Assembly: GCA_964453185.1 (NCBI GenBank) | Contig: CAYVNN010000002.1 | Location: 55,843-119,842, forward strand | Length of the DNA stretch: 64,000 bases | Direction of reading: 5' to 3' | Origin: an uncultured Methanosarcinales archaeon | GTDB taxonomy: Archaea > Nanobdellota > Nanobdellia > Woesearchaeales > DSVV01 | Shown: piece by piece, positions 1 to 64,000 of the stretch | How positions within the stretch are numbered: position 1 is the first letter of the stretch | Layout of the letters: every line of letters begins with the position of its first letter | Notes under the pieces: model-generated | Seen by the model: the letters and a program-made list of their open reading frames with translations, nothing else | Told to the model about the DNA's origin: nothing | The model's database searches: none | Made by a program: the position numbers and the translations under genes

Positions 1-1462
1 GTCTATCAACTTGTTTATCAATATTAACAACACCAGTCTTAAGATGTCTTTTAAGATGTCTACCAACATGTTTATCAAATTGTCCAACACTCTTATTCAA
101 TCCACCCTTTACCTCAAAAATAATTCCAGAAATAGGTCTAACTGCAACCAACTTAATAAATAAATCAGTTGTATCTGATGGTTTTACTCTTCTCATTTCT
201 TTTAAAACAGGCATATAAAACCACATTGCCAGAAATCTAAAAAAACCAGACACAAAAAATACAACTTGATACCGAGACATTAAAAAAGAAGGTGCAATAG
301 CATTATTAGCAATAAAACTTCCAATCAATGCAGCAACAAAAACTAACAAACCCATTAAAACATTATGATAAGCAATTGCTCTTGTTCTATTCTTTGGTGT
401 TACAGCATCAAAATGATAATTACTTGTACTTAAATTAAAACCAGCCCACACAAATCCAGATAACATCTGTATAATAAACAAATATACAATACTTGTTGTC
501 CAAGGAACTAACCATAAAAAAGGGACACAAACAATAACCCACCCAGTTATTGCCATTATTTTTTTATTACCAAAAATATCAATATGTCTACCCCAATAAA
601 TCATTGTTAGTAATGTTGCTAATGAAGCAGCAGTATATACAATCATCAAACTAAGATAATTAAAACCCATGTCATACAACATAAAGGCTGAATAAAAAGG
701 AGATGAAACTGAAACTGCAAATCTAAATAATGAATGATACACAACATATCTACCATAATGAGTGTGTCTAAGTTTACTTACAAAATCAGAAAAATTAAAA
801 TTAGCTTTTTGTTTAACTTTATGCCTAGGATCATGCATTTTATATAAGTAACAAAAAGAGATTAATCTTCCAACCATAGAAATAAAGAAAATTATACCAA
901 AACCTACCCAAACATTAATTCCTTCATAAAGAAATAAGATGATCCCTGCAATAATTAAAGTAAGTGTAGCAACTACACCAATTGCTTTATTTCTCTTACC
1001 AAAATAAGTTCCTCTCTCATCTTCCTTAACAATATCTCCCATCAAACTATTCCACGCTGGAGCAATAAATTCCCCTAATACTATATATAATGTAAAAAAT
1101 GTAATCAAAAAAGGTAGACTAAAACTCTTAAAAATAAAAGGTAAAATAAACAATGGAAACCAACATAATGCCTGTAACAATACCCCTAATAAAATTAATT
1201 TCTTTCTATTCTTAAACCTCTGAACAACATCTGCAGTAAAAAGTTGCATAAGAGAACTTAATAATCTTGGCATTGATGATAAAAAAGCAATTTGAGTATT
1301 TGTTGCTTTTAAGGCAATTGCAAATGGAGTAACATAGGTATTCGCCACTGAAGTTGAAATAGAAGCTGCAGAACCATCATATATAGAATAGATCAGATTC
1401 TTTTTTCTAATTCTCTCATTAATTCTTTTCACTCTTTGTCTAAGTTTTTTATTTAGAAGCAT
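1..1462 (-). CDS. MFS-type transporter, C-terminus cut by the window start
   Basis: Minus-strand ORF starting at the ATG at 1460-1462 (MLLNKKLRQRVKRINERI...) and remaining open to position 1. It has many hydrophobic segments and MFS-like loop motifs. It is absent from the ORF track only because it runs off the edge. Confidence 0.55.
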   Translation of the reverse strand, partial: MLLNKKLRQRVKRINERIRKKNLIYSIYDGSAASISTSVANTYVTPFAIALKATNTQIAFLSSMPRLLSSLMQLFTADVVQRFKNRKKLILLGVLLQALCWFPLFILPFIFKSFSLPFLITFFTLYIVLGEFIAPAWNSLMGDIVKEDERGTYFGKRNKAIGVVATLTLIIAGIILFLYEGINVWVGFGIIFFISMVGRLISFCYLYKMHDPRHKVKQKANFNFSDFVSKLRHTHYGRYVVYHSLFRFAVSVSSPFYSAFMLYDMGFNYLSLMIVYTAASLATLLTMIYWGRHIDIFGNKKIMAITGWVIVCVPFLWLVPWTTSIVYLFIIQMLSGFVWAGFNLSTSNYHFDAVTPKNRTRAIAYHNVLMGLLVFVAALIGSFIANNAIAPSFLMSRYQVVFFVSGFFRFLAMWFYMPVLKEMRRVKPSDTTDLFIKLVAVRPISGIIFEVKGGLNKSVGQFDKHVGRHLKRHLKTGVVNIDKQVDR

Positions 1463-1646
1463 GTAAAAAAACAATAAGAACTGGTTTATAAAGTTTATTT
1501 ATTTAGAAAATGATTAGAATTGCTATTGCCTTAAGGTCAAAATTTATTAGAAAAACACATAAAGTTCGTTATGTGGGGTTGCGCCCTACAGGCACATAGA
1601 ACTATAATATTCTAATAATGAAAATTTTGAAGGCATTATAGCAATT

Positions 1647-2639
1647 CTACATATTCTTATTTAGAGATTTCAGATAAGAATGTAATTTCTCTTTAACTTT
1701 TATTTTCAACTCTTGACCAATATCAAGAATATCAATCTCATTATCCCAATCAATATCAGGCAAAGTATTAATCTCACTAACTAGATTACGTCCTGCTAAG
1801 TTAGTTTGTTTATCTATCTCTTCTGTATATTTTGAACCAAATTGTTTAATTATTGGAAATTTGCTTACTGAATTAGCTCCAGCTTTAAACAACTCTGAGA
1901 CCCATTCAACCCTATCTGTCCATATTCCTGCCTCAATATCAATCTTTGGAAAAGCTATTCTTGTTGATGCAATCCATTTACAATAATAATCTAATTTAGG
2001 TGGTTCTTTATCTTCAAAATAAGTACCTTTTTGTGGATTTAATGAATAAAAATGAATCTTATCAATATTATGTTTTTCAATAAACTTTTTTAATAATTCA
2101 AAATCTTCAAAAGTTTCTCCTAAACCAATTATGATAGTAATTGCTTTCTTTAATCCAAGTTTTTCAGCAGTTTTAAGCATTTCTTCAAACGGCTTTATTG
2201 GTTTACTTGGACAAACAAAGTCATGTAATTTTGGTTCAACAGTTTCAATAGCTGCAACAACACCTTTGATATAAGGTTTGTATTCAAGAAGTTCATGTTC
2301 TGACAAAGGTCCAACATTAATATAGAACTTATCTCCATATATTATATAGATTAATTCTAACAATTTCTTAAATTCAACTTGAGAATAAGCCTTATGTCCA
2401 CCTGATAAAAAACCAAAGTCCCATTTTAACTTTTTACAAAGAATAGCTTCTGCTAACATACTTTCAGTTGTTCTTCTTGCTAATTTTCCTTTATTATGTT
2501 TACTTTGTACAGACATATAACAATACTTACAATCACCTATTTCACAATACCAACTAAAAAAAATAGCTCTTTCAAAATAAACATCTTTACTAAAGTTCCT
2601 TAGAAATATTTCATCTGCTTTCTGTATGTAGTTGTCCAT
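1647..2639 (-). CDS. radical SAM protein, biotin-synthase-like (BioB/ThiH/HydE/CofG group), with a non-canonical Cx4Cx2C cluster motif
   Basis: The translation contains WYCEIGDCKYCYMS; DCKYC matches the BioB-type motif but the first Cys is spaced one residue further away than usual. FLSGGH resembles a glycine-rich SAM-binding motif. Size 330 aa. Confidence 0.5.
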   Translation of the reverse strand: MDNYIQKADEIFLRNFSKDVYFERAIFFSWYCEIGDCKYCYMSVQSKHNKGKLARRTTESMLAEAILCKKLKWDFGFLSGGHKAYSQVEFKKLLELIYIIYGDKFYINVGPLSEHELLEYKPYIKGVVAAIETVEPKLHDFVCPSKPIKPFEEMLKTAEKLGLKKAITIIIGLGETFEDFELLKKFIEKHNIDKIHFYSLNPQKGTYFEDKEPPKLDYYCKWIASTRIAFPKIDIEAGIWTDRVEWVSELFKAGANSVSKFPIIKQFGSKYTEEIDKQTNLAGRNLVSEINTLPDIDWDNEIDILDIGQELKIKVKEKLHSYLKSLNKNM

Positions 2640-2871
2640 CTGGTCTCCCCCTAACTCTCACTAGTTCATGCTCTGCATTATGATAATTACATCCTGGACA
2701 AACTTGATATTTATGACCAGACATAAATACACCTACAACCTTATTTCCACTATATCCTGGACCGTCCTTAAATTGACTTCTCCTATAAACCCCATCACAC
2801 TCCAAACACTGCAGTCTCGGATCTCTAATGTCCCTAAAAAGCCTTGAAACCTTTATTCCTAGCATAATCAT
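2611..2871 (-). CDS. small double zinc-ribbon protein (hypothetical), immediately upstream of and overlapping the radical SAM gene
   Basis: 86-aa ORF with CLEC...C and CPGC Cys pairs. It overlaps the downstream gene start by 29 nt, so the true start could be internal (MSGHKYQVCPGC). Confidence 0.3.
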   Translation of the reverse strand: MIMLGIKVSRLFRDIRDPRLQCLECDGVYRRSQFKDGPGYSGNKVVGVFMSGHKYQVCPGCNYHNAEHELVRVRGRPDGQLHTESR

Positions 2872-2899
2872 ATAGAATAAGATATTTGTTTATAAAGGT

Positions 2900-3796
2900 T
2901 TAGGCAGCTAAATATCTAAACCTATCAATAACCTGTCTCACTTCTTCTTCAGACTTAGAATGAACATGAATCTGTGTTACATCTTGGTTATCTGCAAGAA
3001 CTCCCCTATATGCTGCTTCATTTGGAGCAATAATATAAATATCATCTAAATGTCTAAGTGAACCATTCATTAAATCAAGACCACCACCAATCACAAATAA
3101 ATCAGGAATTACTATTCCTGCATATGTTGGATAAACAATTTCAGTAGGTAATTCAATTACATTACCATTAGCAAACCTAGTAAGATCAGGAACATAATCA
3201 CCTTCACCACATCCACTTAAATACTCCCCCAACCTTTGTGCCGATGTTTCTAAATCCTTTCCACCTCTAAAAAATCCTCTTGGTTTAACCAATGCACTCA
3301 ATACTTTTAATTCACTTGGATTTTTCCTTAACATATCTGTATGAAAAGATTCAACCAATACAACTCCTCTGTCAATAATATCTTCAATAATAATAAGTGG
3401 CTCACCTGCAATATTTGCTCCATCAAAATCAGAAGGAGTTTTTAATGATGTTCCTGCCTCTGTCCCATGATATGTTGCTCTTTTATAAGTAAATTGAACA
3501 TAATCTAAATCAGGATCAAGATGTCTTTGTAAAACTCTAAAAACAGCATTTGCTCCTTCAGCAAATACCACAAAATTAACTTTTTTTCCTTTATAATCTT
3601 CAGAAATTCGTTCAGCAAGCGCTTTATAAGCCTCTTCAAGTTGTTCTTGATAAACTAAAGCAGTTGCATAATTAAATCCTTCAAGGAGATTTGCAGAAAT
3701 ACTTTGTCTGACTCCCAAAGAAATCCTACGACCAGAAGGTGCCAATAATAATGAATCCAAACCTTGAGCCAATTCTACTCTCGCCATACAATACAA
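2900..3796 (-). CDS. HPRT-like type I phosphoribosyltransferase domain protein with a C-terminal extension
   Basis: GEPLIIIEDIIDRGVVL matches the PRPP-binding motif of hypoxanthine/guanine PRTases (VLIVEDIIDTGKT). It is preceded by the FVVFAEGANAVFRVL flexible-loop region. 298 aa. Confidence 0.55.
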   Translation of the reverse strand: MYCMARVELAQGLDSLLLAPSGRRISLGVRQSISANLLEGFNYATALVYQEQLEEAYKALAERISEDYKGKKVNFVVFAEGANAVFRVLQRHLDPDLDYVQFTYKRATYHGTEAGTSLKTPSDFDGANIAGEPLIIIEDIIDRGVVLVESFHTDMLRKNPSELKVLSALVKPRGFFRGGKDLETSAQRLGEYLSGCGEGDYVPDLTRFANGNVIELPTEIVYPTYAGIVIPDLFVIGGGLDLMNGSLRHLDDIYIIAPNEAAYRGVLADNQDVTQIHVHSKSEEEVRQVIDRFRYLAA

Positions 3797-3841
3797 AGAT
3801 CTTCATTATTTATTAATATTATTATACTTAAAAATATTGAT

Positions 3842-4723
3842 TCAAAGAGTTATCAATACAACACCAATGATTAAAATAATTGTTGCTAACAAATTACTCC
3901 AAAAATTATGTTTTTCTTTAAATATAAAATAAGCCATAATCACTGAAAATATAATCCCAGCTCTTTTTATGGCAATTACAAAAGCAGTATAAGTTAGTTC
4001 TAAAGCAAAAAACTGTGGTACAATTACTGCAAACTGTATTAGTGCAATCAACAATAACCCTTTACACGAAGATAAAAAGACTTTCTTTGTATTAATAATA
4101 AATCTCTTTTTATCTTTAAACAATAAAAATAATGTATAAATAAAAATTACAAAAAAAGGATAAAAAAATAATTGAGTAATAACATTCGAATTATTAATAA
4201 TAAATTTATTAAGAACAGATCCAAATCCATAAATTATTGCAACTATTAAAAAATACCTAGAAGGTTTAAAATCATACAATGCTTTAAATGGTGCCAAAAA
4301 ACCAAGATTATTTTTTTCTACATTAAGTAAATAAACACCAATAACCATCAGGACAACACCAACAATACCAAATAAACTTGGAAGCTCTCCTAACCAAACC
4401 AATGCAATAATTAAAGTAATTAAAGGAGTTAGTGCCAATAATGGTGTTGTCTTTGAAATATCTCCATGTTTAAATCCTTTCATTGTTAAAGCCTGAGCAA
4501 TTGTAACAATCAAACTCATAACAAATAATGAAATAATTATATTAAGATTAATAACAAACTTATCCCAAAGAATTATAATAAAAGGTAATGATAACAATGA
4601 AACATAAACATATTTTAAATAAGCTAGATAAATAGGATCAACATCCCTTACAACCTTTTTTGTAACAATATGCGAAATAGCAAATGCCAAACCACAAATT
4701 ATTCCTAATATTAACCACAACAT
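3842..4723 (-). CDS. DMT/EamA-family membrane transporter
   Basis: 293 aa with about 10 predicted TM helices in two halves, typical of EamA-like permeases. Confidence 0.55.
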   Translation of the reverse strand: MLWLILGIICGLAFAISHIVTKKVVRDVDPIYLAYLKYVYVSLLSLPFIIILWDKFVINLNIIISLFVMSLIVTIAQALTMKGFKHGDISKTTPLLALTPLITLIIALVWLGELPSLFGIVGVVLMVIGVYLLNVEKNNLGFLAPFKALYDFKPSRYFLIVAIIYGFGSVLNKFIINNSNVITQLFFYPFFVIFIYTLFLLFKDKKRFIINTKKVFLSSCKGLLLIALIQFAVIVPQFFALELTYTAFVIAIKRAGIIFSVIMAYFIFKEKHNFWSNLLATIILIIGVVLITL

Positions 4724-4758
4724 AAATAAATAAAAAGAAAAGAAGTATTTAAGAGTTG

Positions 4759-4917
4759 TTAAATATTCTTCAACATCTCTTGTTTATCATTATTAAACTT
4801 ACTCTGACACTCAAAACACACTAAATGCTTCTTACCTTTCTCATCCTTAATGTAGGTACCTATTACTTTCTTCAAAAAGGTTTCATTAATCTTTTTCTTA
4901 CATATTTCACATTTCAT
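4759..4917 (-). CDS. small zinc-ribbon protein (52 aa), not in the ORF track
   Basis: Reverse-strand translation MKCEICKKKINETFLKKVIGTYIKDEKGKKHLVCFECQSKFNNDKQEMLKNI, with CxxC...CxxC. Confidence 0.35.
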   Translation of the reverse strand: MKCEICKKKINETFLKKVIGTYIKDEKGKKHLVCFECQSKFNNDKQEMLKNI

Positions 4918-4959
4918 AAAAATAAGTTAACATCAATTGTTTAAAAAAGTTACTAAAAT

Positions 4960-5060
4960 AATGCCACCGCCTTGGCTCACTATTATAAATAATTTACAAT
5001 AGCGTCAGAATAAGATACGTACATAAAATAAATTTATAATGCCAGAGCCGCTGTGGCATT
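4960..5060. repeat. structured inverted-repeat element, copy A (ATAATGCCACCGCCTTGGCTCACTAT ... AATGCCAGAGCCGCTGTGGCATTAT)
   Basis: Terminal 10-bp stem ATAATGCCAC/GTGGCATTAT plus inner stem GGCTC/GAGCC. It shares the core with the copies at 17652, 23767, 28321, 43741 and 46133. It lies 3' of the minus-strand gene 5084..5956. Confidence 0.75.
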
Positions 5061-5083
5061 ATTAAAAAAATAAAATAAAAGAA

Positions 5084-5956
5084 TTATTTAAAATAATTCT
5101 TCTTATAATGAACAAAGTAATAAACCAATCCCATAATCACTAAAAGTAATAATACTGCACCAACAACCACTGCAACATTAGATTCTTCTTCAATCTCTGT
5201 TGGAATTGTTTCAGATAAATCTTCTGCAATATCATTTATTGATTTTTCTTCCACTTCCTCTAATTCTTCTTCAGAAGTATCTTCCTCTGGTTCTTCTGGT
5301 TCTTCTTCAAGAATTTCTTCTTCCTCTTCTACATCTTCTGTATCCTCTGTATCCTCTGTACTTTCTTCTGCTTCTTCAACATATTCTCGTAATTCTAAAT
5401 AAACCATTGTACTTGATGATCTTTCAAAATAAACAGATAAATCATTATCTCCATCTTGATCTAAATCAATATATCTTGTTTCCCCTTTCTCAATTGTTAA
5501 TGTCTGTGGATCACTTTCAATTGTTATTGTTGCAATTCGTTCCACAGTATCATAATCATCAACAGTTAATGTATGTGAATAATCATTATACTTAAAACGT
5601 GTATATTGGGTTGGTTTAAGATTTACAGTCTTTGATGTAGATGAAAGTGTAAATAATGTAGATGAACTACCGCCGCCACCTCCACCACTTGATGAAGTTG
5701 TTGTACTAGAATCATCTTCACTACTTGTTGTGCTTGAACTTGAAAAACTAGCAGTAAACTCATAACTAGCAGAAGTTGCACCACCTGAAGCTGATGATGA
5801 TGATGATGTATCTCCTTCATAAGTAGCAGATGACAAATCTCCAGCTACAGTCCCTGAACTAGTTGATTCAGCCTCATAACTATCTGAACTTACATCAGCC
5901 CCAAATACAAAAGGCAATGTAAACAAAATAACTAAAAAAACAATTAATTTTTTCAT
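5084..5956 (-). CDS. secreted acidic Ser/Thr/Gly-rich surface protein with a C-terminal TM anchor
   Basis: N-terminal signal peptide (MKKLIVFLVILFTLPFVFGA), a long S/T/G low-complexity region, an acidic E/D-rich tail and a C-terminal hydrophobic anchor followed by a KKNYFK tail. Confidence 0.5.
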   Translation of the reverse strand: MKKLIVFLVILFTLPFVFGADVSSDSYEAESTSSGTVAGDLSSATYEGDTSSSSSASGGATSASYEFTASFSSSSTTSSEDDSSTTTSSSGGGGGGSSSTLFTLSSTSKTVNLKPTQYTRFKYNDYSHTLTVDDYDTVERIATITIESDPQTLTIEKGETRYIDLDQDGDNDLSVYFERSSSTMVYLELREYVEEAEESTEDTEDTEDVEEEEEILEEEPEEPEEDTSEEELEEVEEKSINDIAEDLSETIPTEIEEESNVAVVVGAVLLLLVIMGLVYYFVHYKKNYFK

Positions 5957-5969
5957 TTTTTCACCTTAA

Positions 5970-7121
5970 TTAATGGAATGCTTTCCAACTAGATCCATCA
6001 CAACCATAAAATGTATTATCAGTCATATTAAAAAAGATAGTACCTGCATCTGTTGGGCCACATGTTGCTAAAGCCACAGGTGATGTTCTTAATGTACCAT
6101 CAGCACTAATATTTCCAGCAACCTCTAACATTACTCCTGGATCATCTGTTCCAATACCAACTCTACCGTCATTAACAATTCTCATTAATTCACCTTCTGT
6201 TGAATTCTGAAAAGAAATATTAGCGGACTCTGACTGAACTGTGTTTGCTACCAATGAATTACCAGATGCAGCAATAGAACCAACAACTTCTAAAGTATAA
6301 AAAGGATTAGTCACTCCAATACCCACTTTTCCTGCTTGCGTTATTCTCATTACCTCTGCAGGCGTTGAATTTATAAATGTAATATTTTGTCCAATAGGAA
6401 AATCAAGATTATTAACAATCAAACTATTAGAAGCTTTAATACTACCAACAACATCTAAAACCTGAGCAGGAGTTGTTGTTCCTATTCCCACATTTCCAGC
6501 ATCTGTTATCCTAATTATTTCATTAGATGTTGAATTATAAAATGAAATAGCACTTGTTGATGAAGGAATCTTTAAAGCACCAGTAGCTACACTAGTAGCA
6601 ACAAGTGTTCCATTAACATCTAGAATACTAGTAGGATTATTTGTTCCTATACCAACCCTATTATTATCATAATCAATATGTAACGTACTATTATCAGAAT
6701 TAAAAGTAAAATTAGCACTTTCAAGATCTCCTGAACCTACATCTCCCAAAGGAGAATAAAATATTCTTCTATCAACATTATCTCCAGTTAAATTTGTAAA
6801 ATTAGCATCTTCATTATTAATATAATAATTTTTATAATAAGCATCACCATAATTCAAACTTAAAGCATTAGAACTATTTTCCCCTAATAAAACATTCCAT
6901 GAACCATTACTAATTGCATTAGTAAAGTTCTCTGCATACTGTAATGTTCCACCAGATGCAGCATCCCATATTTCAACTGTTAAATTTCCTGTACTTAACA
7001 ATGTCCCTGTCGAACTCGTCTTAACACCACTACCACTATCAGACATTACAAATCCACTTGCTGCACTTACACTAAAACTTAACATAACTAGAACCATAAC
7101 ATAAACTAATACTTTTTTCAT
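5970..7121 (-). CDS. secreted repeat protein with phage-tail-fibre-like G-x-VGIGT-x-x-P repeats
   Basis: Signal peptide, then four repeats of the type (M/I)RIT(D/Q)AG(N/K)VGIGTTTPAQVL(D/E)VVGSI and a C-terminal YGCDGSSWKAF. Confidence 0.55.
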   Translation of the reverse strand: MKKVLVYVMVLVMLSFSVSAASGFVMSDSGSGVKTSSTGTLLSTGNLTVEIWDAASGGTLQYAENFTNAISNGSWNVLLGENSSNALSLNYGDAYYKNYYINNEDANFTNLTGDNVDRRIFYSPLGDVGSGDLESANFTFNSDNSTLHIDYDNNRVGIGTNNPTSILDVNGTLVATSVATGALKIPSSTSAISFYNSTSNEIIRITDAGNVGIGTTTPAQVLDVVGSIKASNSLIVNNLDFPIGQNITFINSTPAEVMRITQAGKVGIGVTNPFYTLEVVGSIAASGNSLVANTVQSESANISFQNSTEGELMRIVNDGRVGIGTDDPGVMLEVAGNISADGTLRTSPVALATCGPTDAGTIFFNMTDNTFYGCDGSSWKAFH

Positions 7122-7181
7122 ACTAACCCACCTCTTTTAATAATAATTTATATTTAATTAATTAAGAATATATAAACCTTT

Positions 7182-7799
7182 CTATATAAACAACTTAGTC
7201 CCAATCCTTACCATATTACTTCCTTCATCTATTGCTATATTATAATCATTACTCATACCCATGGAAAGATATTTTAATTTTAACCTAGAATTAATCTTCT
7301 TCATCTTTCTAAAATATTTCCTTGTTTCTTCTGCTTCAACAAAAGGAGCCATACACATTAACCCAATAACTTCAATATTCTTCAATTTCCTAATTTTATC
7401 ATAAGCATCAATTACTTCATCAACTAAAAAGCCATATTTTTGTTCTTCAAATTTTATCTCTAACATTATTGGCATTTTCTTTACACTTCTTTTATCTATC
7501 TCCAAAGCCAACCTTAAAGAATCAACAGATTGAATGCAATCAAACAATTCAACAGCTTTCTTTACTTTATTAGTCTGTAAGTGACCAATCATATGCTTTT
7601 CCACATTTTCTATATGCTTAAACTTTTCTTCTGCTTCATTTACCCTATTTTCACCAATTACTTTAACACCACATCTAATTAACTCATTGATTTCATCTAC
7701 ATTCCTTCCTTTTGTTACAGCGATTAACTTAACATCCCCTATTTCCTTTTTAATTTTCTCTAAATTATCTTTAATCATATATCCAACAATATCATCCAA
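7182..7799 (-). CDS. yggS: YggS/PROSC-family PLP-binding protein
   Basis: LIAVTKGRNVDEI...IGHLQTNKVK...IEVIGLMCMAPF...MGMSNDY is the characteristic UPF0001 alanine-racemase-N-like fold signature. 205 aa. Confidence 0.8.
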   Translation of the reverse strand: MDDIVGYMIKDNLEKIKKEIGDVKLIAVTKGRNVDEINELIRCGVKVIGENRVNEAEEKFKHIENVEKHMIGHLQTNKVKKAVELFDCIQSVDSLRLALEIDKRSVKKMPIMLEIKFEEQKYGFLVDEVIDAYDKIRKLKNIEVIGLMCMAPFVEAEETRKYFRKMKKINSRLKLKYLSMGMSNDYNIAIDEGSNMVRIGTKLFI

Positions 7800-7954
7800 A
7801 TATATAAGGATTACGCATAAAATGTGTAACTAAGTAGGAATATAATTTAATATATGTGTATATATGTGTATAAATACCATAGAAAACTTTAAATACAACT
7901 TAAGACCCAGAAAAACATAGATAATAATTGAGTTTTATTAAAGAGGGGATATTC

Positions 7955-8218
7955 ATGGCTGAAGAAGATAAAAAATTTTCAAAACAATTAGTAGGAAAGA
8001 CCGTTGTAAGTAAAACAGGAAAGAGATTTGGTGAAGTTGGAGACATTATCTTTGAAACAAGATCAGGAGAATTAATCCATTTAGTATTGGCAAATCCTAC
8101 TTCTTACACAGAAAAACTAGAATTAGAAAGAGATAAGGAAAATAACATATTAATTCCATTCTCAGCAGTAATCGCTATTGGCGACTTCATGGTAATCGCT
8201 GAGGAAGATATCATCTGA
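7955..8218 (+). CDS. PRC-barrel domain protein
   Basis: GKTVVSKTGKRFGEVGDIIFETRSGELIHLVL is typical of PRC barrels. The start is placed at the ATG at 7955, preceded by the AGAGGGG RBS; the longer track ORF would include the RBS in the coding sequence. Confidence 0.6.
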   Translation: MAEEDKKFSKQLVGKTVVSKTGKRFGEVGDIIFETRSGELIHLVLANPTSYTEKLELERDKENNILIPFSAVIAIGDFMVIAEEDII

Positions 8219-8312
8219 TATCTGACGAACGCGATCTTAAAAATTTCTAATTTTTATTGATAGCCGAAGAGGATATCATTTAAATAAAAAAATAATTTTT
8301 ACTTATTTTTCT

Positions 8313-11300
8313 TTATGTTGTACTTGGAGGATTCAACAATGCTTCTACTTGAGATTTATTATAATACTCAAATTGATTTCTACTATTAATATGAACTAAA
8401 AACAGATCATCATTAGATGTTGGAACAACAACAAAATCAACATTTTCTTGTGTGGTTAATCCATTTAATTCAATAGCTGAACCATCTTCCACTTTAACAA
8501 CTGTTTGATCATTCAAAACTCTAACTTCAACATCTGTTCCAGCACTATCTTTAACAATATGTGGTTGAGTTAATTCTTCAAATCCAAGAACTGTATGATC
8601 AGTTAAACTTGCATAATCATGACTTGAACATCCACATGATTCAAATGCAACCTTAAACTCAGCTCCATTTCTTTCAGAATGTGCAAAGATATCAACAGCT
8701 GTTCCATTTAAATCTTGTGAAGTTGTATAAACTAAATTGTTTGGATCAAATCCATATCTACCTACAATAGGATCTTGACCAACTAAAAACATTGTTCCAT
8801 TATGATTAACTGCAGCTCTATCTGTTGTTGTTAATCCTGCTAATACTGGTGCAGGTAATGGACCTGGTACTGGATCTGGTGTTGGTGCAACAGGACTTGG
8901 TGCTTCCATTGGTTTTGCAATATAAAGATGCTCTGCTCTATGACCATCAAAGTCATAATTAGGATCATTAACTAATGTCTTCACACCAACCATAAATTCA
9001 TCATCTAATGTATTCTCAAAAACACCAACATGTGCAAACTCTAATTCTCCCTCTTTATCAAACACAAGTTGTGTTGGTGTAGTATCACCATCACTCATAC
9101 CAAATATACCTTCAAAATTAGATAACAATTGATCATCAGTAGCAAGAACAACAGGTGTACCCTCATCTGAAGCAAATCTCCCACCATCTATATAATCCTC
9201 TCCTGGAGTAATATCTAATTCAATATTAACAAAATTCACATCAGCTGGATTAAAATTTCCTGCATTAGCAAAATTATAAACTGAATCTGCTGCTTGATTA
9301 AATTCTGCTTCTGTATCTAATGAAATTAAATTAACAACAGTAGGTTTATTATTTCCAACATCTTGAATAGTATCAAGAATACCTGTTGAACCTAATTCAG
9401 TCAGAGTTCCATATGATAAAACCTCTGATAATGTATAATTTGGAATAGTTAATCCACTAACTGCAGGTGCTGTTGGAAGAGGTGTTCTTCCTGCACATAA
9501 TGCTCTAACAGAGTTTTCAATCTCAGATGCAGAATCATTACCATACCAATGTTGTACTAAATTTCCTTCTTTATTAAACAATAAATTAATTGGTGTATCT
9601 CCACCATTAGCAATACCTGAACTTTCTAATGCTGTCCATGCTTCTGCGTCTGAAAAATCAACAACATCGTATGCTGGATTATATCCTTCATCTTTTAAAT
9701 CTTCAACAACTGAATTAATATAAGGTAAGTCTGCTTCAGGACTTGATCTATTCCCTAATTCTGCTACAACAACATCAAATTCCTTATCAGAATATCTACC
9801 ATATAAGTCATCAGCAACAGCTAATGCTCCATTTGGATTATCTAATGTTGTATCTGTTGGATCATCAACACCAAACATTGTAACTAATAAAGCATTTGTC
9901 TCATCTGTTAATTGAGCATTGATATCATAAACATCTCCACCTAAACCAGTCATTGGAACATTAGATAAATCATTTAATGTCATCTGTGGTACAACAGGAG
10001 GATCTACCGGTCCTGGAACTACTGGGTCAGGTGTCACAGGTTGTGGTCCTGGTTGAACTGGGTCAGGTACAACTGGTTGTGGTCCTGGAACTACTGGTCC
10101 AGGTTGAGTAGGTGTTGTTCCTGGTCCTGGAATAACAATAGGATCTGAAACAGGACGATAAACATTATCATTATAAGGCATCATTGGTGCATCATTACTT
10201 GTATCAATTGTATTAATATTACATGCATTAGTTTGAGGAGTATGTTGTCGCCCAATTAAAGGATGATATTGTTCCTGTCCTTGTCCTCTACATGGACAAT
10301 CATCTGACGGTTGTACTGGATCAGGTTGAACTATTGGATCAGGTGTACTTGGATCAGTAGGAACCACTGGATCTGCACCATGATCTACTCTAAACTTAAA
10401 GTCAACAACAGTATCATCACCAAAACCTAATGCTCTTGAATAACTATTTCCAGAATTAACTGAATCTAAATAATCATTGTCTGATACGGAAACTTGTACT
10501 GTATGAACTTCCTCAGGATTTAAATGTGAAACATCAAATCCATTTGTAACTTCTGCATTTCTTGGAACCCATCCTTCTCTATGGACATGATCTCCATCAA
10601 TATAAAAATCAATATGATCAATTCCACTTCCTGTAAACCAATTTACAATACCAGTAGAATTTTCTTGAACTCTAAAACTTAAATTTAATTCTCCATCTGT
10701 AATAGGATCAGCAAATACTCTTGTTCCACCCTCAACAACTGTTGAATTTGAAACCCATTCTCTTGTTTCCATATGTACTTCATAAAGATTAGGATCTTCT
10801 GTACTCATTTTATCATGAGCAACACCAAATTCATGATCACCAAATCCTGCTGCTCTATTTCCATGAAAAATACATTCACAATTAATATCTAAATCATTTG
10901 AATCTAAAGAATGTGTACTCCAACTATCTACATGTTGAGCTTGTCCACTTCCATCATAAATCCATGCATCCTCGTCGTGAATACCATTTAGTGTAAAATC
11001 ATCTGAAATACTAAATTCACCACCTTCAATAGTAATTGCTCCTGCTTGAACTCCTTTAATTACAACATCAGTAATATTATTATCAAAAACAATTTTTCCT
11101 TCATTGTTCTCAACAACAGTATGTCCATTTTCTGTTGAAACTTCATATCCATTAACAACAACATCATCTAATGTTGCTGCATGTGCAGTTGCCGGTGCAA
11201 ATGCTCCAACTAAACCTGCTACCGGAACAATACCAATTGCAGCAATATCTGAAATCTTTGATAATAATGAACCATTATTTCTAGTTCCTTCATCTGCTGA

Positions 11301-12197
11301 TTTACTCATTTTTGCAGCTGCATATCTTAATCCATAATTAGCTGCTAATGCTCCCCCTACAACTCCTAATGCAAGTGGACCACCAAATGCAGCACTCTTC
11401 ATAGTAATCGCTGCTAATCCTGCTAATCCTGCCCCTAATTGTGTTGCTTCTTGAGAAACTTTATCTTTTAAAACATAACCAGCTAAATCTGCTGCTGGCT
11501 TTGCAACAATCTGACTTCCAACTAATGAAGCTGCAACATAACCTGCTGCTCCTAAAGTCATTGCACCAACTCCTAAATAACTAGCTGCTAATGGCGCAGC
11601 AATTAATGCAGCTGGTGTCAAAGCTGCTCTCTGCATCTTTGTTAATTTAAATCCTCTATCAATATGATCTCTCTCAGCATAACCTAATTCTGCAAAAGCA
11701 TCATGTAATGTTCTTGCCATATCTCCTGATTGAGCTTGATTAACATAACTTGTTAATGTTCTTGTATGTCCTCTTTGCTCTCTAGCTCTCGATAATACTT
11801 GTGTAACATAACCTACTTCTTGATCTGATAATCCTGTTGAAAAGTAAGTTTTAACTGGTGCAGTCATAACATTTGCAATATATTTAGCAACTCTTCCTAA
11901 TCTTGTTGCTGGTTGTGATTCATTTTTAACTAATAAATTTCCTTGACCTTGTTCAAGAACATAATCTAAACCTTGTACTGATAATTTTCCATTTTTCATA
12001 TAGCCTTGAATATTAGCTTGTGTAGTAGCATCTACTGTAGCTAAATTCTCTTGTAAATTAGCGCTTGCTTTAGCTAAATAACTATCAGCATAACCTTTTT
12101 CAGAACCTGTTAACATACATTTTACTCTATCAACTAATGAAACTCTTTCTTGTGAAATTCCTGCATTTGCAGTCATTGTAGTAGCATAATTACTCAT
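8313..12197 (-). CDS. giant (about 1294 aa) membrane-anchored surface protein with a Pro-rich linker and large ectodomain
   Basis: Start at the ATG at 12197, preceded by GGGGG. The first ~190 aa are hydrophilic, followed by 3-4 hydrophobic helices (aa ~200-345). A long extracellular region then contains PVQPGPQPVTPDPVVPGPVDPP linkers. Confidence 0.55.
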   Translation of the reverse strand: MSNYATTMTANAGISQERVSLVDRVKCMLTGSEKGYADSYLAKASANLQENLATVDATTQANIQGYMKNGKLSVQGLDYVLEQGQGNLLVKNESQPATRLGRVAKYIANVMTAPVKTYFSTGLSDQEVGYVTQVLSRAREQRGHTRTLTSYVNQAQSGDMARTLHDAFAELGYAERDHIDRGFKLTKMQRAALTPAALIAAPLAASYLGVGAMTLGAAGYVAASLVGSQIVAKPAADLAGYVLKDKVSQEATQLGAGLAGLAAITMKSAAFGGPLALGVVGGALAANYGLRYAAAKMSKSADEGTRNNGSLLSKISDIAAIGIVPVAGLVGAFAPATAHAATLDDVVVNGYEVSTENGHTVVENNEGKIVFDNNITDVVIKGVQAGAITIEGGEFSISDDFTLNGIHDEDAWIYDGSGQAQHVDSWSTHSLDSNDLDINCECIFHGNRAAGFGDHEFGVAHDKMSTEDPNLYEVHMETREWVSNSTVVEGGTRVFADPITDGELNLSFRVQENSTGIVNWFTGSGIDHIDFYIDGDHVHREGWVPRNAEVTNGFDVSHLNPEEVHTVQVSVSDNDYLDSVNSGNSYSRALGFGDDTVVDFKFRVDHGADPVVPTDPSTPDPIVQPDPVQPSDDCPCRGQGQEQYHPLIGRQHTPQTNACNINTIDTSNDAPMMPYNDNVYRPVSDPIVIPGPGTTPTQPGPVVPGPQPVVPDPVQPGPQPVTPDPVVPGPVDPPVVPQMTLNDLSNVPMTGLGGDVYDINAQLTDETNALLVTMFGVDDPTDTTLDNPNGALAVADDLYGRYSDKEFDVVVAELGNRSSPEADLPYINSVVEDLKDEGYNPAYDVVDFSDAEAWTALESSGIANGGDTPINLLFNKEGNLVQHWYGNDSASEIENSVRALCAGRTPLPTAPAVSGLTIPNYTLSEVLSYGTLTELGSTGILDTIQDVGNNKPTVVNLISLDTEAEFNQAADSVYNFANAGNFNPADVNFVNIELDITPGEDYIDGGRFASDEGTPVVLATDDQLLSNFEGIFGMSDGDTTPTQLVFDKEGELEFAHVGVFENTLDDEFMVGVKTLVNDPNYDFDGHRAEHLYIAKPMEAPSPVAPTPDPVPGPLPAPVLAGLTTTDRAAVNHNGTMFLVGQDPIVGRYGFDPNNLVYTTSQDLNGTAVDIFAHSERNGAEFKVAFESCGCSSHDYASLTDHTVLGFEELTQPHIVKDSAGTDVEVRVLNDQTVVKVEDGSAIELNGLTTQENVDFVVVPTSNDDLFLVHINSRNQFEYYNKSQVEALLNPPSTT

Positions 12198-12335
12198 TTT
12201 ATATCCCCCACACCCCTTTAACACCACTTAGGAGTGATGATTTCTTTATAAAGGTTTTGATTTTATATATAATAAGACAGCATTTTCCCTAAAAATCCAA
12301 TAATTTTATAAAATACCAACTAATCTAAATTAGCT

Positions 12336-14909
12336 ATGAAACATAGTATTTGGACAGAAAAATATAGACCTTCAACATTTGAAGAGATAAAAGGTCAAAA
12401 AGACGCAATTTCTAAGGTTAAAGCATTTGTTGAGCAAAAAAACATGCCGCACTTAATGTTTGCAGGTCCAGCTGGCGTTGGTAAAAGTACAACTGCTTTA
12501 GTTATAGCAAAACAATTATTTGGCAAAGAATGGAGAAATAATTTCCTTGAACTTAATGCATCTGACGAGAGAGGAATTGATGTAATCAGAGTAAAAGTTA
12601 AAGATTTTGCAAGGACAAGAGCCATAGGTGATGTACCATTTAAAATCATCTTCCTTGACGAGTGTTTAGATTATAATTCTAAAATTATTGTACAATCAAA
12701 CTATGGCATTGAAGAAGTTTCTATTGGTAATTTCGTTGAAAATTTTGATTTTCAAAATTATAAAATCATGTCTGTAGATGATAGTGGAGACATGATTTAT
12801 TCAAAAATTACCAAAACTATGAAGCTTCCTCATAATGCTAGTCATGGATACTACAAAATTAAAGTACATGATAAAGAAATAATTGTAACAGGAAATCATG
12901 AATTTTTATCAATTAATGGGTGGAAAAGAGCTGATGAGTTGAAGATAAAAGATCTAGTTCTATGCCCACAAAAAATTCCAATTATTAACAGAATCGAATC
13001 TAATAAACCATTGATATACAATTTAATAGGTTTACCACAGGAGATAAGAAAAAAAGAGAGATATTTACCACAGGAGATAAGAAAAAAAGAGAGATATCTT
13101 CCAAGATCACCTGAAAAACAAATTATTGAATTATTAGGAAAATATCCGGAAGGTTTAACTAGAGAAGAAATAACATTAAAAAGTAAAGTAAGTACTTCAA
13201 AAATAACTTCTATTTTAAGTGATAAAAACAATGTTTATTACATTCCACTAAGAAAACATAAGATCATTAAGAAAAATAAAGACAGATATATTTTAGGAGA
13301 TAATACAGGCAATTCCCTAGACAAGCTTTATAAAATTAAAAGGACACAAAATAATACAAATCAAGAATTCATCTTAACTCAACTTAAATCAAAAGAATTA
13401 TTTCCTATAAAAAGAGAAAATGCAATAATCTGTGCTAGGATTTTAGGGCACCTATTTAGTGATGGTTGTTTAACCCTTAAAAGTAAGCAACTATTTTTCT
13501 CTGGAAAAGAAGAGGATTTAAAAACTATAAAGAAAGATCTTAATAAATTAGGCTATTATTCATTAGGTAATATTAGACATTCAAAATGGAAAAAAGGTGA
13601 ATGTTGGTCTTTTGGAGCTTATAAACTAGAGTTATTAAGCTTATTTTACTCATTAGGTGCCCCAGTAGGAAAAAAGACAGACAATGTAGTAAGAATCCCT
13701 GAATGGATAATGGACAGTGACTTAACTATACAATCAGCATTCTTATCTGCCCTCTTTGGTGGAGATGGTTATGAACCAAAGTTCCAAGGGAGAACAGTCA
13801 AACAAATATTAATAGGAATCTCTAAGCGAGAAGATTTACAAAATAACCTAATTGAGTATCTGAAACAAATACAACAGTTACTTTCCAGATTTAATATAAC
13901 CTCAAGATATAGAATTTGTCCAGGTTATAAATCCACACGGAAAGACAATACAAATACTATTGAAGGCAGAATCTGGATTACTAATTCAATGGAAAATATT
14001 TATAAATTTCTAACTAAGATTGGATATTCATATTGCCAATATAAAGAAAAAACTACAAAAGATGTTATAAAATATTTGGATTGGAAAAAGAGTTTAGGAA
14101 AATTTATTTACACATTTAAACCAGTCCCTTATTTCTATGAATGGAGAGAAAATCTTATGCTTGGTGATTCTTCCTATCATTATGTAACATCTATTGAAAA
14201 AATTAAAGATCCAGATTTTGTATACTGTGTATCTACAGAATCTGGAAGATTTATAGCAAATAATATTGTAGTACATAATTGTGATGCTCTAACAAAAGAA
14301 GCACAACAAGCTCTGAGAAGAACAATGGAAAACTATACATTAACCACAAGATTTGTTTTATCATGTAATTATTCTTCAAAAATCATTGATCCAATCCAAA
14401 GTAGATGTGCAATGTTTAGATTTAAACGTCTACAACAAGATGAAATCATTGATTTAATCAATCATATTGCTACAGCAGAACAATTAAATATCGACGAGGA
14501 TGCAAAAAAAGCATTATACACAGTTTCTGAGGGAGATTGTAGAAAAGCAGAGAATATATTACAATGTTGTACTGCAATTAACAAACACATAACAAAAGAC
14601 CTAATATTTAGTATGGCATCTGTTGCAACACCAACAGAAATCAGAGAAATGCTAGAATTAGCTATTAATAATAAGTTTGTCGACGCTAGAAACAAATTAT
14701 TAGATACAATGTTAAAGTATGGTTTAAGTGGAATTGATATAATCAAACAAATAAACAGAGAAATCTGGAAACTAGATATCGACGACAAAATGAAAGTACA
14801 ACTCATCGACAAATGCGGAGAAACTGAATTCAGAATGACTGAAGGCAGTGATGAGTATTTACAACTTGAAGCATTATTAGCTAATTTTACTCTGTGTAGT
14901 TTGAAATAA
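12336..14909 (+). CDS. rfcS: replication factor C small subunit interrupted by an intein
   Basis: N-terminal EKYRPSTFEEIKGQ...FAGPAGVGKST Walker A, and IIFLDE|C...VVHN|CDALT Walker B split by the intein. C-terminal SRCAMFRFKRL sensor region. Confidence 0.9.
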   Translation: MKHSIWTEKYRPSTFEEIKGQKDAISKVKAFVEQKNMPHLMFAGPAGVGKSTTALVIAKQLFGKEWRNNFLELNASDERGIDVIRVKVKDFARTRAIGDVPFKIIFLDECLDYNSKIIVQSNYGIEEVSIGNFVENFDFQNYKIMSVDDSGDMIYSKITKTMKLPHNASHGYYKIKVHDKEIIVTGNHEFLSINGWKRADELKIKDLVLCPQKIPIINRIESNKPLIYNLIGLPQEIRKKERYLPQEIRKKERYLPRSPEKQIIELLGKYPEGLTREEITLKSKVSTSKITSILSDKNNVYYIPLRKHKIIKKNKDRYILGDNTGNSLDKLYKIKRTQNNTNQEFILTQLKSKELFPIKRENAIICARILGHLFSDGCLTLKSKQLFFSGKEEDLKTIKKDLNKLGYYSLGNIRHSKWKKGECWSFGAYKLELLSLFYSLGAPVGKKTDNVVRIPEWIMDSDLTIQSAFLSALFGGDGYEPKFQGRTVKQILIGISKREDLQNNLIEYLKQIQQLLSRFNITSRYRICPGYKSTRKDNTNTIEGRIWITNSMENIYKFLTKIGYSYCQYKEKTTKDVIKYLDWKKSLGKFIYTFKPVPYFYEWRENLMLGDSSYHYVTSIEKIKDPDFVYCVSTESGRFIANNIVVHNCDALTKEAQQALRRTMENYTLTTRFVLSCNYSSKIIDPIQSRCAMFRFKRLQQDEIIDLINHIATAEQLNIDEDAKKALYTVSEGDCRKAENILQCCTAINKHITKDLIFSMASVATPTEIREMLELAINNKFVDARNKLLDTMLKYGLSGIDIIKQINREIWKLDIDDKMKVQLIDKCGETEFRMTEGSDEYLQLEALLANFTLCSLK
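12663..14279 (+). other. intein (539 aa) with a LAGLIDADG homing endonuclease domain inside rfcS
   Basis: Begins with Cys at the DE|C junction and ends with HN, followed by Cys. Two LAGLIDADG-like motifs: ILGHLFSDGCL and LSALFGGDGY. Confidence 0.8.
13035..13100 (+). repeat. perfect tandem duplication (2 x 33 nt) inside the intein, encoding PQEIRKKERYL twice
   Basis: ccacaggagataagaaaaaaagagagatattta followed by ccacaggagataagaaaaaaagagagatatctt. Confidence 0.9.
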
Positions 14910-14911
14910 TT

Positions 14912-15511
14912 CTAAACAGCAGAAAAATATCTTATTAACAAATCATATGTTTTCCTGTATCTCTCTCTTATTTCTGGCATTATCTTATTCCATCTTCTAT
15001 GAGTAGAAGCAATTAACTCTCCTCTTTTTTCCGGTTCAAAAGTGTTTTCATAATCAATATAAAACCGTTTTCTCATATTCAATGAATCAACAGCATCAGC
15101 ACTTGCAAGAATCCTTGATTCAACTGAATCTCTAAATCGTGTAGTAGAACGATGTTCTCTAATTGAAGTATTAACTAATTCCAGGTTACCTTTGTATCCT
15201 AATTTGACTAATAACTTTGTTGCTTTCTCAGCACTTGTTTCTGCATGAACAGGATGATCCATTTCTCTAGAATAACCTCTAAACAACTGAGTATAATCAT
15301 GCAATAAAGCAGCCAATTCAACAACCTCAACATCTGCTCCAAACTCTTGAGCTAAAGGTACACCAATATCATAAACCCTTTCAATATGAAAATACTGAAA
15401 CCAAATTCTACCTTCTTCATAATCAGATGGTCTCTGTTCCATATCTTTATTATCAGGATTAACTAATCTAAGCAAATGTTCCCTAACTAAATCAACAATT
15501 GAATCTGTCAT
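14912..15511 (-). CDS. HD-domain phosphohydrolase
   Basis: Contains H...HD (LAALLHDY) and a downstream D. 199 aa. Confidence 0.65.
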   Translation of the reverse strand: MTDSIVDLVREHLLRLVNPDNKDMEQRPSDYEEGRIWFQYFHIERVYDIGVPLAQEFGADVEVVELAALLHDYTQLFRGYSREMDHPVHAETSAEKATKLLVKLGYKGNLELVNTSIREHRSTTRFRDSVESRILASADAVDSLNMRKRFYIDYENTFEPEKRGELIASTHRRWNKIMPEIRERYRKTYDLLIRYFSAV

Positions 15512-15711
15512 AATAATATAAAATACAAAACTAATTTAAAAAGGTTTTCATTCTGTGACAACAGACCAGTAGTAAAACCAAGAAGTTTATATACATGTAT
15601 ATCCACGTAGGTACATAGATAGTGAAATATATTACAATAACAAACCCATTATCATAATGGTTCATGCAGCCATACTATAATTATAAAAACTGTTGAGAGG
15701 GGAAAATTAAA

Positions 15712-16023
15712 ATGATGTGTCCAATATGTAAAAAAGGAAAAATGAAAAAAAGAAAAGATGTAATTAAACAAGATGGGGTAGACTTTGAAGCATATAAATG
15801 TGTAAAATGTGGAGAAGAAATAATGACAGTGAAACAACTAAAGTCCTTAGCTAGTAAATATAGAAAATTGAGAACAGCAAAGGAAATAACATTCGCAAAA
15901 TGGGGAAATAGTATTGCTGTAAGAATACCAAGTGATATTGCTGAAGAATTTAATATTACCGTCGGAAAACATGGAATGTTAACAAAAGAGAAAGAAGGCT
16001 TTAAAATAACTCCAGCCATTTAA
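15712..16023 (+). CDS. zinc-ribbon (YgiT/MqsA-like) fused to a SpoVT/AbrB (MazE-like) DNA-binding domain; antitoxin-like regulator with no adjacent toxin
   Basis: N-terminal CPICKKG...CVKCGEE. C-terminal AKWGNSIAVRIPSDIAEEFNI is the AbrB/MazE swapped-hairpin signature. Confidence 0.5.
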   Translation: MMCPICKKGKMKKRKDVIKQDGVDFEAYKCVKCGEEIMTVKQLKSLASKYRKLRTAKEITFAKWGNSIAVRIPSDIAEEFNITVGKHGMLTKEKEGFKITPAI

Positions 16024-16617
16024 TCAAATCCTCTTCATCTTTTCTTTAAACTGTTTAAAATCTTTAAACAAAATTCCCTTAATACCTAATTTCTCTCCTG
16101 CAACAATGTTTTCTTCTTTGTCGTCTATAAACAAACACTCCTCAGCAATTAATCCAGCATCTTTCAGAACATATTCATAAATCCCAGAATCAGGCTTACT
16201 TATCCCAATATCACAAGAAAAATACAATTTATCAAACATACCTCTTAGTTCTTCATAATTTCCTGATTTAACAAGATCAGAGAGATGTTTATTTTGATTT
16301 GACAACATAATAAACCTATAATATCTCTTTAATTCATTTAAATACCTAATCATGTCTTTATCATATACAACTGTTTCCTCCAATAACCCATATACATCAC
16401 GTACATCCATTGCCAAATTAAACAATTGATTTAGTTCATGTGTAAACTGTTGAAAACTTAGTTTATTAACATCAAGCAATTTAATTAATTTAATCACATC
16501 ATCTTTTTTATGTAATAAAGAAAAATGATACTTTTCCTCAAGAAGAGCAAGCCATCTTGGTGTATGTTGACCAATAGTTAAAACACCACCAAAGTCAATC
16601 AATAATGTATCTATCAT
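16024..16617 (-). CDS. HAD-superfamily hydrolase
   Basis: Motif I DFGGVLT at the N-terminus and a C-terminal FIDDKEEN motif (motif IV). Confidence 0.7.
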   Translation of the reverse strand: MIDTLLIDFGGVLTIGQHTPRWLALLEEKYHFSLLHKKDDVIKLIKLLDVNKLSFQQFTHELNQLFNLAMDVRDVYGLLEETVVYDKDMIRYLNELKRYYRFIMLSNQNKHLSDLVKSGNYEELRGMFDKLYFSCDIGISKPDSGIYEYVLKDAGLIAEECLFIDDKEENIVAGEKLGIKGILFKDFKQFKEKMKRI

Positions 16618-16661
16618 TTAAACAAATAAAAAATAAAGAAATATAAAAATTTATTCAATCT

Positions 16662-17570
16662 TTAATCCCAAAGTTCAGGATTTTCATTGATTCTTACAAC
16701 TTCTGCAATGTAGTCTTGGTAATAATATGTTAAAGTCAGATCAACTTGTTTAGTATACAATGCATCTTCTTCTAACTCATCACTTCTACATCTAATAGTT
16801 ATAATGTCTTCTTCTCCAGATCTTGACATTCTTGCAACAGAAGCATCGCCTTTTGCAGTACATGTAAATCCATCTGTGTTTACTTCAAAACCCACTTGAT
16901 CATAGAGATTTGAAAAATCATCACTTAGATAAGCTTTTGCTCTTCCTGCTCCTGCATTATAGACAGGTATTTCTAAATAGATTCTTCCATTACCTGCTGG
17001 TCTTTCTGTTACTCCACCAATTTGTATTGGACCTGCTGAAGCATAGGCTGTCTTTGAACCATACACATCACAATATCGTTCATCCTTAAGATCTTCTTTA
17101 AAACAAACTCTTGGAACTGCAATTTGTGTTGTATAAGGATATGTATATTCTAATAAAATATTTGCATCATAGAATGTTCCAGTCAATCCATCATATTTTA
17201 GATCACCTAAATCTACAACATCATAATCTCCTTCTGGTAAAAATTGTGAAACCTTTTCTAATTCATCATCATTAGTTACTTCAAAACTAATTCCTGAAAA
17301 GTCTGAAGGAGAGATTCCTTTAATTTCCATATAAATTTCATTAGATAATATTGTATGTTCACCTAAATTTTCTAAGATAACAACCAAAGGGAATGTTTCA
17401 TCTTCATAAATTTCATTTGTATCTATTTGAAAACTTGCAACTAATCCATATGTTCCACCATAGTATGGACTAACTACAGCTGCATCTGTCTGTGCAGTAT
17501 TTCCACAACCTGTAGATACAATTAGAATGATAACAGCAAGCATTATTAGTAATAGATTTCTTACACGCAT
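16662..17570 (-). CDS. secreted lipoprotein (paralog 1 of 3)
   Basis: Start at the ATG at 17570 (MRVRNLLLIMLAVIILIVSTGCGN), preceded by a GGAGG RBS. The longer track ORF runs into repeat copy B. The C-terminal region is similar to the two downstream genes. Confidence 0.5.
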   Translation of the reverse strand: MRVRNLLLIMLAVIILIVSTGCGNTAQTDAAVVSPYYGGTYGLVASFQIDTNEIYEDETFPLVVILENLGEHTILSNEIYMEIKGISPSDFSGISFEVTNDDELEKVSQFLPEGDYDVVDLGDLKYDGLTGTFYDANILLEYTYPYTTQIAVPRVCFKEDLKDERYCDVYGSKTAYASAGPIQIGGVTERPAGNGRIYLEIPVYNAGAGRAKAYLSDDFSNLYDQVGFEVNTDGFTCTAKGDASVARMSRSGEEDIITIRCRSDELEEDALYTKQVDLTLTYYYQDYIAEVVRINENPELWD

Positions 17571-17651
17571 AATATATCCCTCCTTAATTATAAGTATATA
17601 CTTAATATACCTCTTTATATAATTTGTGGTAAAAATAACAATACTAGCATT

Positions 17652-17753
17652 AAAACCAGCGCCTTGAGTCACTATCTTATTTCTTCATAACTACGCACTA
17701 AAATATGTTGCGTTAATGAAAATTCCTCATAATGCCAGACTCGCTCTGGTTTT
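17652..17753. repeat. structured inverted-repeat element, copy B (CATTAAAACCAGCGCCTTGAGTCACTAT ... AATGCCAGACTCGCTCTGGTTTTAATG)
   Basis: The terminal stem is changed on both arms (AAAACCAG/CTGGTTTT) and the inner stem is changed on both arms (GAGTC/GACTC) relative to copy A. The core CGCCTTG..CACTAT / AATGCCAGA..CGC is retained. Confidence 0.75.
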
Positions 17754-17774
17754 AATGATTCATTATTGACTTTA

Positions 17775-19112
17775 TCATATCGTAGCAGGTATAAACTTAC
17801 ATATTTCTGAAACACCTGTTCCCTGGATTGTCTTTCCATATATATTCAATGTTTTCAGTGTATCCATTGAAAAAGATCCACCATAAGGACATGAATCAGA
17901 TGGTAATGCACTTAATCCACAATATGGAACTGAATAAGTTGAATCACTATAACCATGAATTTCATAATTAACCAAGTCTCCTTTATTATAATTAATCTGA
18001 TGAACATTTTCACCTGCCCCACAAATATACATATTTCCATCAATATATATACAAATACAACCTTTCCATTTATTTAAATTAGCATCACTACAAGGACAAC
18101 CAGTCCCATAACCACCATCACTACTGCCGCCATCATTCGGATCATCAGTATAAACTGGACTTGATGCTTCATATCTTTCATCATCAAAAACACTTGTTAA
18201 TTCTCCACCAGCTTTATAGACACTAACCTCATGTTGAATTGTTTCAGAATATCCATACTCTAATTTAACTAAAACAGGAGTTTGATAAGCTGATTCTTCT
18301 CTCAATGTAAACTTACATTGAATAACTCCAACACCATTCACTAATTTAACTAAATTATCACCAGGGGTACATTGTGCATCCCCCAATCCTGTAATTTCCA
18401 TACTAACTTTTACATAATTCAAATCATCTTGATCAAAACTATACGGACAATTTTCAAATGCAGTTAAATCCTCTGGCTTGTAAACAATACCATTACCTTT
18501 ATTTTCAATTGTCATGATTAAATTAACTTCATTTCTTAATAATTCTGTTTGCACATTAGTAACTGCAACTGGTGCACCTTGTGAAGATAAATAAACAGGT
18601 TCAGTAGTACAAACTTCTCTCTGTTCATAATCACTATAATCATAAATCAAACAAACAACAGGATTAGCAATAGTTTCATAATTATAACATGTACTAAGTT
18701 GTATTGTTGCATCATAACTTTCTCCTAACTGAACTTCTAATGTTCCGGTCTCTTCAACCTCAACAAACTCAGAACTTCCTTCAGGTAAAAAAGGATCAAT
18801 ACCTTCTAACTCTGGCAAATGAATTTCTTCATCTTTAATTTTAATAACTTCTCTATCAAAACCAGATAATAATATCTTACCTTTTGCATCATCAAATGCC
18901 CCTTTATTACTTATCTCAATTTCTAAATTTAAATAATCATTATCATAAAATAATTCTTGTGTTGTTGCAAACTCTACCTCAATTCCATCTGTTCCAGAAC
19001 GATAATCTTCATCACCATAACCACTATTACTAAAAACACAACCTGTAGAAAATAAAACTACAATAATTAAAACAACATAAACACTTTTTCTAAACAAATT
19101 ATTTATTTTCAT
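17775..19112 (-). CDS. secreted lipoprotein (paralog 2 of 3)
   Basis: Signal peptide with an STGC lipobox-like motif. Shares SQGAPVAVT and LEYGYSETIQHEV blocks with the neighbouring genes. Confidence 0.5.
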   Translation of the reverse strand: MKINNLFRKSVYVVLIIVVLFSTGCVFSNSGYGDEDYRSGTDGIEVEFATTQELFYDNDYLNLEIEISNKGAFDDAKGKILLSGFDREVIKIKDEEIHLPELEGIDPFLPEGSSEFVEVEETGTLEVQLGESYDATIQLSTCYNYETIANPVVCLIYDYSDYEQREVCTTEPVYLSSQGAPVAVTNVQTELLRNEVNLIMTIENKGNGIVYKPEDLTAFENCPYSFDQDDLNYVKVSMEITGLGDAQCTPGDNLVKLVNGVGVIQCKFTLREESAYQTPVLVKLEYGYSETIQHEVSVYKAGGELTSVFDDERYEASSPVYTDDPNDGGSSDGGYGTGCPCSDANLNKWKGCICIYIDGNMYICGAGENVHQINYNKGDLVNYEIHGYSDSTYSVPYCGLSALPSDSCPYGGSFSMDTLKTLNIYGKTIQGTGVSEICKFIPATI

Positions 19113-19113
19113 T

Positions 19114-20385
19114 TTAATTTACATATGACTTCTCAATAACTATTTCTTTTGATATTGAATGCATATATCCATAATCAAATTCCATATAAAGTTGTGTTGA
19201 ATATGATGCTTGATCTTTTTTAATTACACCTTCTTTAACAGTACATCTTATTTTCCCTTCACCATCTGAATCTAACCTAATTGGACTTGATGTACACTCA
19301 ATTGTATCAGGATCATTATCCAATACAAACTCTTTATGAGATGTTGTATTGTATCCATTAAATCTATAGATTATATTTTCATTTGATAAAACTAATTTAT
19401 TCATAACTACCATATCATAATCATATCTATCTAAACCAATAGCTGAACATGCATCTGATGTTTTCTCACTATTAATTATACTTCCTTCTTCCATATTTTT
19501 CACAGTAATAACAAACTGTGGTCTGATATATTCTGTTCCATCTGAATCAGTGAATGGAATAATATTTGTTTCAATCTTTGTTATAGCCAGAGGAGCTCCT
19601 TGACTATTTAACATAATGTCTTCTGTATCACAAACAGGATCAAAAACAGATAAATGTCCAATATCAGTATCAAGACATACTTCTTGTTCCAATTGTGTAC
19701 TATAAGCATAACAAGCTGACGCAATAATTGCTGATTCATGTTTTTCACTTAATTGTCCAGGAGATTTTGCTCTTGCTTTGAATGTTATCATATCAACTCC
19801 ACCAGATGGATTATAAATGGATCTGGGTTCTAACATTAATACTTGTGTTTTCTCAGAGATTGTACCAGATAATAATTTCATTTTTTCCTTTTGAAAAGAA
19901 TTATAAATCCCTTCCAAATATTCCACCCCTTCAAACAATTCTTGTCTTTTATCTGAATCAGTTGTTGTTTCATACTCTTCCATTAATTCATTTATTTCTA
20001 ATTCAATTTCATTTAAATTAGAAGTAATTTGTGTTAATAAACTCAATGTCCCGGCATCATAACTTCCAACATCATCAATATCAAAACAATCATCATTATC
20101 ATCTAAGATACACATAAAATCCTCTTCAATACTTAATGATAAATAACCTGTTAAAAAGTATGCCCCAGCATTGTTAACATCAATTGAAATATCAAACTCA
20201 GTTCCTTCTAAAACTTCATCTGGCGGAACATTTTCAAAGAATTCCATTTCTAAAGAATCTGTCCCTTGAAAATATTCAGCATTTGAAATAATATAACCAT
20301 CTGTTGAACCAAACCCACCTGTACAACCAGTTATAACTAATAAAACCATTACAAACAATAATCCAAAAACAATTTCTTTTTTCAT
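19114..20385 (-). CDS. secreted lipoprotein (paralog 3 of 3)
   Basis: Signal peptide with ITGC. Shares SQGAPLAIT and EFDYGYMHSISKE blocks. Confidence 0.5.
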   Translation of the reverse strand: MKKEIVFGLLFVMVLLVITGCTGGFGSTDGYIISNAEYFQGTDSLEMEFFENVPPDEVLEGTEFDISIDVNNAGAYFLTGYLSLSIEEDFMCILDDNDDCFDIDDVGSYDAGTLSLLTQITSNLNEIELEINELMEEYETTTDSDKRQELFEGVEYLEGIYNSFQKEKMKLLSGTISEKTQVLMLEPRSIYNPSGGVDMITFKARAKSPGQLSEKHESAIIASACYAYSTQLEQEVCLDTDIGHLSVFDPVCDTEDIMLNSQGAPLAITKIETNIIPFTDSDGTEYIRPQFVITVKNMEEGSIINSEKTSDACSAIGLDRYDYDMVVMNKLVLSNENIIYRFNGYNTTSHKEFVLDNDPDTIECTSSPIRLDSDGEGKIRCTVKEGVIKKDQASYSTQLYMEFDYGYMHSISKEIVIEKSYVN

Positions 20386-20394
20386 TCTTTTACC

Positions 20395-23300
20395 TTACGA
20401 AGCCATTGAAGCAAACTGACCCAATGGTACATACTCAAATTGTACCTTTGTGTAATCAGGTAAAACAGTTCCTTCAACAGTATCTCTTTTTCTGACGTAA
20501 AATCCTTGTGAATCTTTTTCATCACACTGTCCCATTACATCATCATCTTCCCATTCAATTGTACAAAATTCTTTAAAATTACCCATATAATCTTTATAAT
20601 AAAGAAATATTTCATCATCTTCATACTTGGTCCAGATAAATCCAGTCCAAACTTCAACCTCATCTGCTCCTTCAATTAAATAATCTGAATTAATAACTGA
20701 ATATGCTAATATTTCATAATTAAAACTCATTAATTTCCCATCCTCTACCACAACATAATAACTAAATGCAGGATTATTATCAATATAAATCCATCTTTCA
20801 GAATATTCTTCTGATGTTGGAATTGTTCCTTCATAAACTGTTTCTGTTTGATTATTCGTGTAAATAAAAATCTTTAATTTCTTTGAATCATCAATACTAA
20901 TTATTAATTTAGTTCCTGATGTGTCTAAATCAATTGTTTCAGAAAAATCTTTTGTTTCACCATTAATTGTAAAACTTCCTTGTACTAAAAAGTTGTCCTC
21001 ATTTGTTTCTGATTTTAATTCTCCACTTTGCACAAGATTAAGCTCTTGAACTTTTTTATAATATGTTTCAACTAACTGAACATATAATCTAACCTGTTCA
21101 TAGTCGTCGTCATACTCACACCAATACCTTTTATCCCCTATACAATCTTGACTATCACAAAATACACCAACATATTCTCCATCTCTAATTCCACAAACAC
21201 CACCATAATATGTTGCTAACAAGTATTCTCTATTTAATTCAGGATCTTCTGAATCAAAAGGAATATTTTCATTATTTAATAAATCATACATTCTCCTTAC
21301 ACCAAACCTAATGTTTGTATCTGGATCAAATAAATCATAATCAACTATTCCCAATTCTGCAGCAATAACTGCAGCATCCTCTTCTGTTATCTGCATTAAT
21401 CCATTTGTTTCACCAAGAGGAGAAGATAATCCCACTGTTGTTGGATCATTCTTAGAACCTGCTGCAATCATTGCAATAACTAATTGTGGATCCATACCAT
21501 ACCTATCAGACCACTCTGAGATACTATTTGGACTTGAAGCATAATAAATAGTATAAATATCACTAACTAATTCATCTGGTTTTCCAGTATAAGATTCTTC
21601 TGATTTTGAATATGATGTTTCCGCATAACCTGCTGCAGTATCTGACTCAATCACCTTAACAGATGTGTCTTCAACAATTTTATAATCATACCTTGCTTTA
21701 ACAAAGAAATACTTTGTAGATATTGGTGTATTTCCTAATAGCTTATGTTCATCAACAATATCTAATCTACAATTGTATGAAACAAAATCTTCAATATCTT
21801 TGTAATGATTGGTGTTTCTTGAAGTGTCTAAATAATATGCATTATATCCATCTAACTCTTCTTGACATTTTAATAATAAGCATGCTCTCATTGTATCATC
21901 TGTAACTGCACCTTCATCTTCACATGCTCTATAGAAAGCAGTTTCATATTCTACATTACTACTTACACATCTATCCTCTGTATATTCTTTAAAATTAGTA
22001 TCTGAACAAGTATCAAGATCAAGTTCCATTGAATCTGGAATTATAACAACAATCTCTTTTATCTCTTCAATCATTCCATCCCAGTTTGTGTCAGCATCTA
22101 ATGTAATTCCTAATCTTGGTTTAACCTGATATGTTGAATCAATTCCTGTTAATGCACTATCTGGACCTATACCTAATCTAATTGGACCATTTGAATATCT
22201 TGCAACAGGATCTTTATCTTCCACTTGATACTGATCTAATAAATCAACACCATCTTTTAATGCAGAATTTAATCTATCTCTACTTGTAAAATATCTTTTA
22301 ACATAACCAATTGTTTCAAAATTAAACTTTGATTCAAATGTAACAGCATGTGAACCAGGACTTAATTTATTTTGAGGAATAGTACAATCAATTTCTTCCT
22401 GCTGCATATCATAAACTTCCATTGTTGCTGGATAAACTTCACCATAAACTTTACTTGTACCTTTTCCAGCATAACATGTTGTATTAATTTGCACCATATC
22501 ATCCAATGTTCTTGCCATTAATATTGCAAACACTGTAACTCTTTCATCTTCATAGAACTTTTCCTTTGAAGCCATAACATCTTCAATATAAACACCAAGC
22601 TGTTCTTCTTCATTCTCCTCAACCTGTCCAACATAATAGGTCGATGTGAGTTGTTTCTTTCTTATTTCCCAAATATCTCCAAACCTTGAAAATGCACCCC
22701 ATGTTGATGTAAATATTTGAGAACCACCTTCAACAAACTTATCCTTTAATACTAGAAATGCATCCCATCTTTCATAATCAGCTGTATCTAATTCTAAATC
22801 AGTAAAACCATACATTTGTCCCATACCATATGAAAGTATGATAAAGACCCACCACATAATAATTAAGAATCTTGATAACCTAATATACCATAACTTTGCT
22901 TCACTTCCTCTATAAACTGCATAGTAAATCCATGTTAACATAATAAATCCATTTGCTACAAACAAACGAATAAAATCAATAGATGCAATCATACTACTTG
23001 ATGCAACCATCCATGGAACAATAACCTCTATACAAAAACATACCAACATAATACGATACGTTTTTCCATTTCTCTCACTAGGATGAAAAATAAATAAGAT
23101 AGGCACAAGAATCATCCAAAATAAATTAAGAAAAATCCTATTTTTAATAGACAACCTTGATCCAATAACAACTGCATGATAAATACAAGCAAAAACAAAG
23201 AACCAAAATATACTAGAATTAGTTCTTCTTTCATCTTCATCTGCTCCACCTTTGAACAGATTAATGATTCCTTTACCACCATAATAAAAAGGAATAGATA

Positions 23301-23739
23301 AACCACGTGTAACAGCATTATGTGTTAAGAATTTACCAAAGCCTTTTGCTCTTTGCCATAATAAACTAGTTAATTGCTTTTTTCTATCTAACTCATCCAT
23401 TCCTTTAGCATGTCTTAATGCTTGAATCTTTGCAGTTAAATCAGAAAGATTAGCTTTATTTTCATTATGAGAATCTTTAAAATCTTTCCAAGGTTGTTGA
23501 AAAGTAGGCTTTACTGCATGTTCTTTCACATGAGGTAAGCCCAAATCTTTAGCCTTAGTCCAATTAGAATGAGCCATATCTACGGCTTCTGTTTTAGCAG
23601 CACCCCATGCCTTACCTGCTCCTGACTTAGTCTTACTCCAAGCAGCACTACTTACAGCTTTAGCTCCTGACTTAGTCTTACTCCAGGCAGCACTACCTAC
23701 AGCTTTAGCTCCTGCCTTAAATCCAGCCCATGATACCAT
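20395..23739 (-). CDS. giant (about 1114 aa) multi-TM protein with a large ectodomain containing an SLT-like (lytic transglycosylase) segment
   Basis: Start at the ATG at 23739 (MVSWAGFKAG), preceded by GAGGT. The longer ORF merely translates repeat copy C. Tandem AKAV(G/S)SAAWSKTKSG repeats are followed by about 6 TM helices. The ectodomain contains IAMIAAGSKNDPTTVGLSSPLGETNGLMQI, which resembles the SLT catalytic region but has Gly where the catalytic Glu is expected. Confidence 0.5.
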   Translation of the reverse strand: MVSWAGFKAGAKAVGSAAWSKTKSGAKAVSSAAWSKTKSGAGKAWGAAKTEAVDMAHSNWTKAKDLGLPHVKEHAVKPTFQQPWKDFKDSHNENKANLSDLTAKIQALRHAKGMDELDRKKQLTSLLWQRAKGFGKFLTHNAVTRGLSIPFYYGGKGIINLFKGGADEDERRTNSSIFWFFVFACIYHAVVIGSRLSIKNRIFLNLFWMILVPILFIFHPSERNGKTYRIMLVCFCIEVIVPWMVASSSMIASIDFIRLFVANGFIMLTWIYYAVYRGSEAKLWYIRLSRFLIIMWWVFIILSYGMGQMYGFTDLELDTADYERWDAFLVLKDKFVEGGSQIFTSTWGAFSRFGDIWEIRKKQLTSTYYVGQVEENEEEQLGVYIEDVMASKEKFYEDERVTVFAILMARTLDDMVQINTTCYAGKGTSKVYGEVYPATMEVYDMQQEEIDCTIPQNKLSPGSHAVTFESKFNFETIGYVKRYFTSRDRLNSALKDGVDLLDQYQVEDKDPVARYSNGPIRLGIGPDSALTGIDSTYQVKPRLGITLDADTNWDGMIEEIKEIVVIIPDSMELDLDTCSDTNFKEYTEDRCVSSNVEYETAFYRACEDEGAVTDDTMRACLLLKCQEELDGYNAYYLDTSRNTNHYKDIEDFVSYNCRLDIVDEHKLLGNTPISTKYFFVKARYDYKIVEDTSVKVIESDTAAGYAETSYSKSEESYTGKPDELVSDIYTIYYASSPNSISEWSDRYGMDPQLVIAMIAAGSKNDPTTVGLSSPLGETNGLMQITEEDAAVIAAELGIVDYDLFDPDTNIRFGVRRMYDLLNNENIPFDSEDPELNREYLLATYYGGVCGIRDGEYVGVFCDSQDCIGDKRYWCEYDDDYEQVRLYVQLVETYYKKVQELNLVQSGELKSETNEDNFLVQGSFTINGETKDFSETIDLDTSGTKLIISIDDSKKLKIFIYTNNQTETVYEGTIPTSEEYSERWIYIDNNPAFSYYVVVEDGKLMSFNYEILAYSVINSDYLIEGADEVEVWTGFIWTKYEDDEIFLYYKDYMGNFKEFCTIEWEDDDVMGQCDEKDSQGFYVRKRDTVEGTVLPDYTKVQFEYVPLGQFASMAS

Positions 23740-23766
23740 TATTAACCTCTTTTTTACAGCTATAAT

Positions 23767-23899
23767 AATGCCACCGCCTTGACTCACTATCTACTATATA
23801 GCGAAGGCGCTAAAAGTCTTTATACGTACAGCAGTGACTTAGTAGCATGCAATGCTACTACCTTCCCTCTACACATCGTGCCAGAGTCGCCGTGGCATT
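23767..23899. repeat. structured inverted-repeat element, copy C
   Basis: AATGCCACCGCCTTGACTCACTAT ... TGCCAGAGTCGCCGTGGCATT. Inner stem GACTC/GAGTC. The internal module TATAGCGAAGGCGCTAAAAGTCTTTATACGTACAG is shared with copy G. Confidence 0.75.
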
Positions 23900-24008
23900 A
23901 TTAACCTCTTTTTTAGTTTTACAACTACCTCAACTTAAATTCTAGAACTTCTTATATATAATATTTATGCATTTATGTATATAATAATTAAAACAAAAAA
24001 AGAAAATC

Positions 24009-25724
24009 TTAATACTCTTCTATCTCAACAACCAATTTTCTAATATCTAATGTTGTTAAATCTGGTTCAATCTTTATTGAATTACTTCCTTCTTCAACAT
24101 AATCAGTTATTGTTCTCATGTAATCATCACTATAAGTATCAACATATGATTTATGTCCATTAATGTAAACATGAGCTGCTTTATGTTCTGTATCATCTGC
24201 AAAATAAAGATATAATACAACTTCATAACCTGGTTTAACCTTCATCACTTCATCATATGAATCACTTCCTGTACTTGGACATTCTGAACTATAACTTCTT
24301 CCATTGCTATAATAAGTGGATGGACAATCATCACACTCATTTTCATTCAATGAAGTTTCACAAACATTTTCTAAACCATAGATTGGAACATCATTACACC
24401 AGAAATTATCTTCGTCTTTTTCAAAACAACAATCTCTGTCATAATACTCACTACACCCAGATGGACAATAATCATCATGATCATCTCCACATCTATCCTC
24501 ACATTCCTCTGGAGCATAACCATTATCATCTTCATAACCTGACACACATCTATCACATTTTGAAGTGTCTGCTTCTGTTACTGAAGCACATCTATCATCT
24601 TCGTCGTCAGGTTCAATGTCACACCAATAATTATTACTTCCTTCGAAGCAACAATCAATATCTAAATCTTCATCACATCCAACCGGACAATAATCATCAA
24701 CATCTCCACATTCTCTTTCTATTAAAAACTGTTCATGTTTGTATTCTTCTGAGAAGTAAAACAATGTTTCTGTTAAATCAAAATAATAAACAGGATAAGT
24801 TTGTTCTTTTAACTCAGTCTCCACCATTATTTGATAAATTAAATACGTTCCTTCATCTGTTTTAAAGATAACAGAATTATCACCTGCTGAAATCACACTT
24901 GGTGAAAACTCAACAATATTAATCTGACCACAATCAGGTATTGATGAATAAATATTTTCATTATTAACATAAATCTTTAAAGCTCCAACACCTCTTGGTG
25001 TACAGTCTGGGAAAAACTTCATTTTAACACTTTCAATATTAAATTTCTCAGTATCTGTAACAGTAAATGTGTTCTTACTTGATTGTTCACTAATATCTGT
25101 AACATCTCCTGTGATCTTAATACCTGTTAATTGATACTCATTTGTTGTCCAAAAAGCAAAACCAACATCACTTACTTCAAATGTTAACAAATTTTCATAT
25201 TCAAGGTTTCTATCTGATAAATCCAAAGGATCCATTATGCCAGTGACCTCATTATCAAATATTTTTTCTCCATTTAGATAAATAGACAATCTTCCTTTTG
25301 CTCTTTCTAAATTAAATGATAATAAAATATTTTCTGTATTTTCTAAGTCATCGATTGTAAAGGTTAAATTTCTAAACAATTTATCAAAAATTCCATTCTT
25401 AATATACAACGACTCTTCTGAAAAGAGTGTTTCTGCTTCTGTTACAGTATAAAGATTAACAGCCGATAATTGATGTTCATACTCACTAAATTTAAGATAA
25501 TCAATTCTTCCAGGTGATTCTTCCATTATTGTTTCATTATAAATAACAACATCACCATAATCAGTTGACCCTGAACTTCCTCCTGATGTAGATATAGATC
25601 CTGTTTCACCTAACAAATCTTGTCTAACATCTGCTGGTAAGAATAAGATATAAAGTATAAGCATACCTGCAACCAATGCAACTAGTGTAGCTGCTCCACT
25701 TGCTGTTTGACCTTTTTTAAACAT
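24009..25724 (-). CDS. pilin-like (class III signal peptide) surface protein with two Cys-rich modules
   Basis: N-terminal MFKKGQTASGAATLVALVAGMLILYILF fits the archaeal prepilin (KG|Q) class III signal. C-terminal duplicated module CGDVDDYCPVGCDEDLDIDCCFEGSNNYWCD / CGDDHDDYCPSGCSEYYDRDCCFEKDEDNFWCND. Confidence 0.55.
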   Translation of the reverse strand: MFKKGQTASGAATLVALVAGMLILYILFLPADVRQDLLGETGSISTSGGSSGSTDYGDVVIYNETIMEESPGRIDYLKFSEYEHQLSAVNLYTVTEAETLFSEESLYIKNGIFDKLFRNLTFTIDDLENTENILLSFNLERAKGRLSIYLNGEKIFDNEVTGIMDPLDLSDRNLEYENLLTFEVSDVGFAFWTTNEYQLTGIKITGDVTDISEQSSKNTFTVTDTEKFNIESVKMKFFPDCTPRGVGALKIYVNNENIYSSIPDCGQINIVEFSPSVISAGDNSVIFKTDEGTYLIYQIMVETELKEQTYPVYYFDLTETLFYFSEEYKHEQFLIERECGDVDDYCPVGCDEDLDIDCCFEGSNNYWCDIEPDDEDDRCASVTEADTSKCDRCVSGYEDDNGYAPEECEDRCGDDHDDYCPSGCSEYYDRDCCFEKDEDNFWCNDVPIYGLENVCETSLNENECDDCPSTYYSNGRSYSSECPSTGSDSYDEVMKVKPGYEVVLYLYFADDTEHKAAHVYINGHKSYVDTYSDDYMRTITDYVEEGSNSIKIEPDLTTLDIRKLVVEIEEY

Positions 25725-26004
25725 AAAATCACCTGTTTTTTATGTGTAAATAACATCCTCAGGTCAAAACACCAACAAAAACAAACATAATGCTCGTTGC
25801 GAGGGGTTGTCCCTCCGGGAACGCAGAGCCTTAATTAACCTTAGCCTGTGTTTTGAAGATGTTATTTACATACCTTTTTTATAGATTATTAAGTATTATA
25901 ATATCTATTTTTAAATATTGATATATATAAGGTTTTCTATTTTAAGAAATGAGATAAACTACCTATCCAATATATCACAGATCCTACTAAAATAAGGATC
26001 ATCT

Positions 26005-26175
26005 GGAAATGTTCTTCTCATAGTCTTAAATCTTGACAAAAGAATCTCTCTCGTCCATAGCTTGCAAAGAACTCATAATACTCTGTACTAAGGCCGCTAA
26101 CCTCTCTGATCTAGCAAGTAATGCAGTATAAAAGGACATAAAACGCTCTTGATCAATTTCTAATTTACTTGACAT
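26005..26175 (-). CDS. possible small ORF (56 aa, MSSKLEIDQERFMSFYTALLARSERLAALVQSIMSSLQAMDERDSFVKI)
   Basis: Open frame in a region that is otherwise non-coding and relatively GC-rich; it could instead be an sRNA. Confidence 0.2.
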
Positions 26176-26265
26176 AAAAACAAGAATAAATTAGCTAATT
26201 ATATAGTTTACGCAGTTAAGTATAAACAAAATTTATATAAAAAGAGTAAATAGAGATTATTTATC

Positions 26266-27327
26266 ATGAAAATTATCCACAAAGACATAAAGAAAGGTAT
26301 TGTTAAGCTAGCTATAAACAATCTTGATGATTTATGGTATCTTAGCAATATTATAGACATGGGAGATTTAGTTAGAGGTAAGACCCAAAGAAAAATCAAA
26401 CTAGGTGGAGAAACAGATAGATCAAATAAAGTAATAACAAAAATAATTACATTATCAATTAATGTTGAAAAGATTGAATTTCATAAATATTCAAATGTAT
26501 TAAGGGTTTCTGGAAAAATTGCTGAAGGTAATGATGATGTTCCAAAAGGTAGTTATCACACAATAAATTTAGAACCAGGAACAACAATAACTATCATAAA
26601 GAACAAATGGTTAAAGTTTCAACTTGATAAATTAAATGAAGCATGTAAAGAAAAGAAAATGAAGATTTTAATCTGTACATTAGACAGAGAAAATGCATTC
26701 TTTGCACAAATGAAAAGATATGGTTATGAAATTTTAGGAGAAATAAAAGGAGATGTAAAAAAGAAAGCAGACATTAAACAAGATAAAAAGAAATCTTTTT
26801 ACACAGAAATCATTAAACAATTGAAAGATTACGACGACAGATTCAAATTAAACAAAATTGTAATTGCAAGTCCTGCTTTCTGGAAAGAATATTTAGCAAA
26901 TGAATTAAAAGGAAATGAGTTACAAAAAAAGATAGTTTATGCAACATGTAATTCAACAGGAGAAGGTGCAATCCAAGAAGTTTTAAAAAGGCCTGAAGTA
27001 ATTTCTGCAATTAAAGATGACTTAATAATTAAAGAAATTAATTTAATTGAAGAAGTAATGGGAGAAATTTCAAAAAATAATTTAGCAGCATATGGTTTTG
27101 ATGAAGTTGAAAAAGCATCAAACCTTGGAGCAATTAAAGATTTACTTGTTGCTGATTCATTAATACATAAAACAAGAGAAGAAGGTACTTATCAAAGATT
27201 AGACAATATTATGAAAACAGTAGATAATTCTAAAGGAGAAATCCACATAATTAGTTCTGAACACGAAGGCGGCCAAAGACTAAATGGTTTAGGTGGAATT
27301 GCCGCAATATTAAGGTATAAAGTATAA
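26266..27327 (+). CDS. pelA: Pelota/Dom34-like mRNA surveillance factor
   Basis: 353 aa. eRF1-like C-terminal domain ending LNGLGGIAAILRYKV; N-terminal beta-rich domain. It is shorter than aRF1 and lacks a NIKS motif. The EGGQ near the C-terminus is not in the aRF1 GGQ position. Confidence 0.65.
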   Translation: MKIIHKDIKKGIVKLAINNLDDLWYLSNIIDMGDLVRGKTQRKIKLGGETDRSNKVITKIITLSINVEKIEFHKYSNVLRVSGKIAEGNDDVPKGSYHTINLEPGTTITIIKNKWLKFQLDKLNEACKEKKMKILICTLDRENAFFAQMKRYGYEILGEIKGDVKKKADIKQDKKKSFYTEIIKQLKDYDDRFKLNKIVIASPAFWKEYLANELKGNELQKKIVYATCNSTGEGAIQEVLKRPEVISAIKDDLIIKEINLIEEVMGEISKNNLAAYGFDEVEKASNLGAIKDLLVADSLIHKTREEGTYQRLDNIMKTVDNSKGEIHIISSEHEGGQRLNGLGGIAAILRYKV

Positions 27328-27347
27328 ACATTGACATATACAATAGT

Positions 27348-27368
27348 ACCACCGCCTTGGCTCACCAT
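27348..27368. repeat. solo 5' half of the structured element (ACCACCGCCTTGGCTCACCAT), 21 nt after the pelA stop
   Basis: Matches the 5' core of copies A-G. No 3' partner within 100 nt. Confidence 0.6.
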
Positions 27369-27418
27369 TTACTTTACATACCATACTTTTATATATACTA
27401 ACTATTTACTTACTATTT

Positions 27419-28306
27419 ATGGATATAAGAAATGTACAAAGAACAGGGAAAATGCACTATGTTTATTTACCTACAACATGGTGTAAAACAAACAATATTA
27501 GTGGAGATTCAAAGATAATTCTTGAGACAAATAGAGATGGAACATTAAAGATATTTCCCCAATTAGTAGAAAGAAAACCAAAAAAACTTAATTTAAAGAT
27601 TAACGAAGACGATGAAGATATTATCCATAAATTAATTATTGCATGTTATATGAGTCCTGCTTCTGCATTTAAAATTCAATTAGAAAAAAACATAGATTAT
27701 ACAAAATTACTAAATCAAAAAAAATTAGTTAGTTTAGAATTAGTTGAATTAAGTAAAGATAAAGTAATCTGTGAATCATCAGTAATTGCAGGAGATACTG
27801 CTTCTCTAATCAGAACAATGATTAGAAAAATTAGAAACCTATTCACAATAATGTTAAAAAACTATGACAAAGAATTAATTGAAAAATATGAAGAAGAAAT
27901 TGATAGAAACAGACTATTAGTTGAGAAGTCAGTTATAGGAAGTTTAACACATTGTAGAACTCACAAATTAAAAAACATTGATTTATATTATATTGGAACA
28001 ATTTCAAGAAATCTAGAAAACATTGTAGACTTAGCAATCCTTCTCGACAAAAAAGAAAATAAATTTATTACAAAACTTACAAAAATAATGGATAATCTTA
28101 AGAAATTAATGAAAGATATAAGTAATGAAGATAATCCATCTCCTAATTATAAAGATGCAATCAAATTCACAAAAGAAGTTTCAAAACTAGAAGATGAAAA
28201 AGTAACAAATGTTTCTACATATATTAAAAAGAGAATTAAAACAGGTTTTTCAGAAATCTCTGAGACAATTATGGATTGGGGCATAACTAAAGAATTAGAA
28301 AAGTAA
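27419..28306 (+). CDS. AbrB-like N-terminal domain + PhoU-like regulator
   Basis: N-terminal IRNVQRTGKMHYVYLPTTW resembles the SpoVT/AbrB N-terminus of archaeal PhoU-family regulators. The rest is helical and repetitive. Confidence 0.45.
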   Translation: MDIRNVQRTGKMHYVYLPTTWCKTNNISGDSKIILETNRDGTLKIFPQLVERKPKKLNLKINEDDEDIIHKLIIACYMSPASAFKIQLEKNIDYTKLLNQKKLVSLELVELSKDKVICESSVIAGDTASLIRTMIRKIRNLFTIMLKNYDKELIEKYEEEIDRNRLLVEKSVIGSLTHCRTHKLKNIDLYYIGTISRNLENIVDLAILLDKKENKFITKLTKIMDNLKKLMKDISNEDNPSPNYKDAIKFTKEVSKLEDEKVTNVSTYIKKRIKTGFSEISETIMDWGITKELEK

Positions 28307-28320
28307 TTCTCAAATACAAT

Positions 28321-28476
28321 AATGCCACCGCCTTGGCTCATTATCCTATCACAACATAGTATAGCGACAGGATATAGCAAAAGCAATTTTTGCTTTCTGC
28401 TTATTACGAAAAGCTTGCTTTGAGTATACGGTTTGTACATTATACATACACATTGAGTCAGAGCCGCAGTGGCATT
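28321..28476. repeat. structured inverted-repeat element, copy E (longest, 156 nt)
   Basis: AATGCCACCGCCTTGGCTCATTAT ... TCAGAGCCGCAGTGGCATTAT. Begins 15 nt after the stop of 27419..28306. Confidence 0.75.
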
Positions 28477-28565
28477 ATCTAGTTCTAACAATATATACAG
28501 TAATATACAAAAAACACACTTCTTCAGGGAAAACTTTAAAAATTAAAAAAAATTCAAGTATTCTA

Positions 28566-28772
28566 ATGGGGAAAAGATGCATAATTTGTAAGGAAGAAGC
28601 TAATTATTTAATTAAAAACACAAACGATTTCTATTGTCAAGAATGTGCTGAAGATAACTTTGGAGATATATCTTATTTGATTACAGTTGAAGAACAAGCA
28701 AAACAACTCAAACAAATGATTGAAGAAAAACATAGAGAAGAAGAAAAAGAAGAAGATTTAGTTGTTGAGTAA
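28566..28772 (+). CDS. small zinc-ribbon protein with an acidic C-terminus
   Basis: CIICKEE...CQEC, then an E/K-rich tail. Confidence 0.4.
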   Translation: MGKRCIICKEEANYLIKNTNDFYCQECAEDNFGDISYLITVEEQAKQLKQMIEEKHREEEKEEDLVVE

Positions 28773-28776
28773 TTAT

Positions 28777-29091
28777 TTATTCTATATCCCCTGTACACAT
28801 CCAATTAATTTCTGCTGTTCTTGTTTCTAAATCAACAACACATGCAGGATTACAACCATCTTTTTCTAGATCCAAATCAATCCACATTGTATTTGTGTTT
28901 TCATTACAAGTATAAATATCATATAAAGCCTTTCCCTCCTCAACACATTCACTGTTTTCTACAGCTTCTATTGCATATTTGTATGGTACTCCATTACATT
29001 TAACTCCCATTTCAATTTTTTCTCCAGGATAATCACATCCAACTATAAACATCAAACTAATTAACATACATATTGTTATTATTCTTTTCAT
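28777..29091 (-). CDS. small secreted Cys-rich lipoprotein
   Basis: Signal peptide followed by IVGC; 8 Cys. Confidence 0.45.
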   Translation of the reverse strand: MKRIITICMLISLMFIVGCDYPGEKIEMGVKCNGVPYKYAIEAVENSECVEEGKALYDIYTCNENTNTMWIDLDLEKDGCNPACVVDLETRTAEINWMCTGDIE

Positions 29092-29103
29092 TGTTAAAAC
29101 CTC

Positions 29104-29520
29104 CTAATCTAAAGATCCATAAAACTCCAAATCAGCTGTTCCTATCATTGGTTCTGATCTAAAATACATTACCCAACACATCTCTTCACCTTCTGGAACA
29201 TCTAAAACAACCCACCTAAATGAAGGATGCCAACCATTAGATGAATTTTCTTCAAAAAGATGTGCAAACTTATTAATTGTTAAACCAGATTCTGCAAAGT
29301 ATTGAATAGCATCTTCTTTTGTAATCTCTTCTTCTATTGATTGATTAAACAAAATATAGATTTGTCCTTGTGCATAAGCATCTTCAGATAAACTATTCCA
29401 AAATTCACTATATTCACCATCAAAAGAACATGTTTTTTCATCAGGAACATGATCTACTTCAGTACAACCTATTATTAACAATATACTTAACATCATTAAA
29501 ATTACAAATATTTCTTTCAT
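29104..29520 (-). CDS. small secreted lipoprotein
   Basis: Signal peptide followed by IIGC. Confidence 0.45.
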   Translation of the reverse strand: MKEIFVILMMLSILLIIGCTEVDHVPDEKTCSFDGEYSEFWNSLSEDAYAQGQIYILFNQSIEEEITKEDAIQYFAESGLTINKFAHLFEENSSNGWHPSFRWVVLDVPEGEEMCWVMYFRSEPMIGTADLEFYGSLD

Positions 29521-29583
29521 ATTATTATACTAAAATAAGCTTATATAAATACATGTCTATGGTTTTAATTAAGATTAAAGCTA

Positions 29584-30234
29584 TTATAATAAATCACTAG
29601 GAACCTTTCTTGTTAATGCATAACCATGTATTCCTCGTTGTAATAAAGAAATCAATTCATAATAAACAGAATGATCTAATTTAGAACCTGTGCTTATTTG
29701 ATCTTTTACACAACTTACTGGATCAATTAAAACTCTTGGATTCCTTCTTTTTTCAAGTAAAAATCCATACACTCTTGCTGCTCTTGCCCCCACACAAGCA
29801 GAAATTACTGCGTATTGTTTACTTGGATCACAACCACCAAAATTTTCTAGATCTGAAGCATCAATTCCATTCAAAGAACGATAACAATAAGAAAGATGCG
29901 TACCTGTATACCTTACATAACCTCCTGAAAATAAAATAACTGGTTCTTCTTTTTCTCCTAAAAGATCAAGTATTTCTCTTCCCCAAATATTTGTTTGATT
30001 TTCATCATATCCTGATTCAGAAAAACAAGGAATATCACCAACCAAATCAGTAAGAACTTCTTCTCCAAAAGCAGAAGAATGAAAAAGTCTAATTGGAACT
30101 TCTTGTTGCCTTAATTCTTTAATTAATTCAACAACTTCTCTAAGTGCTCTTTTTCTCTCATCTCCCTGAACAGTTTCTCCACTCTTCCTCTTATATTCAT
30201 AAGCACCTTCAACTATATGTAAATCTAATTCCAT
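29584..30234 (-). CDS. hypothetical protein (216 aa), downstream gene of a two-gene module
   Basis: No motif recognised. Arg-rich; tightly linked (44-nt gap) to 30279..31133. Confidence 0.4.
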   Translation of the reverse strand: MELDLHIVEGAYEYKRKSGETVQGDERKRALREVVELIKELRQQEVPIRLFHSSAFGEEVLTDLVGDIPCFSESGYDENQTNIWGREILDLLGEKEEPVILFSGGYVRYTGTHLSYCYRSLNGIDASDLENFGGCDPSKQYAVISACVGARAARVYGFLLEKRRNPRVLIDPVSCVKDQISTGSKLDHSVYYELISLLQRGIHGYALTRKVPSDLL

Positions 30235-30278
30235 AATAACCCCAACAAAAAGAAAGAAATGAATATTAATTTAAAAAG

Positions 30279-31133
30279 TTATGGCACAGGAGAATATCTT
30301 TCTGCAAAATTAACTCGAGTTAAATGTTTGTATTGTTCTGCATCAACAACTTGTGGAAAAGCAATTGCATAACCAAAATTAGGAGAACTTGAATCACAAT
30401 TTAAAGGAGGTAAAATTACACTACCATATCCAACACTAACCTCTTCAAAAACCATAGCTAATAAACACCTTTGTTTCCCTTTCCTCTGTCTTAAAACTTC
30501 ACAAGCATAAACATTTAGTAATCCATTCAATACAATGAGCGGTAGATGATAATTCCTTGGATCTTCACGTAAAGCATCATTAACACCAGTTGAACTACCA
30601 AACAATGAATGTTCTAATGGAGTCAAAATTCCATTATGTGTTCTAGGATCATATAATCTTTGTGCTTGCATTGCTTCTTCTAATGACACTGGCCTTTTAT
30701 AAGGGAACATTGTTCTAAGATCATCTCTACCTGTTGCATCATTTAATTCTTCATCAACTAAAACAGGATCTTCTAATGTAGATAAATAAAATGGAGAACT
30801 TTGATCTAAACAAATTGGATTTAAACTCATTACTCCTTTTCCTTGCTTACCAAAATATCTTGTATCAGATCTGTGTTCTCCCATAAGATTTCTTATTCTT
30901 ATACAATCTTCAACAGTTACATTATAATCAAGGCATAAAGGTTTAAATGGATATTGTCCATTAGTCCGCCTCCTAACTTTTTCATCAGCTTGTCTAGGAA
31001 TAATTGCTAATTCAATTTCTTGTGTTGTTAAAAAAAGAGCAACATTAAACCAAAAATCTCTTCTATCAAAATTAGGATGTTCTCTAAAAAATCGTCTAAC
31101 TTCATTATACCAAGGAAACATCTGACTTAACAT
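30279..31133 (-). CDS. hypothetical protein (284 aa), upstream gene of a two-gene module
   Basis: No motif recognised. Composition differs from the neighbours (Arg/Pro-rich). Confidence 0.4.
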   Translation of the reverse strand: MLSQMFPWYNEVRRFFREHPNFDRRDFWFNVALFLTTQEIELAIIPRQADEKVRRRTNGQYPFKPLCLDYNVTVEDCIRIRNLMGEHRSDTRYFGKQGKGVMSLNPICLDQSSPFYLSTLEDPVLVDEELNDATGRDDLRTMFPYKRPVSLEEAMQAQRLYDPRTHNGILTPLEHSLFGSSTGVNDALREDPRNYHLPLIVLNGLLNVYACEVLRQRKGKQRCLLAMVFEEVSVGYGSVILPPLNCDSSSPNFGYAIAFPQVVDAEQYKHLTRVNFAERYSPVP

Positions 31134-31200
31134 AAATTAAGGTAATCAATTAAGATATAAAAATCTAATGCAAATATTTATATATTCTTAACTAAATATT

Positions 31201-32547
31201 TTGATAAAAAGGGGTGAATTAGTGGAATCTATCATAATCTTACAGTTTTTTCTTGCAATAGCACTAGGTGCAGTTATTGGTTTAGAGAGAGAGTTTGAAT
31301 TTCAAAGAAGAAAGGTAAAAGATTTTGGTGGAATAAGAACATTTGTTTTATTAGCTGTATTTGGTGCATTGATTGGTTATGTTTCAAATATACTAATGGG
31401 ATATGAAATTCTTGTCACAGTTGGTTTTATTTCTGTCATTGCTTTAATCATAGCGGGCTATGTTGTTGTTTCTAGAAAAACAGGAAGTATTGGTGCAACA
31501 ACTGAAATCTCTGCAATGATTAGTTTTTTATTAGGAATTTTTGTAATGAAAGGCTTCATCACATTATCTGTTATTGCTGCAATTGTAACTGCTGCAGTCT
31601 TAGCATTTAAACCACAACTTCATTGGTTTGCAAAAAAGATTGAAACAGAAGAACTTTATGCTTCTTTAAAATTTGGAATAATAACATTAGTTGTTCTTCC
31701 ATTACTCCCAAATACTGCTTACGCATTAACAGACATTCCATTATTAAAAGATATCATTAACAGTTTTCCGCAAGCAGCAAGTATTCTCTCAGAAATTGCT
31801 GTTTTTAACCCTTTCAAAATTTGGTTAATGGTTGTTTTTATTACAGGCATTAGTTACGTAGGATATATTTTAATAAAACAGATTGGTGCAGATAAAGGAA
31901 TTGGTTTAACTGGATTTTTAGGAGGACTTGTTTCAAGTACTGCAGTAACTTCATCATTATCATTAGAATCAAAAAGAGTTAAAAAAATAGTAAAACCATT
32001 TGTTGCTGGTGTCATGATTGCATCTTCAACAATGTTTTTAAGAGTTTTATTTGAAGTTTTAGTTATTAACAAATCATTATTAAAGTATTTAATATTTCCA
32101 ATAGGTGCAATGGCTATAACTGGTTTTGCATCTGTAATCTTTATTTATTTAAGTGAGAAAAAACAAAAGAAAGTAAAACAAAAATTAGATTTTGAAACAC
32201 CATTTGCACTTATGCCTGCTATTAAGTTTGGTTTATTCTTTGCATTTGTTTTGTTCATTGCAAAATTATTGCAAGTTTTACTTGGTAATTCAGGGTTATA
32301 CCTTGCAGGATTATTATCAGGTTTAGCAGATGTTGATGCAATCACAATCTCAATGGCATCTTTATCTATGAGTGGAGACATTTCAGCAAAAGCAGCTATC
32401 AGCACAATAACAATAGCTGTTTGCAGTAATACTGTTGTCAAAGGTACAATGGCTTACATGTTTGGTGGAAAAGAATATGGTAAATGGATAGTAAGCATAT
32501 TTGGAATAATATTAATTATTGGACTAATTGTACTATTAATAATTTAA
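31201..32547 (+). CDS. MgtC/SapB-family N-terminal domain fused to a DUF4010-like membrane domain
   Basis: LAIALGAVIGLEREF...FGGIRTFVLLAV is the MgtC signature; about 10 further TM helices. Alternative GTG start at 31222, after a GGGGTG RBS. Confidence 0.6.
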   Translation: MIKRGELVESIIILQFFLAIALGAVIGLEREFEFQRRKVKDFGGIRTFVLLAVFGALIGYVSNILMGYEILVTVGFISVIALIIAGYVVVSRKTGSIGATTEISAMISFLLGIFVMKGFITLSVIAAIVTAAVLAFKPQLHWFAKKIETEELYASLKFGIITLVVLPLLPNTAYALTDIPLLKDIINSFPQAASILSEIAVFNPFKIWLMVVFITGISYVGYILIKQIGADKGIGLTGFLGGLVSSTAVTSSLSLESKRVKKIVKPFVAGVMIASSTMFLRVLFEVLVINKSLLKYLIFPIGAMAITGFASVIFIYLSEKKQKKVKQKLDFETPFALMPAIKFGLFFAFVLFIAKLLQVLLGNSGLYLAGLLSGLADVDAITISMASLSMSGDISAKAAISTITIAVCSNTVVKGTMAYMFGGKEYGKWIVSIFGIILIIGLIVLLII

Positions 32548-33422
32548 TTGGGCCAATAATCATTATAGACATTCCAACAAACATCCTGCTTTGCTTCACA
32601 TAATTGACTTTTAGCAATAATTTCTAACAAACTTTCTTCTGTATGTCCAAATAATGAAACATAATCAAGAAAACCATAACCAAATATTTCTCTATTCCTT
32701 TCATCACAATCTCTATTAACATGTTCATCAAGAAACTTATCTTCTGCCTCTTCCATTGTAAGAAAACCACCTTGAACCTTATCTAAATAAACATCTAAGC
32801 TAACTAAACAAGATTCTTCTGCTGAAGCATAAGCACCACTATAAAAATCCATAGGAATTTTCAACATATAAATAGAAAGATAAGGTAAATCTCTTGTCTG
32901 AATTACTCTTAAAACAATTTCATAATTAGTTCCACCATTATTAAGCAAATAATGAATATGTTTATCATGTTCTGTCAAAGAAAGGGTAAAAACAGCATGA
33001 CATCCTTCATGAGGTATACATTCTGGACCAAAGCCTTCACCAGGATCTAATAAAATACCTTCATCATAAATATCCCCTTTTGGATCTCTGTATTCTACAT
33101 ATAGACAAGATTTTTTATTATTTTCATTAGTATAATAAAGCATGTCACCATCATCAAAATCATCAAAAGTTTGATTACAAGCATTATAATCACCTAAAAA
33201 AACATCACTACCAAATTGTCTACTCTCAATTCCAAACAACATTCTTTGATCAGAAGCTTCAGCTATATCTTCTACAGCTGGTTGTAATAATTCAACAGTT
33301 TCTCTAGCAGCTGCAACTGTTTCATTATGTGATATTCTAAGATATATATCACTAATCCTATCATAATCTGTCTCACTACATGCAGACAATACCAAAACCA
33401 TAGGAAATAATCTATTTATCAT
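32544..33422 (-). CDS. secreted lipoprotein, hypothetical
   Basis: Signal peptide MINRLFPMVLVLSACS; acidic, Cys-containing. Confidence 0.45.
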   Translation of the reverse strand: MINRLFPMVLVLSACSETDYDRISDIYLRISHNETVAAARETVELLQPAVEDIAEASDQRMLFGIESRQFGSDVFLGDYNACNQTFDDFDDGDMLYYTNENNKKSCLYVEYRDPKGDIYDEGILLDPGEGFGPECIPHEGCHAVFTLSLTEHDKHIHYLLNNGGTNYEIVLRVIQTRDLPYLSIYMLKIPMDFYSGAYASAEESCLVSLDVYLDKVQGGFLTMEEAEDKFLDEHVNRDCDERNREIFGYGFLDYVSLFGHTEESLLEIIAKSQLCEAKQDVCWNVYNDYWPN

Positions 33423-33531
33423 TTAAATAGGAAATCTTAAAAGATATATAAATAATACTAAGATTCCAAAACTTATATAAACCACTAATTAATTCTGAGT
33501 ACATATATTTAATAAAACGGAGGGATATAAT

Positions 33532-35520
33532 ATGAACTATGCTATTTTTATACCAATATTCATTGTATTGGGATTGTTATTTGCAGGTTATCTAACTATG
33601 CAGATAAATAGAGAAAAAAGAGGAAATAAGAAAATGATCGAAATTTCCGATGCTATTAAAGAAGGTGCAATGGCTTTCTTAAATAGAGAATATAAAGCTT
33701 TAATTGTTTATGCAATTATTGTAACAATTATTCTTGGAATATTCTTAAATATTCCAACAGCAATTGCATTTGTATGCGGTGCATTCTTATCTGGTTTAGC
33801 TGGATATATTGGAATGAGAATTGCAACATCTGCAAATGTAAGAACAGCAAATGCTGCTCAAACAGGATTAGGAAATGCATTAAAGATTGCATTTTCATCT
33901 GGAGCAGTTATGGGTCTATGTGTAGTAAGCTTAGGTTTACTAGGAATCTTCTTATTATATGCACAATTTCAAGACGTATCAATTTTATTTGGATTTAGTT
34001 TTGGTGCATCATCAATTGCATTGTTCGCAAGAGTTGGAGGTGGAATTTTTACAAAAGCAGCAGATGTTGGTGCTGACTTAGTAGGAAAAGTTGAAGCAGG
34101 TATTCCTGAGGACGATCCAAGAAACCCAGCAGTTATCGCTGATAACGTGGGAGATAATGTTGGAGATGTAGCAGGAATGGGCGCAGACTTGTTTGAAAGT
34201 TATGTTGGAAGTATTATTGCTGCTATGGCAATAGGAGTTGTACTTTATGGAATGGATGGATTATTACTACCATTATTAATTGCAGCATTTGGTATTGGTG
34301 CTTCTATCATTGGTAACTTCTTTGTTAAAGCTAAAGAAGATGGATCAAATATTCAAAGCGCATTAAAATACGGATTATATGTTGCAAGTGCACTTGCAAT
34401 CTTGTGTATGTATTGGTTAACAAGAACATTATTACCACTAGCAGACAGTTTTAATGTTTTCTTAGCACTTGTAGCTGGACTTATTGCAGGTATTTTAATT
34501 GGCTTATTGACAGAGTATTATACATCTGACAAATATGCACCAGTTAAAAAAATCGCAGAAAGTTCAAAAACAGGAAGTGCAACAAACATAATTCAAGGAT
34601 TAGCAGTTGGTTATGAAAGTACAGCATTACCTATTTTAGTAATTGCAATTGCAATCTATATTGCATATAATTTTGCAGGGCTTTACGGAATTGCATTAAG
34701 TGCAGTTGGTATGTTGTCTACTTTAGGAATTTCATTAGCAATTGATGCTTATGGTCCAGTAGCAGACAACGCAGGCGGTATTTCAGAAATGGCTGGACTT
34801 GGTGCACATGTTAGAAAAAGAACAGATATGTTAGATTCAGCAGGTAATACAACAGCAGCAATTGGAAAAGGTTTTGCAATTGGTTCAGCTGCATTAACCG
34901 CATTAGCATTGTTCTCAGCATTTACACAGACAGCTAACCTGTCATCAATTGACATAATGAATCCAATGGTTATAATTGGTTTATTACTAGGTGGAATGTT
35001 ACCATTCTTATTTTCATCAATGAGCATGCAAGCAGTAGGAAGAGCAGCATTCTCAATGATTGAAGAAGTAAGAAGACAATTCAAAAACATCAAAGGATTA
35101 ATGGAAGGTAAAGCAAAAGCAGATTACAAAAAATGTGTTGATATTTCAACAGCAGCTGCATTAAAAGAAATGATAATGCCAGGAGTATTAGCAATCGCAG
35201 CACCATTAATTGTTGGATTTGTTTTAGGACCAATGGGACTAGGAGGAATGTTGGCTGGATCACTAGTTTGTGGAGTAGTATTTGCAATTTCAATGGCTAA
35301 TTCAGGTGGAGCATGGGACAATGCAAAGAAATACATTGAAGCAGGACATTATGGTGGAAAGGGAAGTGATGCACATAAAGCAGCGGTTGTCGGCGACACA
35401 GTAGGTGACCCAAAAAAAGATACAAGTTCTCCGTCAATCAACATATTAATCAAGTTGATGACAATAATATCTTTAGTCTTCTTACCACTAATCCTAAAGT
35501 ACGGAGGACTTTTGGTATAA
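33532..35520 (+). CDS. hppA: membrane-bound proton/sodium-translocating pyrophosphatase
   Basis: [40 protein letters not shown] and the C-terminal [14 protein letters not shown] are diagnostic V-PPase motifs. 662 aa, about 16 TM helices. Confidence 0.9.
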
Positions 35521-36573
35521 AATTTCTTTTTTTATTTTCTTTCTTAATTCTTGCCACAAAGGTTCTACTTGATTCCATAATTTATCTTTATTCTCTAAAA
35601 TAAATTGCATTTTCCTAATTTTTTCACTATGTTTACTTAATGGCAACATTTTTTTAATTAAATTGTGGGTATCTTTTTTTCTATTAAGTGTAACATTATA
35701 GATATTAAAATTAAATTGTCCAGAAGGAGATCTGTCACCGTTCTTATTTTCTAAACGAAATAATGGATGAAATCTTTTTGATTTTAATTTATCTTTAATC
35801 TGTTCCAATATCCTTTTATCTCCTGTCCTTAATCTAAAAACATATCTAAAATGCTTATCATGACTTTTATTTATATTCCAATTAGATTCACAATCTGCAT
35901 ATGCTGTTAAAAATTGGTAAAATAATTCATTATTTTCTAAAATCCAAGAAGGGATTTTATTAGGTTTTTCGACGAGAAAATCAAATGACTCATGTAAATC
36001 AACATAAATAAACCATTCATCATTTCTATCCTTATGTCGAGAATAATATTTCCTAATTTCTCCATATTTCTTAAATGAATCATTCAATAGATCAATTTGA
36101 GCATTATGTGTCGTACTAGTCTGTATTCTAATAGATTTTCTTGCCCGTTTTGCATAAAAATCTCCTGCTCTTAATCCCAATAAAAATGCTTTTTTGTTAA
36201 GATCACCACAAAATGGTTTTTTAAATTTTTTAGTTAATGCCTGAGAAACAGTTTTTCTTTTTATTCCATAATTTTCTAACTTTTTTCTAACAGTTCTACC
36301 AAATTTAATACCAAATTTCTTTGCAATCTCTCTTGAACTTAATCTTTTATTCCAATATAGATCTTCCAAAACAGTTTTTGGAATATGAATTTTCTTTCTA
36401 TAAGCAGGTCTTCTCTTAATATCAAACTTACATAACCAATAGTGTATGTTTGAACCATTACAACCAAATTTCTTTCCAATCTGATTTAATGATAGTTTTT
36501 TGTCTATGTAAAGCTCTTTCAATTTTTCTTTAGTAAATTTTAATCCTTTTTTCATTTTAATCATTTCACTCAA
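35494..36573 (-). CDS. free-standing homing-endonuclease-like protein: two NUMOD1-type HTH repeats + LAGLIDADG domain
   Basis: Repeats [20 protein letters not shown] and [20 protein letters not shown] (NUMOD1-like). LAGLIDADG-like [14 protein letters not shown] and [13 protein letters not shown]. Its 3' end overlaps the 3' end of hppA by 27 nt on the opposite strand. Confidence 0.55.
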
Positions 36574-36710
36574 AGAACATAGATGATTAAAATAATAGAA
36601 AAATACAAGGATTAATAAAACTTATGATTAGAAAGATACATCCGGACAAACTACCAATAAAATCAGAATATTTCCGGAATTTACTTTAAACCCTTATTTT
36701 TTATTTCTTT

Positions 36711-36756
36711 TTATTTACCACCAAAAAGTAATGTCAAAACAAAACATTTATAAATG
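36711..36756 (+). promoter_or_regulatory. conserved upstream element + BRE/TATA (TTATTTACCACCAAAAAGTAATGTCAAAACAAAACATTTATAAATG) for the SLT gene
   Basis: About 88% identical to 45361..45406, upstream of the cyclase gene. TTTATAA TATA box at 36747-36754, roughly 40 nt before the ATG. Confidence 0.5.
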
Positions 36757-36791
36757 AAATTCTATTACCTTACTCAATCGAGGGACAATAT

Positions 36792-38159
36792 ATGAACAGA
36801 AGAACATTATTAGGATTATTAGGAGGAGCTGCATTAAGCTTAGCTGTACCAAGAATGGGCCTAGGTTCTGATCCACAAGATTTCACAATCAATTATGGAA
36901 CATTTGGTTTACATGACAGACAAACAGCTTTCTCATTATGTGATATGATTCAAGCAGAAGGTTCTGATTTTGATGATATAAAAGTTATTGAATGGGAACA
37001 AGGAAGTGAAAAAAGATACTCTGTCGCAATAGATGTAACTGGAACATTTACAGATGTTAGAGACAGAACAAATAATGACGAAGAATCATTAGCACAATTA
37101 ATTGACATGCACAATCCAGAAGGACATGACTTAAGTTTTTTACCTAGTTCTAGATATGATGGAAGAGACGTATACAAAGATGGAAGAGAAATAGTTAGTG
37201 ATTTACAACCAGTACCAACAAGACCACCAACAGGAAGAGTTCTTTACACAGATTTTAGAGATCCAGAATTCGAAAGACAAGTAGAACAAAGATTAACAAA
37301 CATTAGACCAGGTGGATCAAGACATGAAAAAATTACAAAAGGTATCAAAAGAGGATGGAAATATAAAGCATTAATCAGAGATACTGTTATTGCAAAAGGA
37401 CTTGATCCAGAATATGCTGATTTATTTTTCGCATTAATGATTCAAGAATCACTAGGAAATACAAGAGCAAGATCAAGAGCAGGTGCTGCAGGATTATTTC
37501 AAATCATGCCTGGCACAGGAAAAAAGGATCTTGGAATGACTATGAACCAATTCGTAGATTTAAGATATTCAATCAGAACATCAATAGAAAAAGGAATTCA
37601 ATATTTAGAAAAACCATGCCTTACACAAGCACAAGGAGATATAAGAATCGCTCTTGCTGGATATAATGGTGGCCCATATGGACTTGGCGATAAAATAAAA
37701 GATTTTAGAAGAAGAGGAAAATCAATATCATACAATAGCATAATGGCTGGAAGAAATAGTGAAAATAGTGGATACGCACCAGGAATTTATGCAATTCAAG
37801 CATATGTTACAGAACTAAGTTTACCTGATGAAAATGAAGTTGACTTCAGAAAAACTTGGGAAATAGCTACTATAACTCCAGGAAGTAGAGGATTAAAAAT
37901 GAGACTACCAGATGGAACAGAAGTTAATTTTACAGACAGAGCAGGAACAACAAATCTAGACAGATTAGCACAATCATACAATGCTCATGTCAAAAATGAA
38001 ACAGGTTTTGACATGAATACATCATATTTTAATGGAACAATTGGAAGAGAATTTAAAGACATGAATGCCCATGTTAAAAAAGATGGCACATTAGTTTCAG
38101 GAGTACCATATGTAATTTGGGTTCCTAAACCAGATGCTATTCAACAATTAACTAGATAA
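36792..38159 (+). CDS. Tat-secreted lytic transglycosylase (SLT domain) protein
   Basis: Tat-like signal MNRRTLLGLLGGAALSLAVP. ALMIQESLGNTRARSRAGAAGLFQIMPGTG is the SLT catalytic ES...GLxQ signature. The catalytic domain also carries GYNGGPYGL. Confidence 0.75.
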   Translation: MNRRTLLGLLGGAALSLAVPRMGLGSDPQDFTINYGTFGLHDRQTAFSLCDMIQAEGSDFDDIKVIEWEQGSEKRYSVAIDVTGTFTDVRDRTNNDEESLAQLIDMHNPEGHDLSFLPSSRYDGRDVYKDGREIVSDLQPVPTRPPTGRVLYTDFRDPEFERQVEQRLTNIRPGGSRHEKITKGIKRGWKYKALIRDTVIAKGLDPEYADLFFALMIQESLGNTRARSRAGAAGLFQIMPGTGKKDLGMTMNQFVDLRYSIRTSIEKGIQYLEKPCLTQAQGDIRIALAGYNGGPYGLGDKIKDFRRRGKSISYNSIMAGRNSENSGYAPGIYAIQAYVTELSLPDENEVDFRKTWEIATITPGSRGLKMRLPDGTEVNFTDRAGTTNLDRLAQSYNAHVKNETGFDMNTSYFNGTIGREFKDMNAHVKKDGTLVSGVPYVIWVPKPDAIQQLTR

Positions 38160-39260
38160 CTATTTAACTAACTTTAAAACATCTCTAGCTATCATTAATT
38201 CTTCGTTTGTATTGATAACCATTGCTTTAACTTTTGATTCTGGTGTTGTTATAAACAATTTATTCTGTTTATTATTTTTCTTATCTATCTCTAAACCTAA
38301 ATATTCAAAGTTCTTTAACACAGTATCTCTAATATACCATGCATTCTCTCCAATACCTGCTGTAAAAACAATAACATCAACACCACCAAGAACTGCAATA
38401 TATGCACCAATATATTTTATCAACCTATGACAATAAACCTTCATTGCTAATCTTGCATTCTTATCCTTACACCCATCCAATTCTCTCATATCATTACTTA
38501 TTCCAGAAATTCCTTTTAATCCTGAATCAAAATTTAACATATCAATTACTTCATTAACATCTTTTTTCTCTTGTTTAACTAAGTATTGAATTATTCCAGC
38601 ATCAATATCTCCACTTCTTGTTCCCATTACTAAACCTTCTACAGGTGTAAACCCCATTGATGTTTCTCTTGACTTACAACTATCAATTGCACAAACACTA
38701 CTTCCATTACCTAAATGACAACATACTACTTTTAATTTCTCATCACCTAATATCCTCACAATCTCACTAACAATATATCTATAACTAATTCCATGAAAAC
38801 CATATCTTTTAATCTTATGTTTTTCACTTAATTCAAAAGGAATTGCATAAGTACTTGCTTCTTTTTTAATTGAAGTATGAAATGAAGTATCAAAAACAGC
38901 AACTTGTTTTATATTTGGTAATAACTCAATACATGCTTTTATTCCAGTTAAATTATGTGGATTATGAAGAGGAGCCAATGGAACACAATCTTCAATCTTC
39001 TTAATAACATCATCTTTAATAATAACAGACTTAGTTATATCTCCACCATGAACAACCCTGTGTCCGATAGCATTAATATCTTCTAAACATTTCAACTTTT
39101 TACTTTGAATTAATTTATCTAAAGCCATTTGAATAGCTACTTTATGATTCTTAACTTTTTCTCCAACTCTTTCAATTAATCCTCTAACTACTTCTTTATC
39201 ATATCTAAATAAAGCATATTTTAAAGAACTTGAACCACAATTTAAAACTAAAATTTCCAT
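38160..39260 (-). CDS. ackA: acetate (or short-chain acyl) kinase
   Basis: LVLNCGSSSLKY, VVHGG, FDTSFH, HLGNGSS, GTRSGDID motifs. Its start overlaps the pta stop (TAATG). Confidence 0.8.
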   Translation of the reverse strand: MEILVLNCGSSSLKYALFRYDKEVVRGLIERVGEKVKNHKVAIQMALDKLIQSKKLKCLEDINAIGHRVVHGGDITKSVIIKDDVIKKIEDCVPLAPLHNPHNLTGIKACIELLPNIKQVAVFDTSFHTSIKKEASTYAIPFELSEKHKIKRYGFHGISYRYIVSEIVRILGDEKLKVVCCHLGNGSSVCAIDSCKSRETSMGFTPVEGLVMGTRSGDIDAGIIQYLVKQEKKDVNEVIDMLNFDSGLKGISGISNDMRELDGCKDKNARLAMKVYCHRLIKYIGAYIAVLGGVDVIVFTAGIGENAWYIRDTVLKNFEYLGLEIDKKNNKQNKLFITTPESKVKAMVINTNEELMIARDVLKLVK

Positions 39261-40243
39261 TAAAAATCACCTTGTGCTTGTACAGTTGTAATTGCAACAA
39301 GATCAACAATATCTTGTACATCACAACCACGACTTAAATCATTAATTGGTTTTCTTAAACCTTGTAAAATTGGACCAACAGCTCTTGCTTTTGCTAATCT
39401 TTGCACTAACTTATACGCAACATTACCAGAATTAAGATCAGGAAAGATTAACACATTTGCTTTTCCCATGATTTTACTTTTAGGAAACTTAATCTTACAA
39501 ACTTCAGGTACTAATGCGGCATCAACCTGCATCTCTCCTTCTATCAATAGTTTCGGATTCAAGTGTTTCGCAATCTCTGTTGCTTCTTTTACTTTATCAA
39601 CTAAAGGATGCTTAGCCGATCCGGCTGTTGAAAAAGATAACATTGCAATCTTTGGTTTAATTCCAAAAGCCTTTGCTGTATTTGCTGTGTCTAAAGCAAT
39701 ATCAGCCAAGTCTTTTGCATCAGGTTCAATAACAACTGCAGAATCTGCAAAGATTAAAAATCTATCATGTAAACCCATTAAAAATAATCCACTAACTTTT
39801 CTAAACATCTTCTTTGTTCCAATAATTTGAACAGCTGCTCTGATTGTATCTGCAGTTGGATGGGTTGCTCCAGCAACTAAACCATCTGCAACATTATTTT
39901 TGACAAGCATTGTTCCAAAATAAATAGGATCAACCATTACTTGTTTAGCTTTTTTCAATGTCATACCTTTTGCTTTCCTTAATTCATAATATTCCTTAAC
40001 ATACTTATCAAAATCAACATATTCCTTTGGATTAAGGATAATAACATTATCTAAACAAATCTTATTCTTCTTAACATTCTTCAAAATATCATCTGCTTTT
40101 CCAATAAGAATAACCTTTGCTATCTTTTGTTTAGTAATCTTAACAGCAGCTTTCAATATCCTTAGATCATTAGACTCAGGCAAAACAATAGTCTTAACAT
40201 CTTTCTTAGCTTTATCCTTAATTTCTTTTAATAACTTTAACAT
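39260..40243 (-). CDS. pta: phosphate acetyltransferase (PTA_PTB family)
   Basis: C-terminal QGLRKPINDLSRGCDVQDIVDLVAITTVQAQ and GPILQG-type motifs; pta-ackA gene order. Confidence 0.8.
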   Translation of the reverse strand: MLKLLKEIKDKAKKDVKTIVLPESNDLRILKAAVKITKQKIAKVILIGKADDILKNVKKNKICLDNVIILNPKEYVDFDKYVKEYYELRKAKGMTLKKAKQVMVDPIYFGTMLVKNNVADGLVAGATHPTADTIRAAVQIIGTKKMFRKVSGLFLMGLHDRFLIFADSAVVIEPDAKDLADIALDTANTAKAFGIKPKIAMLSFSTAGSAKHPLVDKVKEATEIAKHLNPKLLIEGEMQVDAALVPEVCKIKFPKSKIMGKANVLIFPDLNSGNVAYKLVQRLAKARAVGPILQGLRKPINDLSRGCDVQDIVDLVAITTVQAQGDF

Positions 40244-40298
40244 ATAATCACCACATACGAATAAAATTAGAAATATATACTTATAAAGGTTATGGAAT

Positions 40299-41333
40299 TC
40301 ACAATTGACTCTTTAAATTCTCTATAAACCTATCAAAATCATTCAACTTAATACATGCACCGCATGCATGCATATGTCCACCACCATAACCTTCAACATC
40401 TTTCAATGCACTTTCAATCAATGGCGGAATATCTAAATCTGAAGATCTTAAACTACATTTCATTTCTCCTGACTTTTCTCTACCTATAATAATTAACTTA
40501 CCAGGATATTTATACAATAATTCATTTGATAGATCAGAAGTAAATGACATTGTTTTTTCAGTATATGTAAACATAACAATATTTCCCTTAACATTATCTT
40601 CACCTATTGAATTTATCAAAGGTTCATATTCATTATTAACTTTCTTAAAACGTTTATACAAATACTTTCCTTGTGATGTGGTTTTCTCCATAATTTCCAT
40701 TGGATCTTTTATTCTTGTCAAAACCTTTACACAAGACAAAACATCTTTTGTACTTCCCTTCAAAACAAAAGAAAAAATTCTGCATAATTTTCCTAATGGA
40801 CTGTTATACAAAAGTTCTTCTGGTTTTTTAGAAACCTTTGGTAATAATTTAGGATATTTTTTCTTAAACTCATCAATAAATTCTGGAACAAACCAATCTG
40901 AAACACAACCAACAGTTGAAATCCACATTTCTTCTTCATCTTTTATAACTTTATATGCCCAATAAGAAGTTGGTCTATTATCTTCATCATCTTTAAGTCT
41001 AGGATTAAAATATTCAACCCTCTCAACATCCTGTGGTTGATGATGATCTAACCATACAATTGGTAAATTAATTGCATCAATAAAATCCTGATTAATCCTT
41101 GGCTTATCTAAAACAAATATTTTATCCGGTTCATAACTTTCAACAGACCTAACAAACATCTTACTTAATTCAGGTGTTGATTTAACTACAACACCCCTTC
41201 CTTCTTGTTTATTTCTATAAAATAATAAGAATGAACATAATCCATCTGGATCATCATCAAAGAAATATATTGGTCTGGCACAATTATCAAGATGATCTTT
41301 AATTTTCATTAAATTCTTAGTCAATATTGCCAT
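40299..41333 (-). CDS. DHH/DHHA1 phosphoesterase (RecJ/NrnA-like)
   Basis: DxD motif FFDDDPDG, DHH motif WLDHHQP and DHHA1 GGGHMHACGA. Confidence 0.65.
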   Translation of the reverse strand: MAILTKNLMKIKDHLDNCARPIYFFDDDPDGLCSFLLFYRNKQEGRGVVVKSTPELSKMFVRSVESYEPDKIFVLDKPRINQDFIDAINLPIVWLDHHQPQDVERVEYFNPRLKDDEDNRPTSYWAYKVIKDEEEMWISTVGCVSDWFVPEFIDEFKKKYPKLLPKVSKKPEELLYNSPLGKLCRIFSFVLKGSTKDVLSCVKVLTRIKDPMEIMEKTTSQGKYLYKRFKKVNNEYEPLINSIGEDNVKGNIVMFTYTEKTMSFTSDLSNELLYKYPGKLIIIGREKSGEMKCSLRSSDLDIPPLIESALKDVEGYGGGHMHACGACIKLNDFDRFIENLKSQL

Positions 41334-41416
41334 TAAACAACGATATAAACAACTCCTTAAAAAGGTTGTGATTTAAAACTAATAAACTATTTAACCAAAC
41401 AAACCTTCCCATTTTC

Positions 41417-42610
41417 ATGAATATACAATGTGTTAAATGTAAAGGTAGAAAGCTTTGCGGTAGATCATTCTGTCCGATTCAAACAAAACTAGCTTCTCAG
41501 AAACAATCAAACACAAAGTTTAAACAAGACTTTTTTGGAGACACGCCTAATGTATTTGTTGGGCACTATGGATATCCTAATATCAATGTTGGATTATTAG
41601 CTACAGAAGAATACAATAATCATGATAACCCAAAAGAATGGTCAAAAGAAAATTACACAATTCCAAAAATAATTAATCTAAGAACAGAAATGATTAATTC
41701 AAATTTTAAAACAAACATTAAGTCATTCAAAGATCGTTTTATGGAACTTAGCCAAGAAGTCTCATTATCTACAAAACCAGTTGATATGGAAATTAATTTA
41801 GAAAGAAAACCACAATTCAAACTAACACTTAACCAAGACACTGCACCACACGGACCAAATGTAAAATTAAAAAAAGCACAGATAACTGAAAACCCAAAAA
41901 TACCACACAAAGTAGACAAAATTGTAAGTGATTATGATATAAAAGCAGCAGGTGCAATAGACACATTATACAAAAAAGGTTTTGATGAACAATACTTAAC
42001 AAAAATAATCAGTGTAGGAAATTTAGGTGTTAAAACACAAAGAATTCTTGTTCCAACTAGATGGAGTTTAACAGCTGTCGACGACATAATTGGAAAAAAA
42101 TTAATTGAAAAAATAAAAACATTTGATACTTCACCATACAAAACTTTCTTCGGAGGATTCCTAGGTAATTACTACCTTATCCTAATGTTTGAATCAGAAT
42201 GGAACTATGAACTATTTGAAACAGTTATGGGAGAAAAGATAAGCTTTGCAACAGACTTTGAAAGTTATAGAGGAAGAAAAAACTATGCATCACAAACAGC
42301 AGGAGGATATTATGCTTGTCGATTAGCAATATTAGAAAAACTAAAACAGATAAAAAAACAATCTGGTGTCTTAGCATTAAGATTTATTAATCCAAAAGAA
42401 TATGTAGCTCCGCTTGGTGTGTGGGTATGTAGAGAAGCAACAAGAAAATCATTAGAATCAAAAGCAATTGAATTTTCATCTAAAGAATTAATGTTAACAT
42501 ATGCAAAGCATTTAATTAAGAAAAAGTTTAACATTGACATAAACATATTATTAAAAAACAGTAAATTATTAGATCAAATAAAAAATCAGAAAAGATTAAC
42601 TGAATTCTAA
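41417..42610 (+). CDS. NreA-like (archaeal Nre family) DNA-repair-associated protein
   Basis: N-terminal Cys cluster CVKCKGRKLCGRSFCP, then PNVFVGHYGYPNINVG. The overall 397-aa architecture resembles Nre_N/Nre_C. Confidence 0.45.
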   Translation: MNIQCVKCKGRKLCGRSFCPIQTKLASQKQSNTKFKQDFFGDTPNVFVGHYGYPNINVGLLATEEYNNHDNPKEWSKENYTIPKIINLRTEMINSNFKTNIKSFKDRFMELSQEVSLSTKPVDMEINLERKPQFKLTLNQDTAPHGPNVKLKKAQITENPKIPHKVDKIVSDYDIKAAGAIDTLYKKGFDEQYLTKIISVGNLGVKTQRILVPTRWSLTAVDDIIGKKLIEKIKTFDTSPYKTFFGGFLGNYYLILMFESEWNYELFETVMGEKISFATDFESYRGRKNYASQTAGGYYACRLAILEKLKQIKKQSGVLALRFINPKEYVAPLGVWVCREATRKSLESKAIEFSSKELMLTYAKHLIKKKFNIDINILLKNSKLLDQIKNQKRLTEF

Positions 42611-42652
42611 AAACAATTACATTTATATACCACAAACTATTCTTTCGAGGAT

Positions 42653-43738
42653 ATGAAAGGATTAGGTATAACAATCAAAGGTTTTGAAGAAATCAGCTCT
42701 AAAGAAGTCAAAGAATTGATCAAAACAGACTGTAAAATAGAAGAACATATTGTAATCTTTGAAACTAAACAAAAAGATCTTTGTAAATTAGCATACATGT
42801 CACAAAGTTTAATTAAAGTTATAGAATTATTAAAACAATTCAAAATAACAGATAATATAAAAGAAAAAGTTCAAAAAATTGATTGGAAGAAAATAATTAA
42901 AGACAAATCATTCAAAGTTAGATGTAAAAGACTTGGTAAACATGACTTTACAAGTCAAGAAATGCAAGGACAAATTGGCGAATATGTTTTAGACAAACAT
43001 AAAGCAAAAGTTTGCATGGATTCTCCTGATTTAATCATTTATTTATTCATAAACAATGAAAATTGTTATTTAGGTATTGATTATTGTGGATTTGATCTAA
43101 GTAAAAGAGATTATAAAATATTTAGTCATGCATGTTCACTAAATGGTGCAGTTGCATATGGATTAATAAAATATACAGGATACAATAAAAAAGGTTTTGT
43201 ACTTGATCCATTCTCAGGAATTGGAACAATACCTATTGAAACTGCATTCTTTTCATTAAACAAAAGCATTAATTTCTATAAAAAAGATAAATTTGCATTT
43301 AATAACTTTGTTGACATTGATTTATCTAAATTTGACAAAGAAAACAAACACAAAGATAAAATAATTGGTTATGATATATTATTAAGAAATATAGCAGCTT
43401 CAAAGAAAAATGCAAAGATTGGTGGTGTTAATAAAACAGTGGGTTTTTCTAGAATTGAAGTCGAATGGCTAGATACTAAATTTAAAGAACATGAGGTTGA
43501 TTTTATAATAACACATCCTCCAATTGATTCAAAAATAATTTCTGAAAAAGAAATTGAAAAAATATACAAAGAATTCTTTTACCAAGCAGACTATGTTCTC
43601 TCAAAAGGAGGAAGAATTGGAATATTATCAACAAAAGATAAACTCCTTAAGAAATGCACAGACAAATTTAAACTTGAAAAAGAAACAGAAGTAATGCAAG
43701 GCAAACAGAAGTTAAAGGTTTTAGTTTTTAAAAGATAA
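42653..43738 (+). CDS. THUMP-domain class I SAM-dependent tRNA (guanine-N2) methyltransferase (Trm14/TrmN-like)
   Basis: N-terminal ferredoxin-like/THUMP region, then the VLDPFSGIGTIPIE SAM-binding motif and a DPPY-like ITHPPID motif. Confidence 0.65.
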   Translation: MKGLGITIKGFEEISSKEVKELIKTDCKIEEHIVIFETKQKDLCKLAYMSQSLIKVIELLKQFKITDNIKEKVQKIDWKKIIKDKSFKVRCKRLGKHDFTSQEMQGQIGEYVLDKHKAKVCMDSPDLIIYLFINNENCYLGIDYCGFDLSKRDYKIFSHACSLNGAVAYGLIKYTGYNKKGFVLDPFSGIGTIPIETAFFSLNKSINFYKKDKFAFNNFVDIDLSKFDKENKHKDKIIGYDILLRNIAASKKNAKIGGVNKTVGFSRIEVEWLDTKFKEHEVDFIITHPPIDSKIISEKEIEKIYKEFFYQADYVLSKGGRIGILSTKDKLLKKCTDKFKLEKETEVMQGKQKLKVLVFKR

Positions 43739-43740
43739 TA

Positions 43741-43847
43741 TTAACACCACCACCTTGACTCTGTATTGGATAATCCACAAGATCGCACTAAAAGTCGCGT
43801 TGCGTTATTCTAACTTTACTAAGAGCTAGAGTCGCTGTTGGCGTTAA
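43741..43847. repeat. structured inverted-repeat element, copy F
   Basis: TTAACACCACCACCTTGACTCTGTAT ... CTAGAGTCGCTGTTGGCGTTAA. Begins 3 nt after the stop of 42653..43738. The terminal stem pairs better when read from the minus strand (G-U instead of A-C). Confidence 0.65.
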
Positions 43848-43859
43848 TTTAAAGAAATC

Positions 43860-44580
43860 TTAAGCAGCATATCTTCTAACATGTTCTAATGCCTTAGGTA
43901 AATGATCTACAATATCTGCTTTTTGATATGTTCTAACAGCATTTCTCTCAAAACTAGGTGTACTTGGTTTTGCTGCTAACATAATTCGCATTCCTATCTG
44001 AGCAGGCAATGCTAAATCCATCTCATAAATATCTCCAATAACAAGAACATTATGTGGCTTAAGTCCTTTTTTTCTCATTAATCTAGTCAAAGTATTCCAA
44101 TATAATTTTCGTCTTAAATAAACATCTCTTTCATAACCAACAGGCCGGATAGATTCATCAACACCATACCAACCTAGATCTAAAGCATTTTTTCTTGCAT
44201 TTCCTACAACAGGAATACTTGTATACTTATCACCTAACATAGCTAATTTTCTTTCCACACCTGCTATTCTAGAATTTGTAACAATAACAACATCATGCAG
44301 GAACAACAATTCTTCCATGCTCTTTCCAACCATAATTAAAAGGATTCTCTCTAACAATCCTTTCCATTCTGCTCCATCTTTGATCAAACTCTTGTTGACT
44401 TATTCCTAATGCTTCTTTAAAATCATCTTTAAAAGCAGGAACATAAGGAGCTGTTTCCTTAAAAACATCAGTCAAAGTTCCATCAAAATCAAGAACAACT
44501 AATCTAATTCCCTCAACAGAACCTACTATCGGAACTCCTCTTCTCAATCTAGCATCCATTAATCTTGTTAATCTACTCAT
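43860..44580 (-). pseudogene. HAD-family hydrolase split by a frameshift into two overlapping ORFs (44293..44580 and 43860..44387)
   Basis: The upstream ORF carries motif I VVLDFDGTLTD. The downstream ORF carries motif IV VLVIGDIYEMDLALPAQIGMRIML. The two frames overlap by about 95 nt. Confidence 0.55.
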
Positions 44581-44632
44581 ATTAAGAAAGAGTTCTAGTT
44601 TAGTTTAAAAAAATTGTTAAAAAAAGAAAAAA

Positions 44633-45175
44633 TTAAAGTTGGAAATCACTTGGACCAATTACTATTTGTCTCTGTGCAACTCCATCATCTGGTGAAGTTA
44701 CTATATTATTTAGTGTATATCCAATCCAGTTATCCATTGAATTAACATCTGCTGAACCAACACCAACAGTATCACTACTATACCCTGATCTGTAACATTT
44801 TCCAGACGCATCTAATGATGTAAAATATCTTCCATCACCTGGAAGATCTAATACTACTACATCATCTGATGTAACACCATTATTATGCCAGTCTATATAA
44901 GCAACCTGTGCTAATCTTCCTTCAACAACTTTTGTTTCCTTTGCTACATACGGACTAAACTTACCCTCAGGAACATCAATACCATAGTCTTTCTTGATTT
45001 GATCTGGTGACATATATACTTTTAGACCTGAATCCTCAGCATATTGAGCTAATTCTGTTTTTGCTCCATAATCCATTGTAGGCTCTTCTGCTGCCCATCC
45101 ATCCATAGGCATTATAACTCTCGCAACTGTTCCTAAAACAACCGCTCCTTTTTTTAATTTTAATTCTAAACTCAT
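44633..45175 (-). CDS. hypothetical beta-rich protein (180 aa)
   Basis: No recognisable motif; weakly hydrophobic N-terminus. Confidence 0.35.
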   Translation of the reverse strand: MSLELKLKKGAVVLGTVARVIMPMDGWAAEEPTMDYGAKTELAQYAEDSGLKVYMSPDQIKKDYGIDVPEGKFSPYVAKETKVVEGRLAQVAYIDWHNNGVTSDDVVVLDLPGDGRYFTSLDASGKCYRSGYSSDTVGVGSADVNSMDNWIGYTLNNIVTSPDDGVAQRQIVIGPSDFQL

Positions 45176-45360
45176 TTTATATCAATCCTCCAAGATTTGT
45201 TTTTTGATTATCAACTCTTTTTGTCATATCAATAAGTATAACCGCCAGAGATATAAAACTACCCAATTAAAATCCGGTCAAATCTAAAAAAGAAGGCAAA
45301 TTAATCTAAATAAGTAGCAGAAATAACAAATTAAACTAACACTTGCAACAATCACAAATA

Positions 45361-45406
45361 TTATTTACCACTTAAAAGTAACGTAAAAAACAAAACATTT
45401 ATAACT
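45361..45406 (+). promoter_or_regulatory. conserved upstream element + BRE/TATA (TTATTTACCACTTAAAAGTAACGTAAAAAACAAAACATTTATAACT) for the cyclase gene
   Basis: Paralogous to 36711..36756. The TATA box lies about 22 nt before the ATG at 45428, which implies a leaderless transcript. Confidence 0.5.
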
Positions 45407-45427
45407 AGAAAACCATCTCCAACACAT

Positions 45428-46120
45428 ATGAACACTAAAACAGATGAAAATACTAAGACAAAAGTCGTTATGTTTGTAGATATTACTAATTATTCTAAAA
45501 AAACATCAAATATAAGCAAACAAGACCTAATCGAATTACATGACATATTTGATGGCTTCTGTATACCTAATTTTGAAGCATTTACAGGCAGAATCATCAA
45601 GAAAATAGGAGATGCATTCTTAGTAACCTTTGAGAATCCAACAGACGCAGTAATGTGCGGAATTGAATTACAGAAATCATTTCACAATCACAATAAAAAA
45701 ATAAGAAGAACAAGACCTAAAAATCAAATCAGAGTTAGAGTCGCACTCCACATGGGAGAAGTTACATATAGAAAAGGAGATATCTATGGTGACACAGTTA
45801 ACACTACAGCTCGTCTAGAAGCCTTATGTAAACCAGGACAAGTAGTATTTAGTGGATCAGTATATTCTGCAATGGAAAGAAACGGAATAGGTATTGTCCA
45901 TTTAGGTTTAAGAAAATTAAAAGGAATGAAATATCCAGTACAAGCATTTAGAATCAGAACCAAAGTAGACGACAGAATCATCAAGATTAAGAAAAGAAAG
46001 AAATCATATACAAAATTTAAACAAAGAATCAGTGCCAGTATATTATTACTTATTTCACTAATAGCTGGAGCAGCTTCTGTTGCTATTATTCTATATTATC
46101 TATTTAGTACAGTTTTATAA
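45428..46120 (+). CDS. class III nucleotidyl (adenylate/guanylate-type) cyclase with a C-terminal TM anchor
   Basis: VVMFVDITNYS (metal-binding Asp), IGDAFLVTF, GDTVNTTARLE and a C-terminal ILLLISLIAGAASVAIILYYLF helix. Confidence 0.7.
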   Translation: MNTKTDENTKTKVVMFVDITNYSKKTSNISKQDLIELHDIFDGFCIPNFEAFTGRIIKKIGDAFLVTFENPTDAVMCGIELQKSFHNHNKKIRRTRPKNQIRVRVALHMGEVTYRKGDIYGDTVNTTARLEALCKPGQVVFSGSVYSAMERNGIGIVHLGLRKLKGMKYPVQAFRIRTKVDDRIIKIKKRKKSYTKFKQRISASILLLISLIAGAASVAIILYYLFSTVL

Positions 46121-46132
46121 GCAAATAATTTG

Positions 46133-46242
46133 GCATTTGTACTAGCACCTTGACTCACTATTAAATAATACAGCGAAAGCGCTAAAAGTCTTATACGTAC
46201 AGAAAAACATACATTGTATCAGAGTCGTCCTAGTACAAATGC
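46133..46242. repeat. structured inverted-repeat element, copy G
   Basis: GCATTTGTACTAGCACCTTGACTCACTAT ... TATCAGAGTCGTCCTAGTACAAATGC. The terminal stem is a perfect 13-bp helix with a sequence unrelated to the other copies. Begins 13 nt after the cyclase stop. Confidence 0.75.
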
Positions 46243-46325
46243 AATTTATAACCAAGGCAGCAGCATTACTACATTAGTAGATAATATAGGAAAAATTAAT
46301 AAACTTTGTATAATTATTTACATTA

Positions 46326-47351
46326 ATGAAGTTTAAATCAGACAAAGAATCAAAACCAATCAAACTTGATCTAAAAGATAAAAGAATTCTAAAATTACTT
46401 GACTTAAATTCTAAACAAAGTTATTCTGCAATTGCAAAAAAAGTTGGATTATCTAAAGAAAGTATTAGATATAGAATAAAACAACTAGAAGACAAAGGAG
46501 TAATACAAGGATACAGACTTGTAGTTGATATGCAGAAATTAGGATTCATTGTTAATCATATTTTTATGACACTAAGCAAACCAGACCTAAAGATTGAAGC
46601 AGATTACTTAGATAAACTAATCAAACTACCCTTTGTCAGAGCAATAATTAAATTTAATGGAGATTATGATTATGAAATTGCAATGGTTGCAAAGAATGTT
46701 GAAGAGATTGATAATAATCTAAACACATTACTTGAAGATGTAAGTCAATTCATAAAAAAACAAGAATTATTTATTGTTGTTAAATATTACGTAAAAAAAG
46801 GATTACCAAATAGTTTTTTACCAGAATCTCAAGCAGGATTTAAGAAAGTAACAAATGAGACGACAAAAGAACCAAATATTGATGAAAAAGATTTAAAGAT
46901 AATTGATGCAATGAAAGGACAAGCAAATAAACCAATCTATCAAATTGCAGAAGAAACAGGATATTCTTCAGAAGTTGTTTCTTACAGACTTAAAAAGATG
47001 GAAAAATCTGGCTTTATATCTAATTATACAATTGCACTTAATTATTATGCATTTAATTATCAAGTCTATGTAATATTACTTAATGTCCATAGTTTACATG
47101 GTGAAACTGAACAAAAACTAGCTAGTTTCTTAGAAAATGATAATAATGTTATTTGGGCAGTTAAAACAATTGGTAAATATAATGTTATTGCATATGTCTG
47201 CACAAAAAGCATTAATGAATTACATGAAACCATAGATAAAATAAGAAGAAACTTTGGAGATAACCTTCAAGATCACAAAACATTAATTGCTTATGAAAAC
47301 AATAAGTTTACTTATGTACCTGATGTTGCACTAAGTGAAGAAGCAGAGTAA
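46326..47351 (+). CDS. tandem (double) Lrp/AsnC-family transcriptional regulator
   Basis: Two HTH_AsnC-like segments (KDKRILKLLDLNSKQSYSAIAKKVGLSKESIRYRIKQLEDKGVIQGY and DLKIIDAMKGQANKPIYQIAEETGYSSEVVSYRLKKMEKSGFI), each followed by a RAM-like domain. Confidence 0.65.
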   Translation: MKFKSDKESKPIKLDLKDKRILKLLDLNSKQSYSAIAKKVGLSKESIRYRIKQLEDKGVIQGYRLVVDMQKLGFIVNHIFMTLSKPDLKIEADYLDKLIKLPFVRAIIKFNGDYDYEIAMVAKNVEEIDNNLNTLLEDVSQFIKKQELFIVVKYYVKKGLPNSFLPESQAGFKKVTNETTKEPNIDEKDLKIIDAMKGQANKPIYQIAEETGYSSEVVSYRLKKMEKSGFISNYTIALNYYAFNYQVYVILLNVHSLHGETEQKLASFLENDNNVIWAVKTIGKYNVIAYVCTKSINELHETIDKIRRNFGDNLQDHKTLIAYENNKFTYVPDVALSEEAE

Positions 47352-47358
47352 TCATTAT

Positions 47359-47379
47359 CACCACTGCCTTGGTTCATTA
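47359..47379. repeat. solo 5' half of the structured element (ACCACTGCCTTGGTTCATTAT), 8 nt after the Lrp gene stop
   Basis: Matches the 5' core with 2 substitutions; no 3' partner. Confidence 0.5.
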
Positions 47380-47421
47380 TTCCAAAAACTTTAAAAACCA
47401 GTAAACTAAGAATCTTATACA

Positions 47422-47760
47422 ATGGTAAAAAAAGAGGTATTTATTAATAGAACTCCTAGTTTATTTGAGTTAATATTATTATTAGCTGGATTGGGTGTTA
47501 CTATTCTTGGTTTTTATCTCATTCATCAACAATACATACTTGATGGAGCAATATTATCATGGAATTTACTAATTAGCGTATTCTTATGGTTACTCCTAAT
47601 CATTGGAATAATATTAGTAGCATTGTTAGAAGATGTTAAAATGGAGCTTTCTACTGTAATAAAAGAACATGTTGAAGAAATTCGACTATTACAAGATGAA
47701 GATAAACTTCTTAAGAAAATAGCTAAAAATAGTAAAAAACCAAGGAAAAAGAGAAAGTAA
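47422..47760 (+). CDS. small membrane protein with 2 TM helices and a basic C-terminal tail
   Basis: Two hydrophobic helices, then KNSKKPRKKRK. Confidence 0.4.
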   Translation: MVKKEVFINRTPSLFELILLLAGLGVTILGFYLIHQQYILDGAILSWNLLISVFLWLLLIIGIILVALLEDVKMELSTVIKEHVEEIRLLQDEDKLLKKIAKNSKKPRKKRK

Positions 47761-47786
47761 TTTAAATATAGGTTTAATTCTGAGGT

Positions 47787-48111
47787 ATTGTAGGGAAGTA
47801 CTTAACTATCGGTGTAAACTGAGGAAAGTCCGTCCACCGTGAAAGACCAGTCTTGGAAGGGACATGGAGAAATTCATGGCAACCACTCAGAAACGAAACC
47901 ACTTGTACTGGGAATGATAGAGTGAAGCAAATGGCGACATTTGTTAGTATCCTCTTGACTATCTTTACAAGAAAGGATGAAACGGTGAGCCCTGGTTGGT
48001 GCAAGGCAGTAACTTTATGTTACATCAGTCCGCTAAGTTAAATGTTAAGGGGTCTGTTTGCATTCAAGGTGCATAGACTCAACAGAAGACGGCTTACCTC
48101 TTCTCTACAAT
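47787..48111 (+). ncRNA. rnpB: RNase P RNA (archaeal type A-like)
   Basis: GAGGAAAGTCCG (P4 5' strand / CR-I) near the 5' end and CAACAGAAGACGGCTTACC (CR-V / P4 3' strand) near the 3' end. P1 pairing of ATTGTAGGGAAG (47787-47798) with CTTCTCTACAAT (48100-48111). Length about 325 nt. Confidence 0.85.
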
Positions 48112-48131
48112 CTATATTAAGGTGAAAAATA

Positions 48132-48344
48132 ATGTCAACAAGATTATGTACAAGAGTAAAAAGAAAATGGGATATTACAACAAGCATTAGTCACGGCGCA
48201 AGAAAAAAAACCAAGAAAAAAGGTGACAGAACATTTACATCAAAAGAATCTGCAGAAAAATACGCAAAAGAAACTAGAAAATTAAAAGCATTCTCAATTG
48301 TATCTGCAAAAAAAAGTAAAAGATTCAAAATTATAGTTGAATAA
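48132..48344 (+). CDS. small basic protein (70 aa), hypothetical
   Basis: K/R-rich, preceded by a GGTG RBS. Immediately downstream of rnpB. Confidence 0.35.
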   Translation: MSTRLCTRVKRKWDITTSISHGARKKTKKKGDRTFTSKESAEKYAKETRKLKAFSIVSAKKSKRFKIIVE

Positions 48345-48400
48345 TTTTTTCTATTCTTATTTTACAAAGTATTATAAGCAATAATTAGATAGATAGAACA

Positions 48401-49741
48401 ATGAAACAAAATAAAACTGCAGAATTCATTAAAAATCCAAAGAAATCTTTCTACAAACTAGCTTTGCCTATGTTTGTTGCTTTAATTGTTCAAACATTAT
48501 ACAATATCACAGACACTGCTTTTGTTGGTAGGTTAGGAGCAGAATCAATTGCTGCATTAACTTTTGCATTTCCATTCTTTTTTGTATTCATAGCAGTCAA
48601 TGCAGGAATCAATATTGGAATGGGTTCAAAGATATCTAGATTATTAGGAAAGAAAAAGAAAATAGAAGCAGAAAACACAGCAATGCATGGTTTGTTCATG
48701 TCATTATTAGCTGCATTAATAATATTTATTATATCTATATTTTCATTAAGAACCATATTTTCAATGTTTGGTGCAGAAGGAGTTGTATTAGAATTAGCAG
48801 TAAGTTATATGACAATTATATTATTGGGAATATTCTTAATGTTTCCTGCATTTACATTTGGAACAATCTTTTCTTCACAAGGAGATACAACAACTCCAAT
48901 GAAAATACAAATCATTGCACTAGTCACAAACATAATATTAGATCCAATCTTTATTTATGTATTAGGATATGGTGTTAAAGGAGCAGCAATTGCAACAGTG
49001 ATTGCATTTTCAGTTGGAGTAATGATTGGATTATATTATATTATTAAAAAATCTTATTTGAAAATTCATATTAGTTCTTTTAAATTTTCTTTTGATATTA
49101 TTAAAGACATATTATATGTAGGGGTTCCTGCAAGTTTAACAACCTTAATGATTGCAGTATATATTATGATAATGAACAAATTCATGGCTTACTATGGAAC
49201 AGATTATATTGCTGCAATGGGAATTGCTACAAGATTAGAAAGTGTTGCAATTATGCCAATAATGGCTGCAGGAATGGCACTTGTTACTTTAGTTGGAATG
49301 TTCCACGGAGCTAAGAAATATAAATTAATGAAAGAGATAATATGGTATGGAACAAAAGTAACTGCATTTGCAACTGCAATAATAGGAATAGTTACATTTG
49401 CTATTCCTGAATTACTTCTTAGAATATTCACACCAGATTCTAATTTAATTAATATTGGAATTGGTTATTTAAGAATTAATGTCTTTACATATCCACTTAT
49501 GGCAATTATTGTTCTTATTAGTAGATCTATACAAGGAATGGGATATGGAATGCCTGCATTGTTTATCTATGCATTAAGGTTTTTTATTTTAGTAATACCT
49601 TTTGCTTATGTGTTTGTTTATGTAATGAAATTAAGTTATTTATCAATTGCATTAGCAATGGTTTTAGGAGCAGTAGTTGCAAGTATAGTTGCAATAGTTT
49701 GGTTAAATGTTAAGGTTGGAGAGTGTGAGAATAATTGTTAA
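48401..49741 (+). CDS. MATE-family efflux transporter
   Basis: 12 TM helices. N-terminal LALPMFVALIVQTLYNITDTAFVGRLG is the MATE signature. Confidence 0.75.
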   Translation: MKQNKTAEFIKNPKKSFYKLALPMFVALIVQTLYNITDTAFVGRLGAESIAALTFAFPFFFVFIAVNAGINIGMGSKISRLLGKKKKIEAENTAMHGLFMSLLAALIIFIISIFSLRTIFSMFGAEGVVLELAVSYMTIILLGIFLMFPAFTFGTIFSSQGDTTTPMKIQIIALVTNIILDPIFIYVLGYGVKGAAIATVIAFSVGVMIGLYYIIKKSYLKIHISSFKFSFDIIKDILYVGVPASLTTLMIAVYIMIMNKFMAYYGTDYIAAMGIATRLESVAIMPIMAAGMALVTLVGMFHGAKKYKLMKEIIWYGTKVTAFATAIIGIVTFAIPELLLRIFTPDSNLINIGIGYLRINVFTYPLMAIIVLISRSIQGMGYGMPALFIYALRFFILVIPFAYVFVYVMKLSYLSIALAMVLGAVVASIVAIVWLNVKVGECENNC

Positions 49742-50571
49742 TTTAGAATAAAAGAACTAAAATCATAACCATTATCAACAGCTCTATCCAATTCTCTTTG
49801 ATGTTCTCTCTGCCCCAATTCAACTAAAACAGGAGTTCCGATTTCAACTAAATTATCTAAAACATATTGTGCTCCATGTTTTTCTTCTGCCTCTAAAAGA
49901 GCATCATAAACCATAATAATTCCAGGTTTATTAGAATAAAAATTATCATCATCAATATCAGCAATTAATTCACGTCTAACACTTGGATGACTATGTCCAA
50001 CAACTACACCATTAAACCATCTTGCAAAACCTTCTTCAAATCTTCTTGAAGAATTACTATACAATGCTTCATGGAATTCTCCAACTTGAACTGCTTCTCT
50101 AACTAAATCATCCCTATAAACATTTTTAAAAACATGATGTCCATATTCATGTGCAACAATATCTTCTACTAAATGCCGCATCTGAGCCACTTGACTTAAT
50201 TTATTTCTATCTTCAAAATTAGATGCAAAATGATTATTCATAAATAAGTCAAAATAAAAACTTGCACGAAATAATGCTTCACCTGTCTGATCAGTATACA
50301 CAGGATTAACAAGAATCTCACCTTGAAAATACTTTCCATAAGCATCCAATATCTCTTCCGGCCTTCCTTCTCTTACAGTAATTCTATCTAAAGAAATCCC
50401 TAAGCCATTTATTCTAGAAACAATGTCGTCATTAACTTCATCCAAAGTAAATTGTCTAACTCCTTGTATAGGATCAGCAAATCTACTATAGCCCTTATCC
50501 CCATATCCATTAGATCTAGCAAGATCCCTTTTAAGATCCAGCAACCCATCCAAATCACAAAGTTCATACAT
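49738..50571 (-). CDS. HExxH zinc metalloprotease-like protein
   Basis: VAHEYGHHVF zincin motif; no signal peptide seen. Confidence 0.45.
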   Translation of the reverse strand: MYELCDLDGLLDLKRDLARSNGYGDKGYSRFADPIQGVRQFTLDEVNDDIVSRINGLGISLDRITVREGRPEEILDAYGKYFQGEILVNPVYTDQTGEALFRASFYFDLFMNNHFASNFEDRNKLSQVAQMRHLVEDIVAHEYGHHVFKNVYRDDLVREAVQVGEFHEALYSNSSRRFEEGFARWFNGVVVGHSHPSVRRELIADIDDDNFYSNKPGIIMVYDALLEAEEKHGAQYVLDNLVEIGTPVLVELGQREHQRELDRAVDNGYDFSSFILN

Positions 50572-50673
50572 AGTAATGTATTAATAGAACTTCTCCTTTA
50601 TAAATGTTTCGAGTTGTTGCTACTGATTAGAAGGTACAAAACCATTAAATATCCATGTTCTATACCCTAAACA

Positions 50674-50976
50674 ATGAAACAAACTAAACTTAAAGGAATT
50701 GCACATGATTTAGCTAATCATTTAGATTTTCAAATATGGTTTGGTCATTATAAAGATATTAAGAACCAATCAACAAATGCTATTGAAAATAAGAATTCTT
50801 TTGACAAAATGTGTATAGCCTTTTTCAAAGAAAGATTACCTAAATCTTTTGAATTTAATAGAATCAAAGAATTAAACATAGAAATAAACAGAACAATGAC
50901 TTCTTTAAACATTAAAGTAGAAGTTAAAATTGATGATCAAGAGTTTAGTTATAAGCATAAGTCATTTATGAGTTAA
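50674..50976 (+). CDS. hypothetical protein (100 aa)
   Basis: ORF only. Confidence 0.3.
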   Translation: MKQTKLKGIAHDLANHLDFQIWFGHYKDIKNQSTNAIENKNSFDKMCIAFFKERLPKSFEFNRIKELNIEINRTMTSLNIKVEVKIDDQEFSYKHKSFMS

Positions 50977-51019
50977 CCATAACAATCTTTATAAAATAAA
51001 TTCTAATACCTAATATTAA

Positions 51020-51739
51020 ATGATATATTCTCAACATAAAGATATGGCAGACTATTGGAAAACAATTATAAGAGAAGGAAGAGATGCTTTTAGAACATAT
51101 GTTTCTGATCCTGCTCTATTTGAAAGATTAGATACATTAGATGAAAATTCAAGAATCTTAGATGCAGGTTGTGGAGAAGGCTATGTTTCAAGGAGATTAA
51201 CAAAACAAGGACATGAAGTTATTGGTATTGATTTATCTGAACCATTAATTGAACATGCAAGAGAACTCGCAACAACAGAAACATATCAAGTTTGTGATGT
51301 TCTTACTTTACCATTTGATGAACAAACATTTGATGTAGTCGTAGCAAACTTCTTATTGATGGAATTTGAACACCCAGAGTTAGCAATACAAAGGCTTGCC
51401 AAAGTTCTCAGACATGGTGGAAGATTTATTTTTCAGATACTAAATCCAAGAATGAATACTTCTCTTTCAGGTGTAATGAAAGGAGAAGAAGATAGATATC
51501 ATGAAACCCAGAGACTTGAAGAAAGATTTGTTGTTGATGGAACAGTATCACCAAGAGCAGCTGTATATTTCCATCATCCTTTTGAAAGATATGAACAAGC
51601 CTTAGCTGAACATGGATTTAGAAGAATATACCGGGCCATCCCTGAACCAATTGCTGAAACCCCAACTGATCATGCCATGATTAAAACGCTAAAACAACCA
51701 TGGTTTGTTTTAATGGATTATGAAAAGGTTCAATCATAA
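51020..51739 (+). CDS. class I SAM-dependent methyltransferase
   Basis: Motif I ILDAGCGEGYVSRRL, with an acidic residue after beta2 (IDLSE). Confidence 0.65.
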   Translation: MIYSQHKDMADYWKTIIREGRDAFRTYVSDPALFERLDTLDENSRILDAGCGEGYVSRRLTKQGHEVIGIDLSEPLIEHARELATTETYQVCDVLTLPFDEQTFDVVVANFLLMEFEHPELAIQRLAKVLRHGGRFIFQILNPRMNTSLSGVMKGEEDRYHETQRLEERFVVDGTVSPRAAVYFHHPFERYEQALAEHGFRRIYRAIPEPIAETPTDHAMIKTLKQPWFVLMDYEKVQS

Positions 51740-52734
51740 GAAAGTAATTTCTCCCTCTCTAACTTTTTCAAAGGATAAGGATCATAAATTAAATCATTCT
51801 CAAACATCACTATGAATTCTACATTCTTAATTATGTCATTAAACTCAATTCTTAACTTTGATATTTCTTTTTGTAATTCTTCTTGAGATTCAACTTCTAT
51901 TGTTATCTCAAAATTCCATTTTCCTACTGTCTCTATGGCGAGGACCATTCTTGGATTTGAATAAGCATAAGAGAAAAGACTGCTTCTTACTTTCTCTTCC
52001 ATATTCTGTAAATTAAATAACAACCTATAACTTTGCATACCATAATTCTGGGATCTAATGTAAGTAGTGTGTGCTTGAATGATTCCTCTTTTTTCTAAAT
52101 GTTTAATTCTTAACGAAATTGTGCTAGCTGGTTTTTTGATAATCTGGGCAAGTTTTATTATACTCATACGGGCATTGTTTGACATTAGTGACAAGATTGT
52201 AGAATCTAACTCATCTAATTCTTCTATATCTGGTTTTTTTCCAAAGTAAGGTGGTTGGAATGATTTAGGTATATTTCCTGTTAAGTAATCTCTTTTATTT
52301 TGTCTTAATTCTGTTCTTATGGTTACACTATTGTCAACTAAATAATTTCCATATTTTGTAAGAATTTGATAATAAATTGTATTAAATTCATAAACACTTT
52401 TTGCCATAATCCCAAAGACTATATCAAATTTCCCTCCGATTGTAGCAATCCAGTAAAGTTCAGGAATACTACCTAGGTATTCAATCATTTCATTCTTTAA
52501 TTTCTCATCAACATTTTGAAACCTACTGTAAACACCAAATCCAGTATATCCCAATTTAGCGAAATTTACTAAAGTTGTATATCTTTCTATTATCCCTCTC
52601 TTTTCAAGATTTTTAATTCTATAAATAACAGTCTCTTTTGATAATCTTACTTTCTTCCCTATCTCTTGAAATGTTGCCCTGGCATTAAGATCCAGTTCTG
52701 CTAATATCTTTCTATCCTTAATATCTAACTGCAT
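51730..52734 (-). CDS. tandem (double) Lrp/AsnC-family regulator, paralog of 46326..47351
   Basis: Start at the ATG at 52734 (MQLDIKDRKILAELDLNARATFQEIGKKVRLSKETVIYRIKNLEKRGII), with a second HTH_AsnC in the C-terminal half. The 5' extension of the track ORF overlaps the divergent gene and lacks features. Confidence 0.6.
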   Translation of the reverse strand: MQLDIKDRKILAELDLNARATFQEIGKKVRLSKETVIYRIKNLEKRGIIERYTTLVNFAKLGYTGFGVYSRFQNVDEKLKNEMIEYLGSIPELYWIATIGGKFDIVFGIMAKSVYEFNTIYYQILTKYGNYLVDNSVTIRTELRQNKRDYLTGNIPKSFQPPYFGKKPDIEELDELDSTILSLMSNNARMSIIKLAQIIKKPASTISLRIKHLEKRGIIQAHTTYIRSQNYGMQSYRLLFNLQNMEEKVRSSLFSYAYSNPRMVLAIETVGKWNFEITIEVESQEELQKEISKLRIEFNDIIKNVEFIVMFENDLIYDPYPLKKLEREKLLSYD

Positions 52735-52840
52735 ATTATAACAAATAACATAATTAGCTAATAAATGTTGTGTTTTATTAAAAAAATAAGAAATTATTCT
52801 AATATATGATAGAAGATCACCACATTTAAGGAATAAAAGA

Positions 52841-53992
52841 ATGAAACTAATAATACCTGATAATAATGATCCAGAATTATTAAAGGTTGTCCAAAGACTT
52901 GTAAATAAAGAGTCTGCACATAAAATTACAGGCATATATGGAAAGCCCACAAAGAATGAATACTTAGGGTCAGGAAGAACAAATAAAATAGACCATACAC
53001 GAAAAGAAGCAGAAGAAAGAGTTTCTAATTTCAGAGCAATGGGAATTTCATATGAATGGTCAATCAACGATATTGTTCCAAGATTTGATTTTTTAGATTG
53101 TAGAGAAAAAATAATTAAAGAATTAGAATGGTTAGAAAGTTCAAGTATTCCATCACTCACTGTTGCTAGTTATGGATTAGCAAGATTAGCAGAAAGATAT
53201 TGTCCTAATAAAGATATAACTGTTTCATTTTTTGCAGGAGTCTCTTCTAAGAAGAAATTAATTCAATGGGCAAAATTACCAAATGTTAGAACTGTTGTTC
53301 TAGATGGATCAACTTTGAGAAACCTTCACGCACTAGAGGAATTAGTAAGGATTGGAGAAAGATATGATGCAAGAATAAGAGTAATAGCAAATCTTGGATG
53401 TATGTCTGACTGTATACAAACTAGAGGGCATGCCATAATAAAATCATATGCATCTATTAACGCGTCAAGATTACATTGTAGACCTTTTACATATTACTGT
53501 CTAAAACATTTACTTGAGAACCCAAGAGAGTTATTACAATTACCCATAATTAGACCAGAAGATTTAAAGAGATATGAAGAGATAGGAGTTGATACAGTAA
53601 AACTTGTAGATAGATCTAGACCCACTCAATGGATTGAAGAAGTTGTTGGACATTATCTTAATGGAACCTATCATGGAAACATCCTTGACTTAACTAGTAA
53701 TTTTTCTACACTTGATATTAGACCAATAAGTACTGATGAAGTTTCTAGAATAAGTGTAGCTGAGTTAAATAGATTAACAGAAGCAGAAAAAAGAGAATGG
53801 ATAAGAAGATATAGGGAGAGATTACCAGAATTTATAGGAGTTAGTATTAATCCAGATTATGATTTATTAGCTTGTGATAATACATGTGAAGAATGTAATT
53901 GTGATCCTTCTGCTCTTAGATATGATCCTGAGAGAAGAAGAATAGTATTAGCTCAATTAAATGAAATAGAAAGGATGTATTTGTTCAGGTAA
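52841..53992 (+). CDS. possible peptidase-U32-family (TIM-barrel) protein with a Cys-rich C-terminus
   Basis: GVDTVKLVDRSRPTQWIEEVVGHY resembles the U32 GVDAFKIEGRMKSPEYV segment. C-terminal CDNTCEECNCD cluster. Confidence 0.3.
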   Translation: MKLIIPDNNDPELLKVVQRLVNKESAHKITGIYGKPTKNEYLGSGRTNKIDHTRKEAEERVSNFRAMGISYEWSINDIVPRFDFLDCREKIIKELEWLESSSIPSLTVASYGLARLAERYCPNKDITVSFFAGVSSKKKLIQWAKLPNVRTVVLDGSTLRNLHALEELVRIGERYDARIRVIANLGCMSDCIQTRGHAIIKSYASINASRLHCRPFTYYCLKHLLENPRELLQLPIIRPEDLKRYEEIGVDTVKLVDRSRPTQWIEEVVGHYLNGTYHGNILDLTSNFSTLDIRPISTDEVSRISVAELNRLTEAEKREWIRRYRERLPEFIGVSINPDYDLLACDNTCEECNCDPSALRYDPERRRIVLAQLNEIERMYLFR

Positions 53993-54085
53993 TATAATTA
54001 GCACATTCTTAACAAAAAACCAAAAAATATTTATATAAGTTCATATATATAACTATATAAGTTCATATAAATAAAAGAGGCAAAG

Positions 54086-54364
54086 GTGGGTCAAATGGCA
54101 AGAGCACAAATGGAAATAATCCATTATCCAAGTTTGAAAACTGTACTTATGGTGGAAGAAACATTGAAAAAAGAAAATGATTTGATAACAAGAGAGAAAT
54201 TAAAAAAGAAACTACCACGTAAAGTTATGCACCAAACACTAAATATTATTTTAGAATATTTAGAAGATAGTGGAAAAATATTAGATGGTAGGAAAGGAAT
54301 TTTATGGATATATAATCCAAGTCCTAAACTAAATAAAGCAATAAAAGAAGGTATAGAATTATGA
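54086..54364 (+). CDS. putative antitoxin (small wHTH-like protein) of a RelE-type TA pair
   Basis: 92 aa. Its stop overlaps the start of the downstream toxin gene (ATGA). Confidence 0.4.
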   Translation: MGQMARAQMEIIHYPSLKTVLMVEETLKKENDLITREKLKKKLPRKVMHQTLNIILEYLEDSGKILDGRKGILWIYNPSPKLNKAIKEGIEL

Positions 54365-54741
54365 CATTTAAAGGAAAACCAGTTAAAGTAATTATAACTG
54401 GAAACGCAATTGATGCATTTAATGATCTAAACAAAGTTGTCGGAAAGGAAATTGCAAAAGGAATTACTGGAAGTGAACATCAAACACTTTTTAATTCAAT
54501 AAAACAAAAAATTGATTTTCTAAAACAAAATCCAGAATATGGAAGACACATTCCAAAGAATAGAATTCCAAAAGAATACGTTAAAAATTATGATGTAAAT
54601 AATTTATGGAAAGTTAATTTATCTGGTGCTTGGAGAATGATATACACAATTAGAGGAAGTGAAGTAGATATTATTTCTTTAATATTAGACATAATGAATC
54701 ATAGAGATTATGAAAAAAAGTTTAAATATAAAAAAAGCTAA
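54361..54741 (+). CDS. RelE/ParE-family toxin
   Basis: NLWKVNLSGAWRMIYTIRGSEVDIISLILDIMNHRDYEKKF fits the RelE/ParE core (GxYRxIY...V.IL.I..H.DY). N-terminal QNPEYGRHIP fits too. Confidence 0.5.
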   Translation: MTFKGKPVKVIITGNAIDAFNDLNKVVGKEIAKGITGSEHQTLFNSIKQKIDFLKQNPEYGRHIPKNRIPKEYVKNYDVNNLWKVNLSGAWRMIYTIRGSEVDIISLILDIMNHRDYEKKFKYKKS

Positions 54742-56495
54742 CCATAATAATACTTACCTTTACTCTTCTGTTCTCTATCCTTAACACTGTTTTCTTTATT
54801 GATTCTTGGTCTATGTGAATGTTCATCTCTTCTTAAAGTTATTTTCAACAATTCTAACAAAGAATTCATTCCTGTTTCCATTTCAAACGGACCTTTTACC
54901 AAACCATTAACAGCTGGTTCACCTTCAAAAACTAATAATCTATTAGAAATATAATCTAAGAATAATAAATCATGATCAACAACCAACGCAGAATTTCCTT
55001 TTACATCAACAAAGTTTCTTATCATCTTAGAAACTATTAATCTTTGTTCAACATCTAAGTATGCAGAAGGTTCATCTAATAAAACTAACTTACTCTTCTT
55101 ACCTAATGCAGAAGCAATTGCAACTCTCTGCAATTCACCACCAGACAAATTACATATTTTTTTCATAAACAATGGTTTAATATTAAGTGGAGTAATAATA
55201 TCATTTGTATGTTTTTGTATAACCTTTGATAAAACATTAACAACTAATTCTTCAGACGAAGAATCAATATATTGAGGTTTATAAGACACAGTAATATCTT
55301 CATCAACTTTTCCATCATCTGGCTTAACAACTCCTGCTAACATTTTAACAAAACTAGTTTTACCAATTCCATTCTCTCCCAAAACACCAACAACCTCATG
55401 TTTTGCTATTATTCCTGGCTCAGCTTTTAAACTAAACACACCTAACTTAACACTTAACTCCGGCCATTCTGTTAACATATGCTCTTTAACCTTCTCAGGA
55501 GGGGCTTTTACTTCAAACTTAATTTTATTATTTCTAAATCTAATATTTTCTTCTTTAAGATAACCTTCTAAATAAACATTAATCCCTGCTTTAGTAACCT
55601 TAGGTAAAGAAACAATACCATAACATCCTTCCTTACCATACATAATATGCACAAGATCTGTCATAAAATCTAATGCAATTAAATCATGCTCAATAACAAG
55701 AACAGCAGTTTCTTCATTAGCTAATTCTCTAATAATTTTAGAAACATTTAATCTTTGTTTAATATCTAAGTATGATGTTGGTTCATCAAAAATATACAAG
55801 TTAGCTTTTTTCAATAATGTTGCAGCAATTGCAACCCTTTGCAATTCTCCACCAGAAATAGTAGCAACATCATTATCAAATATTCTTTTAATATCTAATT
55901 TTTCACTTATTTCATTCACTAAACCACGTTCATCTACTTTTTCTAATAAATCTTTAACCTTACCTTTGGTATTCTTAGGAATAAGATCAACATTCTGTGG
56001 TTTATATGAAACTTTAATTTCTCCTTGATCTAATTTTTCAAAAAATGTCTGTGCTTCTGTTCCTTTAAAGAACTGAACTAGATCACTATAATTAGCTTCA
56101 TAATCTTCTTTATTCAAATTAGGTTTTAACACACCTGCAATGATCTTAATAGCTGTAGACTTACCAATTCCATTCCTTCCTAAAATTCCAACAACCTTAC
56201 CAAAAGATGGTGTTGGTAATGAATATAATGAAAACTCATTCTTACCAAATCTATGGATAGGATCTTGTTTTAATGCTTCAGGAAGATTAATTATATTTAT
56301 ACATTCAACTGGACATTTATGTGGACATATTCCACAACCTACACAAAGCTCTTCATTGATTATGGGCTTATTATCCTCTCCCAAGATAATACATTCTTTC
56401 CCAGTTCTGTTAACAGGACATGCACCTCCACAAATAAAAGTACAACCATCTCCATTAACACATAAATGCTTCTTTAACACAGCTATTCGAGTCAT
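54738..56495 (-). CDS. abce1: ABCE1/RLI ribosome-recycling ATPase
   Basis: N-terminal Fe-S domains (CVNGDGCTFICGGACP...CVGCGICPHKCPVECI) followed by two ABC cassettes (GRNGIGKST...LSGGELQRV...IFDEPTSYLD, and GENGIGKTS...LSGGELQRV...LLDEPSAYLD). Confidence 0.9.
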   Translation of the reverse strand: MTRIAVLKKHLCVNGDGCTFICGGACPVNRTGKECIILGEDNKPIINEELCVGCGICPHKCPVECINIINLPEALKQDPIHRFGKNEFSLYSLPTPSFGKVVGILGRNGIGKSTAIKIIAGVLKPNLNKEDYEANYSDLVQFFKGTEAQTFFEKLDQGEIKVSYKPQNVDLIPKNTKGKVKDLLEKVDERGLVNEISEKLDIKRIFDNDVATISGGELQRVAIAATLLKKANLYIFDEPTSYLDIKQRLNVSKIIRELANEETAVLVIEHDLIALDFMTDLVHIMYGKEGCYGIVSLPKVTKAGINVYLEGYLKEENIRFRNNKIKFEVKAPPEKVKEHMLTEWPELSVKLGVFSLKAEPGIIAKHEVVGVLGENGIGKTSFVKMLAGVVKPDDGKVDEDITVSYKPQYIDSSSEELVVNVLSKVIQKHTNDIITPLNIKPLFMKKICNLSGGELQRVAIASALGKKSKLVLLDEPSAYLDVEQRLIVSKMIRNFVDVKGNSALVVDHDLLFLDYISNRLLVFEGEPAVNGLVKGPFEMETGMNSLLELLKITLRRDEHSHRPRINKENSVKDREQKSKGKYYYG

Positions 56496-56573
56496 AATAT
56501 AGCAAGATCGAATGGCATTATATATATTTTACTATCCATAACACATTAAAATAACACTCAATTACCTTATCAA

Positions 56574-57596
56574 ATGAGTAGATATAGACATATTCTTGAC
56601 ATACCTGGAGAAGAAGATGATTTAGATACAGAAGGTGGTAGATTTCTAAGTGAATTAGAACAATTAGTTGTATTCAAACCCGGTATCCATCCCATATGTA
56701 CTGGTCCAATTGCTTCTGTAATAGATCTTACCAATACAAGAGACACAAACATTACATGGGTTGAACTTGTTTCCACTGCAACATTAGATGCGTTAGAACA
56801 ATTACTTCAAAGAACAGGTCTTACTTATTTCAAAAATCCCCAAAACTACAGATTATGTTGTGATGCAGCAACAAAAGAATCCCGAGCATTATTATTTTCC
56901 AATTGGTATAATGAAGGTGTTTTATTAATTGCTTCACCAAGACAATTATATCATGTAGAAGCAACTGCTTTTATTCCAGAATTTACTCAAGAGGATGAAA
57001 GATTCGAAATAGCATATATAAGAGATCAAATTGCAAATGGAAATACTTCATATAAAATATTTAATTCAGAAGAAGAAGCAAGACAATACATGCAAGAAAA
57101 CTTAGAAAGATTATTTCAAAAACACCGCCAACCATTCATGGGAGATGGACCAAACGCAGATGCAGTAATTATATCTGATTTTAATACAAAAGATGTTCAT
57201 ACATTTCCAGAAGGAATAAAAGTTAGTGATGAAATGGTTGTTCATAAAGTAAGCATGAGTTTACCTTACATAGCAAGAACTTATTCAGATGGAAAAGTAC
57301 TAGTCACAGATCAAAGTTTCATTTCACCCTTTTTTAAATATTTCAAACCAGAAGAAGGGATCGAACAATATGATTATCAATGTGTATGTGATGCATGTGA
57401 AGCAAATTTAGTTGATAAGATCAGACCCGAAGCAAAATTAGAAATGTGGGAATCATATGCCTATGCTGATTTAAGGGCCATATTAGAAAGAGAAGGATAT
57501 GAAATAGATCCAAATAGAATTACATTAAATGTAAAAAAGAGAAAACCAATTGAAATTGATTTAGTAAGAGTTAGAAGATATCAAGCAGAAGAATAA
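56574..57596 (+). CDS. hypothetical protein (340 aa)
   Basis: No motif recognised; CVCDAC pair near the C-terminus. Confidence 0.35.
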   Translation: MSRYRHILDIPGEEDDLDTEGGRFLSELEQLVVFKPGIHPICTGPIASVIDLTNTRDTNITWVELVSTATLDALEQLLQRTGLTYFKNPQNYRLCCDAATKESRALLFSNWYNEGVLLIASPRQLYHVEATAFIPEFTQEDERFEIAYIRDQIANGNTSYKIFNSEEEARQYMQENLERLFQKHRQPFMGDGPNADAVIISDFNTKDVHTFPEGIKVSDEMVVHKVSMSLPYIARTYSDGKVLVTDQSFISPFFKYFKPEEGIEQYDYQCVCDACEANLVDKIRPEAKLEMWESYAYADLRAILEREGYEIDPNRITLNVKKRKPIEIDLVRVRRYQAEE

Positions 57597-57627
57597 ATTT
57601 ATATAAATTAACAACTAAAACAAATCA

Positions 57628-58041
57628 ATGTTAATAAACAAACTAAAAGAATGGGTTAAAAGATATGGTACTGCAGAAGTAATTGGTTTAATCTTTGCTG
57701 TTCTTGGTGCAAATGTCTCATTCATTCTAACTAAAAATATTATACTCTCTGCATTCATCGGAACATGGACAGAAAACATTGGTTTCTACGGAACAATAGC
57801 TTACAATGACTTAAAAAATAAAAAAAACAAACCATATCTTAAACAAACATTACATATGATAATTGAATTTGGTCCTGCAGAATACATTGATAGTTTTCTT
57901 ATCAGACCATTATACTTATCATTCTTTCCATACATTATCACAAACTATTCATTAGCAATATTAGTCGCAACAATACTAGCTAACATAACATATTACATAC
58001 CAACAATTATTTCATATGAAATAAAAAAGAAACTTACTTAA
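57628..58041 (+). CDS. small membrane protein (4 TM), hypothetical
   Basis: Hydrophobicity pattern. Confidence 0.4.
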   Translation: MLINKLKEWVKRYGTAEVIGLIFAVLGANVSFILTKNIILSAFIGTWTENIGFYGTIAYNDLKNKKNKPYLKQTLHMIIEFGPAEYIDSFLIRPLYLSFFPYIITNYSLAILVATILANITYYIPTIISYEIKKKLT

Positions 58042-58990
58042 CTATCCAATCATTTAACTTAACTTTAACTATTCTAAATGATCTAAAAACAGTAATTATT
58101 TTCTTCTTCTCCAAACTTATCAACAACCGAGATAATGTTGTCCTTGGAATTCCAAGTTCATGTCTTATTTTTGATTGTAACTCTGTATAATTCTCTCTTC
58201 CTTTTAACAAATTAACAATCTTACTTTCTTTTCTATTTAATGTTTTCAAAACACTACCTAATTTATCACTTTCTTTTTCTTTAACTTTCTTAAATAAAGA
58301 ATAATTTCTAAAAACAAAATAAATAACAATTCCAAAAACAAAAAGTAGAAAAAATATTAATAGAATAAGATAACTTCCAGATTCCCTTTCCTGTTCATAA
58401 ACAATACTATTATCTAACTTAACCTCAACATCTGCTATATCTCCTTTTTTCAAATCAACCAAACTAAAACCAACATAATCTCCATAAGAAGCAAATACCT
58501 TACATTCTCCTGCAGACAACCCTTCAACAAAAAAACTTCCAAATTCATCCGTTGATTCAGGTAAAACCAAACTAGAATCTGCACATTCAAACTTTAACTT
58601 TGCATTACTCACAATATTATCTAATTCATCTTTAACAACCCCTCTTAAAGATGAAGCAGGTTTTAATAATACTGTATTAGCATCAACAATATCAACAGAA
58701 TCTAACTCAATAAGACTAACAGATGCATAATAATCAACACCTGAAGTATTTATATCATCAACTATAATAAATAGATTCTCATCATCTTCTATTGAAAGAA
58801 CAACATAATCATTCTCATAAATATATTTATTTGTAACATAGTTATCAAAATAAAAATACACAACAGCATCAGAAATCTGTTTATGACTTTCAACAGAAGT
58901 AAAATCAAACCCATATTCTAAAGCATAAACAGGCATAGCCAAAGCAATAAGTAATAAAATAATCAATGAAATCCTTGATAAACTAACCAT
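58034..58990 (-). CDS. membrane protein with an N-terminal signal/TM, an extracellular beta-rich domain, a second TM and a cytoplasmic C-terminal winged-helix domain
   Basis: Start placed at the ATG at 58990 (MVSLSRISLIILLLIALAMPVYA). TM YLILLIFFLLFVFGIVIYFVF. C-terminal ...NYTELQSKIRHELGIPRTTLSRLLISLEKKKII is wHTH-like. Confidence 0.45.
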   Translation of the reverse strand: MVSLSRISLIILLLIALAMPVYALEYGFDFTSVESHKQISDAVVYFYFDNYVTNKYIYENDYVVLSIEDDENLFIIVDDINTSGVDYYASVSLIELDSVDIVDANTVLLKPASSLRGVVKDELDNIVSNAKLKFECADSSLVLPESTDEFGSFFVEGLSAGECKVFASYGDYVGFSLVDLKKGDIADVEVKLDNSIVYEQERESGSYLILLIFFLLFVFGIVIYFVFRNYSLFKKVKEKESDKLGSVLKTLNRKESKIVNLLKGRENYTELQSKIRHELGIPRTTLSRLLISLEKKKIITVFRSFRIVKVKLNDWIVK

Positions 58991-59045
58991 TAATATCACT
59001 TGTTGTCTTTTAAGTTTAAAAAAGTTATTAAAAAAAATTAAAAAA

Positions 59046-60800
59046 TTAACTAAAAAGACCAGATAACCACTCATAAATCTTTTCTAGCATTGAATTAGTT
59101 TCTTCAAGCTGTGATATTAGATCTTCACATTGTCCACTTAAACAAGAATTACTAACACATTCAAAACTATTTTGACATGCTTTTCCTTCTGTTTTTTGTT
59201 CAAGTAAATCTCCTGTCCAATCACAATACATAGGAACACCGCTTTCTAACATTCTTAGACCAACATCAACACAACTTCCCTCTAATTCACAAGTTCCATC
59301 TTCACAATCTTCCTCTTCTTCGACAATTACTTCAACCGGTTCTTCTACTATTTCCTCTTTCTCATCTTCTTCTTTGTTATAATCATCTTCTAAGTAATCA
59401 TCTGTTGCATCTTCCATGTCATCAACAATTTCATCATACTGTCCATCAATGTAATTGTAAAAGTCTTTTACTTCATCATATAATTCATCTGCTAATTCCT
59501 CTGCTTCATCAAATAATTCATCTTCAATATGATCCTCAGTGTCATCTAAAACATCCTCAATTAATTCACTGATATCTTCAAGATCTTGACCCAAATCACC
59601 AATATCTCTTTCAATATCTTCTGCATCATCTTCATCCATTTTATCTTCATAATAATCAAACAGTTCAAATATTTCTGCATAGACCTCTTCAGACTTTGAA
59701 TAAAAGTATTCTGCATCATCAATTCTATTGTAAATCTGTATTGTATCATAATCATCTAAAACAATAACAACTTCATCTTCTTCAACAATTTCCCCTTCTT
59801 CACAAACATAACCATCTCTTACACTATACAGAACAAATGCAACATAACCATCCTCATTACAATAATATTCACCTAAGTCCTCATCTGATCTACAGTAATC
59901 TTCATACTCTACCTCTTCACCATCATAATAATAAATTCCACTTGTTTCTCCTTTTTCATAATAATCTTCTCCATCATCACTTTCTGTACAAACAATCTCA
60001 GCTACTTCATCACTTTCAACAATTTCTCCGTCTACACAATCATAGCCCCCAACAGGAGTATAATAATGACGATCAACAAATCCATTATCATTACAATAAT
60101 ATTCACCTAACAACCCACCAGATGTACAAAAATCTTCATACTCTACTTCTTCATCAGTTGAATCATATATGCCCCTTGTCTTTCCTCTTTCATATATCTC
60201 TTTTCCACTATCTGAATCTGAACAAGTAATTATCTCAACTTCCTCACTAACAAACTCTCCATCTTCACAAACATAGCCTTCTGGTGGACTTACATAAATT
60301 ACATATAAGTAATCTCTACCGTCATGTTCCTTTATAAAAAATTCGCCTAGTTTTCCACTGCCACTACAATAATCTTGACTTTCTTGGTATAATCCTGTAA
60401 CATAATAAATTCCAGTGCCATATCCCGCAGTGTAATAATCCTTTCCACCATCTGAATCAAAAGGTTGTACATAATCATCATCAGATTCAACACATTCTCC
60501 TCCTTCACATTGGTATCCTTCACCACATTCTAATTCCACAATTTCTACATAACCATCTCCATTACAAAAGATTTCACCAACTAATTCTGTACCTACACAA
60601 TAATCTTCAAACTCTCCCCAATCCTCATTAGAAAACCAATTTCCTTCTGCATATCCTTTAGTATAGATATCTTCTCCATCAGTATCTGAACAAGTAATTG
60701 TTTCAACAACCTCATTAGCACTAACTGCCCCTGCAAACGCAGTCAAAACAACCAATGCAACAACAATATATAATATCAAATTTTTAAACTTCATTTTCAT
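59046..60800 (-). CDS. secreted protein with about 5 Cys-containing tandem modules and a highly acidic C-terminal half
   Basis: Signal peptide, repeated modules of the form C(S/T)(D/E)(S/T)D.GE(D/E)(I/Y)Y.KG......Y......E(V/F)E(Y/D)(E/Y)(D/C)(F/Y)C......GE(Y/I)(Y/F)CN..G(Y/F)V, then a D/E-rich region and a C-terminal Cys cluster. Confidence 0.5.
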   Translation of the reverse strand: MKMKFKNLILYIVVALVVLTAFAGAVSANEVVETITCSDTDGEDIYTKGYAEGNWFSNEDWGEFEDYCVGTELVGEIFCNGDGYVEIVELECGEGYQCEGGECVESDDDYVQPFDSDGGKDYYTAGYGTGIYYVTGLYQESQDYCSGSGKLGEFFIKEHDGRDYLYVIYVSPPEGYVCEDGEFVSEEVEIITCSDSDSGKEIYERGKTRGIYDSTDEEVEYEDFCTSGGLLGEYYCNDNGFVDRHYYTPVGGYDCVDGEIVESDEVAEIVCTESDDGEDYYEKGETSGIYYYDGEEVEYEDYCRSDEDLGEYYCNEDGYVAFVLYSVRDGYVCEEGEIVEEDEVVIVLDDYDTIQIYNRIDDAEYFYSKSEEVYAEIFELFDYYEDKMDEDDAEDIERDIGDLGQDLEDISELIEDVLDDTEDHIEDELFDEAEELADELYDEVKDFYNYIDGQYDEIVDDMEDATDDYLEDDYNKEEDEKEEIVEEPVEVIVEEEEDCEDGTCELEGSCVDVGLRMLESGVPMYCDWTGDLLEQKTEGKACQNSFECVSNSCLSGQCEDLISQLEETNSMLEKIYEWLSGLFS

Positions 60801-60938
60801 TAACCTCCAAAAATATCATAGAACTAGGAAAGTGAAACAAGTATATAAGTCTTGAGCGGGAATCAATAGAAAAACAAGACCAAAGAGCTAATAAAAACAC
60901 AAAAGAAAGTATATTTAATACCCAAACAACAAAATAAC

Positions 60939-62801
60939 CTAGCTCTTCTTCTTATTAACATAATAAGCACCTACAGTCCCACAAAACAATAGCACAATAT
61001 AAACTAACAATATCCCTATATCACCATACTGTTGCAATAAACCAATATCAAAGAAGATTATCTTTCTAAAAATATTTTCACCTATTAACAAAGGATTTAG
61101 ATTAGCAAAGAATGCTGCAGTCTTCGGCATTATTTCAACGGGAAATATAACATCTGAAAACAAGAACACACCTAAAGCAAAGAATGTACATACTAATATT
61201 GATGTCTGCTTTATTCTAATTAAATATGCAAAGAACATACCTATCAAAACAAACACTGTTGTAACTAACAACACAGCTATCATTAAACTAAAGAACACAG
61301 ACATAATATCTATTCCAAAATTAAAATATGAAACTAACAACAAAACAGCTATCTGTATCAGTACAACAATCATATTAGTAATAAACAATCCAACGATATA
61401 ATACAAATTATTAATTGGAACTAAAAAATTTCTAAAAAAAGCAGGTGAATGAATTTCATTCAACACAACCATATTAGATAATAAAATACTAATAAACGTA
61501 ATAATAAACACTAACAAAATTGGAAATATCAAATAAATCTTAGCTAAGTCTCCTAATATAGGTTCAAACTCCGCATTTATTGGATTAATCAACATCTCTG
61601 CTTGATCTTGATCAATACCTGACAATTGTTCAATACTTTCATTTAATTCAATAGAAATCCTATCTATCTCAATAATTGCATCATCAATCTTAACAATATT
61701 TTCATTAATATTTTTGATACTATTATTAATTAAATCATTGACAGCATCAATATCAACAATCAATAAATCTAATTCTTCTTTCAACTCTTCAATATCATCA
61801 ATTGTTGAATCAATAAACATATTCGTATTATTAATCTTAGCAATTGCATCATTAGCTAATTCTTGTGAAGAATCTAATGAATCCAATGTTCTATCCAACA
61901 AACTATGATTTAATTTTATTTTATCTAAATCTATAGTCATTGGTAAACTTAAATTAAGAACATAAGATTTTAAGACATCAACAGCATCATTATACAAAAC
62001 AATAGTATCATTAATTTCAGTATACGAAGCATTAAGATAATAATAACTAGTATCTAATGATCCATTTAGTAAAGTCAATGCATTAACCATTTTTTCACTA
62101 TCTTCTTCAGAAAATGTCAATGCCTCTAATGTTTCAATACTATCATTAAGCTTACCTTGCAATTCTTTAATCTGTTCATACCTTGGATCAAATTGTTTCT
62201 TTACAGTTAAAAGCTGATCCCTCATTTCAACAAGATCAGATCTAACAATCATTGCTTCTGTCTTTAGTTCACCAAGTTGTTTTTGTGTATTAACCATCAA
62301 TCCAACAAACTCTTGAACATCATTAATTATCTGTTCACTTGCTTGCAAACTTATTTCTTCACTTGTAATATCTATTTTTTCTTTAAGATAATCAAGAATA
62401 AATCTAATTAAATTATATCTAGAATTATCATAATAAAATGTAATTGTTCCATCCATCTCTCCCGACGCTGGATCTGAGTTAAAATTTTCATCAAACTCTG
62501 CACAGAGATGCACAAAACTATGATTCATTGACCAAATACAAAAATCCAAACGTTTAAACATAACAACCCTAACTTCATCAGACGCAATATTTTCAAGAAC
62601 AGGTTGAATCTCTTGCATATCCTTTGCATAAACACCCATATTAATATCATGAAGATCATCACCATTAAAAGCAAAACCCAATATTAAGATGAGAATCATA
62701 GGTCCTAAGATTAATAATAAAATAGAAGTCCAGCTTCTAAAAACTATCTTAAGGTTTTTTAAAACTATAAATAATATTCTTCTGAAGCCGAATTTAGTCA
62801 T
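60939..62801 (-). CDS. ABC-2-type exporter permease with a large coiled-coil extracellular loop (YhgE/Pip-like)
   Basis: N-terminal TM, then a ~380-aa hydrophilic loop rich in heptad-like segments, then 5 C-terminal TM helices. Confidence 0.6.
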   Translation of the reverse strand: MTKFGFRRILFIVLKNLKIVFRSWTSILLLILGPMILILILGFAFNGDDLHDINMGVYAKDMQEIQPVLENIASDEVRVVMFKRLDFCIWSMNHSFVHLCAEFDENFNSDPASGEMDGTITFYYDNSRYNLIRFILDYLKEKIDITSEEISLQASEQIINDVQEFVGLMVNTQKQLGELKTEAMIVRSDLVEMRDQLLTVKKQFDPRYEQIKELQGKLNDSIETLEALTFSEEDSEKMVNALTLLNGSLDTSYYYLNASYTEINDTIVLYNDAVDVLKSYVLNLSLPMTIDLDKIKLNHSLLDRTLDSLDSSQELANDAIAKINNTNMFIDSTIDDIEELKEELDLLIVDIDAVNDLINNSIKNINENIVKIDDAIIEIDRISIELNESIEQLSGIDQDQAEMLINPINAEFEPILGDLAKIYLIFPILLVFIITFISILLSNMVVLNEIHSPAFFRNFLVPINNLYYIVGLFITNMIVVLIQIAVLLLVSYFNFGIDIMSVFFSLMIAVLLVTTVFVLIGMFFAYLIRIKQTSILVCTFFALGVFLFSDVIFPVEIMPKTAAFFANLNPLLIGENIFRKIIFFDIGLLQQYGDIGILLVYIVLLFCGTVGAYYVNKKKS

Positions 62802-62812
62802 TTAATCACCAA

Positions 62813-62931
62813 TTTATTTACTGCCTCTGCCTTAAGGTGAACAAAGCATTTGTCATGCTTGCACAATACGGTACCAAATTCCTTAGTTAAATTATAATGA
62901 ATTTGGTGTAGTGAACGGCATGGCAGTAAAT
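62813..62931. mobile_element. ~119-bp insertion with 10-bp terminal inverted repeats (ATTTACTGCC / GGCAGTAAAT) flanked by 15-20-bp direct repeats (TCATTTAATCACCAAYTTAT at 62798-62817 and 62932-62951)
   Basis: The direct repeat consists of the last 6 codons plus the stop of the ABC ATPase gene and the ATG of the permease (ATGA overlap). The inserted segment carries the internal palindromes CCTTAAGG, AAGCATTTGTCATGCTT and GGTACC. Confidence 0.6.
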
Positions 62932-63699
62932 TCATTTAATCACCAACTTATCATTCTTAACAATCTTTTCAAAAACTTTACCAAATGTTTTTTCTTTTGG
63001 ATATAATGAAGATAATTTATTTGGAGTATTAACTTTAATCATCCTACCAAAATTTAATATCCCAATTCTATTACAATGTTTCTCAATAAAATCTAATAAA
63101 TGTGATGTAACAATTATAGTTTTGCCAGACTTATTTATTTTAGTAATCAAATTCCATATATTATCTCTAATAATTGGATCTAAGCCAGTAGTTGGTTCAT
63201 CCAATATTAATATTTCAGGATCATGTATTAATGTTATAGCAAAGTCTAATCTTCTTTTCATACCACCAGAGATTCTACCTGACAAAGTATTTTGATGTCT
63301 TTCTAAATCAACAAGATTAAGAAGATATTTAACCTGTTTTGTTAATTTCTTTGGATTTAAACAATACAACCGTCCAAAATATTGTAAATTTTCTCTAATA
63401 GTAAGTTCAGGGTAAAAAGAATTCTCTTGCGTACAAAACCCAACAATATTTCTTATAATGTGTGGTTTTTTTGTAATATTATGGCCTTTATAGATTACTT
63501 TTCCTGAATCAACTTTATAAAAACCCATTAAAACCCTAAGTAAAGTAGTTTTCCCTGCACCACTCGTCCCAATAAAACCAAAGATCTCATTGTCATATAT
63601 CTTTAAATCAAGGTTTTTTATTACTTTTATCTCACCAAATCCTTTGTTAACCTTTTGAAAATCTATTAATTCCTTTGACATTATATAAATTATTAACAT
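62932..63699 (-). CDS. ABC transporter ATP-binding protein
   Basis: Walker A GTSGAGKTT, signature LSGGMKRRLDFA, Walker B ILILDEPTTGLD. Confidence 0.85.
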   Translation of the reverse strand: MLIIYIMSKELIDFQKVNKGFGEIKVIKNLDLKIYDNEIFGFIGTSGAGKTTLLRVLMGFYKVDSGKVIYKGHNITKKPHIIRNIVGFCTQENSFYPELTIRENLQYFGRLYCLNPKKLTKQVKYLLNLVDLERHQNTLSGRISGGMKRRLDFAITLIHDPEILILDEPTTGLDPIIRDNIWNLITKINKSGKTIIVTSHLLDFIEKHCNRIGILNFGRMIKVNTPNKLSSLYPKEKTFGKVFEKIVKNDKLVIK

Positions 63700-63736
63700 A
63701 AGATTAATATAAAAGTTATGTTTAGGATATTAAATA

Positions 63737-64000
63737 ATGGCATCAGGCACAAGTAAAGCAGTATATGTTGCATTAGCAGGAAATTTCTTTATTGCAATCT
63801 TCAAATTCATAGCTGCATTCTTTTCAGGTAGTTCATCTATGCTAGCTGAAGGATATCACAGTATATCAGATACATTAAATCAAGTATTCTTATTAGTAGG
63901 AATAAGCAAAAGTAAACAACCCCCAAACAAACTACATCCATATGGACATGGTAAAGAACAATTCTTTTGGGCATTTGTAGTTTCAATGATGATTTTTGGA
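63737..64000 (+). CDS. cation diffusion facilitator (CDF) transporter, N-terminal part (continues past the window end)
   Basis: MASGTSKAVYVALAGNFFIAIFKF...AEGYHSISDTLNQVFLLVG...LHPYGHGKEQFFWAF matches the CDF TM1-TM3 signatures (HSxxD; YGHGK.E). Confidence 0.6.
   Translation, partial: MASGTSKAVYVALAGNFFIAIFKFIAAFFSGSSSMLAEGYHSISDTLNQVFLLVGISKSKQPPNKLHPYGHGKEQFFWAFVVSMMIFG

What the first reader, a model, noticed from the sequence alone, without database searches (positions are those of the whole stretch)
27328..27418. Repeat elements sit in 3' regions of genes, mostly immediately after stop codons, in either orientation; two copies are solo 5' halves
Distance from the upstream stop codon to the element start is 15 nt (27419..28306), 3 nt (42653..43738), 13 nt (cyclase), 21 nt (pelA, half copy) and 8 nt (Lrp, half copy). 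Copies A, B and C lie 3' of minus-strand genes in inverted orientation. Copies A and B are about 20 nt from the stop; copy C is about 110 nt from the stop of 24009..25724. No copy is inside a gene, and none lies upstream of a gene unless it is also downstream of another. This fits either function as an intrinsic terminator or 3'-end stabiliser (archaeal terminators are normally just T-tracts, so this would be unusual), or a mobile element with target preference for gene 3' ends. The half copies (5' core only) would then be deletion remnants, or alternatively a functional minimal form.
Basis: seen in the sequence. Interest (0 to 1): 0.6.

Follow-up and report, generated by a model that had tools for sequence, protein, structure and literature searches.

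The report
Strand-polarised hairpin repeat in a DPANN archaeon
A small archaeon's genome carries nine copies of a roughly 110-160 base repeat that folds into a hairpin, sits just past gene ends and always points the same way along the chromosome, which looks most like a small mobile DNA element rather than a transcription terminator.

Summary
The window comes from a Woesearchaeota/Nanoarchaeota (DPANN) genome. It holds 9 copies of one repeat family: 7 full copies of 107-161 nt (one diverged) and 2 solo 5' halves. All are intergenic. Eight lie 0-20 nt from a stop codon, and none lies in a divergent promoter spacer (P=0.008).

- All 9 copies lie on the same DNA strand whatever the gene direction (P about 0.004). 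That strand is constant relative to a strong compositional asymmetry that does not depend on coding strand.
- The two ends form an 18-bp closing helix. Ten of its pairs show double-sided compensatory changes, and there is no G-U pair on the + strand.
- The family is absent from about 42 kb of syntenic DNA in the nearest available relative, including an empty orthologous site.

The bias towards stop codons disappears once 50 nt of promoter space are reserved (P=0.55). Exclusion from promoters therefore explains it without any 3'-end targeting.

Best reading (confidence about 0.5): a lineage-specific, non-autonomous hairpin element resembling REPINs, probably moved as single-stranded DNA in a replication-strand-specific way. 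The half copies would be truncated remnants. A terminator role is not supported. No transposase was found, and genome-wide statistics could not be obtained.

The parts
1516..1649 (+). c9: diverged full copy. P1 is TAGAATTGCTAT/ATAGCAATTCTA, and its 3' arm contains the stop codon (1647-1649) of the minus-strand radical-SAM gene.
   Evidence: Covariance model R1 scores 21 bits, E=0.007. As DNA it folds into a long hairpin with z=-7.0 (+ strand) and -7.45 (- strand). Sequence.
4957..5063 (+). c1: full copy. P1 is AATAATGCCAC/GTGGCATTATT. Its right end lies 20 nt from the stop of minus-strand gene 5084..5956.
   Evidence: R1 scores 97.5 bits. DNA fold z=-5.5 (+) and -5.9 (-). Core matches.
17648..17759 (+). 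c2: full copy with compensatory arms: P1 CATTAAAACCAG/CTGGTTTTAATG and P2 GAGTC/GACTC. It lies 15 nt from the stop of 17775..19112 (-) and 77 nt from the true start (17570) of the next gene.
   Evidence: R1 scores 106.7 bits. Pair table. Start codon established.
23763..23904 (+). c3: full copy with an extra internal palindrome (23841-23859). It lies 14 nt upstream of the start of 20395..23748 (-) and 104 nt from the stop of 24009..25724 (-).
   Evidence: R1 scores 104.9 bits. The orthologous spacer in the relative is 103 nt and empty. The internal palindrome is unique in the window.
23737..23756 (.). Left copy of a 20-nt direct repeat, CATTATTAACCTCTTTTTTA, flanking c3. It holds the ribosome-binding site and ATG of the minus-strand gene. 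The right copy is 23896-23915 and overlaps the last 8 nt of the P1 3' arm.
   Evidence: 20/20 identity, while the longest flanking repeat among 300 random controls was 13 nt. No other copy has a significant flanking repeat.
27340..27375 (+). h4: solo 5' half (P1 5' arm, CGCCTT, GGCTC, ACCAT). It starts 12 nt after the Pelota stop and is followed by a TATA-like box and the start of 27419..28306.
   Evidence: nhmmer 5'-core E=2.9e-8. No 3' core nearby. Fold z about 0.
28318..28478 (+). c5: longest full copy, with about 50 nt of extra internal hairpins. It starts 11 nt after the stop of 27419..28306.
   Evidence: R1 scores 85.2 bits. The internal insert is unique in the window.
43739..43850 (+). 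c6: full copy that fills the convergent spacer between the THUMP methyltransferase (stop 43738) and 43860..44387 (-). Its two A.C mismatches on the + strand become G.T on the - strand.
   Evidence: R1 scores 89.6 bits. DNA fold z=-0.97 (+) against -3.27 (-). It lies at the left edge of a 4-kb segment absent from the relative.
46133..46242 (+). c8: full copy. Its P1 arms (GCATTTGTACTAG/CTAGTACAAATGC) share only about 40% identity with those of c1 and c3, yet pair perfectly. Its interior core matches that of c3 at all but two positions. It starts 12 nt after the cyclase stop.
   Evidence: R1 scores 107 bits. Sequence. Pair table.
47353..47388 (+). h7: solo 5' half (CATTATCACCAC TGCCTT GGTTC ATTAT). 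It starts 1 nt after the Lrp/AsnC stop and is followed by the promoter region and start of 47422..47760.
   Evidence: nhmmer 5'-core E=9.7e-7. The covariance model gives only 15 bits, E=0.21, and that match runs into the next gene.

Best explanation
The elements are copies of a lineage-specific, non-autonomous mobile DNA repeat of the hairpin type. Its organisation resembles a REPIN: two inverted, REP-like end units separated by a variable spacer.

Shown:
- The two ends pair into a conserved closing helix. It consists of P1 (10-13 bp, variable in sequence), one mismatch, 2 bp, a 3-nt CTT bulge and P2 (5 bp).
- The helix is maintained by Watson-Crick compensatory changes only.
- The 3' end unit is itself a palindrome (X'-GAGCCGCN-rcX), and its arm X' co-varies with P1.
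- Copies are dispersed and intergenic, and were not found in the syntenic DNA examined from the nearest relative.
- All copies are in one orientation with respect to a strong replication-like strand asymmetry.

Inferred:
- The element is copied or moved as a folded single strand, in a way coupled to one replication strand. The better-folding strand lies on the presumed lagging-strand template, as for IS200/IS605 and REP/RAYT systems. An enzyme encoded elsewhere in the genome would do this.
- Copies survive only where they do not disrupt genes or promoters. In this compact genome that means the few bases just past a stop codon.
- The two 5' halves are remnants. A deletion removed the interior and 3' unit but could not remove the end that abuts an upstream gene's stop codon.
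- Any effect on the 3' ends of mRNAs would be a by-product.
For: - Real, over-represented family.
- Structure: 18 pairs, 97.2% of cells paired, 10 pairs with changes on both sides, none with a one-sided (G-U) change, and 0/500 shuffles reaching the observed values. Slid controls pair only 28-49%.
- RNase P RNA of the same genome has 15% G-U pairs in its minimum-energy fold. Watson-Crick-only pairing therefore points to DNA, or to a constraint on both strands.
- The only three non-paired cells are A.C on the + strand, which are G.T on the - strand.
- As single-stranded DNA every full copy folds into the same closure, with z from -3.3 to -7.5. The - strand is the more stable one in 6 of 6 copies.
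- Orientation: 9 of 9 on the + strand, while the adjacent genes are 5 on + and 4 on -.
- Strand asymmetry independent of coding strand: GC skew at third codon positions is -0.14 in + genes and -0.57 in - genes, and 34 of 53 genes are on the - strand. This makes the - strand the probable leading strand across the whole window.
- No flanking target duplication except at c3.
- Lineage-specific: no copy in about 42 kb of the closest relative, including the empty orthologous spacer of c3. c6, c8 and h7 lie in a 4-kb segment that the relative lacks.
- No conserved flanking promoter and no Rfam family.
- Placement is explained by exclusion from promoters.
- Published parallels: REPINs are inverted REP doublets forming hairpins in ssDNA, with common compensatory changes and singlets as defunct remnants (PMC3116915). 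IS200/IS605 elements act on the lagging-strand template through ssDNA hairpins (PMC6006769). A MITE census reported about 105 MITEs/Mb in one Woesearchaeal genome (PMC11602168), which matches the density here of 9 copies in 86 kb.
Against: - No HUH/Y1 transposase, TnpB, integrase or other candidate mobilising enzyme was found. Pfam was run directly on most window ORFs. For the rest of the 86 kb I relied on the precomputed Pfam hits in the gene tables.
- No insertion polymorphism is visible, because all metagenomic contigs of this organism are 100% identical.
- The REP hallmarks are missing: there is no conserved terminal sequence or GTAG/CGTC tag, and here the outermost arms are the least conserved part.
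- The 5' unit is not itself a palindrome.
- No conserved target tetranucleotide is evident at the left end.
- c3 carries a 20-bp flanking duplication, which HUH-type transposition does not produce.
- The leading-strand assignment rests on compositional skew and gene-strand bias only.
- The sample is 9 copies in 86 kb of one replichore. The copies look clustered (span test P about 0.03), so uniform orientation could partly reflect local spread.
Confidence: 0.5

Rival explanations
1. Classical MITE. The element would be a deletion derivative of a DDE-transposase insertion sequence, moved as double-stranded DNA through its terminal inverted repeats.
For: The ends are inverted repeats of about 24 bp with a 3-nt indel. 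The size (107-161 bp), intergenic location and multiple copies fit. An IS6/IS240-type DDE transposase lies about 2-3 kb left of the window. A census reports MITE-rich Woesearchaeal genomes (PMC11602168).
Against: There is no fixed-length target duplication; only c3 has a flanking repeat, and it is 20 bp. The outer arms, where a transposase would bind, differ almost completely between copies with nearly identical interiors (c3 against c8). The neighbouring IS has unrelated ends. Transposition as double-stranded DNA does not predict 9 of 9 copies on one strand.
Confidence: 0.12
2. Cis-acting RNA hairpin in 3' UTRs, acting as a terminator, 3'-end stabiliser or processing site.
For: Eight of nine copies start or end 0-20 nt from a stop codon. 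The hairpin is stable on either strand, so it could work in both orientations. REP, ERIC and Correia elements are known from my own knowledge to affect mRNA decay and termination.
Against: Orientation follows the chromosome, not the gene. No consistent T-tract follows the hairpin, and at c1 a T7 tract lies before it. The interior motifs are asymmetric and conserved, and would differ between the two orientations. The half copies cannot fold. The element is absent from the syntenic DNA examined in the relative. There are no G-U pairs, against 15% in RNase P RNA.
Confidence: 0.13
3. Structure-specific recombination sites resembling integron attC sites or a cluster of attC sites without an integrase (CALIN). 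They would mark the ends of gene cassettes or islands and be folded as ssDNA for a tyrosine recombinase.
For: The element is a hairpin with a conserved structure, variable arm sequence, a bulged triplet and a central part of variable length. All copies share one orientation. They sit immediately 3' of genes. In the + strand region the layout looks like cassettes: gene 27419..28306 lies between h4 and c5, cyclase is followed by c8, and Lrp by h7. h4 and c6 lie at synteny breakpoints against the relative. Integrons and attC clusters have been reported in Nanoarchaeota (PMC9668308).
Against: The R-box consensus (RYYYAAC...GTTRRRY, from my own knowledge) is absent in 5 of 7 full copies. The interiors carry conserved homologous motifs, unlike attC variable regions. 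Spacing is 1-15 kb, and the intervals hold several genes in both directions, including housekeeping genes (RFC, Pelota, H+-PPase, RNase P RNA). No integrase lies within 86 kb. The two species are so rearranged that breakpoints are frequent anyway.
Confidence: 0.1
4. A family of independently expressed structured small RNAs, either trans-acting or processed from 3' UTRs.
For: Covariation in the closing helix is strong. The interior motifs CTAAAAGTC and TACGTACAG and a short P3 helix show GCG/CGT against CGCA/TGCG swaps between subfamilies. The cores are GC-rich in a 30% GC genome.
Against: There is no conserved promoter or flank on either side. No Rfam family matches even at E<=10. No G-U pairs occur in 105 paired cells. 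The density of about 1 copy per 5-10 kb is far above that of known regulatory RNA families. The family is absent from the relative. Truncated copies are present.
Confidence: 0.07

Closest known systems
REPINs (REP doublets forming hairpins) of bacteria, mobilised by RAYT / TnpA(REP) enzymes
   Same: About 100-nt extragenic elements made of two inverted end units plus a variable spacer. They fold into a long hairpin in ssDNA or mRNA, compensatory changes keep the hairpin, and solo units ('singlets') occur as remnants (PMC3116915). No regular target duplication.
   Different: REPINs have not been reported in archaea (bioRxiv 10.1101/2021.07.10.451892), and only IS200-type Y1 enzymes are known there (PMC6006769). 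In REPINs the terminal REP 16-mers are the most conserved part; here the outermost arms are the least conserved and the sub-terminal core (CGCCTTGGCTCAC) is the most conserved. There is no GTAG/CGTC tag. Only the 3' unit is a palindrome. No RAYT was seen in 86 kb.
IS200/IS605-family elements and their small derivatives (PATEs)
   Same: No terminal duplication. They depend on DNA hairpins. Their orientation is tied to the replication strand because they act on the lagging-strand template (PMC6006769).
   Different: Those elements carry a separate sub-terminal hairpin at each end, no end-to-end pairing, and a conserved 4-5 nt target next to the left end. Here the two ends pair with each other and no conserved target is evident. 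PATEs are also several hundred nt long (from my own knowledge).
Bacterial hairpin MITEs transcribed with neighbouring genes (Correia/NEMIS of Neisseria, ERIC/IRU of enterobacteria, RUP/BOX of pneumococci). This comparison rests on my own knowledge.
   Same: 100-160 nt, long inverted ends, and inserted close to gene ends. They are co-transcribed, and their effect on mRNA fate depends on orientation.
   Different: Those elements have conserved terminal repeats and TA or other fixed target duplications, occur in both orientations, and are bacterial.
Integron attC sites, including archaeal ones (PMC9668308)
   Same: The structure is conserved rather than the sequence. They have bulged bases and a central part of variable length, share one orientation, and lie 3' of genes.
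   Different: No R-box consensus, homologous interiors, wide spacing across housekeeping genes, and no integron integrase nearby.

Membership tests
REPIN / REP-RAYT system | Two REP units in inverted orientation, separated by a spacer, together forming a hairpin | tested here: met
   The 5' core matches the reverse complement of the 3' core apart from a 3-nt indel. The closure P1+2 bp+P2 is predicted in all 7 full copies.
REPIN / REP-RAYT system | Each REP unit is itself a short imperfect palindrome with a conserved sequence (GTAG/CGTC-tagged in most families) | tested here: not met
   The 3' unit is a palindrome (ATAATGCCA-GAGCCGCTG-TGGCATTAT). The 5' unit lacks the inner arm. No conserved GTAG/CGTC tag is present, and the outer arms vary between copies.
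REPIN / REP-RAYT system | Compensatory changes preserve the hairpin, and solo units are decayed remnants | tested here: met
   Ten of 18 pairs have double-sided changes. Two solo 5' units, h4 and h7, carry more substitutions in the core than the full copies.
REPIN / REP-RAYT system | A cognate single-copy RAYT (Y1 HUH) gene, usually flanked by REPs | not testable with these tools
   No PF01797-type or other HUH protein was found in the window ORFs scanned directly or in the precomputed Pfam hits for the flanks. The rest of the genome could not be reached.
DDE-type MITE | Target-site duplication of fixed length flanking every copy | tested here: not met
   Only c3 has a significant flanking direct repeat (20 bp). 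The others are at chance level.
DDE-type MITE | Terminal inverted repeats conserved in sequence and shared with a parent IS | tested here: not met
   The outer arms of c8, c2 and c9 differ from those of c1, c3 and c5 while staying complementary. The ends of the nearby IS6-like element are unrelated.
IS200/IS605-derived element | Orientation tied to the replication strand, and no target duplication | tested here: met
   9 of 9 copies lie on one strand, and a uniform strand asymmetry independent of coding strand spans the window. No regular duplication. Only one replichore was sampled.
IS200/IS605-derived element | A separate sub-terminal hairpin at each end and a conserved 4-5 nt target abutting the left end | tested here: inconclusive
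   A local hairpin exists at one end only (the 3' core). Left flanks share at most a loose (A/T)TAC in 4 of 9 copies.
Integron attC site | R''/R' boxes RYYYAAC...GTTRRRY at the base of the hairpin | tested here: not met
   AAC/GTT is present only in c2 and c6, and absent in c1, c3, c5, c8 and c9.
Integron attC site | Tandem arrays of short cassettes in the same orientation, with an IntI gene or as a cluster of attC sites without one | tested here: not met
   Spacing is 1-15 kb across genes in both directions, including housekeeping genes. No integrase was found in 86 kb.
Intrinsic (hairpin + T-tract) terminator | A hairpin followed directly by a T-run on the transcribed strand of the upstream gene | tested here: not met
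   No T-run follows c5, c6 or c8. At c1 the T7 run lies before the element on the gene's strand.
Any Rfam RNA family | Match to a curated covariance model | tested here: not met
   At gathering thresholds only RNase P RNA matches in the window. At E<=10 nothing overlaps c3, h4 or c5.
Archaeal bulge-helix-bulge processing motif | Two 3-nt bulges on opposite strands separated by a 4-bp helix | tested here: not met
   There is one 3-nt bulge (CTT), then a 5-bp helix, then a 2x3 internal loop. The inner helix is weak and inconsistent (read).

The most novel reading that the evidence does not exclude
This would be the first archaeal counterpart of the bacterial REPIN/RAYT type of replicator. It would be a hairpin element in a DPANN (Woesearchaeal) genome that propagates as single-stranded DNA on one replication strand. 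Its outer stem is selected only for pairing, so the arms change in concert between copies. Its copies mark, and perhaps promote, the boundaries of lineage-specific gene insertions.
Probability: 0.3. Interest if true: 0.65.

Novelty: new variant of a known kind. Interest (0 to 1): 0.45.

Why it matters
REPIN-type hairpin replicators are described as absent from archaea, and mobile DNA in DPANN archaea is barely characterised. A strand-polarised hairpin repeat without target duplications, in a streamlined genome of about 1 Mb, would extend replication-coupled ssDNA mobility to this group. It would also give a marker of replication direction in genomes whose origins are unknown.

There are practical uses too. 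The elements cause wrong start-codon calls; two N-termini in public gene calls run through the 5' core. They are also a source of assembly breaks and rearrangements in metagenome-assembled genomes.

If the element instead turns out to act at the RNA level, it would be an unusual hairpin-based 3'-end signal in archaea.

Tried and rejected
- Genome-wide statistics could not be done. Both metagenome-contig scans found nothing real, although the pattern does match the organism's own contigs. A viral-contig scan found nothing.
- I tried to reach other parts of the genome through a possibly multi-copy IS transposase. It is single-copy, and its 62-66% homologues lie on virus- or plasmid-like contigs of other samples that carry no elements.
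- blastn against the phage and plasmid collections gave no match.
- A literature search for the core sequence gave no hit.
- Antisense complementarity between the element core and RNase P RNA (shared 8-10-mers) is at chance level.
- A rearrangement between Pelota and an Lrp gene mediated by the elements was rejected, because the Lrp genes compared are 26% identical paralogues.
- h4 and c5 as a direct duplication flanking a cassette: h4 is no closer to c5 than to c3 or c1, so this stays unsupported.
- Insertion of the core into pre-existing terminator palindromes: the window has no general population of 3' hairpins and no solo 3' palindromes.
- The bulge-helix-bulge, K-turn, H/ACA and C/D box readings do not fit the sequence on inspection.

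Full report
**Organism and setting.** The window has 30% GC and carries an archaeal RNase P RNA at 47790-48108. Its Pelota and THUMP-methyltransferase proteins have their best named relatives in Candidatus Woesearchaeota / Nanoarchaeota metagenome bins. Every metagenomic contig of this organism that I could fetch is 100% identical to the window, so there is no strain variation to use. Contigs that extend the window give 12.6 kb more on the left and 9.7 kb on the right. In total 86 kb of this genome were examined.

**Checking the observation.** The 5' core CCACCGCCTTGGCTCA (up to 3 mismatches) occurs 7 times against 0.03 expected. The 3' core TGCCAGAGCCGCTGTGGCATTAT occurs 4 times against 0 expected.
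- Profile HMMs of the two cores add the copy after the cyclase gene, c8 at 46133-46242.
- A covariance model built from six full copies (R1) adds a diverged seventh full copy, c9 at 1516-1649 (21 bits, E=0.007).
- Two loci carry only the 5' core and no detectable 3' core: h4 at 27340-27375, which is the finding's own interval, and h7 at 47353-47388.
- Two ORFs that seem to overlap copies are over-extended. The true starts are ATG 17570 and ATG 23748, each behind a strong ribosome-binding site.

All nine copies are therefore intergenic. Eight are in spacers between tandem genes and one fills a convergent spacer. None is in the 11 divergent spacers, which hold 41% of the non-element intergenic DNA (P=0.008). 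Eight of nine have one end 0-20 nt from a stop codon.

All nine copies are on the + strand. The two-sided probability of this by chance is 1/256. 'Either orientation' holds only relative to the neighbouring gene. Five copies (h4, c5, c6, c8, h7) abut the stop of a + gene with their 5' end. Four (c9, c1, c2, c3) face the stop of a - gene with their 3' end.

- The outer helix P1 (10-13 bp) is followed by one mismatch, then 2 bp, a 3-nt CTT bulge and P2 (5 bp).
- On the six-copy alignment, 97.2% of cells are paired and 10 of 18 pairs show changes on both sides. No pair shows a one-sided change. No shuffle reaches these values, and slid controls pair only 28-49%.
- The three unpaired cells are all A.C, which would be G.T on the opposite strand.
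- The RNase P RNA of the same genome has 15% G-U pairs in its predicted fold.
- With DNA parameters every full copy folds into this closure on both strands, with z from -3.3 to -7.5. The exception is the + strand of c6 (z=-0.97). The - strand is the more stable one in six of six copies.

It reads X'-GAGCCGCN-rcX. Its arm X' is a direct repeat of the P1 5' arm and changes with it: in c8, TTGTATCAG against TTGTACTAG. The 5' core equals the reverse complement of the 3' core apart from the CTT indel. The element is thus an inverted doublet of a REP-like unit around a variable interior. That interior holds conserved motifs (CTAAAAGTC, TACGTACAG) and, in c3 and c5, unique extra hairpins.

**Arms and interiors evolve differently.** c3 and c8 have almost identical interior cores, differing at two positions. 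Their P1 arms share only about 40% identity, yet each pair of arms is perfectly complementary. The arms therefore change in concert or are exchanged as modules. What is selected in them is pairing, not sequence. This argues against recognition of the ends by a transposase as ordinary terminal inverted repeats.

**Evidence for mobility.**
- The closest relative available (Pelota 71% and THUMP 52% identical; GCA_964452935.1 and JGI Ga0118720) shares gene order over two blocks. It has no copy in about 42 kb, even with the covariance model run without filters.
- The spacer orthologous to the c3 site is 103 nt and empty. It holds a single copy of the ribosome-binding-site and start region that is duplicated around c3.
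- In the relative, RNase P RNA follows THUMP after 35 nt. In the window, 4 kb carrying c6, c8 and h7 lie between them. c6 and h4 sit exactly at synteny breakpoints. The two genomes are so rearranged that I do not weigh this heavily.
- Apart from the 20-bp repeat at c3, no copy has a flanking direct repeat above chance.
- No copy occurs in the 22 kb flanking the window. The nine copies span 46 of the 86 kb examined, which is mild clustering (P about 0.03 by a span test that I calculated by hand).

**Relation to replication.** Separating coding from strand effects gives a large strand component. GC skew at third codon positions is -0.14 in + genes and -0.57 in - genes. Intergenic GC skew is -0.07 and AT skew +0.13. 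Thirty-four of 53 genes lie on the - strand. By the usual rule (leading strand rich in G and T, and genes co-oriented with replication; this is my own knowledge) the - strand is the leading strand over the whole window. The parental - strand is then the lagging-strand template. The strand of the element that folds better, the - strand version, would lie on the lagging-strand template in all nine copies. That is the arrangement described for IS200/IS605 elements, which excise from and insert into the lagging-strand template as ssDNA hairpin substrates (PMC6006769). This step is inference. Only one replichore was sampled, and the origin is unknown. An Orc1/Cdc6-like gene lies about 5-6 kb left of the window, but next to an IS and possibly inside an integrated element.

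**Why the copies sit next to stop codons.** Within tandem spacers the copies are stop-proximal (Fisher P=0.006 under uniform placement). If the 50 nt upstream of the next start codon are reserved for promoter and ribosome-binding site, the bias disappears (P=0.55). TATA-like boxes are visible in exactly these reserved stretches. Avoidance of divergent spacers has the same explanation. c3 is the one copy placed close to a start codon, and it lies between two probably co-transcribed genes. The ribosome-binding site and ATG are duplicated there, so the gene keeps its translation signals. No targeting of 3' ends is needed.

**The half copies.** Both are 5' units. Both abut the stop of a + strand gene (12 and 1 nt), and both are followed directly by the promoter region of the next gene. 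A deletion starting inside an element and running to the next promoter would leave exactly this. The end touching the upstream gene cannot be lost. This predicts solo 3' units next to stops of - strand genes elsewhere in the genome. In REPIN systems, solo units are likewise interpreted as defunct remnants (PMC3116915).

**Comparison with known systems.**
- The organisation matches REPINs in several ways: an inverted doublet, a hairpin in ssDNA or mRNA, compensatory changes, singlets and an extragenic location (PMC3116915).
- It fails two REP hallmarks, namely conserved terminal units with a GTAG/CGTC tag and a palindromic 5' unit. No RAYT could be looked for beyond 86 kb.
- REPINs are stated not to have been found in archaea (bioRxiv 10.1101/2021.07.10.451892). 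Only IS200-type Y1 enzymes are known there (PMC6006769).
- A DDE-type MITE is disfavoured by the missing target duplications and the non-conserved outer arms.
- attC-like sites are disfavoured by the missing R-box consensus, the homologous interiors, the wide spacing across housekeeping genes and the lack of an integrase, although archaeal integrons do exist (PMC9668308).
- A terminator or stabiliser is disfavoured by orientation, the lack of T-tracts, absence in the relative and the unfoldable half copies.
- No Rfam family matches.
- A MITE census noted one Woesearchaeal genome with about 105 MITEs per Mb (PMC11602168). That is the density seen here, so elements of this general kind may already have been counted, though not described.

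**Verdict.** The best explanation is a lineage-specific, strand-polarised hairpin repeat that resembles REPINs and moves through single-stranded DNA (confidence about 0.5). The mobilising enzyme, the genome-wide orientation pattern and any expression remain untested.

Noticed in passing
window 23737-23756 and 23896-23915: A perfect 20-nt direct repeat flanks copy c3 and duplicates the ribosome-binding site and ATG of the minus-strand gene 20395..23748. The right copy overlaps the last 8 nt of the element's stem. No other copy has such a repeat, and the relative has a single copy of this sequence.
   Followed up: partly
window 17571-17672 and 23749-23787: Public gene calls and the longest-ORF rule start two minus-strand genes at GTG codons inside the element's 5' core. 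The real starts (ATG 17570, ATG 23748) lie behind strong ribosome-binding sites, so the annotated N-termini are wrong by 34 and 13 residues.
   Followed up: yes
whole window: There is a strong strand asymmetry that does not depend on coding strand. GC skew at third codon positions is -0.14 in + genes and -0.57 in - genes, AT skew is positive, and 34 of 53 genes are on the - strand. The whole window appears to lie on one replichore.
   Followed up: partly
L139 5292-10870 (about 2-7 kb left of the window): An Orc1/Cdc6-like gene (AAA_22 plus a weak Cdc6_C match) lies behind a 630-nt spacer, near a gene pair encoding a PolB-exonuclease-like protein and an IS6/IS240 DDE transposase. That gene pair recurs at 62-66% identity on virus- or plasmid-like contigs from other samples. 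The region could be a replication origin or an integrated element.
   Followed up: partly
window 43739-47789 against L140 11078-11112: In the nearest relative, RNase P RNA follows the THUMP methyltransferase after 35 nt. In the window, 4 kb lie between them (HAD-like gene, a 180-aa gene, cyclase, Lrp/AsnC and a 112-aa gene), together with three of the nine repeat copies.
   Followed up: partly
window 12336-14909, with 13031-13096: The replication factor C large subunit is interrupted by an intein with a LAGLIDADG domain. The gene also contains an exact in-frame 33-nt tandem duplication.
   Followed up: no
window 23618-23707: A 45-nt tandem repeat (96% identical) lies near the N-terminus of the 1117-aa protein with an SLT lytic-transglycosylase domain. 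A second SLT-domain protein is at 36792..38159, an unexpected domain for an archaeon without murein.
   Followed up: no
window 59770-60724: An internal repeat of about 234 nt (3-4 units, 61-82% identical) lies in the 584-aa minus-strand protein 59046..60800, which has no Pfam match.
   Followed up: no
window 23841-23859 and 28376-28401: Copy-specific small palindromes are inserted in the interiors of c3 (AGTAGCATGCAATGCTACT) and c5 (AGCAAAAGCAATTTTTGCTTTCTGCT). Each is unique in the window, and their origin is unknown.
   Followed up: partly

Follow-up and report, generated by a model that had tools for sequence, protein, structure and literature searches.

The gene that overlaps the 3' end of hppA in the window, the whole 64,000-nucleotide stretch of DNA analyzed here, can be identified with good confidence as a free-standing LAGLIDADG homing endonuclease gene that spreads by intronless homing. 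This identification is supported by the fold of the encoded protein, its catalytic residues, purifying selection, a docking site at hppA, optional presence with an empty site, and one exchange of a cassette between lineages. The gene would be better annotated as a free-standing, hppA-associated LAGLIDADG homing endonuclease of 353 residues.

The gene and the encoded protein

An open reading frame is present at positions 35494–36573 of the reverse strand and gives a protein of 359 residues when read from the TTG at 36573, as in the mechanical call of open reading frames. The true start is more likely the ATG at 36555, because this agrees with the N termini of homologs (MKKGLKF...) and with a database gene call (P0001, 353 residues, 100% identical). 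Read from this codon, the gene for the HTH-HTH-LAGLIDADG protein extends over 35494–36555 (reverse strand), encodes 353 residues, and ends with a TAG stop codon at 35494–35496; it should be noted that residue numbers in the present text follow the 359-residue reading. Upstream lies an AT-rich intergenic region (36556–36791, reverse strand), presumed to be an archaeal promoter and shared divergently with an SLT-domain gene at 36792. The element is docked on its host gene, hppA, at the 3' end; hppA encodes a membrane pyrophosphatase (33532–35520, forward strand; PF03030, E = 7.6e-285) and is uninterrupted, covering profile positions 1–645 of 645. The two reading frames meet tail to tail in an overlap of 27 nt (35494–35520), which is 9 codons of each with the stop codons counted, as a preliminary description of this DNA had reported. 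Its placement of the gene outside any intein or intron also holds, there being no Hint or intein match, a location on the strand opposite hppA, and an unbroken hppA, and the intein-borne LAGLIDADG that it mentioned elsewhere in the window was found in the RFC gene (12324–14906), the intein of which has a LAGLIDADG_3 domain.

The N-terminal part of the protein contains two HTH repeats, each a three-helix unit in the AF2 model. Repeat 1 (residues 15–49; 36427–36531, reverse strand) matches HTH_28 and PHROG 7545 (E = 1.8e-15), a phage HNH-endonuclease family, repeat 2 (residues 66–101; 36271–36378, reverse strand) is likewise detected by profile matches, and a match to PHROG 8446 extends over both. 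The repeats score as HTH_28 (25.9 bits with a cut-off of 25) and as Sigma70_r4. HTH units of this type also occur in phage families annotated as HNH endonucleases, and some relatives of the window protein carry three or more N-terminal repeats. The preliminary description had called the two repeats NUMOD1-type; two HTH units are indeed present, but the NUMOD1 assignment is not supported, as PF07453 gave no match at E ≤ 1 with the whole window protein and none at E ≤ 10 with the isolated N-terminal region or with either repeat alone, and was absent among the 25 (of 37) matched families listed for a scan of 39 homologs.

The nuclease core (residues 125–310; 35644–36201, reverse strand) has the arrangement alpha-beta-beta-alpha-beta-beta-alpha twice, the duplicated fold expected of a single-chain double-motif LAGLIDADG protein, and the two motif-bearing helices in the AF2 model, 125–136 and 215–229, each run into a beta strand. 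The motifs (LLGLRAGDF and LTAYADCES) lie where they had originally been placed. In motif 1 (residues 130–139; 36157–36186, reverse strand), Gly133, Arg135, Gly137, and Asp138 are invariant in 39 homologs, as are Tyr225, Asp227, and Glu229 in motif 2 (residues 221–230; 35884–35913, reverse strand); Asp138 and Glu229 are the predicted metal-binding acids. Across the family, the acid of motif 1 is Asp in 139 of 139 representatives and that of motif 2 is Glu in 129 and Asp in 10, and 136 representatives cover the two motifs, each of them with D/E or D/D as its catalytic pair. The window protein by itself gives no Pfam LAGLIDADG profile match at E ≤ 1 (PF14528, PF00961, PF03161); PF14528 is matched by 22 of 39 close homologs (best E = 7.6e-8), and the confident AlphaFold model, which resembles PI-PfuI, I-DmoI, and I-SceI, agrees with the earlier view that the C-terminal half is LAGLIDADG-like. 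A C-terminal helical extension (35530–35643, reverse strand) follows, with the conserved motif S313-x-H315-x-x-K318, in which His315 is invariant. NCBIfam and PDB sequence searches returned nothing specific. The dN/dS of the element, 0.14–0.15, is near that of hppA and indicates purifying selection. Conservation of the protein reaches the housekeeping level, and none of the copies seen was decayed, a state that is unusual for the classic cycle of invasion, decay, and loss.

Docking at the 3' end of hppA and empty sites

In GTDB, 28 species-level DPANN genomes carry the gene at the hppA 3' terminus, as do all loci with members at least 42% identical, except one that a contig end interrupts. An overlap of the 3' ends, amounting to 4–133 nt, is present in 25 of 25 convergent loci; in the other three (L006, L008, and L017), the gene has the opposite orientation and follows hppA in tandem, an arrangement that is unexplained by simple homing. 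Neighbors other than hppA are not conserved, and those in the window recur only in its nearest relative (L003), where the element is present in a syntenic region. The docking position recurs across hppA clades that are only ∼48% identical to each other. Adjacency to hppA is not a matter of chance and not incidental, and the end of hppA is a fixed docking site that spans lineages. More widely, the family comprises 476 cluster representatives at E ≤ 1e-30, and every member whose context was examined is a stand-alone reading frame. Other clades abut different conserved genes, namely pheT (four loci), radical-SAM genes, and class V FBPase.

The presence of the gene at this site is optional. It is missing from five of five Woese/Nanoarchaeota hppA loci at 66–69% identity and from three more that were chosen later, and none of these eight element-free loci contains gene remnants; such absence from the hppA loci of close relatives, a comparison called for in the preliminary description, is what a selfish element predicts. 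Among the 120 nearest hppA proteins, only four could be tied to a partner gene, directly for P0121 (the window) and P0122 (L003) and indirectly for P0146 and P0172. L129, in which the flanks are conserved to either side, provides a clean empty site; it has rtcB (89%), hppA (87%), and a downstream small-RNA-like anchor in common with the element-bearing L004. The anchor lies 125–140 nt after the hppA stop codon in L129 and 1145–1220 nt after it in L004, L018, and L005, and the offset of ∼1082 nt fits the gene length of 1068 nt. In empty sites, hppA is intact and the terminator region normal. The anchor corresponds to no Rfam family and was not found in the window.

Some other loci had appeared relevant to the distribution of the gene. 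Two small convergent reading frames over the end of hppA in L125, considered as a decayed copy, have no similarity to the family; a 297-residue LAGLIDADG_3 reading frame upstream in L129 was rejected as a family member (E = 0.008); and the truncated hppA on the “complete” chromosome of L013 is an assembly gap of Ns. A metagenome scan anchored on the hppA C terminus found the gene in 0 of 61 judgeable loci, which says little about patchiness inside the lineage because the contigs, mostly with a GC content of 0.4–0.69, are probably not from DPANN archaea. Relatives of hppA at similar identity are present in CPR bacteria and Firmicutes, which suggests that hppA is prone to transfer.

Cassette exchange and the proposed homing cycle

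The locus L018 is a mosaic of two others. Its sequence is like that of L004 over most of hppA and past the element, but the tract that begins 161 nt ahead of the stop codon of hppA and runs to ∼100 nt upstream of the ATG of the element is like L005. Informative sites are distributed 293:84 within this tract and 168:294 outside it (Fisher p = 4e-34), the observed value is attained in 0 of 100 permutations, and bootstrap trees conflict in the manner of the mosaic, with 100% support against 100%. The final ∼160 nt of hppA and the whole gene have been acquired in L018 from another lineage. The exchange looks like a co-conversion tract, and its breakpoints, one just inside hppA and the other just past the gene, agree with the boundary of the empty site. 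It should be recognized that the empty site and the mosaic were both observed in relatives and not in the lineage of the window itself. By analogy with the L018 breakpoint, the final ∼160 nt of hppA in the window (35360–35520, forward strand) would be the part that travels by co-conversion, and this segment probably contains the cleavage site; it includes an hppA motif of 23 residues at 35392–35460. The tree of the element resolves only shallow clades, the deep nodes being without resolution, and distance outliers such as L024 may point to transfer between distant hppA clades.

A homing cycle can be proposed in which the enzyme, on meeting an element-free hppA allele in a cell or population, would cut within the 3' end of hppA or close to it, a prediction that derives from the geometry of the tract. 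The double-strand break would be made by the single-chain double-motif core, with the metal held by Asp138 and Glu229, and the two N-terminal HTH units probably widen DNA recognition. Repair would then use the element-bearing allele as template and copy a cassette of ∼1.1 kb, consisting of the gene and ∼100 nt upstream, and with it the neighboring ∼160 nt of hppA. Nuclease activity is a prediction in this scheme, as are the position of the cut and the escape of element-bearing alleles from cutting.

A search for the target within hppA considered the DNA encoding the near-invariant motif GDTVGDPFKDTSGPS(I/L)NILIKLM, which was proposed because linked alleles bear unusual substitutions there, and which is retained as a lead only. 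Among linked hppA alleles, odd changes in the sequence GDPFKDTSGPS are frequent, and this is the top 10-residue window for excess variability (z = 2.4), with residues 498–507 nearly equal; in whole-protein scans the excess is z = 1.9–2.4, and other regions are equal. Prediction of linkage from motif state failed in a prospective test, where three of three judgeable hppA alleles with a non-canonical motif had neither the partner gene nor remnants of it; a fourth such contig, which ended too early for this test, was later seen to be an empty site. No long stretch of DNA sets linked apart from unlinked hppA alleles, and the C-terminal, partner-proximal quarter of hppA has no overall excess of variability in linked alleles. 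GDPFKDTSGPS is a weak candidate for the target.

Alternative explanations and comparison with known systems

The preliminary description had offered domesticated and selfish genes as alternatives, and the selfish homing endonuclease fits best. A domesticated LAGLIDADG-plus-HTH DNA-binding protein, similar to WhiA or, if active, to HO, would act as a local regulator or processing factor of hppA and elsewhere of pheT, radical-SAM, or FBPase genes. The universal retention of the catalytic residues excludes only a domestication that is catalytically dead, and it sets the family apart from WhiA. Domestication is disfavored because the gene is optional; its absence from most close hppA relatives, including the eight Woese/Nanoarchaeota loci, indicates that hppA is independent of it. 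A convergent 3' overlap is atypical of regulators, a dedicated local regulator of pheT in only a few genomes is implausible, and neither the cassette-shaped indel nor the mosaic is expected of a host regulator, so that domestication appears improbable. The same low standing is given to a functional nuclease gene that is a passive passenger, moved by homologous recombination of the ordinary kind or carried along when hppA is transferred horizontally, and having its real target elsewhere, for example in foreign DNA or at another chromosomal site. The apparent readiness of hppA for transfer, the failure of target-site inference near hppA to yield a target, and the differing orientation in 3 of 28 loci are consistent with such a passenger, but the L018 breakpoints fit the empty-site boundary as if the element itself set the recombination tract, and the same docking position is used on widely diverged hppA clades. 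Moreover, comparison with the PADLOC defense-system models gave no match at E ≤ 0.01, and no members of the family occur on viral contigs.

An origin as the remnant of a former intein or intron in a neighboring gene, also raised in the preliminary description, is very improbable. A Hint or splicing domain was detected neither in the window protein nor among the reported families of its close homologs, the gene is opposite in strand to an hppA that fits its profile from end to end, and hppA is whole at empty sites, where the terminator region is normal as well. A family of 476 representatives with an HTH-repeat architecture of its own, standing alone in every locus examined, is also difficult to reconcile with a leftover.

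To our knowledge and in the searchable literature, there is no description of intronless homing by LAGLIDADG enzymes in archaeal chromosomes. Whether the present system is the first recognized case is, in our judgment, an evenly balanced matter; as such it would represent a large undescribed family of free-standing chromosomal HTH-LAGLIDADG endonucleases, in which each clade is specialized for the end of a single housekeeping gene (hppA, pheT, radical-SAM genes, and FBPase), persisting under strong purifying selection, driving allele replacement in the adjacent part of essential genes, and possibly helping to spread hppA variants among DPANN archaea. If this is true, selfish nucleases shape, by local gene conversion, the sequences of core genes for energy and translation in DPANN archaea and others, which matters for phylogenies built from those genes and for gene flow in little-known organisms. 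A homing endonuclease would then persist without the hiding place of an intron or intein, by attachment to the stop codon of such a conserved gene, and genome engineering could draw on the family as a large natural source of meganucleases whose HTH extensions are modular.

In T-even phages, intronless homing and the free-standing enzymes that cause it belong to textbook knowledge. Both have been defined in the phage context (PMC6083498). The present gene resembles SegF, SegG, MobE, and F-CphI of T-even phages and cyanophages in being an optional stand-alone gene beside a conserved gene, in its presence/absence polymorphism at a fixed site with co-conversion of adjacent host-gene sequence, and in its additional DNA-binding module of the HTH type, with N-terminal repeats that match HNH-annotated PHROG families. 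It differs in having a LAGLIDADG catalytic domain rather than GIY-YIG, HNH, or Endo VII, in residing on an archaeal chromosome with a tail-to-tail overlap that covers the stop codon of the host gene, and in that cleavage of the neighbor is a prediction. Compared with I-DmoI, I-Tsp061I, and I-Vdi141I, which are encoded in rRNA introns, and with the intein PI-PfuI, the gene is located outside an intron or intein, and the protein, only 14–19% identical in sequence to these enzymes, has in addition HTH repeats at its N terminus and a helical C-terminal extension in which one His is invariant. The yeast HO endonuclease (F-SceII) is a free-standing LAGLIDADG protein with an added DNA-binding domain, but it retains relics of an intein and has been domesticated for mating-type switching, whereas the present protein has no intein relics and its gene is optional, not fixed. 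The bacterial transcription factor WhiA (DUF199), which also combines LAGLIDADG with an HTH, has the HTH at its C terminus and is, as far as is known, universal in its lineage, and Kaiser and colleagues are said to have found in 2009 that it lacks the catalytic acids; the present family has its HTH units at the N terminus and invariant acids, and its gene is patchily distributed. Mobile free-standing endonuclease reading frames also occur at the 3' ends of fungal mitochondrial genes. In Allomyces, for example, a mobile GIY-YIG endonuclease reading frame was reportedly described by Paquin and co-workers in 1994 at the 3' end of the mitochondrial gene atp6, to which it is fused in frame. The hppA element differs from this organellar GIY-YIG case in being archaeal and on the opposite strand, but like it attaches to a conserved gene for a membrane enzyme at the 3' end and brings a replacement C-terminal segment that makes the host gene a hybrid, as appears to be so for the hppA of L018.

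The gene beside hppA and its protein

An open reading frame of 359 aa, when read from TTG, is present on the minus strand at 35494-36573 of the window, where the preliminary description had placed it. A public protein identical to its product, P0001, is called as 353 aa, and the homologs all have MKKGLKF as N terminus, which makes the ATG at 36555 the likely start. The frame converges on hppA, the membrane pyrophosphatase gene (33532-35520, plus strand), which matches PF03030 from end to end (profile positions 1-645 of 645, E=7.6e-285), and the two share 27 nt (35494-35520, both strands), so that the overlap described earlier is present. The GC content of the endonuclease gene (0.25-0.27 over 35500-36500) is below the window mean of 0.30 (30%), and that of hppA is above it (0.36-0.38). 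The DNA is archaeal, as is confirmed by an archaeal RNase P RNA (RF00373, 127.6 bits; 47790-48108, plus strand), the sole Rfam match within the window, and the best homologs of both proteins are from Woesearchaeota and Nanoarchaeota MAGs. SLT lytic transglycosylase domains of bacterial type occur in the products of two genes, one the divergent neighbour of the endonuclease gene (36792-38159, plus strand) and the other at 20398-23790 (minus strand), plausibly reflecting a lifestyle at the cell surface or as an episymbiont. The intein-borne LAGLIDADG noted previously lies in an RFC small-subunit gene (12324-14906, plus strand; Intein_splicing, E=9.1e-20; LAGLIDADG_3, E=2.4e-9), so that two LAGLIDADG elements, unrelated to each other, are present in the window.

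At E<=1 neither LAGLIDADG nor NUMOD1 profiles were matched by the window protein alone, HTH profiles were matched only weakly, and a sequence search of the PDB with it gave no match. It has 201 homolog matches, of which the best 120 all have E<1e-103 and are mostly 50-69% identical. In a 39-sequence alignment both LAGLIDADG motifs are conserved, with Gly133, Arg135, Gly137, Asp138, Tyr225, Asp227, and Glu229 (359-aa numbering) invariant; PF14528 is matched by 22 of the 39 sequences (best E=7.6e-8) and HTH_28 by 24. The AlphaFold2 model built from this alignment is confident (pLDDT 86.8) and has two N-terminal three-helix units (residues 15-49 and 66-101), two alpha-beta-beta-alpha-beta-beta-alpha halves (residues 125-310), and then C-terminal helices. 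Alignment, profile, and model thus bear out the proposed LAGLIDADG domain, and profile searches, which might have denied it to the C-terminal half, favour it. The two proposed NUMOD1-type HTH repeats are sustained as HTH repeats but not as NUMOD1, which is unmatched even at E<=10 by the isolated N-terminal region. They match phage families annotated as HNH endonucleases (PHROG 7545, E=1.8e-15; PHROG 8446, E=1.5e-13), and thus form a nuclease-associated HTH module, one distinct from the Pfam definition of NUMOD1. Close family members in some cases carry three HTH repeats rather than two and are about 400 aa long. In five database proteins of 685-821 aa (P0268, P0275, P0314, P0330, and P0384), the HTH-repeat part of the profile is matched in 8-11 separate stretches, and these look like long arrays of the same unit. 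Cluster representatives found by an exhaustive profile search number 476 at E<=1e-30, rising to 2,820 at E<=1e-10; members are mostly annotated publicly as "hypothetical protein," with "transposase" and "LAGLIDADG family homing endonuclease" used once each.

The protein has the fold and retains the catalytic residues of a LAGLIDADG enzyme. Among the 150 best representatives, the final residue of motif 1 is Asp in 139/139 and that of motif 2 Glu or Asp in 139/139, and His315 of a C-terminal S-x-H-x-x-K motif is also invariant. A catalytically dead scaffold resembling WhiA is unlikely because the motif acids are invariant in these representatives. The gene is under purifying selection, its dN/dS of 0.14-0.15 being similar to that of hppA (0.07-0.16).

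The hppA 3' end is a fixed docking site

When GTDB was scanned with one genome per species, 40 loci were returned. In loci L003-L030, whose members have 42% or more identity to the window protein, hppA directly adjoins the gene in all but one, where a contig end interrupts the locus. In 25 of 25 convergent loci the two frames overlap at their 3' ends, by 4 to 133 nt, and in three others (L006, L008, and L017) hppA is followed in tandem, after 38-168 nt, by the endonuclease gene. It should be noted that L013 was unusable, because a run of N at ~11380-11480 truncates hppA beside the gene (CP070662.1, labelled a complete 833-kb chromosome). The other neighbours in the window (the SLT-domain gene, ackA, pta, and a membrane protein) are found again in no locus but that of the closest relative, L003. 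Within hppA at large, the linked genes are not a single clade, those of L023/L024/L028, L029, and L011 being placed elsewhere, and docking at the hppA 3' end is fixed across many lineages. The more distant members of the family, at 30-43% identity, lie away from hppA, each adjoining another conserved gene: in L032, L035, L036, and L038 the member is immediately upstream of pheT, whose start it overlaps in three of these loci, several adjoin radical-SAM genes in Hadarchaeota (L033, L034, L039, and L040), and one (L031) is convergent with a class V fructose-1,6-bisphosphatase gene.

An empty site and a cassette exchange

As the preliminary description proposed to check, relatives lack the gene. 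Around hppA genes whose proteins share 66-69% identity with that of the window, it is absent from 5 of 5 Woese/Nanoarchaeota loci and from one CPR bacterial locus, with no remnant in any of them by tblastn or the family HMM, and it could be tied to only 4 of the nearest 120 hppA proteins. Viral contigs yielded no family member, and defence-system models gave no match to the protein. The element-free locus L129 is a clean empty site. It has 87% amino acid identity to element-bearing L004 in hppA and 89% in the upstream rtcB, and its DNA aligns with that of L004, L018, and L005 across the hppA 3' end until about the stop codon, to resume 125-140 nt downstream in L129 versus 1145-1220 nt in the other three; the offset of ~1082 nt matches the length of the endonuclease gene, 1068 nt. 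The ~130 nt after the hppA stop in L129 contain hairpins and T-runs and are terminator-like, and the endonuclease gene replaces this region in the element-bearing alleles. Downstream of hppA or the endonuclease gene, and confined to these four loci, is the compact, conserved small-RNA-like anchor shared by these alignments (L129 5085-5293, plus strand; L018 ~6906-7120, L004 ~9670-9820, and L005 ~9740-9900, all minus strand), which consists of a BRE/TATA-like box (CGAAAnnTTTATATA), a stretch of about 95 nt that has internal complementarity (GAAACAGC...GTTGTTTCAGC; CAGATCCCCCTGAAGA), and a T-run, and matched no Rfam family.

Between rtcB, called in pieces of 394 and 70 aa, and hppA, L129 carries an unrelated 297-aa LAGLIDADG_3 frame (1875-2768, minus strand), perhaps an rtcB intein in decay, perhaps another free-standing element on the opposite side of hppA; in the relative L131 it is absent, and a 467-aa rtcB directly abuts hppA. 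The element-free hppA allele of L131, 85% identical to those of element-bearing L004 and L018, is directly followed by an IS200/IS605-type Y1 transposase gene (5168-5614, plus strand).

In one shallow clade, bootstrapped trees conflict, hppA grouping L018 with L004 (100%) and the endonuclease gene grouping it with L005 (100%). This is explained by a mosaic: in a sliding-window comparison L018 resembles L004 across most of hppA and again past the endonuclease gene, and L005 from the end of hppA through the entire endonuclease gene. Of the two-breakpoint partitions, the best places the tract between a point 161 nt before the hppA stop and one about 100 nt upstream of the endonuclease gene ATG. 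Informative sites joining L018 with L005 and with L004 number 293 and 84 within this tract and 168 and 294 outside it (Fisher p=4e-34; observed chi-square reached by 0 of 100 permutations). The endonuclease frame of L018 is 82% identical to that of L005 and 67% to that of L004 (L004/L005, 67%), whereas its hppA body is 78% identical to that of L004 and 71.5% to that of L005, and between L005 and L018 the synonymous divergence of the endonuclease gene is 0.78, that of hppA 1.44. An assembly chimera is ruled out, since three separate studies produced the loci and identity in the tract is 82-86%, short of complete. L018 records one decisive cassette exchange. Its right-hand breakpoint is the point where the empty allele regains homology, the pattern that would be expected from a homing event with co-conversion of adjacent host sequence. 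Less cleanly, the hppA genes of L016 and L021 have identities of 0.81-0.92 until about 480 nt before the stop and 0.58-0.77 thereafter, which points to a second localized divergence or recombination hotspot, with distance outliers (L024 against L006, L020, and L004; L023 against L028) as a hint of other exchanges across hppA clades.

Mode of spread and relation to known systems

In intronless homing, as described for phage enzymes, an optional endonuclease gene between conserved genes encodes an enzyme that cuts one of these in genomes without it and is copied in when the cut is repaired (PMC6083498). The best-supported reading is that the gene at hppA is quite probably a free-standing LAGLIDADG homing endonuclease, a predicted nuclease, that spreads in this way. 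The enzyme would cleave DNA in the final ~160 nt of hppA or else at the junction, and element-bearing alleles would have some basis for self-immunity. Intronless homing leaves the tandem orientation in L006, L008, and L017 unexplained. A specific target, the DNA encoding the near-invariant hppA motif GDTVGDPFKDTSGPS(I/L)NILIKLM, was proposed and then failed a prospective test. Linked alleles often have odd substitutions in this region, with neighbouring invariant Asp and Lys kept, and among main-clade linked alleles it is the top 10-residue window for excess variability, with a z of only 2.4 and residues 498-507 close behind. In the test, 3 of 3 judgeable alleles with non-canonical motifs had no partner gene; these could have lost it and kept a resistant allele. 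No DNA-level signature was found that separates linked from unlinked alleles, and the partner-proximal quarter of hppA has no overall excess variability.

In the literature searched, no paper connected LAGLIDADG proteins to hppA or to these lineages of archaea. In its way of working the system would be like those of the phage Seg and Mob enzymes and F-CphI. In build the protein resembles I-DmoI and PI-PfuI, with the addition of the HTH module, but, unlike WhiA and HO, it is optional and without intein relics.

What the first reader, a model, noticed from the sequence alone, without database searches (positions are those of the whole stretch)
36711..36756. 46-nt conserved upstream element shared by the Tat-secreted lytic transglycosylase gene and the membrane nucleotidyl cyclase gene
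TTATTTACCACCAAAAAGTAATGTCAAAA-CAAAACATTTATAAATG (36711-36756) versus TTATTTACCACTTAAAAGTAACGTAAAAAACAAAACATTTATAACT (45361-45406). They share about 88% identity over 46 nt. The match ends in a BRE/TATA-like AAAACATTTATAA, correctly spaced for the downstream ATGs (leaderless for the cyclase, a short leader with GAGGG for the SLT gene). The 25 nt upstream of BRE/TATA (TTATTTACCAC..AAAAGTAAYGT) are conserved beyond what a promoter needs. That suggests a shared transcription-factor binding site and co-regulation of a secreted murein-degrading enzyme with a cNMP-producing signalling enzyme.
Basis: seen in the sequence. Interest (0 to 1): 0.6.

Follow-up and report, generated by a model that had tools for sequence, protein, structure and literature searches.

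The report
Shared regulatory box, two archaeal promoters
Two genes of an uncultivated DPANN archaeon, one for a secreted cell-wall-cutting enzyme and one for a membrane cyclase, carry the same 22-base box at the same distance upstream of otherwise standard promoters; the box recurs at that distance in a second archaeal lineage, so it is most likely the docking site of an unidentified gene regulator, which is real but a familiar kind of feature.

Summary
36711-36756 and 45361-45406 align at about 40 of 46 positions with one gap, the best match between any two intergenic regions of the window.

The 46 nt has two layers:
- **3' part:** AAACATTTATAA(A/C) is this genome's generic BRE/TATA consensus, seen at most of about 40 promoters.
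- **5' part:** the 22-nt box TTATTTACCAC-N4-AAGTAAY is found at only these two promoters in about 82 kb of this genome. It starts 36 and 37 nt before the TATA box.

The same box, at the same 36-nt offset, precedes a membrane/lipoprotein operon in another Nanoarchaeia lineage (MAG SMAG_U8117 and a relative at 78% protein identity). There the spacer and TATA differ, and the only change inside the box lies in N4.

It is not a dispersed repeat, an ORF, a structured RNA or an att site. The best reading is the binding site of a sequence-specific regulator just upstream of BRE/TATA, which would co-regulate the SLT-domain protein and the class III cyclase.

The regulator, the sign of regulation and the regulon are not established. 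Cyclase homologues in other Nanoarchaeia lack the box. This is a new member of a known kind, of modest interest.

The parts
36711..36732 (+). Site A upstream box TTATTTACCAC-CAAA-AAGTAAT. This is about -66 to -45 from the TSS, whose position is inferred.
   Evidence: There are no other copies in the window with two or fewer mismatches. The same box occurs in L072 and L142.
36742..36754 (+). Site A core promoter AAACATTTATAAA (BRE plus TATA; TATA box at 36747-36754).
   Evidence: It has the best score (17/17) against the window's promoter consensus. The TATA box starts 36 nt after the start of the upstream box.
36780..36784 (+). GAGGG, a Shine-Dalgarno-like sequence in the short leader of the SLT gene.
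36792..38159 (+). Gene for a 455-aa protein with a twin-arginine-type signal peptide and an SLT (lytic transglycosylase) domain. It is monocistronic, because the next gene is convergent.
45361..45382 (+). Site B upstream box TTATTTACCAC-TTAA-AAGTAAC.
   Evidence: It is identical over 23 nt to the box in L072.
45393..45405 (+). Site B core promoter AAACATTTATAAC (TATA box at 45398-45404).
   Evidence: score 16/17. The TATA box starts 37 nt after the start of the upstream box, and the consensus starts 35 nt before the ATG, so the mRNA is leaderless-type.
45428..46120 (+). Gene for a 230-aa class III nucleotidyl cyclase with a C-terminal transmembrane helix.
36640..36650 (+). Weak second shared box ATCCGGACAAA, 71 nt upstream of box A. 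Its partner ATCCGGTCAAA lies at 45272-45282, 89 nt upstream of box B.
   Evidence: These are the only two exact copies in the window, but the spacing is not fixed and the post-hoc significance is only about 0.05. Its membership of the element is uncertain.

Best explanation
The specific part of the match is a 22-bp bipartite cis-regulatory box, TTATTTACCAC-N4-AAGTAAY. It sits a fixed 36-37 nt upstream of the TATA box and ends about 9 nt upstream of the BRE, at two otherwise standard archaeal promoters.

It is most likely the binding site of one sequence-specific DNA-binding regulator. That regulator would place the secreted SLT-domain protein and the membrane-anchored class III cyclase under common control.

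**Sign of regulation.** By position, upstream of the BRE, the regulator would more probably act as an activator that helps TBP/TFB recruitment. I put this at roughly 55:45 over a repressor.

**Candidate binders.** The box is not a palindrome, so it would suit a protein with two non-identical HTH units in one chain. Three such proteins are encoded nearby: the tandem Lrp/AsnC proteins at 46326-47351 and 51730-52734, and the double-HTH protein at 35494-36564.

**Shown:** the sequence, its uniqueness, its fixed spacing and its conservation across lineages.
**Inferred:** protein binding, co-regulation, the sign of regulation and the identity of the factor.
For: 1. The box occurs at only 2 of about 55 gene upstream regions (about 40 with a clear TATA box) in the window, and nowhere else in the window plus 18 kb of flanks at two or fewer mismatches. 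There is no excess of degenerate copies over shuffles.
2. The offset from box start to TATA start is 36 nt (A), 37 nt (B), 36 nt (L072) and 36 nt (L142).
3. A whole-collection scan of 185,579 species genomes with TTATTTACCACNNAAAAGTAA gave 11 hits. Ten show no similarity to the element beyond the scanned pattern: nine bacterial and one in a Thermoplasmataceae archaeon. The eleventh is in a Candidatus Nanoarchaeia MAG, where it is intergenic, correctly oriented and followed by GAAAGCTTTAAATA, then GAGGT and an ATG.
4. Of 93 distinct contexts recovered by all the pattern scans, only that one has a TATA match at offset 34-39.
5. Between the window and that lineage nothing else is alignable. The spacer and TATA differ, yet 23 nt are identical to site B.
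6. In L142, a relative at 78% protein identity, the only changes inside the box fall in the central N4, AA to TT.
7. No ORF, Rfam family or stable fold covers the box. Fold z-scores range from +0.9 to -1.8.
8. All four downstream units encode envelope proteins: a secreted SLT protein, a membrane-anchored cyclase, and a 2-TM protein with a lipoprotein.
9. Published work places archaeal activator sites immediately upstream of BRE/TATA. Examples are Ptr2, EarA, the ara-box and TrmBL1 at upstream TGMs (PMC5512572, PMC4706686).
Against: - No dyad or direct-repeat symmetry exists beyond TTAC...GTAA, which is unusual for dimeric archaeal regulators.
- Only two sites are known in this genome and one per genome in the other lineage, so a regulon is not demonstrated.
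- Both core promoters are the closest to consensus in the window. Activator-dependent archaeal promoters usually have weak BRE/TATA elements (PMC5512572).
- A and B are also similar through the spacer (GT-CAAAAC against GTAAAAAAC). A copied promoter cassette would also produce that.
- Cyclase homologues at 45-54% identity in other Nanoarchaeia lack the box.
- In L072 a second TATA-like TTATAAATA abuts the box, so the relevant TATA there is not certain.
- No transcription start sites, expression data or binding data exist.
Confidence: 0.62

Rival explanations
1. Copied promoter cassette. The whole unit of about 45 nt (box, spacer, BRE/TATA) was duplicated or gene-converted from one promoter to the other within this genome. 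The similarity would then reflect common descent of a strong promoter, not a dedicated regulator.
For: A-B identity runs without a break through the spacer and the core promoter, with 18 identical nt in AAAACAAAACATTTATAA. Both are the most consensus-like promoters in the window. The two copies lie only 8.65 kb apart, and there are no others in 82 kb.
Against: The box alone recurs in an unrelated genomic context in another lineage. There the spacer and TATA differ but the offset is the same, which descent within this genome cannot explain. The similarity starts abruptly at TTATTT and does not extend into the leader or the gene. This rival does not exclude the box also being a binding site.
Confidence: 0.15
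2. Extended basal-promoter element. The box would be recognised by a general factor, such as a chromatin protein or an alternative TBP/TFB, or would act through DNA shape (a central A/T tract). It would mark a promoter class rather than a signal-responsive regulon.
For: The distance to TATA is fixed. The N4 centre is A/T-rich in all four sites. Both core promoters are strong.
Against: Only 2 of about 40 promoters carry it. The flanking blocks TTATTTACCAC and AAGTAA are conserved base for base, which indicates base-specific readout. No evidence for alternative basal factors was sought or found.
Confidence: 0.1
3. Recombination or attachment-site repeats. The two direct repeats would be attL/attR-like scars bounding an 8.65-kb inserted segment.
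For: The copies are direct repeats in the same orientation, 8,650 nt apart.
Against: The enclosed genes are housekeeping ones: SLT, acetate kinase, phosphotransacetylase, DHH, Nre, a THUMP methyltransferase and HAD. None encodes an integrase or recombinase. The segment shows no compositional break. In the other lineage's contig of about 15 kb there is only one copy. Fixed phasing with TATA boxes is not expected of att sites. Scans of IMG/VR found no related sequence.
Confidence: 0.04
4. Chance similarity of two A/T-rich promoters, or a member of a dispersed repeat or structured-RNA family.
For: The genome has 30% G+C and the 3' third of the match is generic consensus. Without anchoring, the 5' box alone is only borderline against an all-against-all null: the motif-only score is about 18-20 against null maxima of 18-27.
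Against: The pair is the top of 780 TATA-anchored promoter pairs. There is an independent recurrence in another lineage, with 0 of 92 control contexts showing a TATA box at that offset. There are no extra copies, exact or degenerate. There is no Rfam hit at E up to 5 and no stable fold. The real dispersed repeat of this window is a different sequence.
Confidence: 0.04

Closest known systems
Ptr2 (Lrp-family) upstream activating sites at the Methanocaldococcus jannaschii rb2/fdxA promoters
   Same: A site of about 20 bp lies just upstream of BRE/TATA, and it is bound by an Lrp-family protein that recruits TBP (as summarised in PMC5512572). Lrp-family genes lie next to the box-bearing genes here.
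   Different: Ptr2 sites are dyad-symmetric and occur in pairs (from my own knowledge). This box is single and asymmetric. The candidate proteins here are fused tandem Lrp units, and no binding has been shown.
Thermococcales glycolytic motif (TGM, TATCAC-N5-GTGATA) bound by TrmBL1/Tgr
   Same: It is a short bipartite motif that defines a set of promoters. Its effect depends on its position relative to BRE/TATA: upstream sites activate (PMC4706686).
   Different: The TGM is a palindrome with dozens of genomic sites and a known regulator. The box here has a different sequence and no symmetry, with only 2 sites seen in 82 kb.
EarA sites of the fla promoter (Methanococcus) and the ara-box of Sulfolobus
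   Same: [quoted passage not shown]
   Different: Those are 6-bp repeats or a different box, and they are coupled to weak BRE elements. Here the BRE/TATA is at consensus strength and the box ends about 9 nt upstream of the BRE.
SLT-domain extracellular proteins of Pacearchaeota/Woesearchaeota
   Same: The downstream gene of site A belongs to the known phenomenon of murein-type lytic transglycosylase domains in small-genome DPANN archaea (PMC8204110).
   Different: That work concerns the proteins, which reach up to 3,000 aa. Nothing is reported on their promoters or regulation. This protein is only 455 aa, and no full-length homologue was found.

Membership tests
Archaeal core promoter (BRE/TATA) | An A/T-rich TATA box of about 8 bp, preceded by a purine-rich BRE and matching the genome's own consensus. 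| tested here: met
   AAACATTTATAA(A/C) scores 17 and 16 out of 17 against the consensus derived from about 40 upstream regions.
Archaeal core promoter (BRE/TATA) | TATA box about 25-30 nt upstream of the transcription start. | not testable with these tools
   No TSS data exist. Indirectly, the consensus-to-ATG distance is 35 nt for the cyclase, like the 29-39 nt of the leaderless majority. It is 50 nt for the SLT gene, with GAGGG.
Transcription-factor binding site upstream of BRE (UAS/operator) | Fixed position relative to the core promoter. | tested here: met
   The offset from box start to TATA start is 36, 37, 36 and 36 nt in A, B, L072 and L142.
Transcription-factor binding site upstream of BRE (UAS/operator) | Conservation across lineages while neighbouring non-coding sequence diverges. 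| tested here: met
   23 nt are identical between site B and L072, with nothing else alignable. Changes in L142 are confined to N4.
Transcription-factor binding site upstream of BRE (UAS/operator) | Restricted to promoters and present at several of them (a regulon). | tested here: inconclusive
   The box is promoter-only, but just 2 sites occur in about 82 kb. The source genome is not in the scannable collections.
Transcription-factor binding site upstream of BRE (UAS/operator) | Dyad or direct-repeat symmetry typical of dimeric HTH regulators. | tested here: not met
   Only the 4-bp arms TTAC...GTAA are complementary (read from the sequence).
Transcription-factor binding site upstream of BRE (UAS/operator) | Demonstrated protein binding and an effect on transcription. 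| not testable with these tools
   This needs EMSA or footprinting, in vitro transcription, or metatranscriptomes.
Dispersed repeat / MITE | Many copies, including non-promoter locations, with terminal inverted repeats. | tested here: not met
   There are two copies only and no degenerate excess over shuffles. No TIRs are present.
att sites of an integrated element | Direct repeats bounding a segment that carries an integrase and has foreign composition. | tested here: not met
   The enclosed genes are housekeeping and include no recombinase. G+C is flat.
Structured cis-regulatory RNA or sRNA | Match to a known family, or a stable conserved fold. | tested here: not met
   There are no Rfam matches at E up to 5. 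Fold z-scores are +0.86, +0.35, -0.28 and -1.83.

The most novel reading that the evidence does not exclude
The box is the operator of a lineage-wide Nanoarchaeia 'cell-envelope / host-contact' regulon. A fused tandem-Lrp pseudo-dimer, encoded directly downstream of the cyclase, would read the asymmetric box with its two different HTH units and respond to the cyclic nucleotide made by the box-controlled cyclase. This would form a feedback loop that switches on the secreted murein-cleaving enzyme when the archaeon engages a bacterial host.
Probability: 0.1. Interest if true: 0.65.

Novelty: new member of a known kind. Interest (0 to 1): 0.35.

Why it matters
Almost nothing is known about gene regulation in DPANN archaea, which are uncultivated, have few regulators and are thought to live on other cells. 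A conserved, position-locked box linking a secreted peptidoglycan-cleaving enzyme to a cyclic-nucleotide cyclase gives a concrete and testable handle on how such an organism might control contact with a bacterial host. A 22-bp probe and three candidate HTH proteins are available for that test.

In kind, however, it is an ordinary archaeal upstream regulatory site. At present it rests on two promoters in one genome and one promoter (with its orthologue) in another lineage.

Tried and rejected
1. **Phylogenetic footprinting on the cyclase.** Homologues at 44-54% identity were fetched (P0001-P0004, P0006; loci L011-L018, L139-L141). None carries the box. Two weak leads remain:
   - L140/L141 have TTAATCACCACT one nt out of register before CAAAACATTTATAA.
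   - L016 has TTATTTACAGTAAA 10-11 nt closer to the TATA box.
2. **Footprinting on the SLT gene.** The homologue search returned only the protein itself.
3. **Defining the regulon by collection scans.** The window's own contig is in neither genome contigs nor metagenome contigs. Only 18 kb beyond the window could be added.
4. **Other A/T-rich metagenome hits** (L074, L076, L098, L100, L102, L121, L129 and others). They are bacterial or phage contexts, or lack a correctly placed gene or TATA box.
5. **Viral or mobile origin.** 44 IMG/VR hits showed no extended similarity.
6. **Hidden ORF, Rfam family or RNA fold across the box.** None was found.
7. **Origin-recognition-box idea.** The reverse strand reads GTGGTAAA, against ORB GTGGAAAC. 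I rejected it because the copies are direct, each is phased to a TATA box, and there is no skew switch.
8. **Phr-type heat-shock operator resemblance** (recalled from memory). I rejected it because the register does not fit and Phr sites overlap the TSS.
9. **Classifying the divergent neighbour 35494-36564.** Pfam gave only sub-threshold HTH hits and PDB gave nothing. The single-sequence AlphaFold model is confident only for two N-terminal HTH units, with overall pLDDT 47.6, so no fold search was run. My by-eye LAGLIDADG reading is unconfirmed.

Full report
**What the window is.** The window carries an archaeal RNase P RNA (47790-48108, 127.6 bits) and has about 30% G+C. Exact-protein look-ups place it on JGI metagenome contig Ga0118720_1000008 (289,761 bp), with identical copies in several other samples. 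Homologues of its cyclase are labelled Nanoarchaeota archaeon. It is therefore a DPANN/Nanoarchaeia genome, and archaeal promoter rules apply.

**The observation.** The two sequences are at the stated coordinates. With one 1-nt gap they agree at 39 of 44 columns up to the end of TTTATAA.
- Among all pairs of the 36 intergenic regions, in both orientations, this is the best local alignment. It scores 33, against maxima of 18-27 in 30 shuffles.
- Similarity begins abruptly at TTATTT and fades right after the TATA box.

**Two layers in the 46 nt.** I extracted the upstream regions of about 55 genes.
- *Generic layer.* Most upstream regions carry (A/C)AAAC(C/A)TTTATAAA, and for most genes this lies 29-39 nt before the start codon. 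These are leaderless-type promoters. Genes with a GGAGG-like leader show longer distances. The 3' 13 nt of both copies, AAACATTTATAA(A/C), are this generic BRE/TATA, and they are the two best matches to it in the window.
- *Specific layer.* This is the 5' 22 nt, TTATTTACCAC-CAAA-AAGTAAT at site A and TTATTTACCAC-TTAA-AAGTAAC at site B. With promoters aligned on TATA, the A-B pair is the top of 780 pairs for the 24 nt upstream of BRE. It scores 20/24 ungapped; the next pair scores 18 and the mode is 10-11.

**Is it a dispersed repeat?** No.
- TTTACCACNNAAAAGTAA occurs exactly twice in the window.
- With the 21-nt consensus there are two copies at 0 mismatches. One copy has 3 mismatches and lies inside a coding region (13466; about 0.2 expected by chance).
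- There is no excess at 4-6 mismatches over shuffles.
- Two more look-ups added about 18 kb beyond the window ends and gave no further copy.
- No ORF is shared over the box. No Rfam family matches even at E up to 5. Neither strand folds better than shuffles.

**Related sequences elsewhere.**
- All other assemblies of this population are identical in both intergenic regions, so they carry no information.
- The SLT protein has no detectable full-length homologue.
- Five cyclase homologues (44-54% identity) were fetched with their contexts. None has the box.
- Pattern scans were more useful. IMG/VR gave 44 hits without extended similarity.
- The 185,579-genome collection gave 11 hits for TTATTTACCACNNAAAAGTAA. 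Ten show no similarity to the element beyond the scanned pattern: nine bacterial and one in a Thermoplasmataceae archaeon. The eleventh lies in Candidatus Nanoarchaeia archaeon SMAG_U8117 (L072).

**The L072 site.** The box lies between a divergent NucS gene and an operon encoding a 100-aa two-helix membrane protein, a 257-aa protein and a 112-aa lipoprotein-like protein.
- The box is identical to site B over 23 nt.
- It is followed by an unrelated spacer, then GAAAGCTTTAAATA, and then GAGGT and the ATG.
- Its TATA box starts 36 nt after the box start, against 36 nt at A and 37 nt at B.
- The metagenome scan returned the same locus (L099) and otherwise bacterial or phage contexts.
- Of 93 distinct contexts from all scans, only this one has a TATA match at offset 34-39.
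- blastn and tblastn find nothing else shared between that contig and the window.

**A relative of L072.** A relative with 78% identity in the 257-aa protein (L142) keeps the box at the same offset. Its only changes inside the box are in the central four bases, TTAA to TTTT. The element is therefore a bipartite box, TTATTTACCAC-N4(A/T-rich)-AAGTAAY, phased to the core promoter.

**Mechanism.**
- *Shown:* a base-for-base conserved box that is unique to a few promoters, at a fixed distance from TATA, in two lineages that share no other alignable DNA.
- *Inferred:* it is the binding site of a sequence-specific regulator. With the TSS predicted near 36777, the box spans about -66 to -45 and ends about 9 nt upstream of the BRE.
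[quoted passage not shown] Repressors overlap the promoter or lie downstream of it (PMC5512572, PMC4706686). This favours activation. However, both core promoters are at consensus strength, which is atypical for activator-dependent promoters (PMC5512572). I therefore hold the sign only weakly.
- *Candidate binders:* the box has no dyad symmetry beyond TTAC...GTAA. That fits a protein with two different HTH units. Three tandem Lrp/AsnC genes lie within 82 kb, one directly downstream of the cyclase. The gene divergent from the SLT promoter has two confidently modelled N-terminal HTH units. None of these is linked to the box by any evidence beyond proximity.
- *Possible theme:* all box-controlled products are envelope proteins. 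This hints at a surface or host-contact theme, but it rests on only three independent promoters.

**Rivals.**
- A copied promoter cassette explains the A-B identity through the spacer. It does not explain the recurrence of the box alone in another lineage.
- An att-site reading fails. The 8.65-kb interval holds ack, pta and other housekeeping genes, with no recombinase, and its composition is flat.
- Chance and structured RNA are excluded as described above.

**Comparison with what is known.** The element works like the upstream sites of Ptr2, EarA, the ara-box or an upstream TGM. It is not a member of any of those motif families, because its sequence and its lack of symmetry differ. SLT-domain proteins in Pacearchaeota and Woesearchaeota are already described (PMC8204110), but their regulation is not.

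**Verdict.** This is a real cis element and a new member of a known kind. Its interest is modest until a binder or a regulon is shown.

Noticed in passing
window 4946-5066, 17648-17760, 23753-23905, 28314-28482, 43741-43852, 46130-46246; half copies at 27331-27376 and 47352-47385: A dispersed structured element of 112-170 nt. It has a 5' box (C/A)C(C/A)(G/C)CCTTG(G/A)CTCA and a 3' box CAGAG(C/T)CGC. These are closed by a 10-13-bp outer helix whose sequence differs between copies with compensating changes.

- All copies are on the + strand.
- All sit directly after stop codons, of genes on either strand. One lies between the cyclase gene and the tandem-Lrp gene.
- Fold z-scores are -3.6 to -5.6 in 5 of 6 copies.
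- 10 of 18 pairs show double-sided changes, there are no G-U pairs, and 0 of 500 shuffles reach the observed score.
- There is no Rfam match.
- It was not found in the 18-kb flanks or in other DPANN loci.

It is possibly a REP-/attC-like DNA hairpin or a terminator-like RNA element. It may be more novel than the finding itself.
   Followed up: partly
window 36640-36650 and 45272-45282: A second shared box, ATCCGG(A/T)CAAA. These are the only two exact copies in the window. Both are on the + strand, 71 and 89 nt upstream of the main box. The post-hoc significance is only about 0.05, and the box is absent from L072.
   Followed up: partly
window 35494-36564 (-): The gene divergent from the SLT promoter encodes a 356-aa protein. 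It has two N-terminal HTH units (sub-threshold in Pfam; pLDDT 70-87 in a single-sequence model) and an unclassifiable C-terminal part. By eye it contains LAGLIDADG-like strings, which remain unconfirmed.
   Followed up: partly
window 46326-47351 (+), 51730-52734 (-); L145 2549-3532: Three paralogous fused tandem Lrp/AsnC proteins (two HTH_AsnC units, with RAM-domain matches) lie within about 82 kb of a small genome.
   Followed up: no
window 13031-13096 and 23618-23707: There is a perfect 33-nt tandem duplication inside the intein-containing RFC-like gene 12336-14909; each unit begins with TTTACCAC, which is probably coincidence. There is also a 45-nt tandem duplication at 96% identity inside the 1,130-aa gene 20395-23787.
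   Followed up: no
window 48401-49741 (+); L147 10282-10683: Bacterial-type envelope functions occur in these archaea. There is a MurJ/MatE-family flippase near the SLT and cyclase genes. The box-bearing relative has a signal peptidase II (Peptidase_A8), next to a lipoprotein-like gene downstream of its box.
   Followed up: no
L140/L141 (upstream of 835 / 2967) and L016 2944-2990: Cyclase paralogues of another Nanoarchaeota MAG (GCA_043822325.1) have partial look-alikes of the box before a CAAAACATTTATAA-type promoter. One is TTAATCACCACT, one nt out of register. The other is TTATTTACAGTAAA, about one helical turn closer to the TATA box. They could be diverged sites or chance.
   Followed up: partly

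What the first reader, a model, noticed from the sequence alone, without database searches (positions are those of the whole stretch)
36792..38159. Tat-secreted SLT lytic transglycosylase in an archaeon, and a second SLT-like segment in a giant membrane protein
The ES...GLFQIMPGTG motif is textbook SLT. Archaea lack murein, so a secreted murein-cleaving enzyme implies interaction with bacteria, either prey/host or competitors. Alternatively it may act on another glycan such as pseudomurein or host envelope. The 20395..23739 protein carries a second SLT-like stretch (SPLGETNGLMQI), but with Gly at the expected catalytic Glu, so it may be a binding module.
Basis: partly seen in the sequence, partly recalled or inferred. 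Interest (0 to 1): 0.6.

Follow-up and report, generated by a model that had tools for sequence, protein, structure and literature searches.

The report
Bacterial-type wall-cutting enzyme in DPANN archaeon
A small low-GC (DPANN/Woesearchaeota-like) archaeon carries one intact, exported, bacterial-type cell-wall-cutting enzyme and one large membrane protein whose copy of the same domain has lost its catalytic residue; enzymes of this kind in these archaea are already reported in the literature, so this is a solid but largely expected case.

Summary
Both observations are real. ORF 36792-38159(+) (455 aa) matches Pfam SLT (61 bits, E=8e-17). It keeps every invariant residue of family-1 lytic transglycosylases (E219-S220, GLFQ, GYNGG), and its model superposes best on P. 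aeruginosa MltD. It has a Tat-like leader. The host is an archaeon: archaeal RNase P RNA, RFC, Pelota and Nre lie on the same contig, third-position GC matches the neighbours, and the locus is identical in five assemblies. Only the SLT core has relatives, which are bacterial MltD-like; the flanking 110-aa regions are orphans among 1.84 billion proteins.

The giant protein 20395-23739(-) also has a true SLT-like domain (40 bits). The catalytic Glu is Gly here and T/K/L/I/V in all 15 relatives checked, with no conserved substitute acid. It is therefore probably a non-catalytic glycan-binding module. It sits in a conserved five-gene surface operon: a pilin-like protein, the giant, and three paralogous lipoproteins.

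SLT/GH23 proteins in Woese-/Pacearchaeota, read as anti-bacterial or attachment factors, have been reported since 2013-2015. Tat-secreted archaeal peptidoglycan hydrolases were shown to kill bacteria in 2025. Verdict: new member of a known kind. The dead-SLT operon is the only fresh point. Tat export and the target remain inferred.

The parts
36792..38159 (+). 455-aa exported SLT-domain protein (family-1 lytic transglycosylase, MltD-like core)
   Evidence: ORF. Pfam SLT 61.3 bits. NCBIfam MltD, Slt and flagellar-LT partial hits. Identical protein and DNA in 5 independent assemblies.
36747..36785 (+). Putative expression signals: TATA-like TTTATAAA (36747-36754) and GAGGG Shine-Dalgarno-like site (36781-36785)
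   Evidence: Read directly from the sequence; inference only.
36792..36866 (+). Tat-like signal peptide, residues 1-25 (N-R-R-T-L-L; Gly/Ala-rich h-region; Arg21; G-L-G|S cleavage-type site)
   Evidence: Sequence. Hydrophobicity compared with 8 other leaders in the window. Low pLDDT consistent with a leader.
36894..37112 (+). Orphan N-terminal region (residues 35-107); model shows beta-alpha-beta-beta plus a helix, with no homologues
   Evidence: No relatives in 1.84e9 representatives. No Pfam hit at E<=10. pLDDT 62-75.
37254..37826 (+). SLT catalytic domain (residues 155-345; Pfam core 37419-37721)
   Evidence: pLDDT 85-96. Foldseek best hit MltD 8rhf, E=2e-10. phmmer against PDB: MltD 8rhe, E=1.3e-7.
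37446..37448 (+). Codon of catalytic Glu219 (E-S motif)
   Evidence: Invariant column in alignment A2. Aligned to the ES motif of MltD and Slt.
37827..38156 (+). Orphan C-terminal region (residues 346-455)
   Evidence: No relatives. No Pfam hit. pLDDT mostly below 50.
20395..23739 (-). Giant membrane protein B (1114 aa): cytoplasmic Lys-rich N-terminus, about 5 TM helices, Cys-rich beta-sandwich ectodomain, SLT-like domain, C-terminal beta domain
   Evidence: ORF. 12 homologues at 30-49% identity. AF2 model. Ig-like/adhesin-type Foldseek hits only.
22810..23220 (-). Transmembrane block (residues 174-310) with conserved SERNG and DF(V/I)RLY motifs
   Evidence: Hydropathy. Invariant E222 and R223.
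21025..21579 (-). SLT-like helical domain (residues 721-905; Pfam core 21208-21522)
   Evidence: Pfam SLT 40.1 bits. Family profile against MltC/MltE/Slt, E about 2e-7. hhalign against the 455-aa protein's SLT family, probability 95.4%.
21457..21459 (-). Gly761 codon at the position of the catalytic Glu
   Evidence: Column is G,L,T,K,T,K,T,T,I,T,T,T in 12 family members, and G, T, V in three further GTDB loci. No acidic column in the domain is invariant; the most conserved is D/E in 10 of 12.
24009..25724 (-). Operon gene A (571 aa): pilin-like (class III-type) N-terminal anchor KKGQ|TASGAATLVALVAGMLILYILF, with a Cys-rich repeat ectodomain
   Evidence: Alignment A4, 58% identity, 20+ invariant Cys. 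Colinear in 6 loci. No Pfam, PDB or PHROG hits.
19114..20385 (-). Operon gene C (423 aa), lipobox lipoprotein
   Evidence: N-terminus LLVITGC. Paralogue of D and E by hhalign. Syntenic.
17775..19112 (-). Operon gene D (445 aa), lipobox lipoprotein
16662..17570 (-). Operon gene E (about 302 aa from the ATG at 17570), lipobox lipoprotein; the most conserved member (57-76% identity)

Best explanation
The window comes from a low-GC DPANN archaeon of the Woesearchaeota type that carries two different descendants of the bacterial SLT (GH23 family-1 lytic transglycosylase) domain.

(1) The 455-aa protein is an intact enzyme. Its leader, most likely a Tat leader, takes it across the cytoplasmic membrane. 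Outside the cell, the MltD-like domain uses Glu219 as the single acid/base to cleave the MurNAc-beta-1,4-GlcNAc bond of peptidoglycan, forming 1,6-anhydro-MurNAc ends. The window shows no sign that the archaeon makes murein, so the substrate would be the wall of neighbouring bacteria. The purpose could be attack, access to a host, or scavenging of wall debris. The SLT core was acquired from bacteria and has since been fully adapted to the host's codon usage. The flanking N- and C-terminal regions are lineage-specific inventions.

(2) The giant membrane protein presents an SLT-derived domain outside the cell. This domain keeps the groove-forming residues (IA..S, GLM, TNI.G, YY.G) but has no catalytic acid in any relative. 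It is therefore a pseudo-enzyme that can bind a GlcNAc/MurNAc-type glycan strand but not cut it. It works within a conserved five-gene surface complex: a pilin-like protein, the giant, and three paralogous lipoproteins.

Shown here: the domain identities, the residues, the synteny and the archaeal host. Inferred: the export route, the substrate and the biological role.
For: - SLT identity.
- Catalytic and motif residues are invariant in the 455-aa protein.
- The SLT core is modelled confidently, and its best structural match is MltD 8rhf, E=2e-10.
- Nearest relatives are bacterial SLT+LysM (MltD-type) proteins: source names, and P0027 lies between mnmE and a sigma-54 gene.
- Archaeal host and no misassembly: RNase P RNA; archaeal genes; GC3 of 0.134, within the range of the neighbouring genes; 100% identical locus in 5 assemblies.
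- Tat-like leader features.
- The giant family lacks the Glu in 12 + 3 relatives and has no conserved alternative acid.
- E-to-Q mutants of MltE and Slt are deposited as inactive, and MltE-E64Q still binds chitopentaose (PDB titles).
- The ectodomain has 8 invariant Cys and Ig-like adhesin-type folds.
- The operon is conserved in all 9 loci, as far as each contig extends.
- Literature precedent: PMC8204110, PMC9723730, PMC12352652.
Against: - There is no biochemical evidence for either protein.
- No tatA or tatC lies in the window, and the rest of the genome could not be examined. If Tat is absent, the leader would have to work through Sec.
- The 455-aa protein has no recognisable wall-binding module (no LysM, no SPOR), unlike its bacterial relatives.
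- It is found in a single clonal population, so there is no comparative evidence of selection.
- The giant's SLT-like region is modelled at only pLDDT 50-70, and Foldseek on the whole model did not return SLT structures.
- GH23 domains can also act on or bind chitin-like GlcNAc polymers, so the ligand could be non-murein.
- A 64-kb window cannot prove that the organism makes no murein-like polymer.
Confidence: 0.65

Rival explanations
1. The SLT gene belongs to a bacterium and appears in an archaeal context only through misassembly or mis-binning.
For: The SLT core is bacterial in type. The leader and amino-acid composition (G+A+R+P 28.5%) look unlike most AT-rich archaeal genes in the window.
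Against: The gene lies on one contig between H+-PPase and ackA-pta and about 10 kb from the archaeal RNase P RNA. Its GC3 of 0.134 is indistinguishable from the neighbours. The same 5-7 kb arrangement is 99.98-100% identical in five independent assemblies from JGI, ENA and Logan. Several other ORFs in the window have similar composition.
Confidence: 0.02
2. The 455-aa protein is a viral or provirus lysin, or a virion-associated lytic protein, rather than a cellular secreted enzyme.
For: PHROG endolysin and lytic-tail-protein profiles score as well as Pfam SLT (65 and 64 bits). BFVD Foldseek hits reach E=4e-9. The adjacent gene 35494-36573 resembles a homing-endonuclease-type mobile gene.
Against: There are no capsid, terminase, portal or integrase genes nearby; the neighbours are H+-PPase, ackA, pta and a DHH phosphoesterase. 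There is no relative in IMG/VR. The cellular enzyme MltD is the best structural match. A Tat/Sec-type leader is typical of a cellular exoprotein. An archaeal virus would have no use for a murein lysin.
Confidence: 0.04
3. The enzyme acts on a non-murein glycan. Candidates are chitin or chito-oligosaccharides, a GlcNAc-rich glycan of the organism's own envelope or of an archaeal host, or pseudomurein. On this reading it serves nutrition or envelope remodelling rather than anti-bacterial action.
For: MltD and MltE crystal structures contain bound chito-oligosaccharides (8rhi and 4hjy titles). From my own knowledge, GH23 includes chitinases. The cultivated DPANN known so far have archaeal hosts (abstract of PMC8204110). 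The protein lacks LysM or other murein-targeting modules.
Against: All residues typical of murein-specific family-1 lytic transglycosylases are kept. From established knowledge, the lytic transglycosylase mechanism needs the MurNAc C6-OH, and pseudomurein's beta-1,3 talosaminuronic linkage is not a substrate of lysozyme-fold enzymes.
Confidence: 0.15
4. The SLT-like domain of the giant protein is still catalytic and uses a different acidic residue, or it is simply a decaying relic with no ligand.
For: The window protein has acidic residues near the groove (GETNG, ITEED). The domain is less conserved than proteins A and E of the operon.
Against: No acidic column is invariant in the domain; the best is D/E in 10 of 12 sequences, far from the groove motif. 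The GETNG loop is deleted in most relatives. The domain is retained with conserved IA..S, GL(M/L), TNI.G and YY.G motifs across sequences only 21-53% identical, which argues against neutral decay.
Confidence: 0.1

Closest known systems
MltD-type family-1 lytic transglycosylases (P. aeruginosa MltD, PDB 8rhe/8rhf/8rhi); more broadly Slt70, MltC and MltE (GH23, Pfam PF01464)
   Same: The 455-aa protein shares the catalytic domain fold, the E-S catalytic motif, the GL(M/F)Q motif and the (A/G)YN.G motif. MltD is its best sequence and structure match.
   Different: It has no LysM repeats and no lipobox. It has orphan N- and C-terminal regions and a Tat-like leader, and it is encoded by an archaeon. 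Identity to MltD is only about 20-35% in the core.
Murein-like lytic transglycosylase (GH23) proteins reported in Woesearchaeota and Pacearchaeota (Castelle 2021 fam00969, PMC8204110; Vigneron 2022, PMC9723730; ODZ DPANN, PMC10936187)
   Same: Same archaeal group, same Pfam domain and a predicted extracellular location. The proposed role of binding or degrading bacterial walls also matches.
   Different: Those reports describe 'large' proteins assumed to be degradative. Here the large protein lacks the catalytic Glu in every relative, and the intact enzyme is a small orphan protein. Whether the giant belongs to fam00969 itself could not be tested, because no sequences were available.
Tat-secreted archaeal peptidoglycan hydrolases Woldo and Danwoldo of Halogranum salarium (PMC12352652)
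   Same: These are archaeal, horizontally acquired, exported peptidoglycan hydrolases directed at bacteria, with Tat signal peptides.
   Different: They have different catalytic domains (zoocin-A-type peptidase and glucosaminidase, not SLT) and carry PG_binding_1 targeting domains. They come from a haloarchaeon, where Tat is the main export route, and their activity has been shown experimentally.
Inactive E-to-Q mutants of lytic transglycosylases (MltE E64Q, PDB 6ghy/4hjy; Slt E503Q, PDB 6fc4/6fcq)
   Same: Like the giant's domain, they keep the SLT fold and groove without the catalytic acid. MltE-E64Q still binds a glycan chain (PDB titles).
   Different: Those are laboratory mutants. The giant's substitution is natural and family-wide (G/T/K/L/I/V), and the domain is embedded in a 1114-aa membrane protein.
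Specialised SLT proteins of bacterial envelope-spanning machines (VirB1, FlgJ-type; B. burgdorferi BB0259 flagellar assembly lytic transglycosylase, NF047373)
   Same: BB0259 is the best NCBIfam hit for the giant (E=3e-9). An SLT domain is combined with a surface-apparatus gene cluster that includes a pilin-like protein.
   Different: The operon has no ATPase and no secretin or platform genes. The organism has no murein layer to penetrate, and the catalytic Glu is absent.

Membership tests
Pfam PF01464 SLT / GH23 family-1 lytic transglycosylase: 455-aa protein | Profile match above the curated gathering score | tested here: met
   61.3 bits against a cut-off of 21.3, E=7.9e-17.
Pfam PF01464 SLT / GH23 family-1 lytic transglycosylase: 455-aa protein | Catalytic Glu in the E-S motif | tested here: met
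   E219-S220. E219 is invariant in A2 and aligns to the ES motif of MltD and Slt.
Pfam PF01464 SLT / GH23 family-1 lytic transglycosylase: 455-aa protein | G-L-M-Q and A-Y-N-x-G substrate-groove motifs | tested here: met
   GLFQ at 234-237 and GYNGG at 290-294. G234, Q237, Y291, N292 and G294 are invariant.
Pfam PF01464 SLT / GH23 family-1 lytic transglycosylase: 455-aa protein | Lysozyme-like all-alpha catalytic fold | tested here: met
   AF2 pLDDT 85-96 over residues 155-345. Foldseek finds MltD at E=2e-10, plus Slt, MltE and MltF.
Pfam PF01464 SLT / GH23 family-1 lytic transglycosylase: 455-aa protein | Non-hydrolytic cleavage of MurNAc-GlcNAc giving 1,6-anhydro-MurNAc | not testable with these tools
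   Needs an enzyme assay.
Pfam PF01464 SLT / GH23 family-1 lytic transglycosylase: giant protein | Profile match above the curated gathering score | tested here: met
   40.1 bits against a cut-off of 21.3. Family profile against MltC/MltE, E about 2e-7. hhalign probability 95.4%.
Pfam PF01464 SLT / GH23 family-1 lytic transglycosylase: giant protein | Catalytic Glu in the E-S motif | tested here: not met
   Gly761 in the window protein; L/T/K/I/V in 14 of the 15 relatives checked and Gly again in L010; none has Glu. The protein is homologous to the family but should not be filed as an active lytic transglycosylase.
Pfam PF01464 SLT / GH23 family-1 lytic transglycosylase: giant protein | Lysozyme-like fold | tested here: inconclusive
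   Helical as expected, but pLDDT is only 50-70. The whole-model Foldseek search returned only Ig-like hits.
Tat (twin-arginine) export substrates | Twin-arginine motif (S/T-R-R-x-F-L-K-like) in the n-region | tested here: met
   N2-R3-R4-T5-L6-L7.
Tat (twin-arginine) export substrates | Weakly hydrophobic h-region and a basic 'Sec-avoidance' residue in the c-region | tested here: met
   Maximum 12-residue KD of 2.03, against 2.77-3.77 for 8 other leaders in the window; Arg21 precedes G-L-G|S. No dedicated predictor (SignalP or TatP) was available.
Tat (twin-arginine) export substrates | TatA/TatC translocase encoded by the organism | not testable with these tools
   Neither is present among the annotated ORFs of the 64-kb window.
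Large extracellular LT-domain proteins of Pace-/Woesearchaeota (Castelle 2021, fam00969) | Large, extracellular, SLT-domain protein restricted to these DPANN lineages | tested here: inconclusive
   The description fits: 1114 aa, ectodomain with invariant Cys, and relatives labelled Ca. Woesearchaeota. However, the giant's own family is small (13 clusters in 5.8e9 proteins), and no fam00969 sequences were available to compare.

The most novel reading that the evidence does not exclude
The conserved five-gene operon encodes a previously undescribed archaeal surface apparatus. Its components are a pilin-like Cys-rich protein A, the giant membrane protein B with a catalytically dead SLT domain, and three paralogous lipoproteins C, D and E. 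The dead SLT domain would be a peptidoglycan-strand receptor that docks these Woesearchaeota onto bacterial cells. In this one species the separately acquired, active, exported SLT enzyme would then open the wall locally. That would be a concrete, testable molecular basis for cross-domain (archaeon-on-bacterium) episymbiosis or predation.
Probability: 0.2. Interest if true: 0.75.

Novelty: new member of a known kind. Interest (0 to 1): 0.35.

Why it matters
Whether DPANN archaea parasitise or prey on bacteria is an open question, and exported murein-directed proteins are the main genomic argument for it. This locus gives two clean reagents for testing that idea. The first is a small, intact SLT enzyme with all catalytic residues, which should be easy to express and assay, with an E219Q control. 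The second is a naturally inactive SLT domain that can be tested for wall binding. The result also adds a caution for metagenomic surveys. Counting Pfam SLT or CAZy GH23 hits as 'peptidoglycan degradation' over-calls activity: the large protein here passes the Pfam threshold yet lacks the catalytic residue in every relative.

Tried and rejected
- **Contamination or mis-binning:** rejected.
- **Viral origin:** PHROG and BFVD hits cover the SLT domain only, there is no IMG/VR relative, and no phage genes lie nearby.
- **Orthologues of the whole 455-aa protein:** an exhaustive phmmer search of 1.84e9 representatives found only SLT-core matches of 64 bits or less. P0011, of similar length, shares only the SLT domain.
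- **SPOR-like idea for the N-terminal beta-alpha-beta-beta unit:** there is no Pfam hit even at E<=10, so it is not claimed.
- **Function of operon proteins A, C, D, E and the giant's TM and beta domains:** Pfam, PHROG and PDB sequence or profile searches were all empty apart from SLT. Foldseek gave only generic Ig-like and adhesin folds.
- **Widening the giant family:** a profile search returned the same 13 proteins.
- **Tat machinery:** not in the window, and a literature search on Tat in Woesearchaeota was uninformative.
- **Technical failures:** the afdb50 fold library was unavailable. Protein comparison on two alignments failed and was replaced by a local hhalign run. Rinke 2013 is not held in the library, so it is cited only through Castelle 2021.
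Full report
**What is there.** The window is AT-rich (about 30% GC) and archaeal. It carries an archaeal RNase P RNA at 47790-48108 (127.6 bits). It also carries an RFC small subunit interrupted by an intein, a Pelota/aRF1-family protein and Nre. Relatives of one of its proteins are labelled Candidatus Woesearchaeota. The organism is therefore a DPANN-type archaeon.

**The 455-aa protein.** ORF 36792-38159(+) encodes 455 aa. It matches Pfam SLT at 61.3 bits (E=7.9e-17, cut-off 21.3). It also gives partial matches to the NCBIfam models for MltD, Slt and MltC.
- In an alignment with its nearest relatives, the invariant columns are exactly the family-1 lytic transglycosylase signature: E219, S228, A232, G234, Q237, M239, T242, A289, Y291, N292 and G294.
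- AlphaFold2 models residues 155-345 at pLDDT 85-96.
- Foldseek returns P. aeruginosa MltD as the best match (8rhf, E=2e-10), followed by Slt, MltE and MltF. phmmer against the PDB agrees (8rhe, E=1.3e-7).

**Is the gene really archaeal?**
- Its third-position GC (0.134) falls inside the range of its neighbours.
- It sits between the H+-pyrophosphatase gene and ackA-pta.
- The same 5-7 kb arrangement is 99.98-100% identical at the DNA level in five independent assemblies.
- Upstream there is a TATA-like TTTATAAA and a GAGGG site.

**Origin of the gene.**
- An exhaustive HMMER scan of 1.84 billion representatives found 4849 hits, but all of them to residues of about 140-345 only, and the best scored just 64 bits.
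- The N-terminal (about 30-140) and C-terminal (about 345-455) regions are orphans, with no Pfam hit at E<=10.
- The nearest relatives are bacterial SLT+LysM (MltD-type) proteins. P0027, for example, lies next to mnmE and a sigma-54 gene.
- The core was therefore acquired from bacteria and has since been fully ameliorated. The architecture is specific to this single population.
- A viral source is not supported. PHROG and BFVD matches cover only the SLT domain, there is no IMG/VR relative, and no phage genes are nearby.

**Export.**
- The leader MNRRTLLGLLGGAALSLAVPRMGLG|S has a twin arginine, and its h-region hydrophobicity (KD 2.03) is well below that of eight other exported proteins in the window (2.77-3.77).
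- It has Arg21 in the c-region and small residues at positions -3 and -1.
- These are the accepted hallmarks of Tat signals.
'Tat-secreted' therefore remains a well-founded inference, not a result.

**The giant protein.** ORF 20395-23739(-) encodes 1114 aa, or 1130 aa from an upstream GTG. It also passes the Pfam SLT cut-off (40.1 bits).
- A profile of this region from 12 family members hits MltC, MltE and Slt in the PDB (E about 2e-7). The family consensus IAqtS lies over MltC's IMQIES and over MltE-E64Q's IAIQS.
- A profile-profile alignment against the 455-aa protein's SLT family gives 95.4% probability over 142 columns. Gly761 lies opposite Glu219, GLMQ opposite GLFQ, and TYYGG opposite GYNGG.
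- The catalytic-equivalent column reads G,L,T,K,T,K,T,T,I,T,T,T in the 12 members. In three more GTDB loci it is G, T and V.
- No acidic column in the domain is invariant.
- Lytic transglycosylases depend on this single Glu; E-to-Q mutants are deposited as inactive, and one is deposited with a glycan chain bound (PDB titles).
- The rest of the protein consists of a Lys-rich N-terminus, about five TM helices with conserved polar motifs, a beta-sandwich ectodomain with eight invariant Cys, and a C-terminal beta domain. Foldseek finds only generic Ig-like and adhesin folds.

**Genomic context of the giant.** It is the second gene of a five-gene operon.
- Gene A is 571 aa, with a pilin-like KKGQ|hydrophobic N-terminus and Cys-rich repeats.
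- Gene B is the giant.
- Genes C, D and E are lipobox lipoproteins and are paralogues of one another (hhalign probability 93.6-99.4%).
- The order A-B-C-D-E is kept in all nine related loci as far as the contigs reach. A divergent Pelota gene lies upstream in 6 of 6 loci.
- The family is small: 13 clusters among 5.8 billion proteins and six GTDB species.
- None of A, C, D or E has a Pfam, PHROG or PDB relative.

**Comparison with what is known.** Murein-like lytic transglycosylase (GH23) proteins in Woese- and Pacearchaeota have been noted since Rinke 2013 and Castelle 2015 (both cited in PMC8204110). They have been interpreted as bacteria-binding or bacteria-degrading factors (PMC8204110) or as predation factors (PMC9723730). 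They have also been recorded in other DPANN surveys (PMC10936187, PMC11537232). Archaeal peptidoglycan hydrolases with Tat signals were shown experimentally to kill bacteria in 2025 (PMC12352652).

Two points appear new:
- The intact enzyme here is a small orphan-architecture protein rather than one of the 'large' proteins described in the literature.
- The large SLT-bearing protein of this clade is catalytically dead in every relative and belongs to a conserved surface operon.

**Verdict.** Novelty is 'new member of a known kind' and interest is modest at 0.35. The most novel reading still open, at a probability of about 0.2, is that the operon is a peptidoglycan-docking apparatus for life on bacteria.

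Noticed in passing
window 16662-25724 (-); also L006, L008, L009, L010, L011 and partial L012-L015: A conserved five-gene operon: pilin-like Cys-rich protein A, giant SLT-like membrane protein B, and three paralogous lipoproteins C, D and E. None has an annotated relative. A divergent Pelota gene always lies upstream.
   Followed up: yes
window 12336-14909 (+): The replication factor C small subunit is interrupted by an intein with a LAGLIDADG homing-endonuclease domain (Pfam Intein_splicing and LAGLIDADG_3).
   Followed up: no
window 35494-36573 (-): The gene directly upstream of the SLT gene has two repeated HTH units that match the N-terminal DNA-binding part of PHROG 'HNH endonuclease' families. 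It also has LAGLIDADG-like motifs ([19 protein letters not shown]). It may be a free-standing homing-endonuclease-type mobile gene.
   Followed up: partly
window 38160-40243 (-): A bacterial-type acetate kinase and phosphotransacetylase pair (ackA-pta) lies immediately downstream of the SLT gene. This puts a second likely bacterial acquisition in the same neighbourhood.
   Followed up: no
window 23620-23715 (-), giant residues about 9-40: The N-terminus of the giant protein has a species-specific tandem 15-aa repeat, GAKAV(G/S)SAAWSKTKS x2. It is absent from all homologues.
   Followed up: no
window 8313-12227 (-): A 1304-aa ORF has no Pfam or PHROG match at all and an unusual composition for this genome (GC1 0.55, GC3 0.085, G+A+R+P 27%).
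   Followed up: no
whole window: ORFs fall into two amino-acid composition classes: K+I+N of 10-17% versus 22-35%. Third-position GC is uniformly low in both. The Lys/Ile/Asn-poor class includes the SLT gene, the operon genes and several proteins with no hits.
   Followed up: no
window 45428-46120 (+): A class III adenylate/guanylate cyclase catalytic domain (PF00211, E=3.6e-18) occurs in this small archaeal genome.
   Followed up: no
window 1-64000: ARAGORN found no tRNA gene in 64 kb. Archaeal RNase P RNA is present at 47790-48108.
   Followed up: partly
L010, L011, L013 (GTDB records CAYVNO01, CAYLMH01, CAZKVI01): Three MAGs carrying the operon are titled 'uncultured Methanosarcinales archaeon'. 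Their operon proteins are 30-76% identical to those of the window organism, and the other GTDB loci carrying the operon are labelled Woesearchaeota, so the record titles look like mislabels.
   Followed up: no
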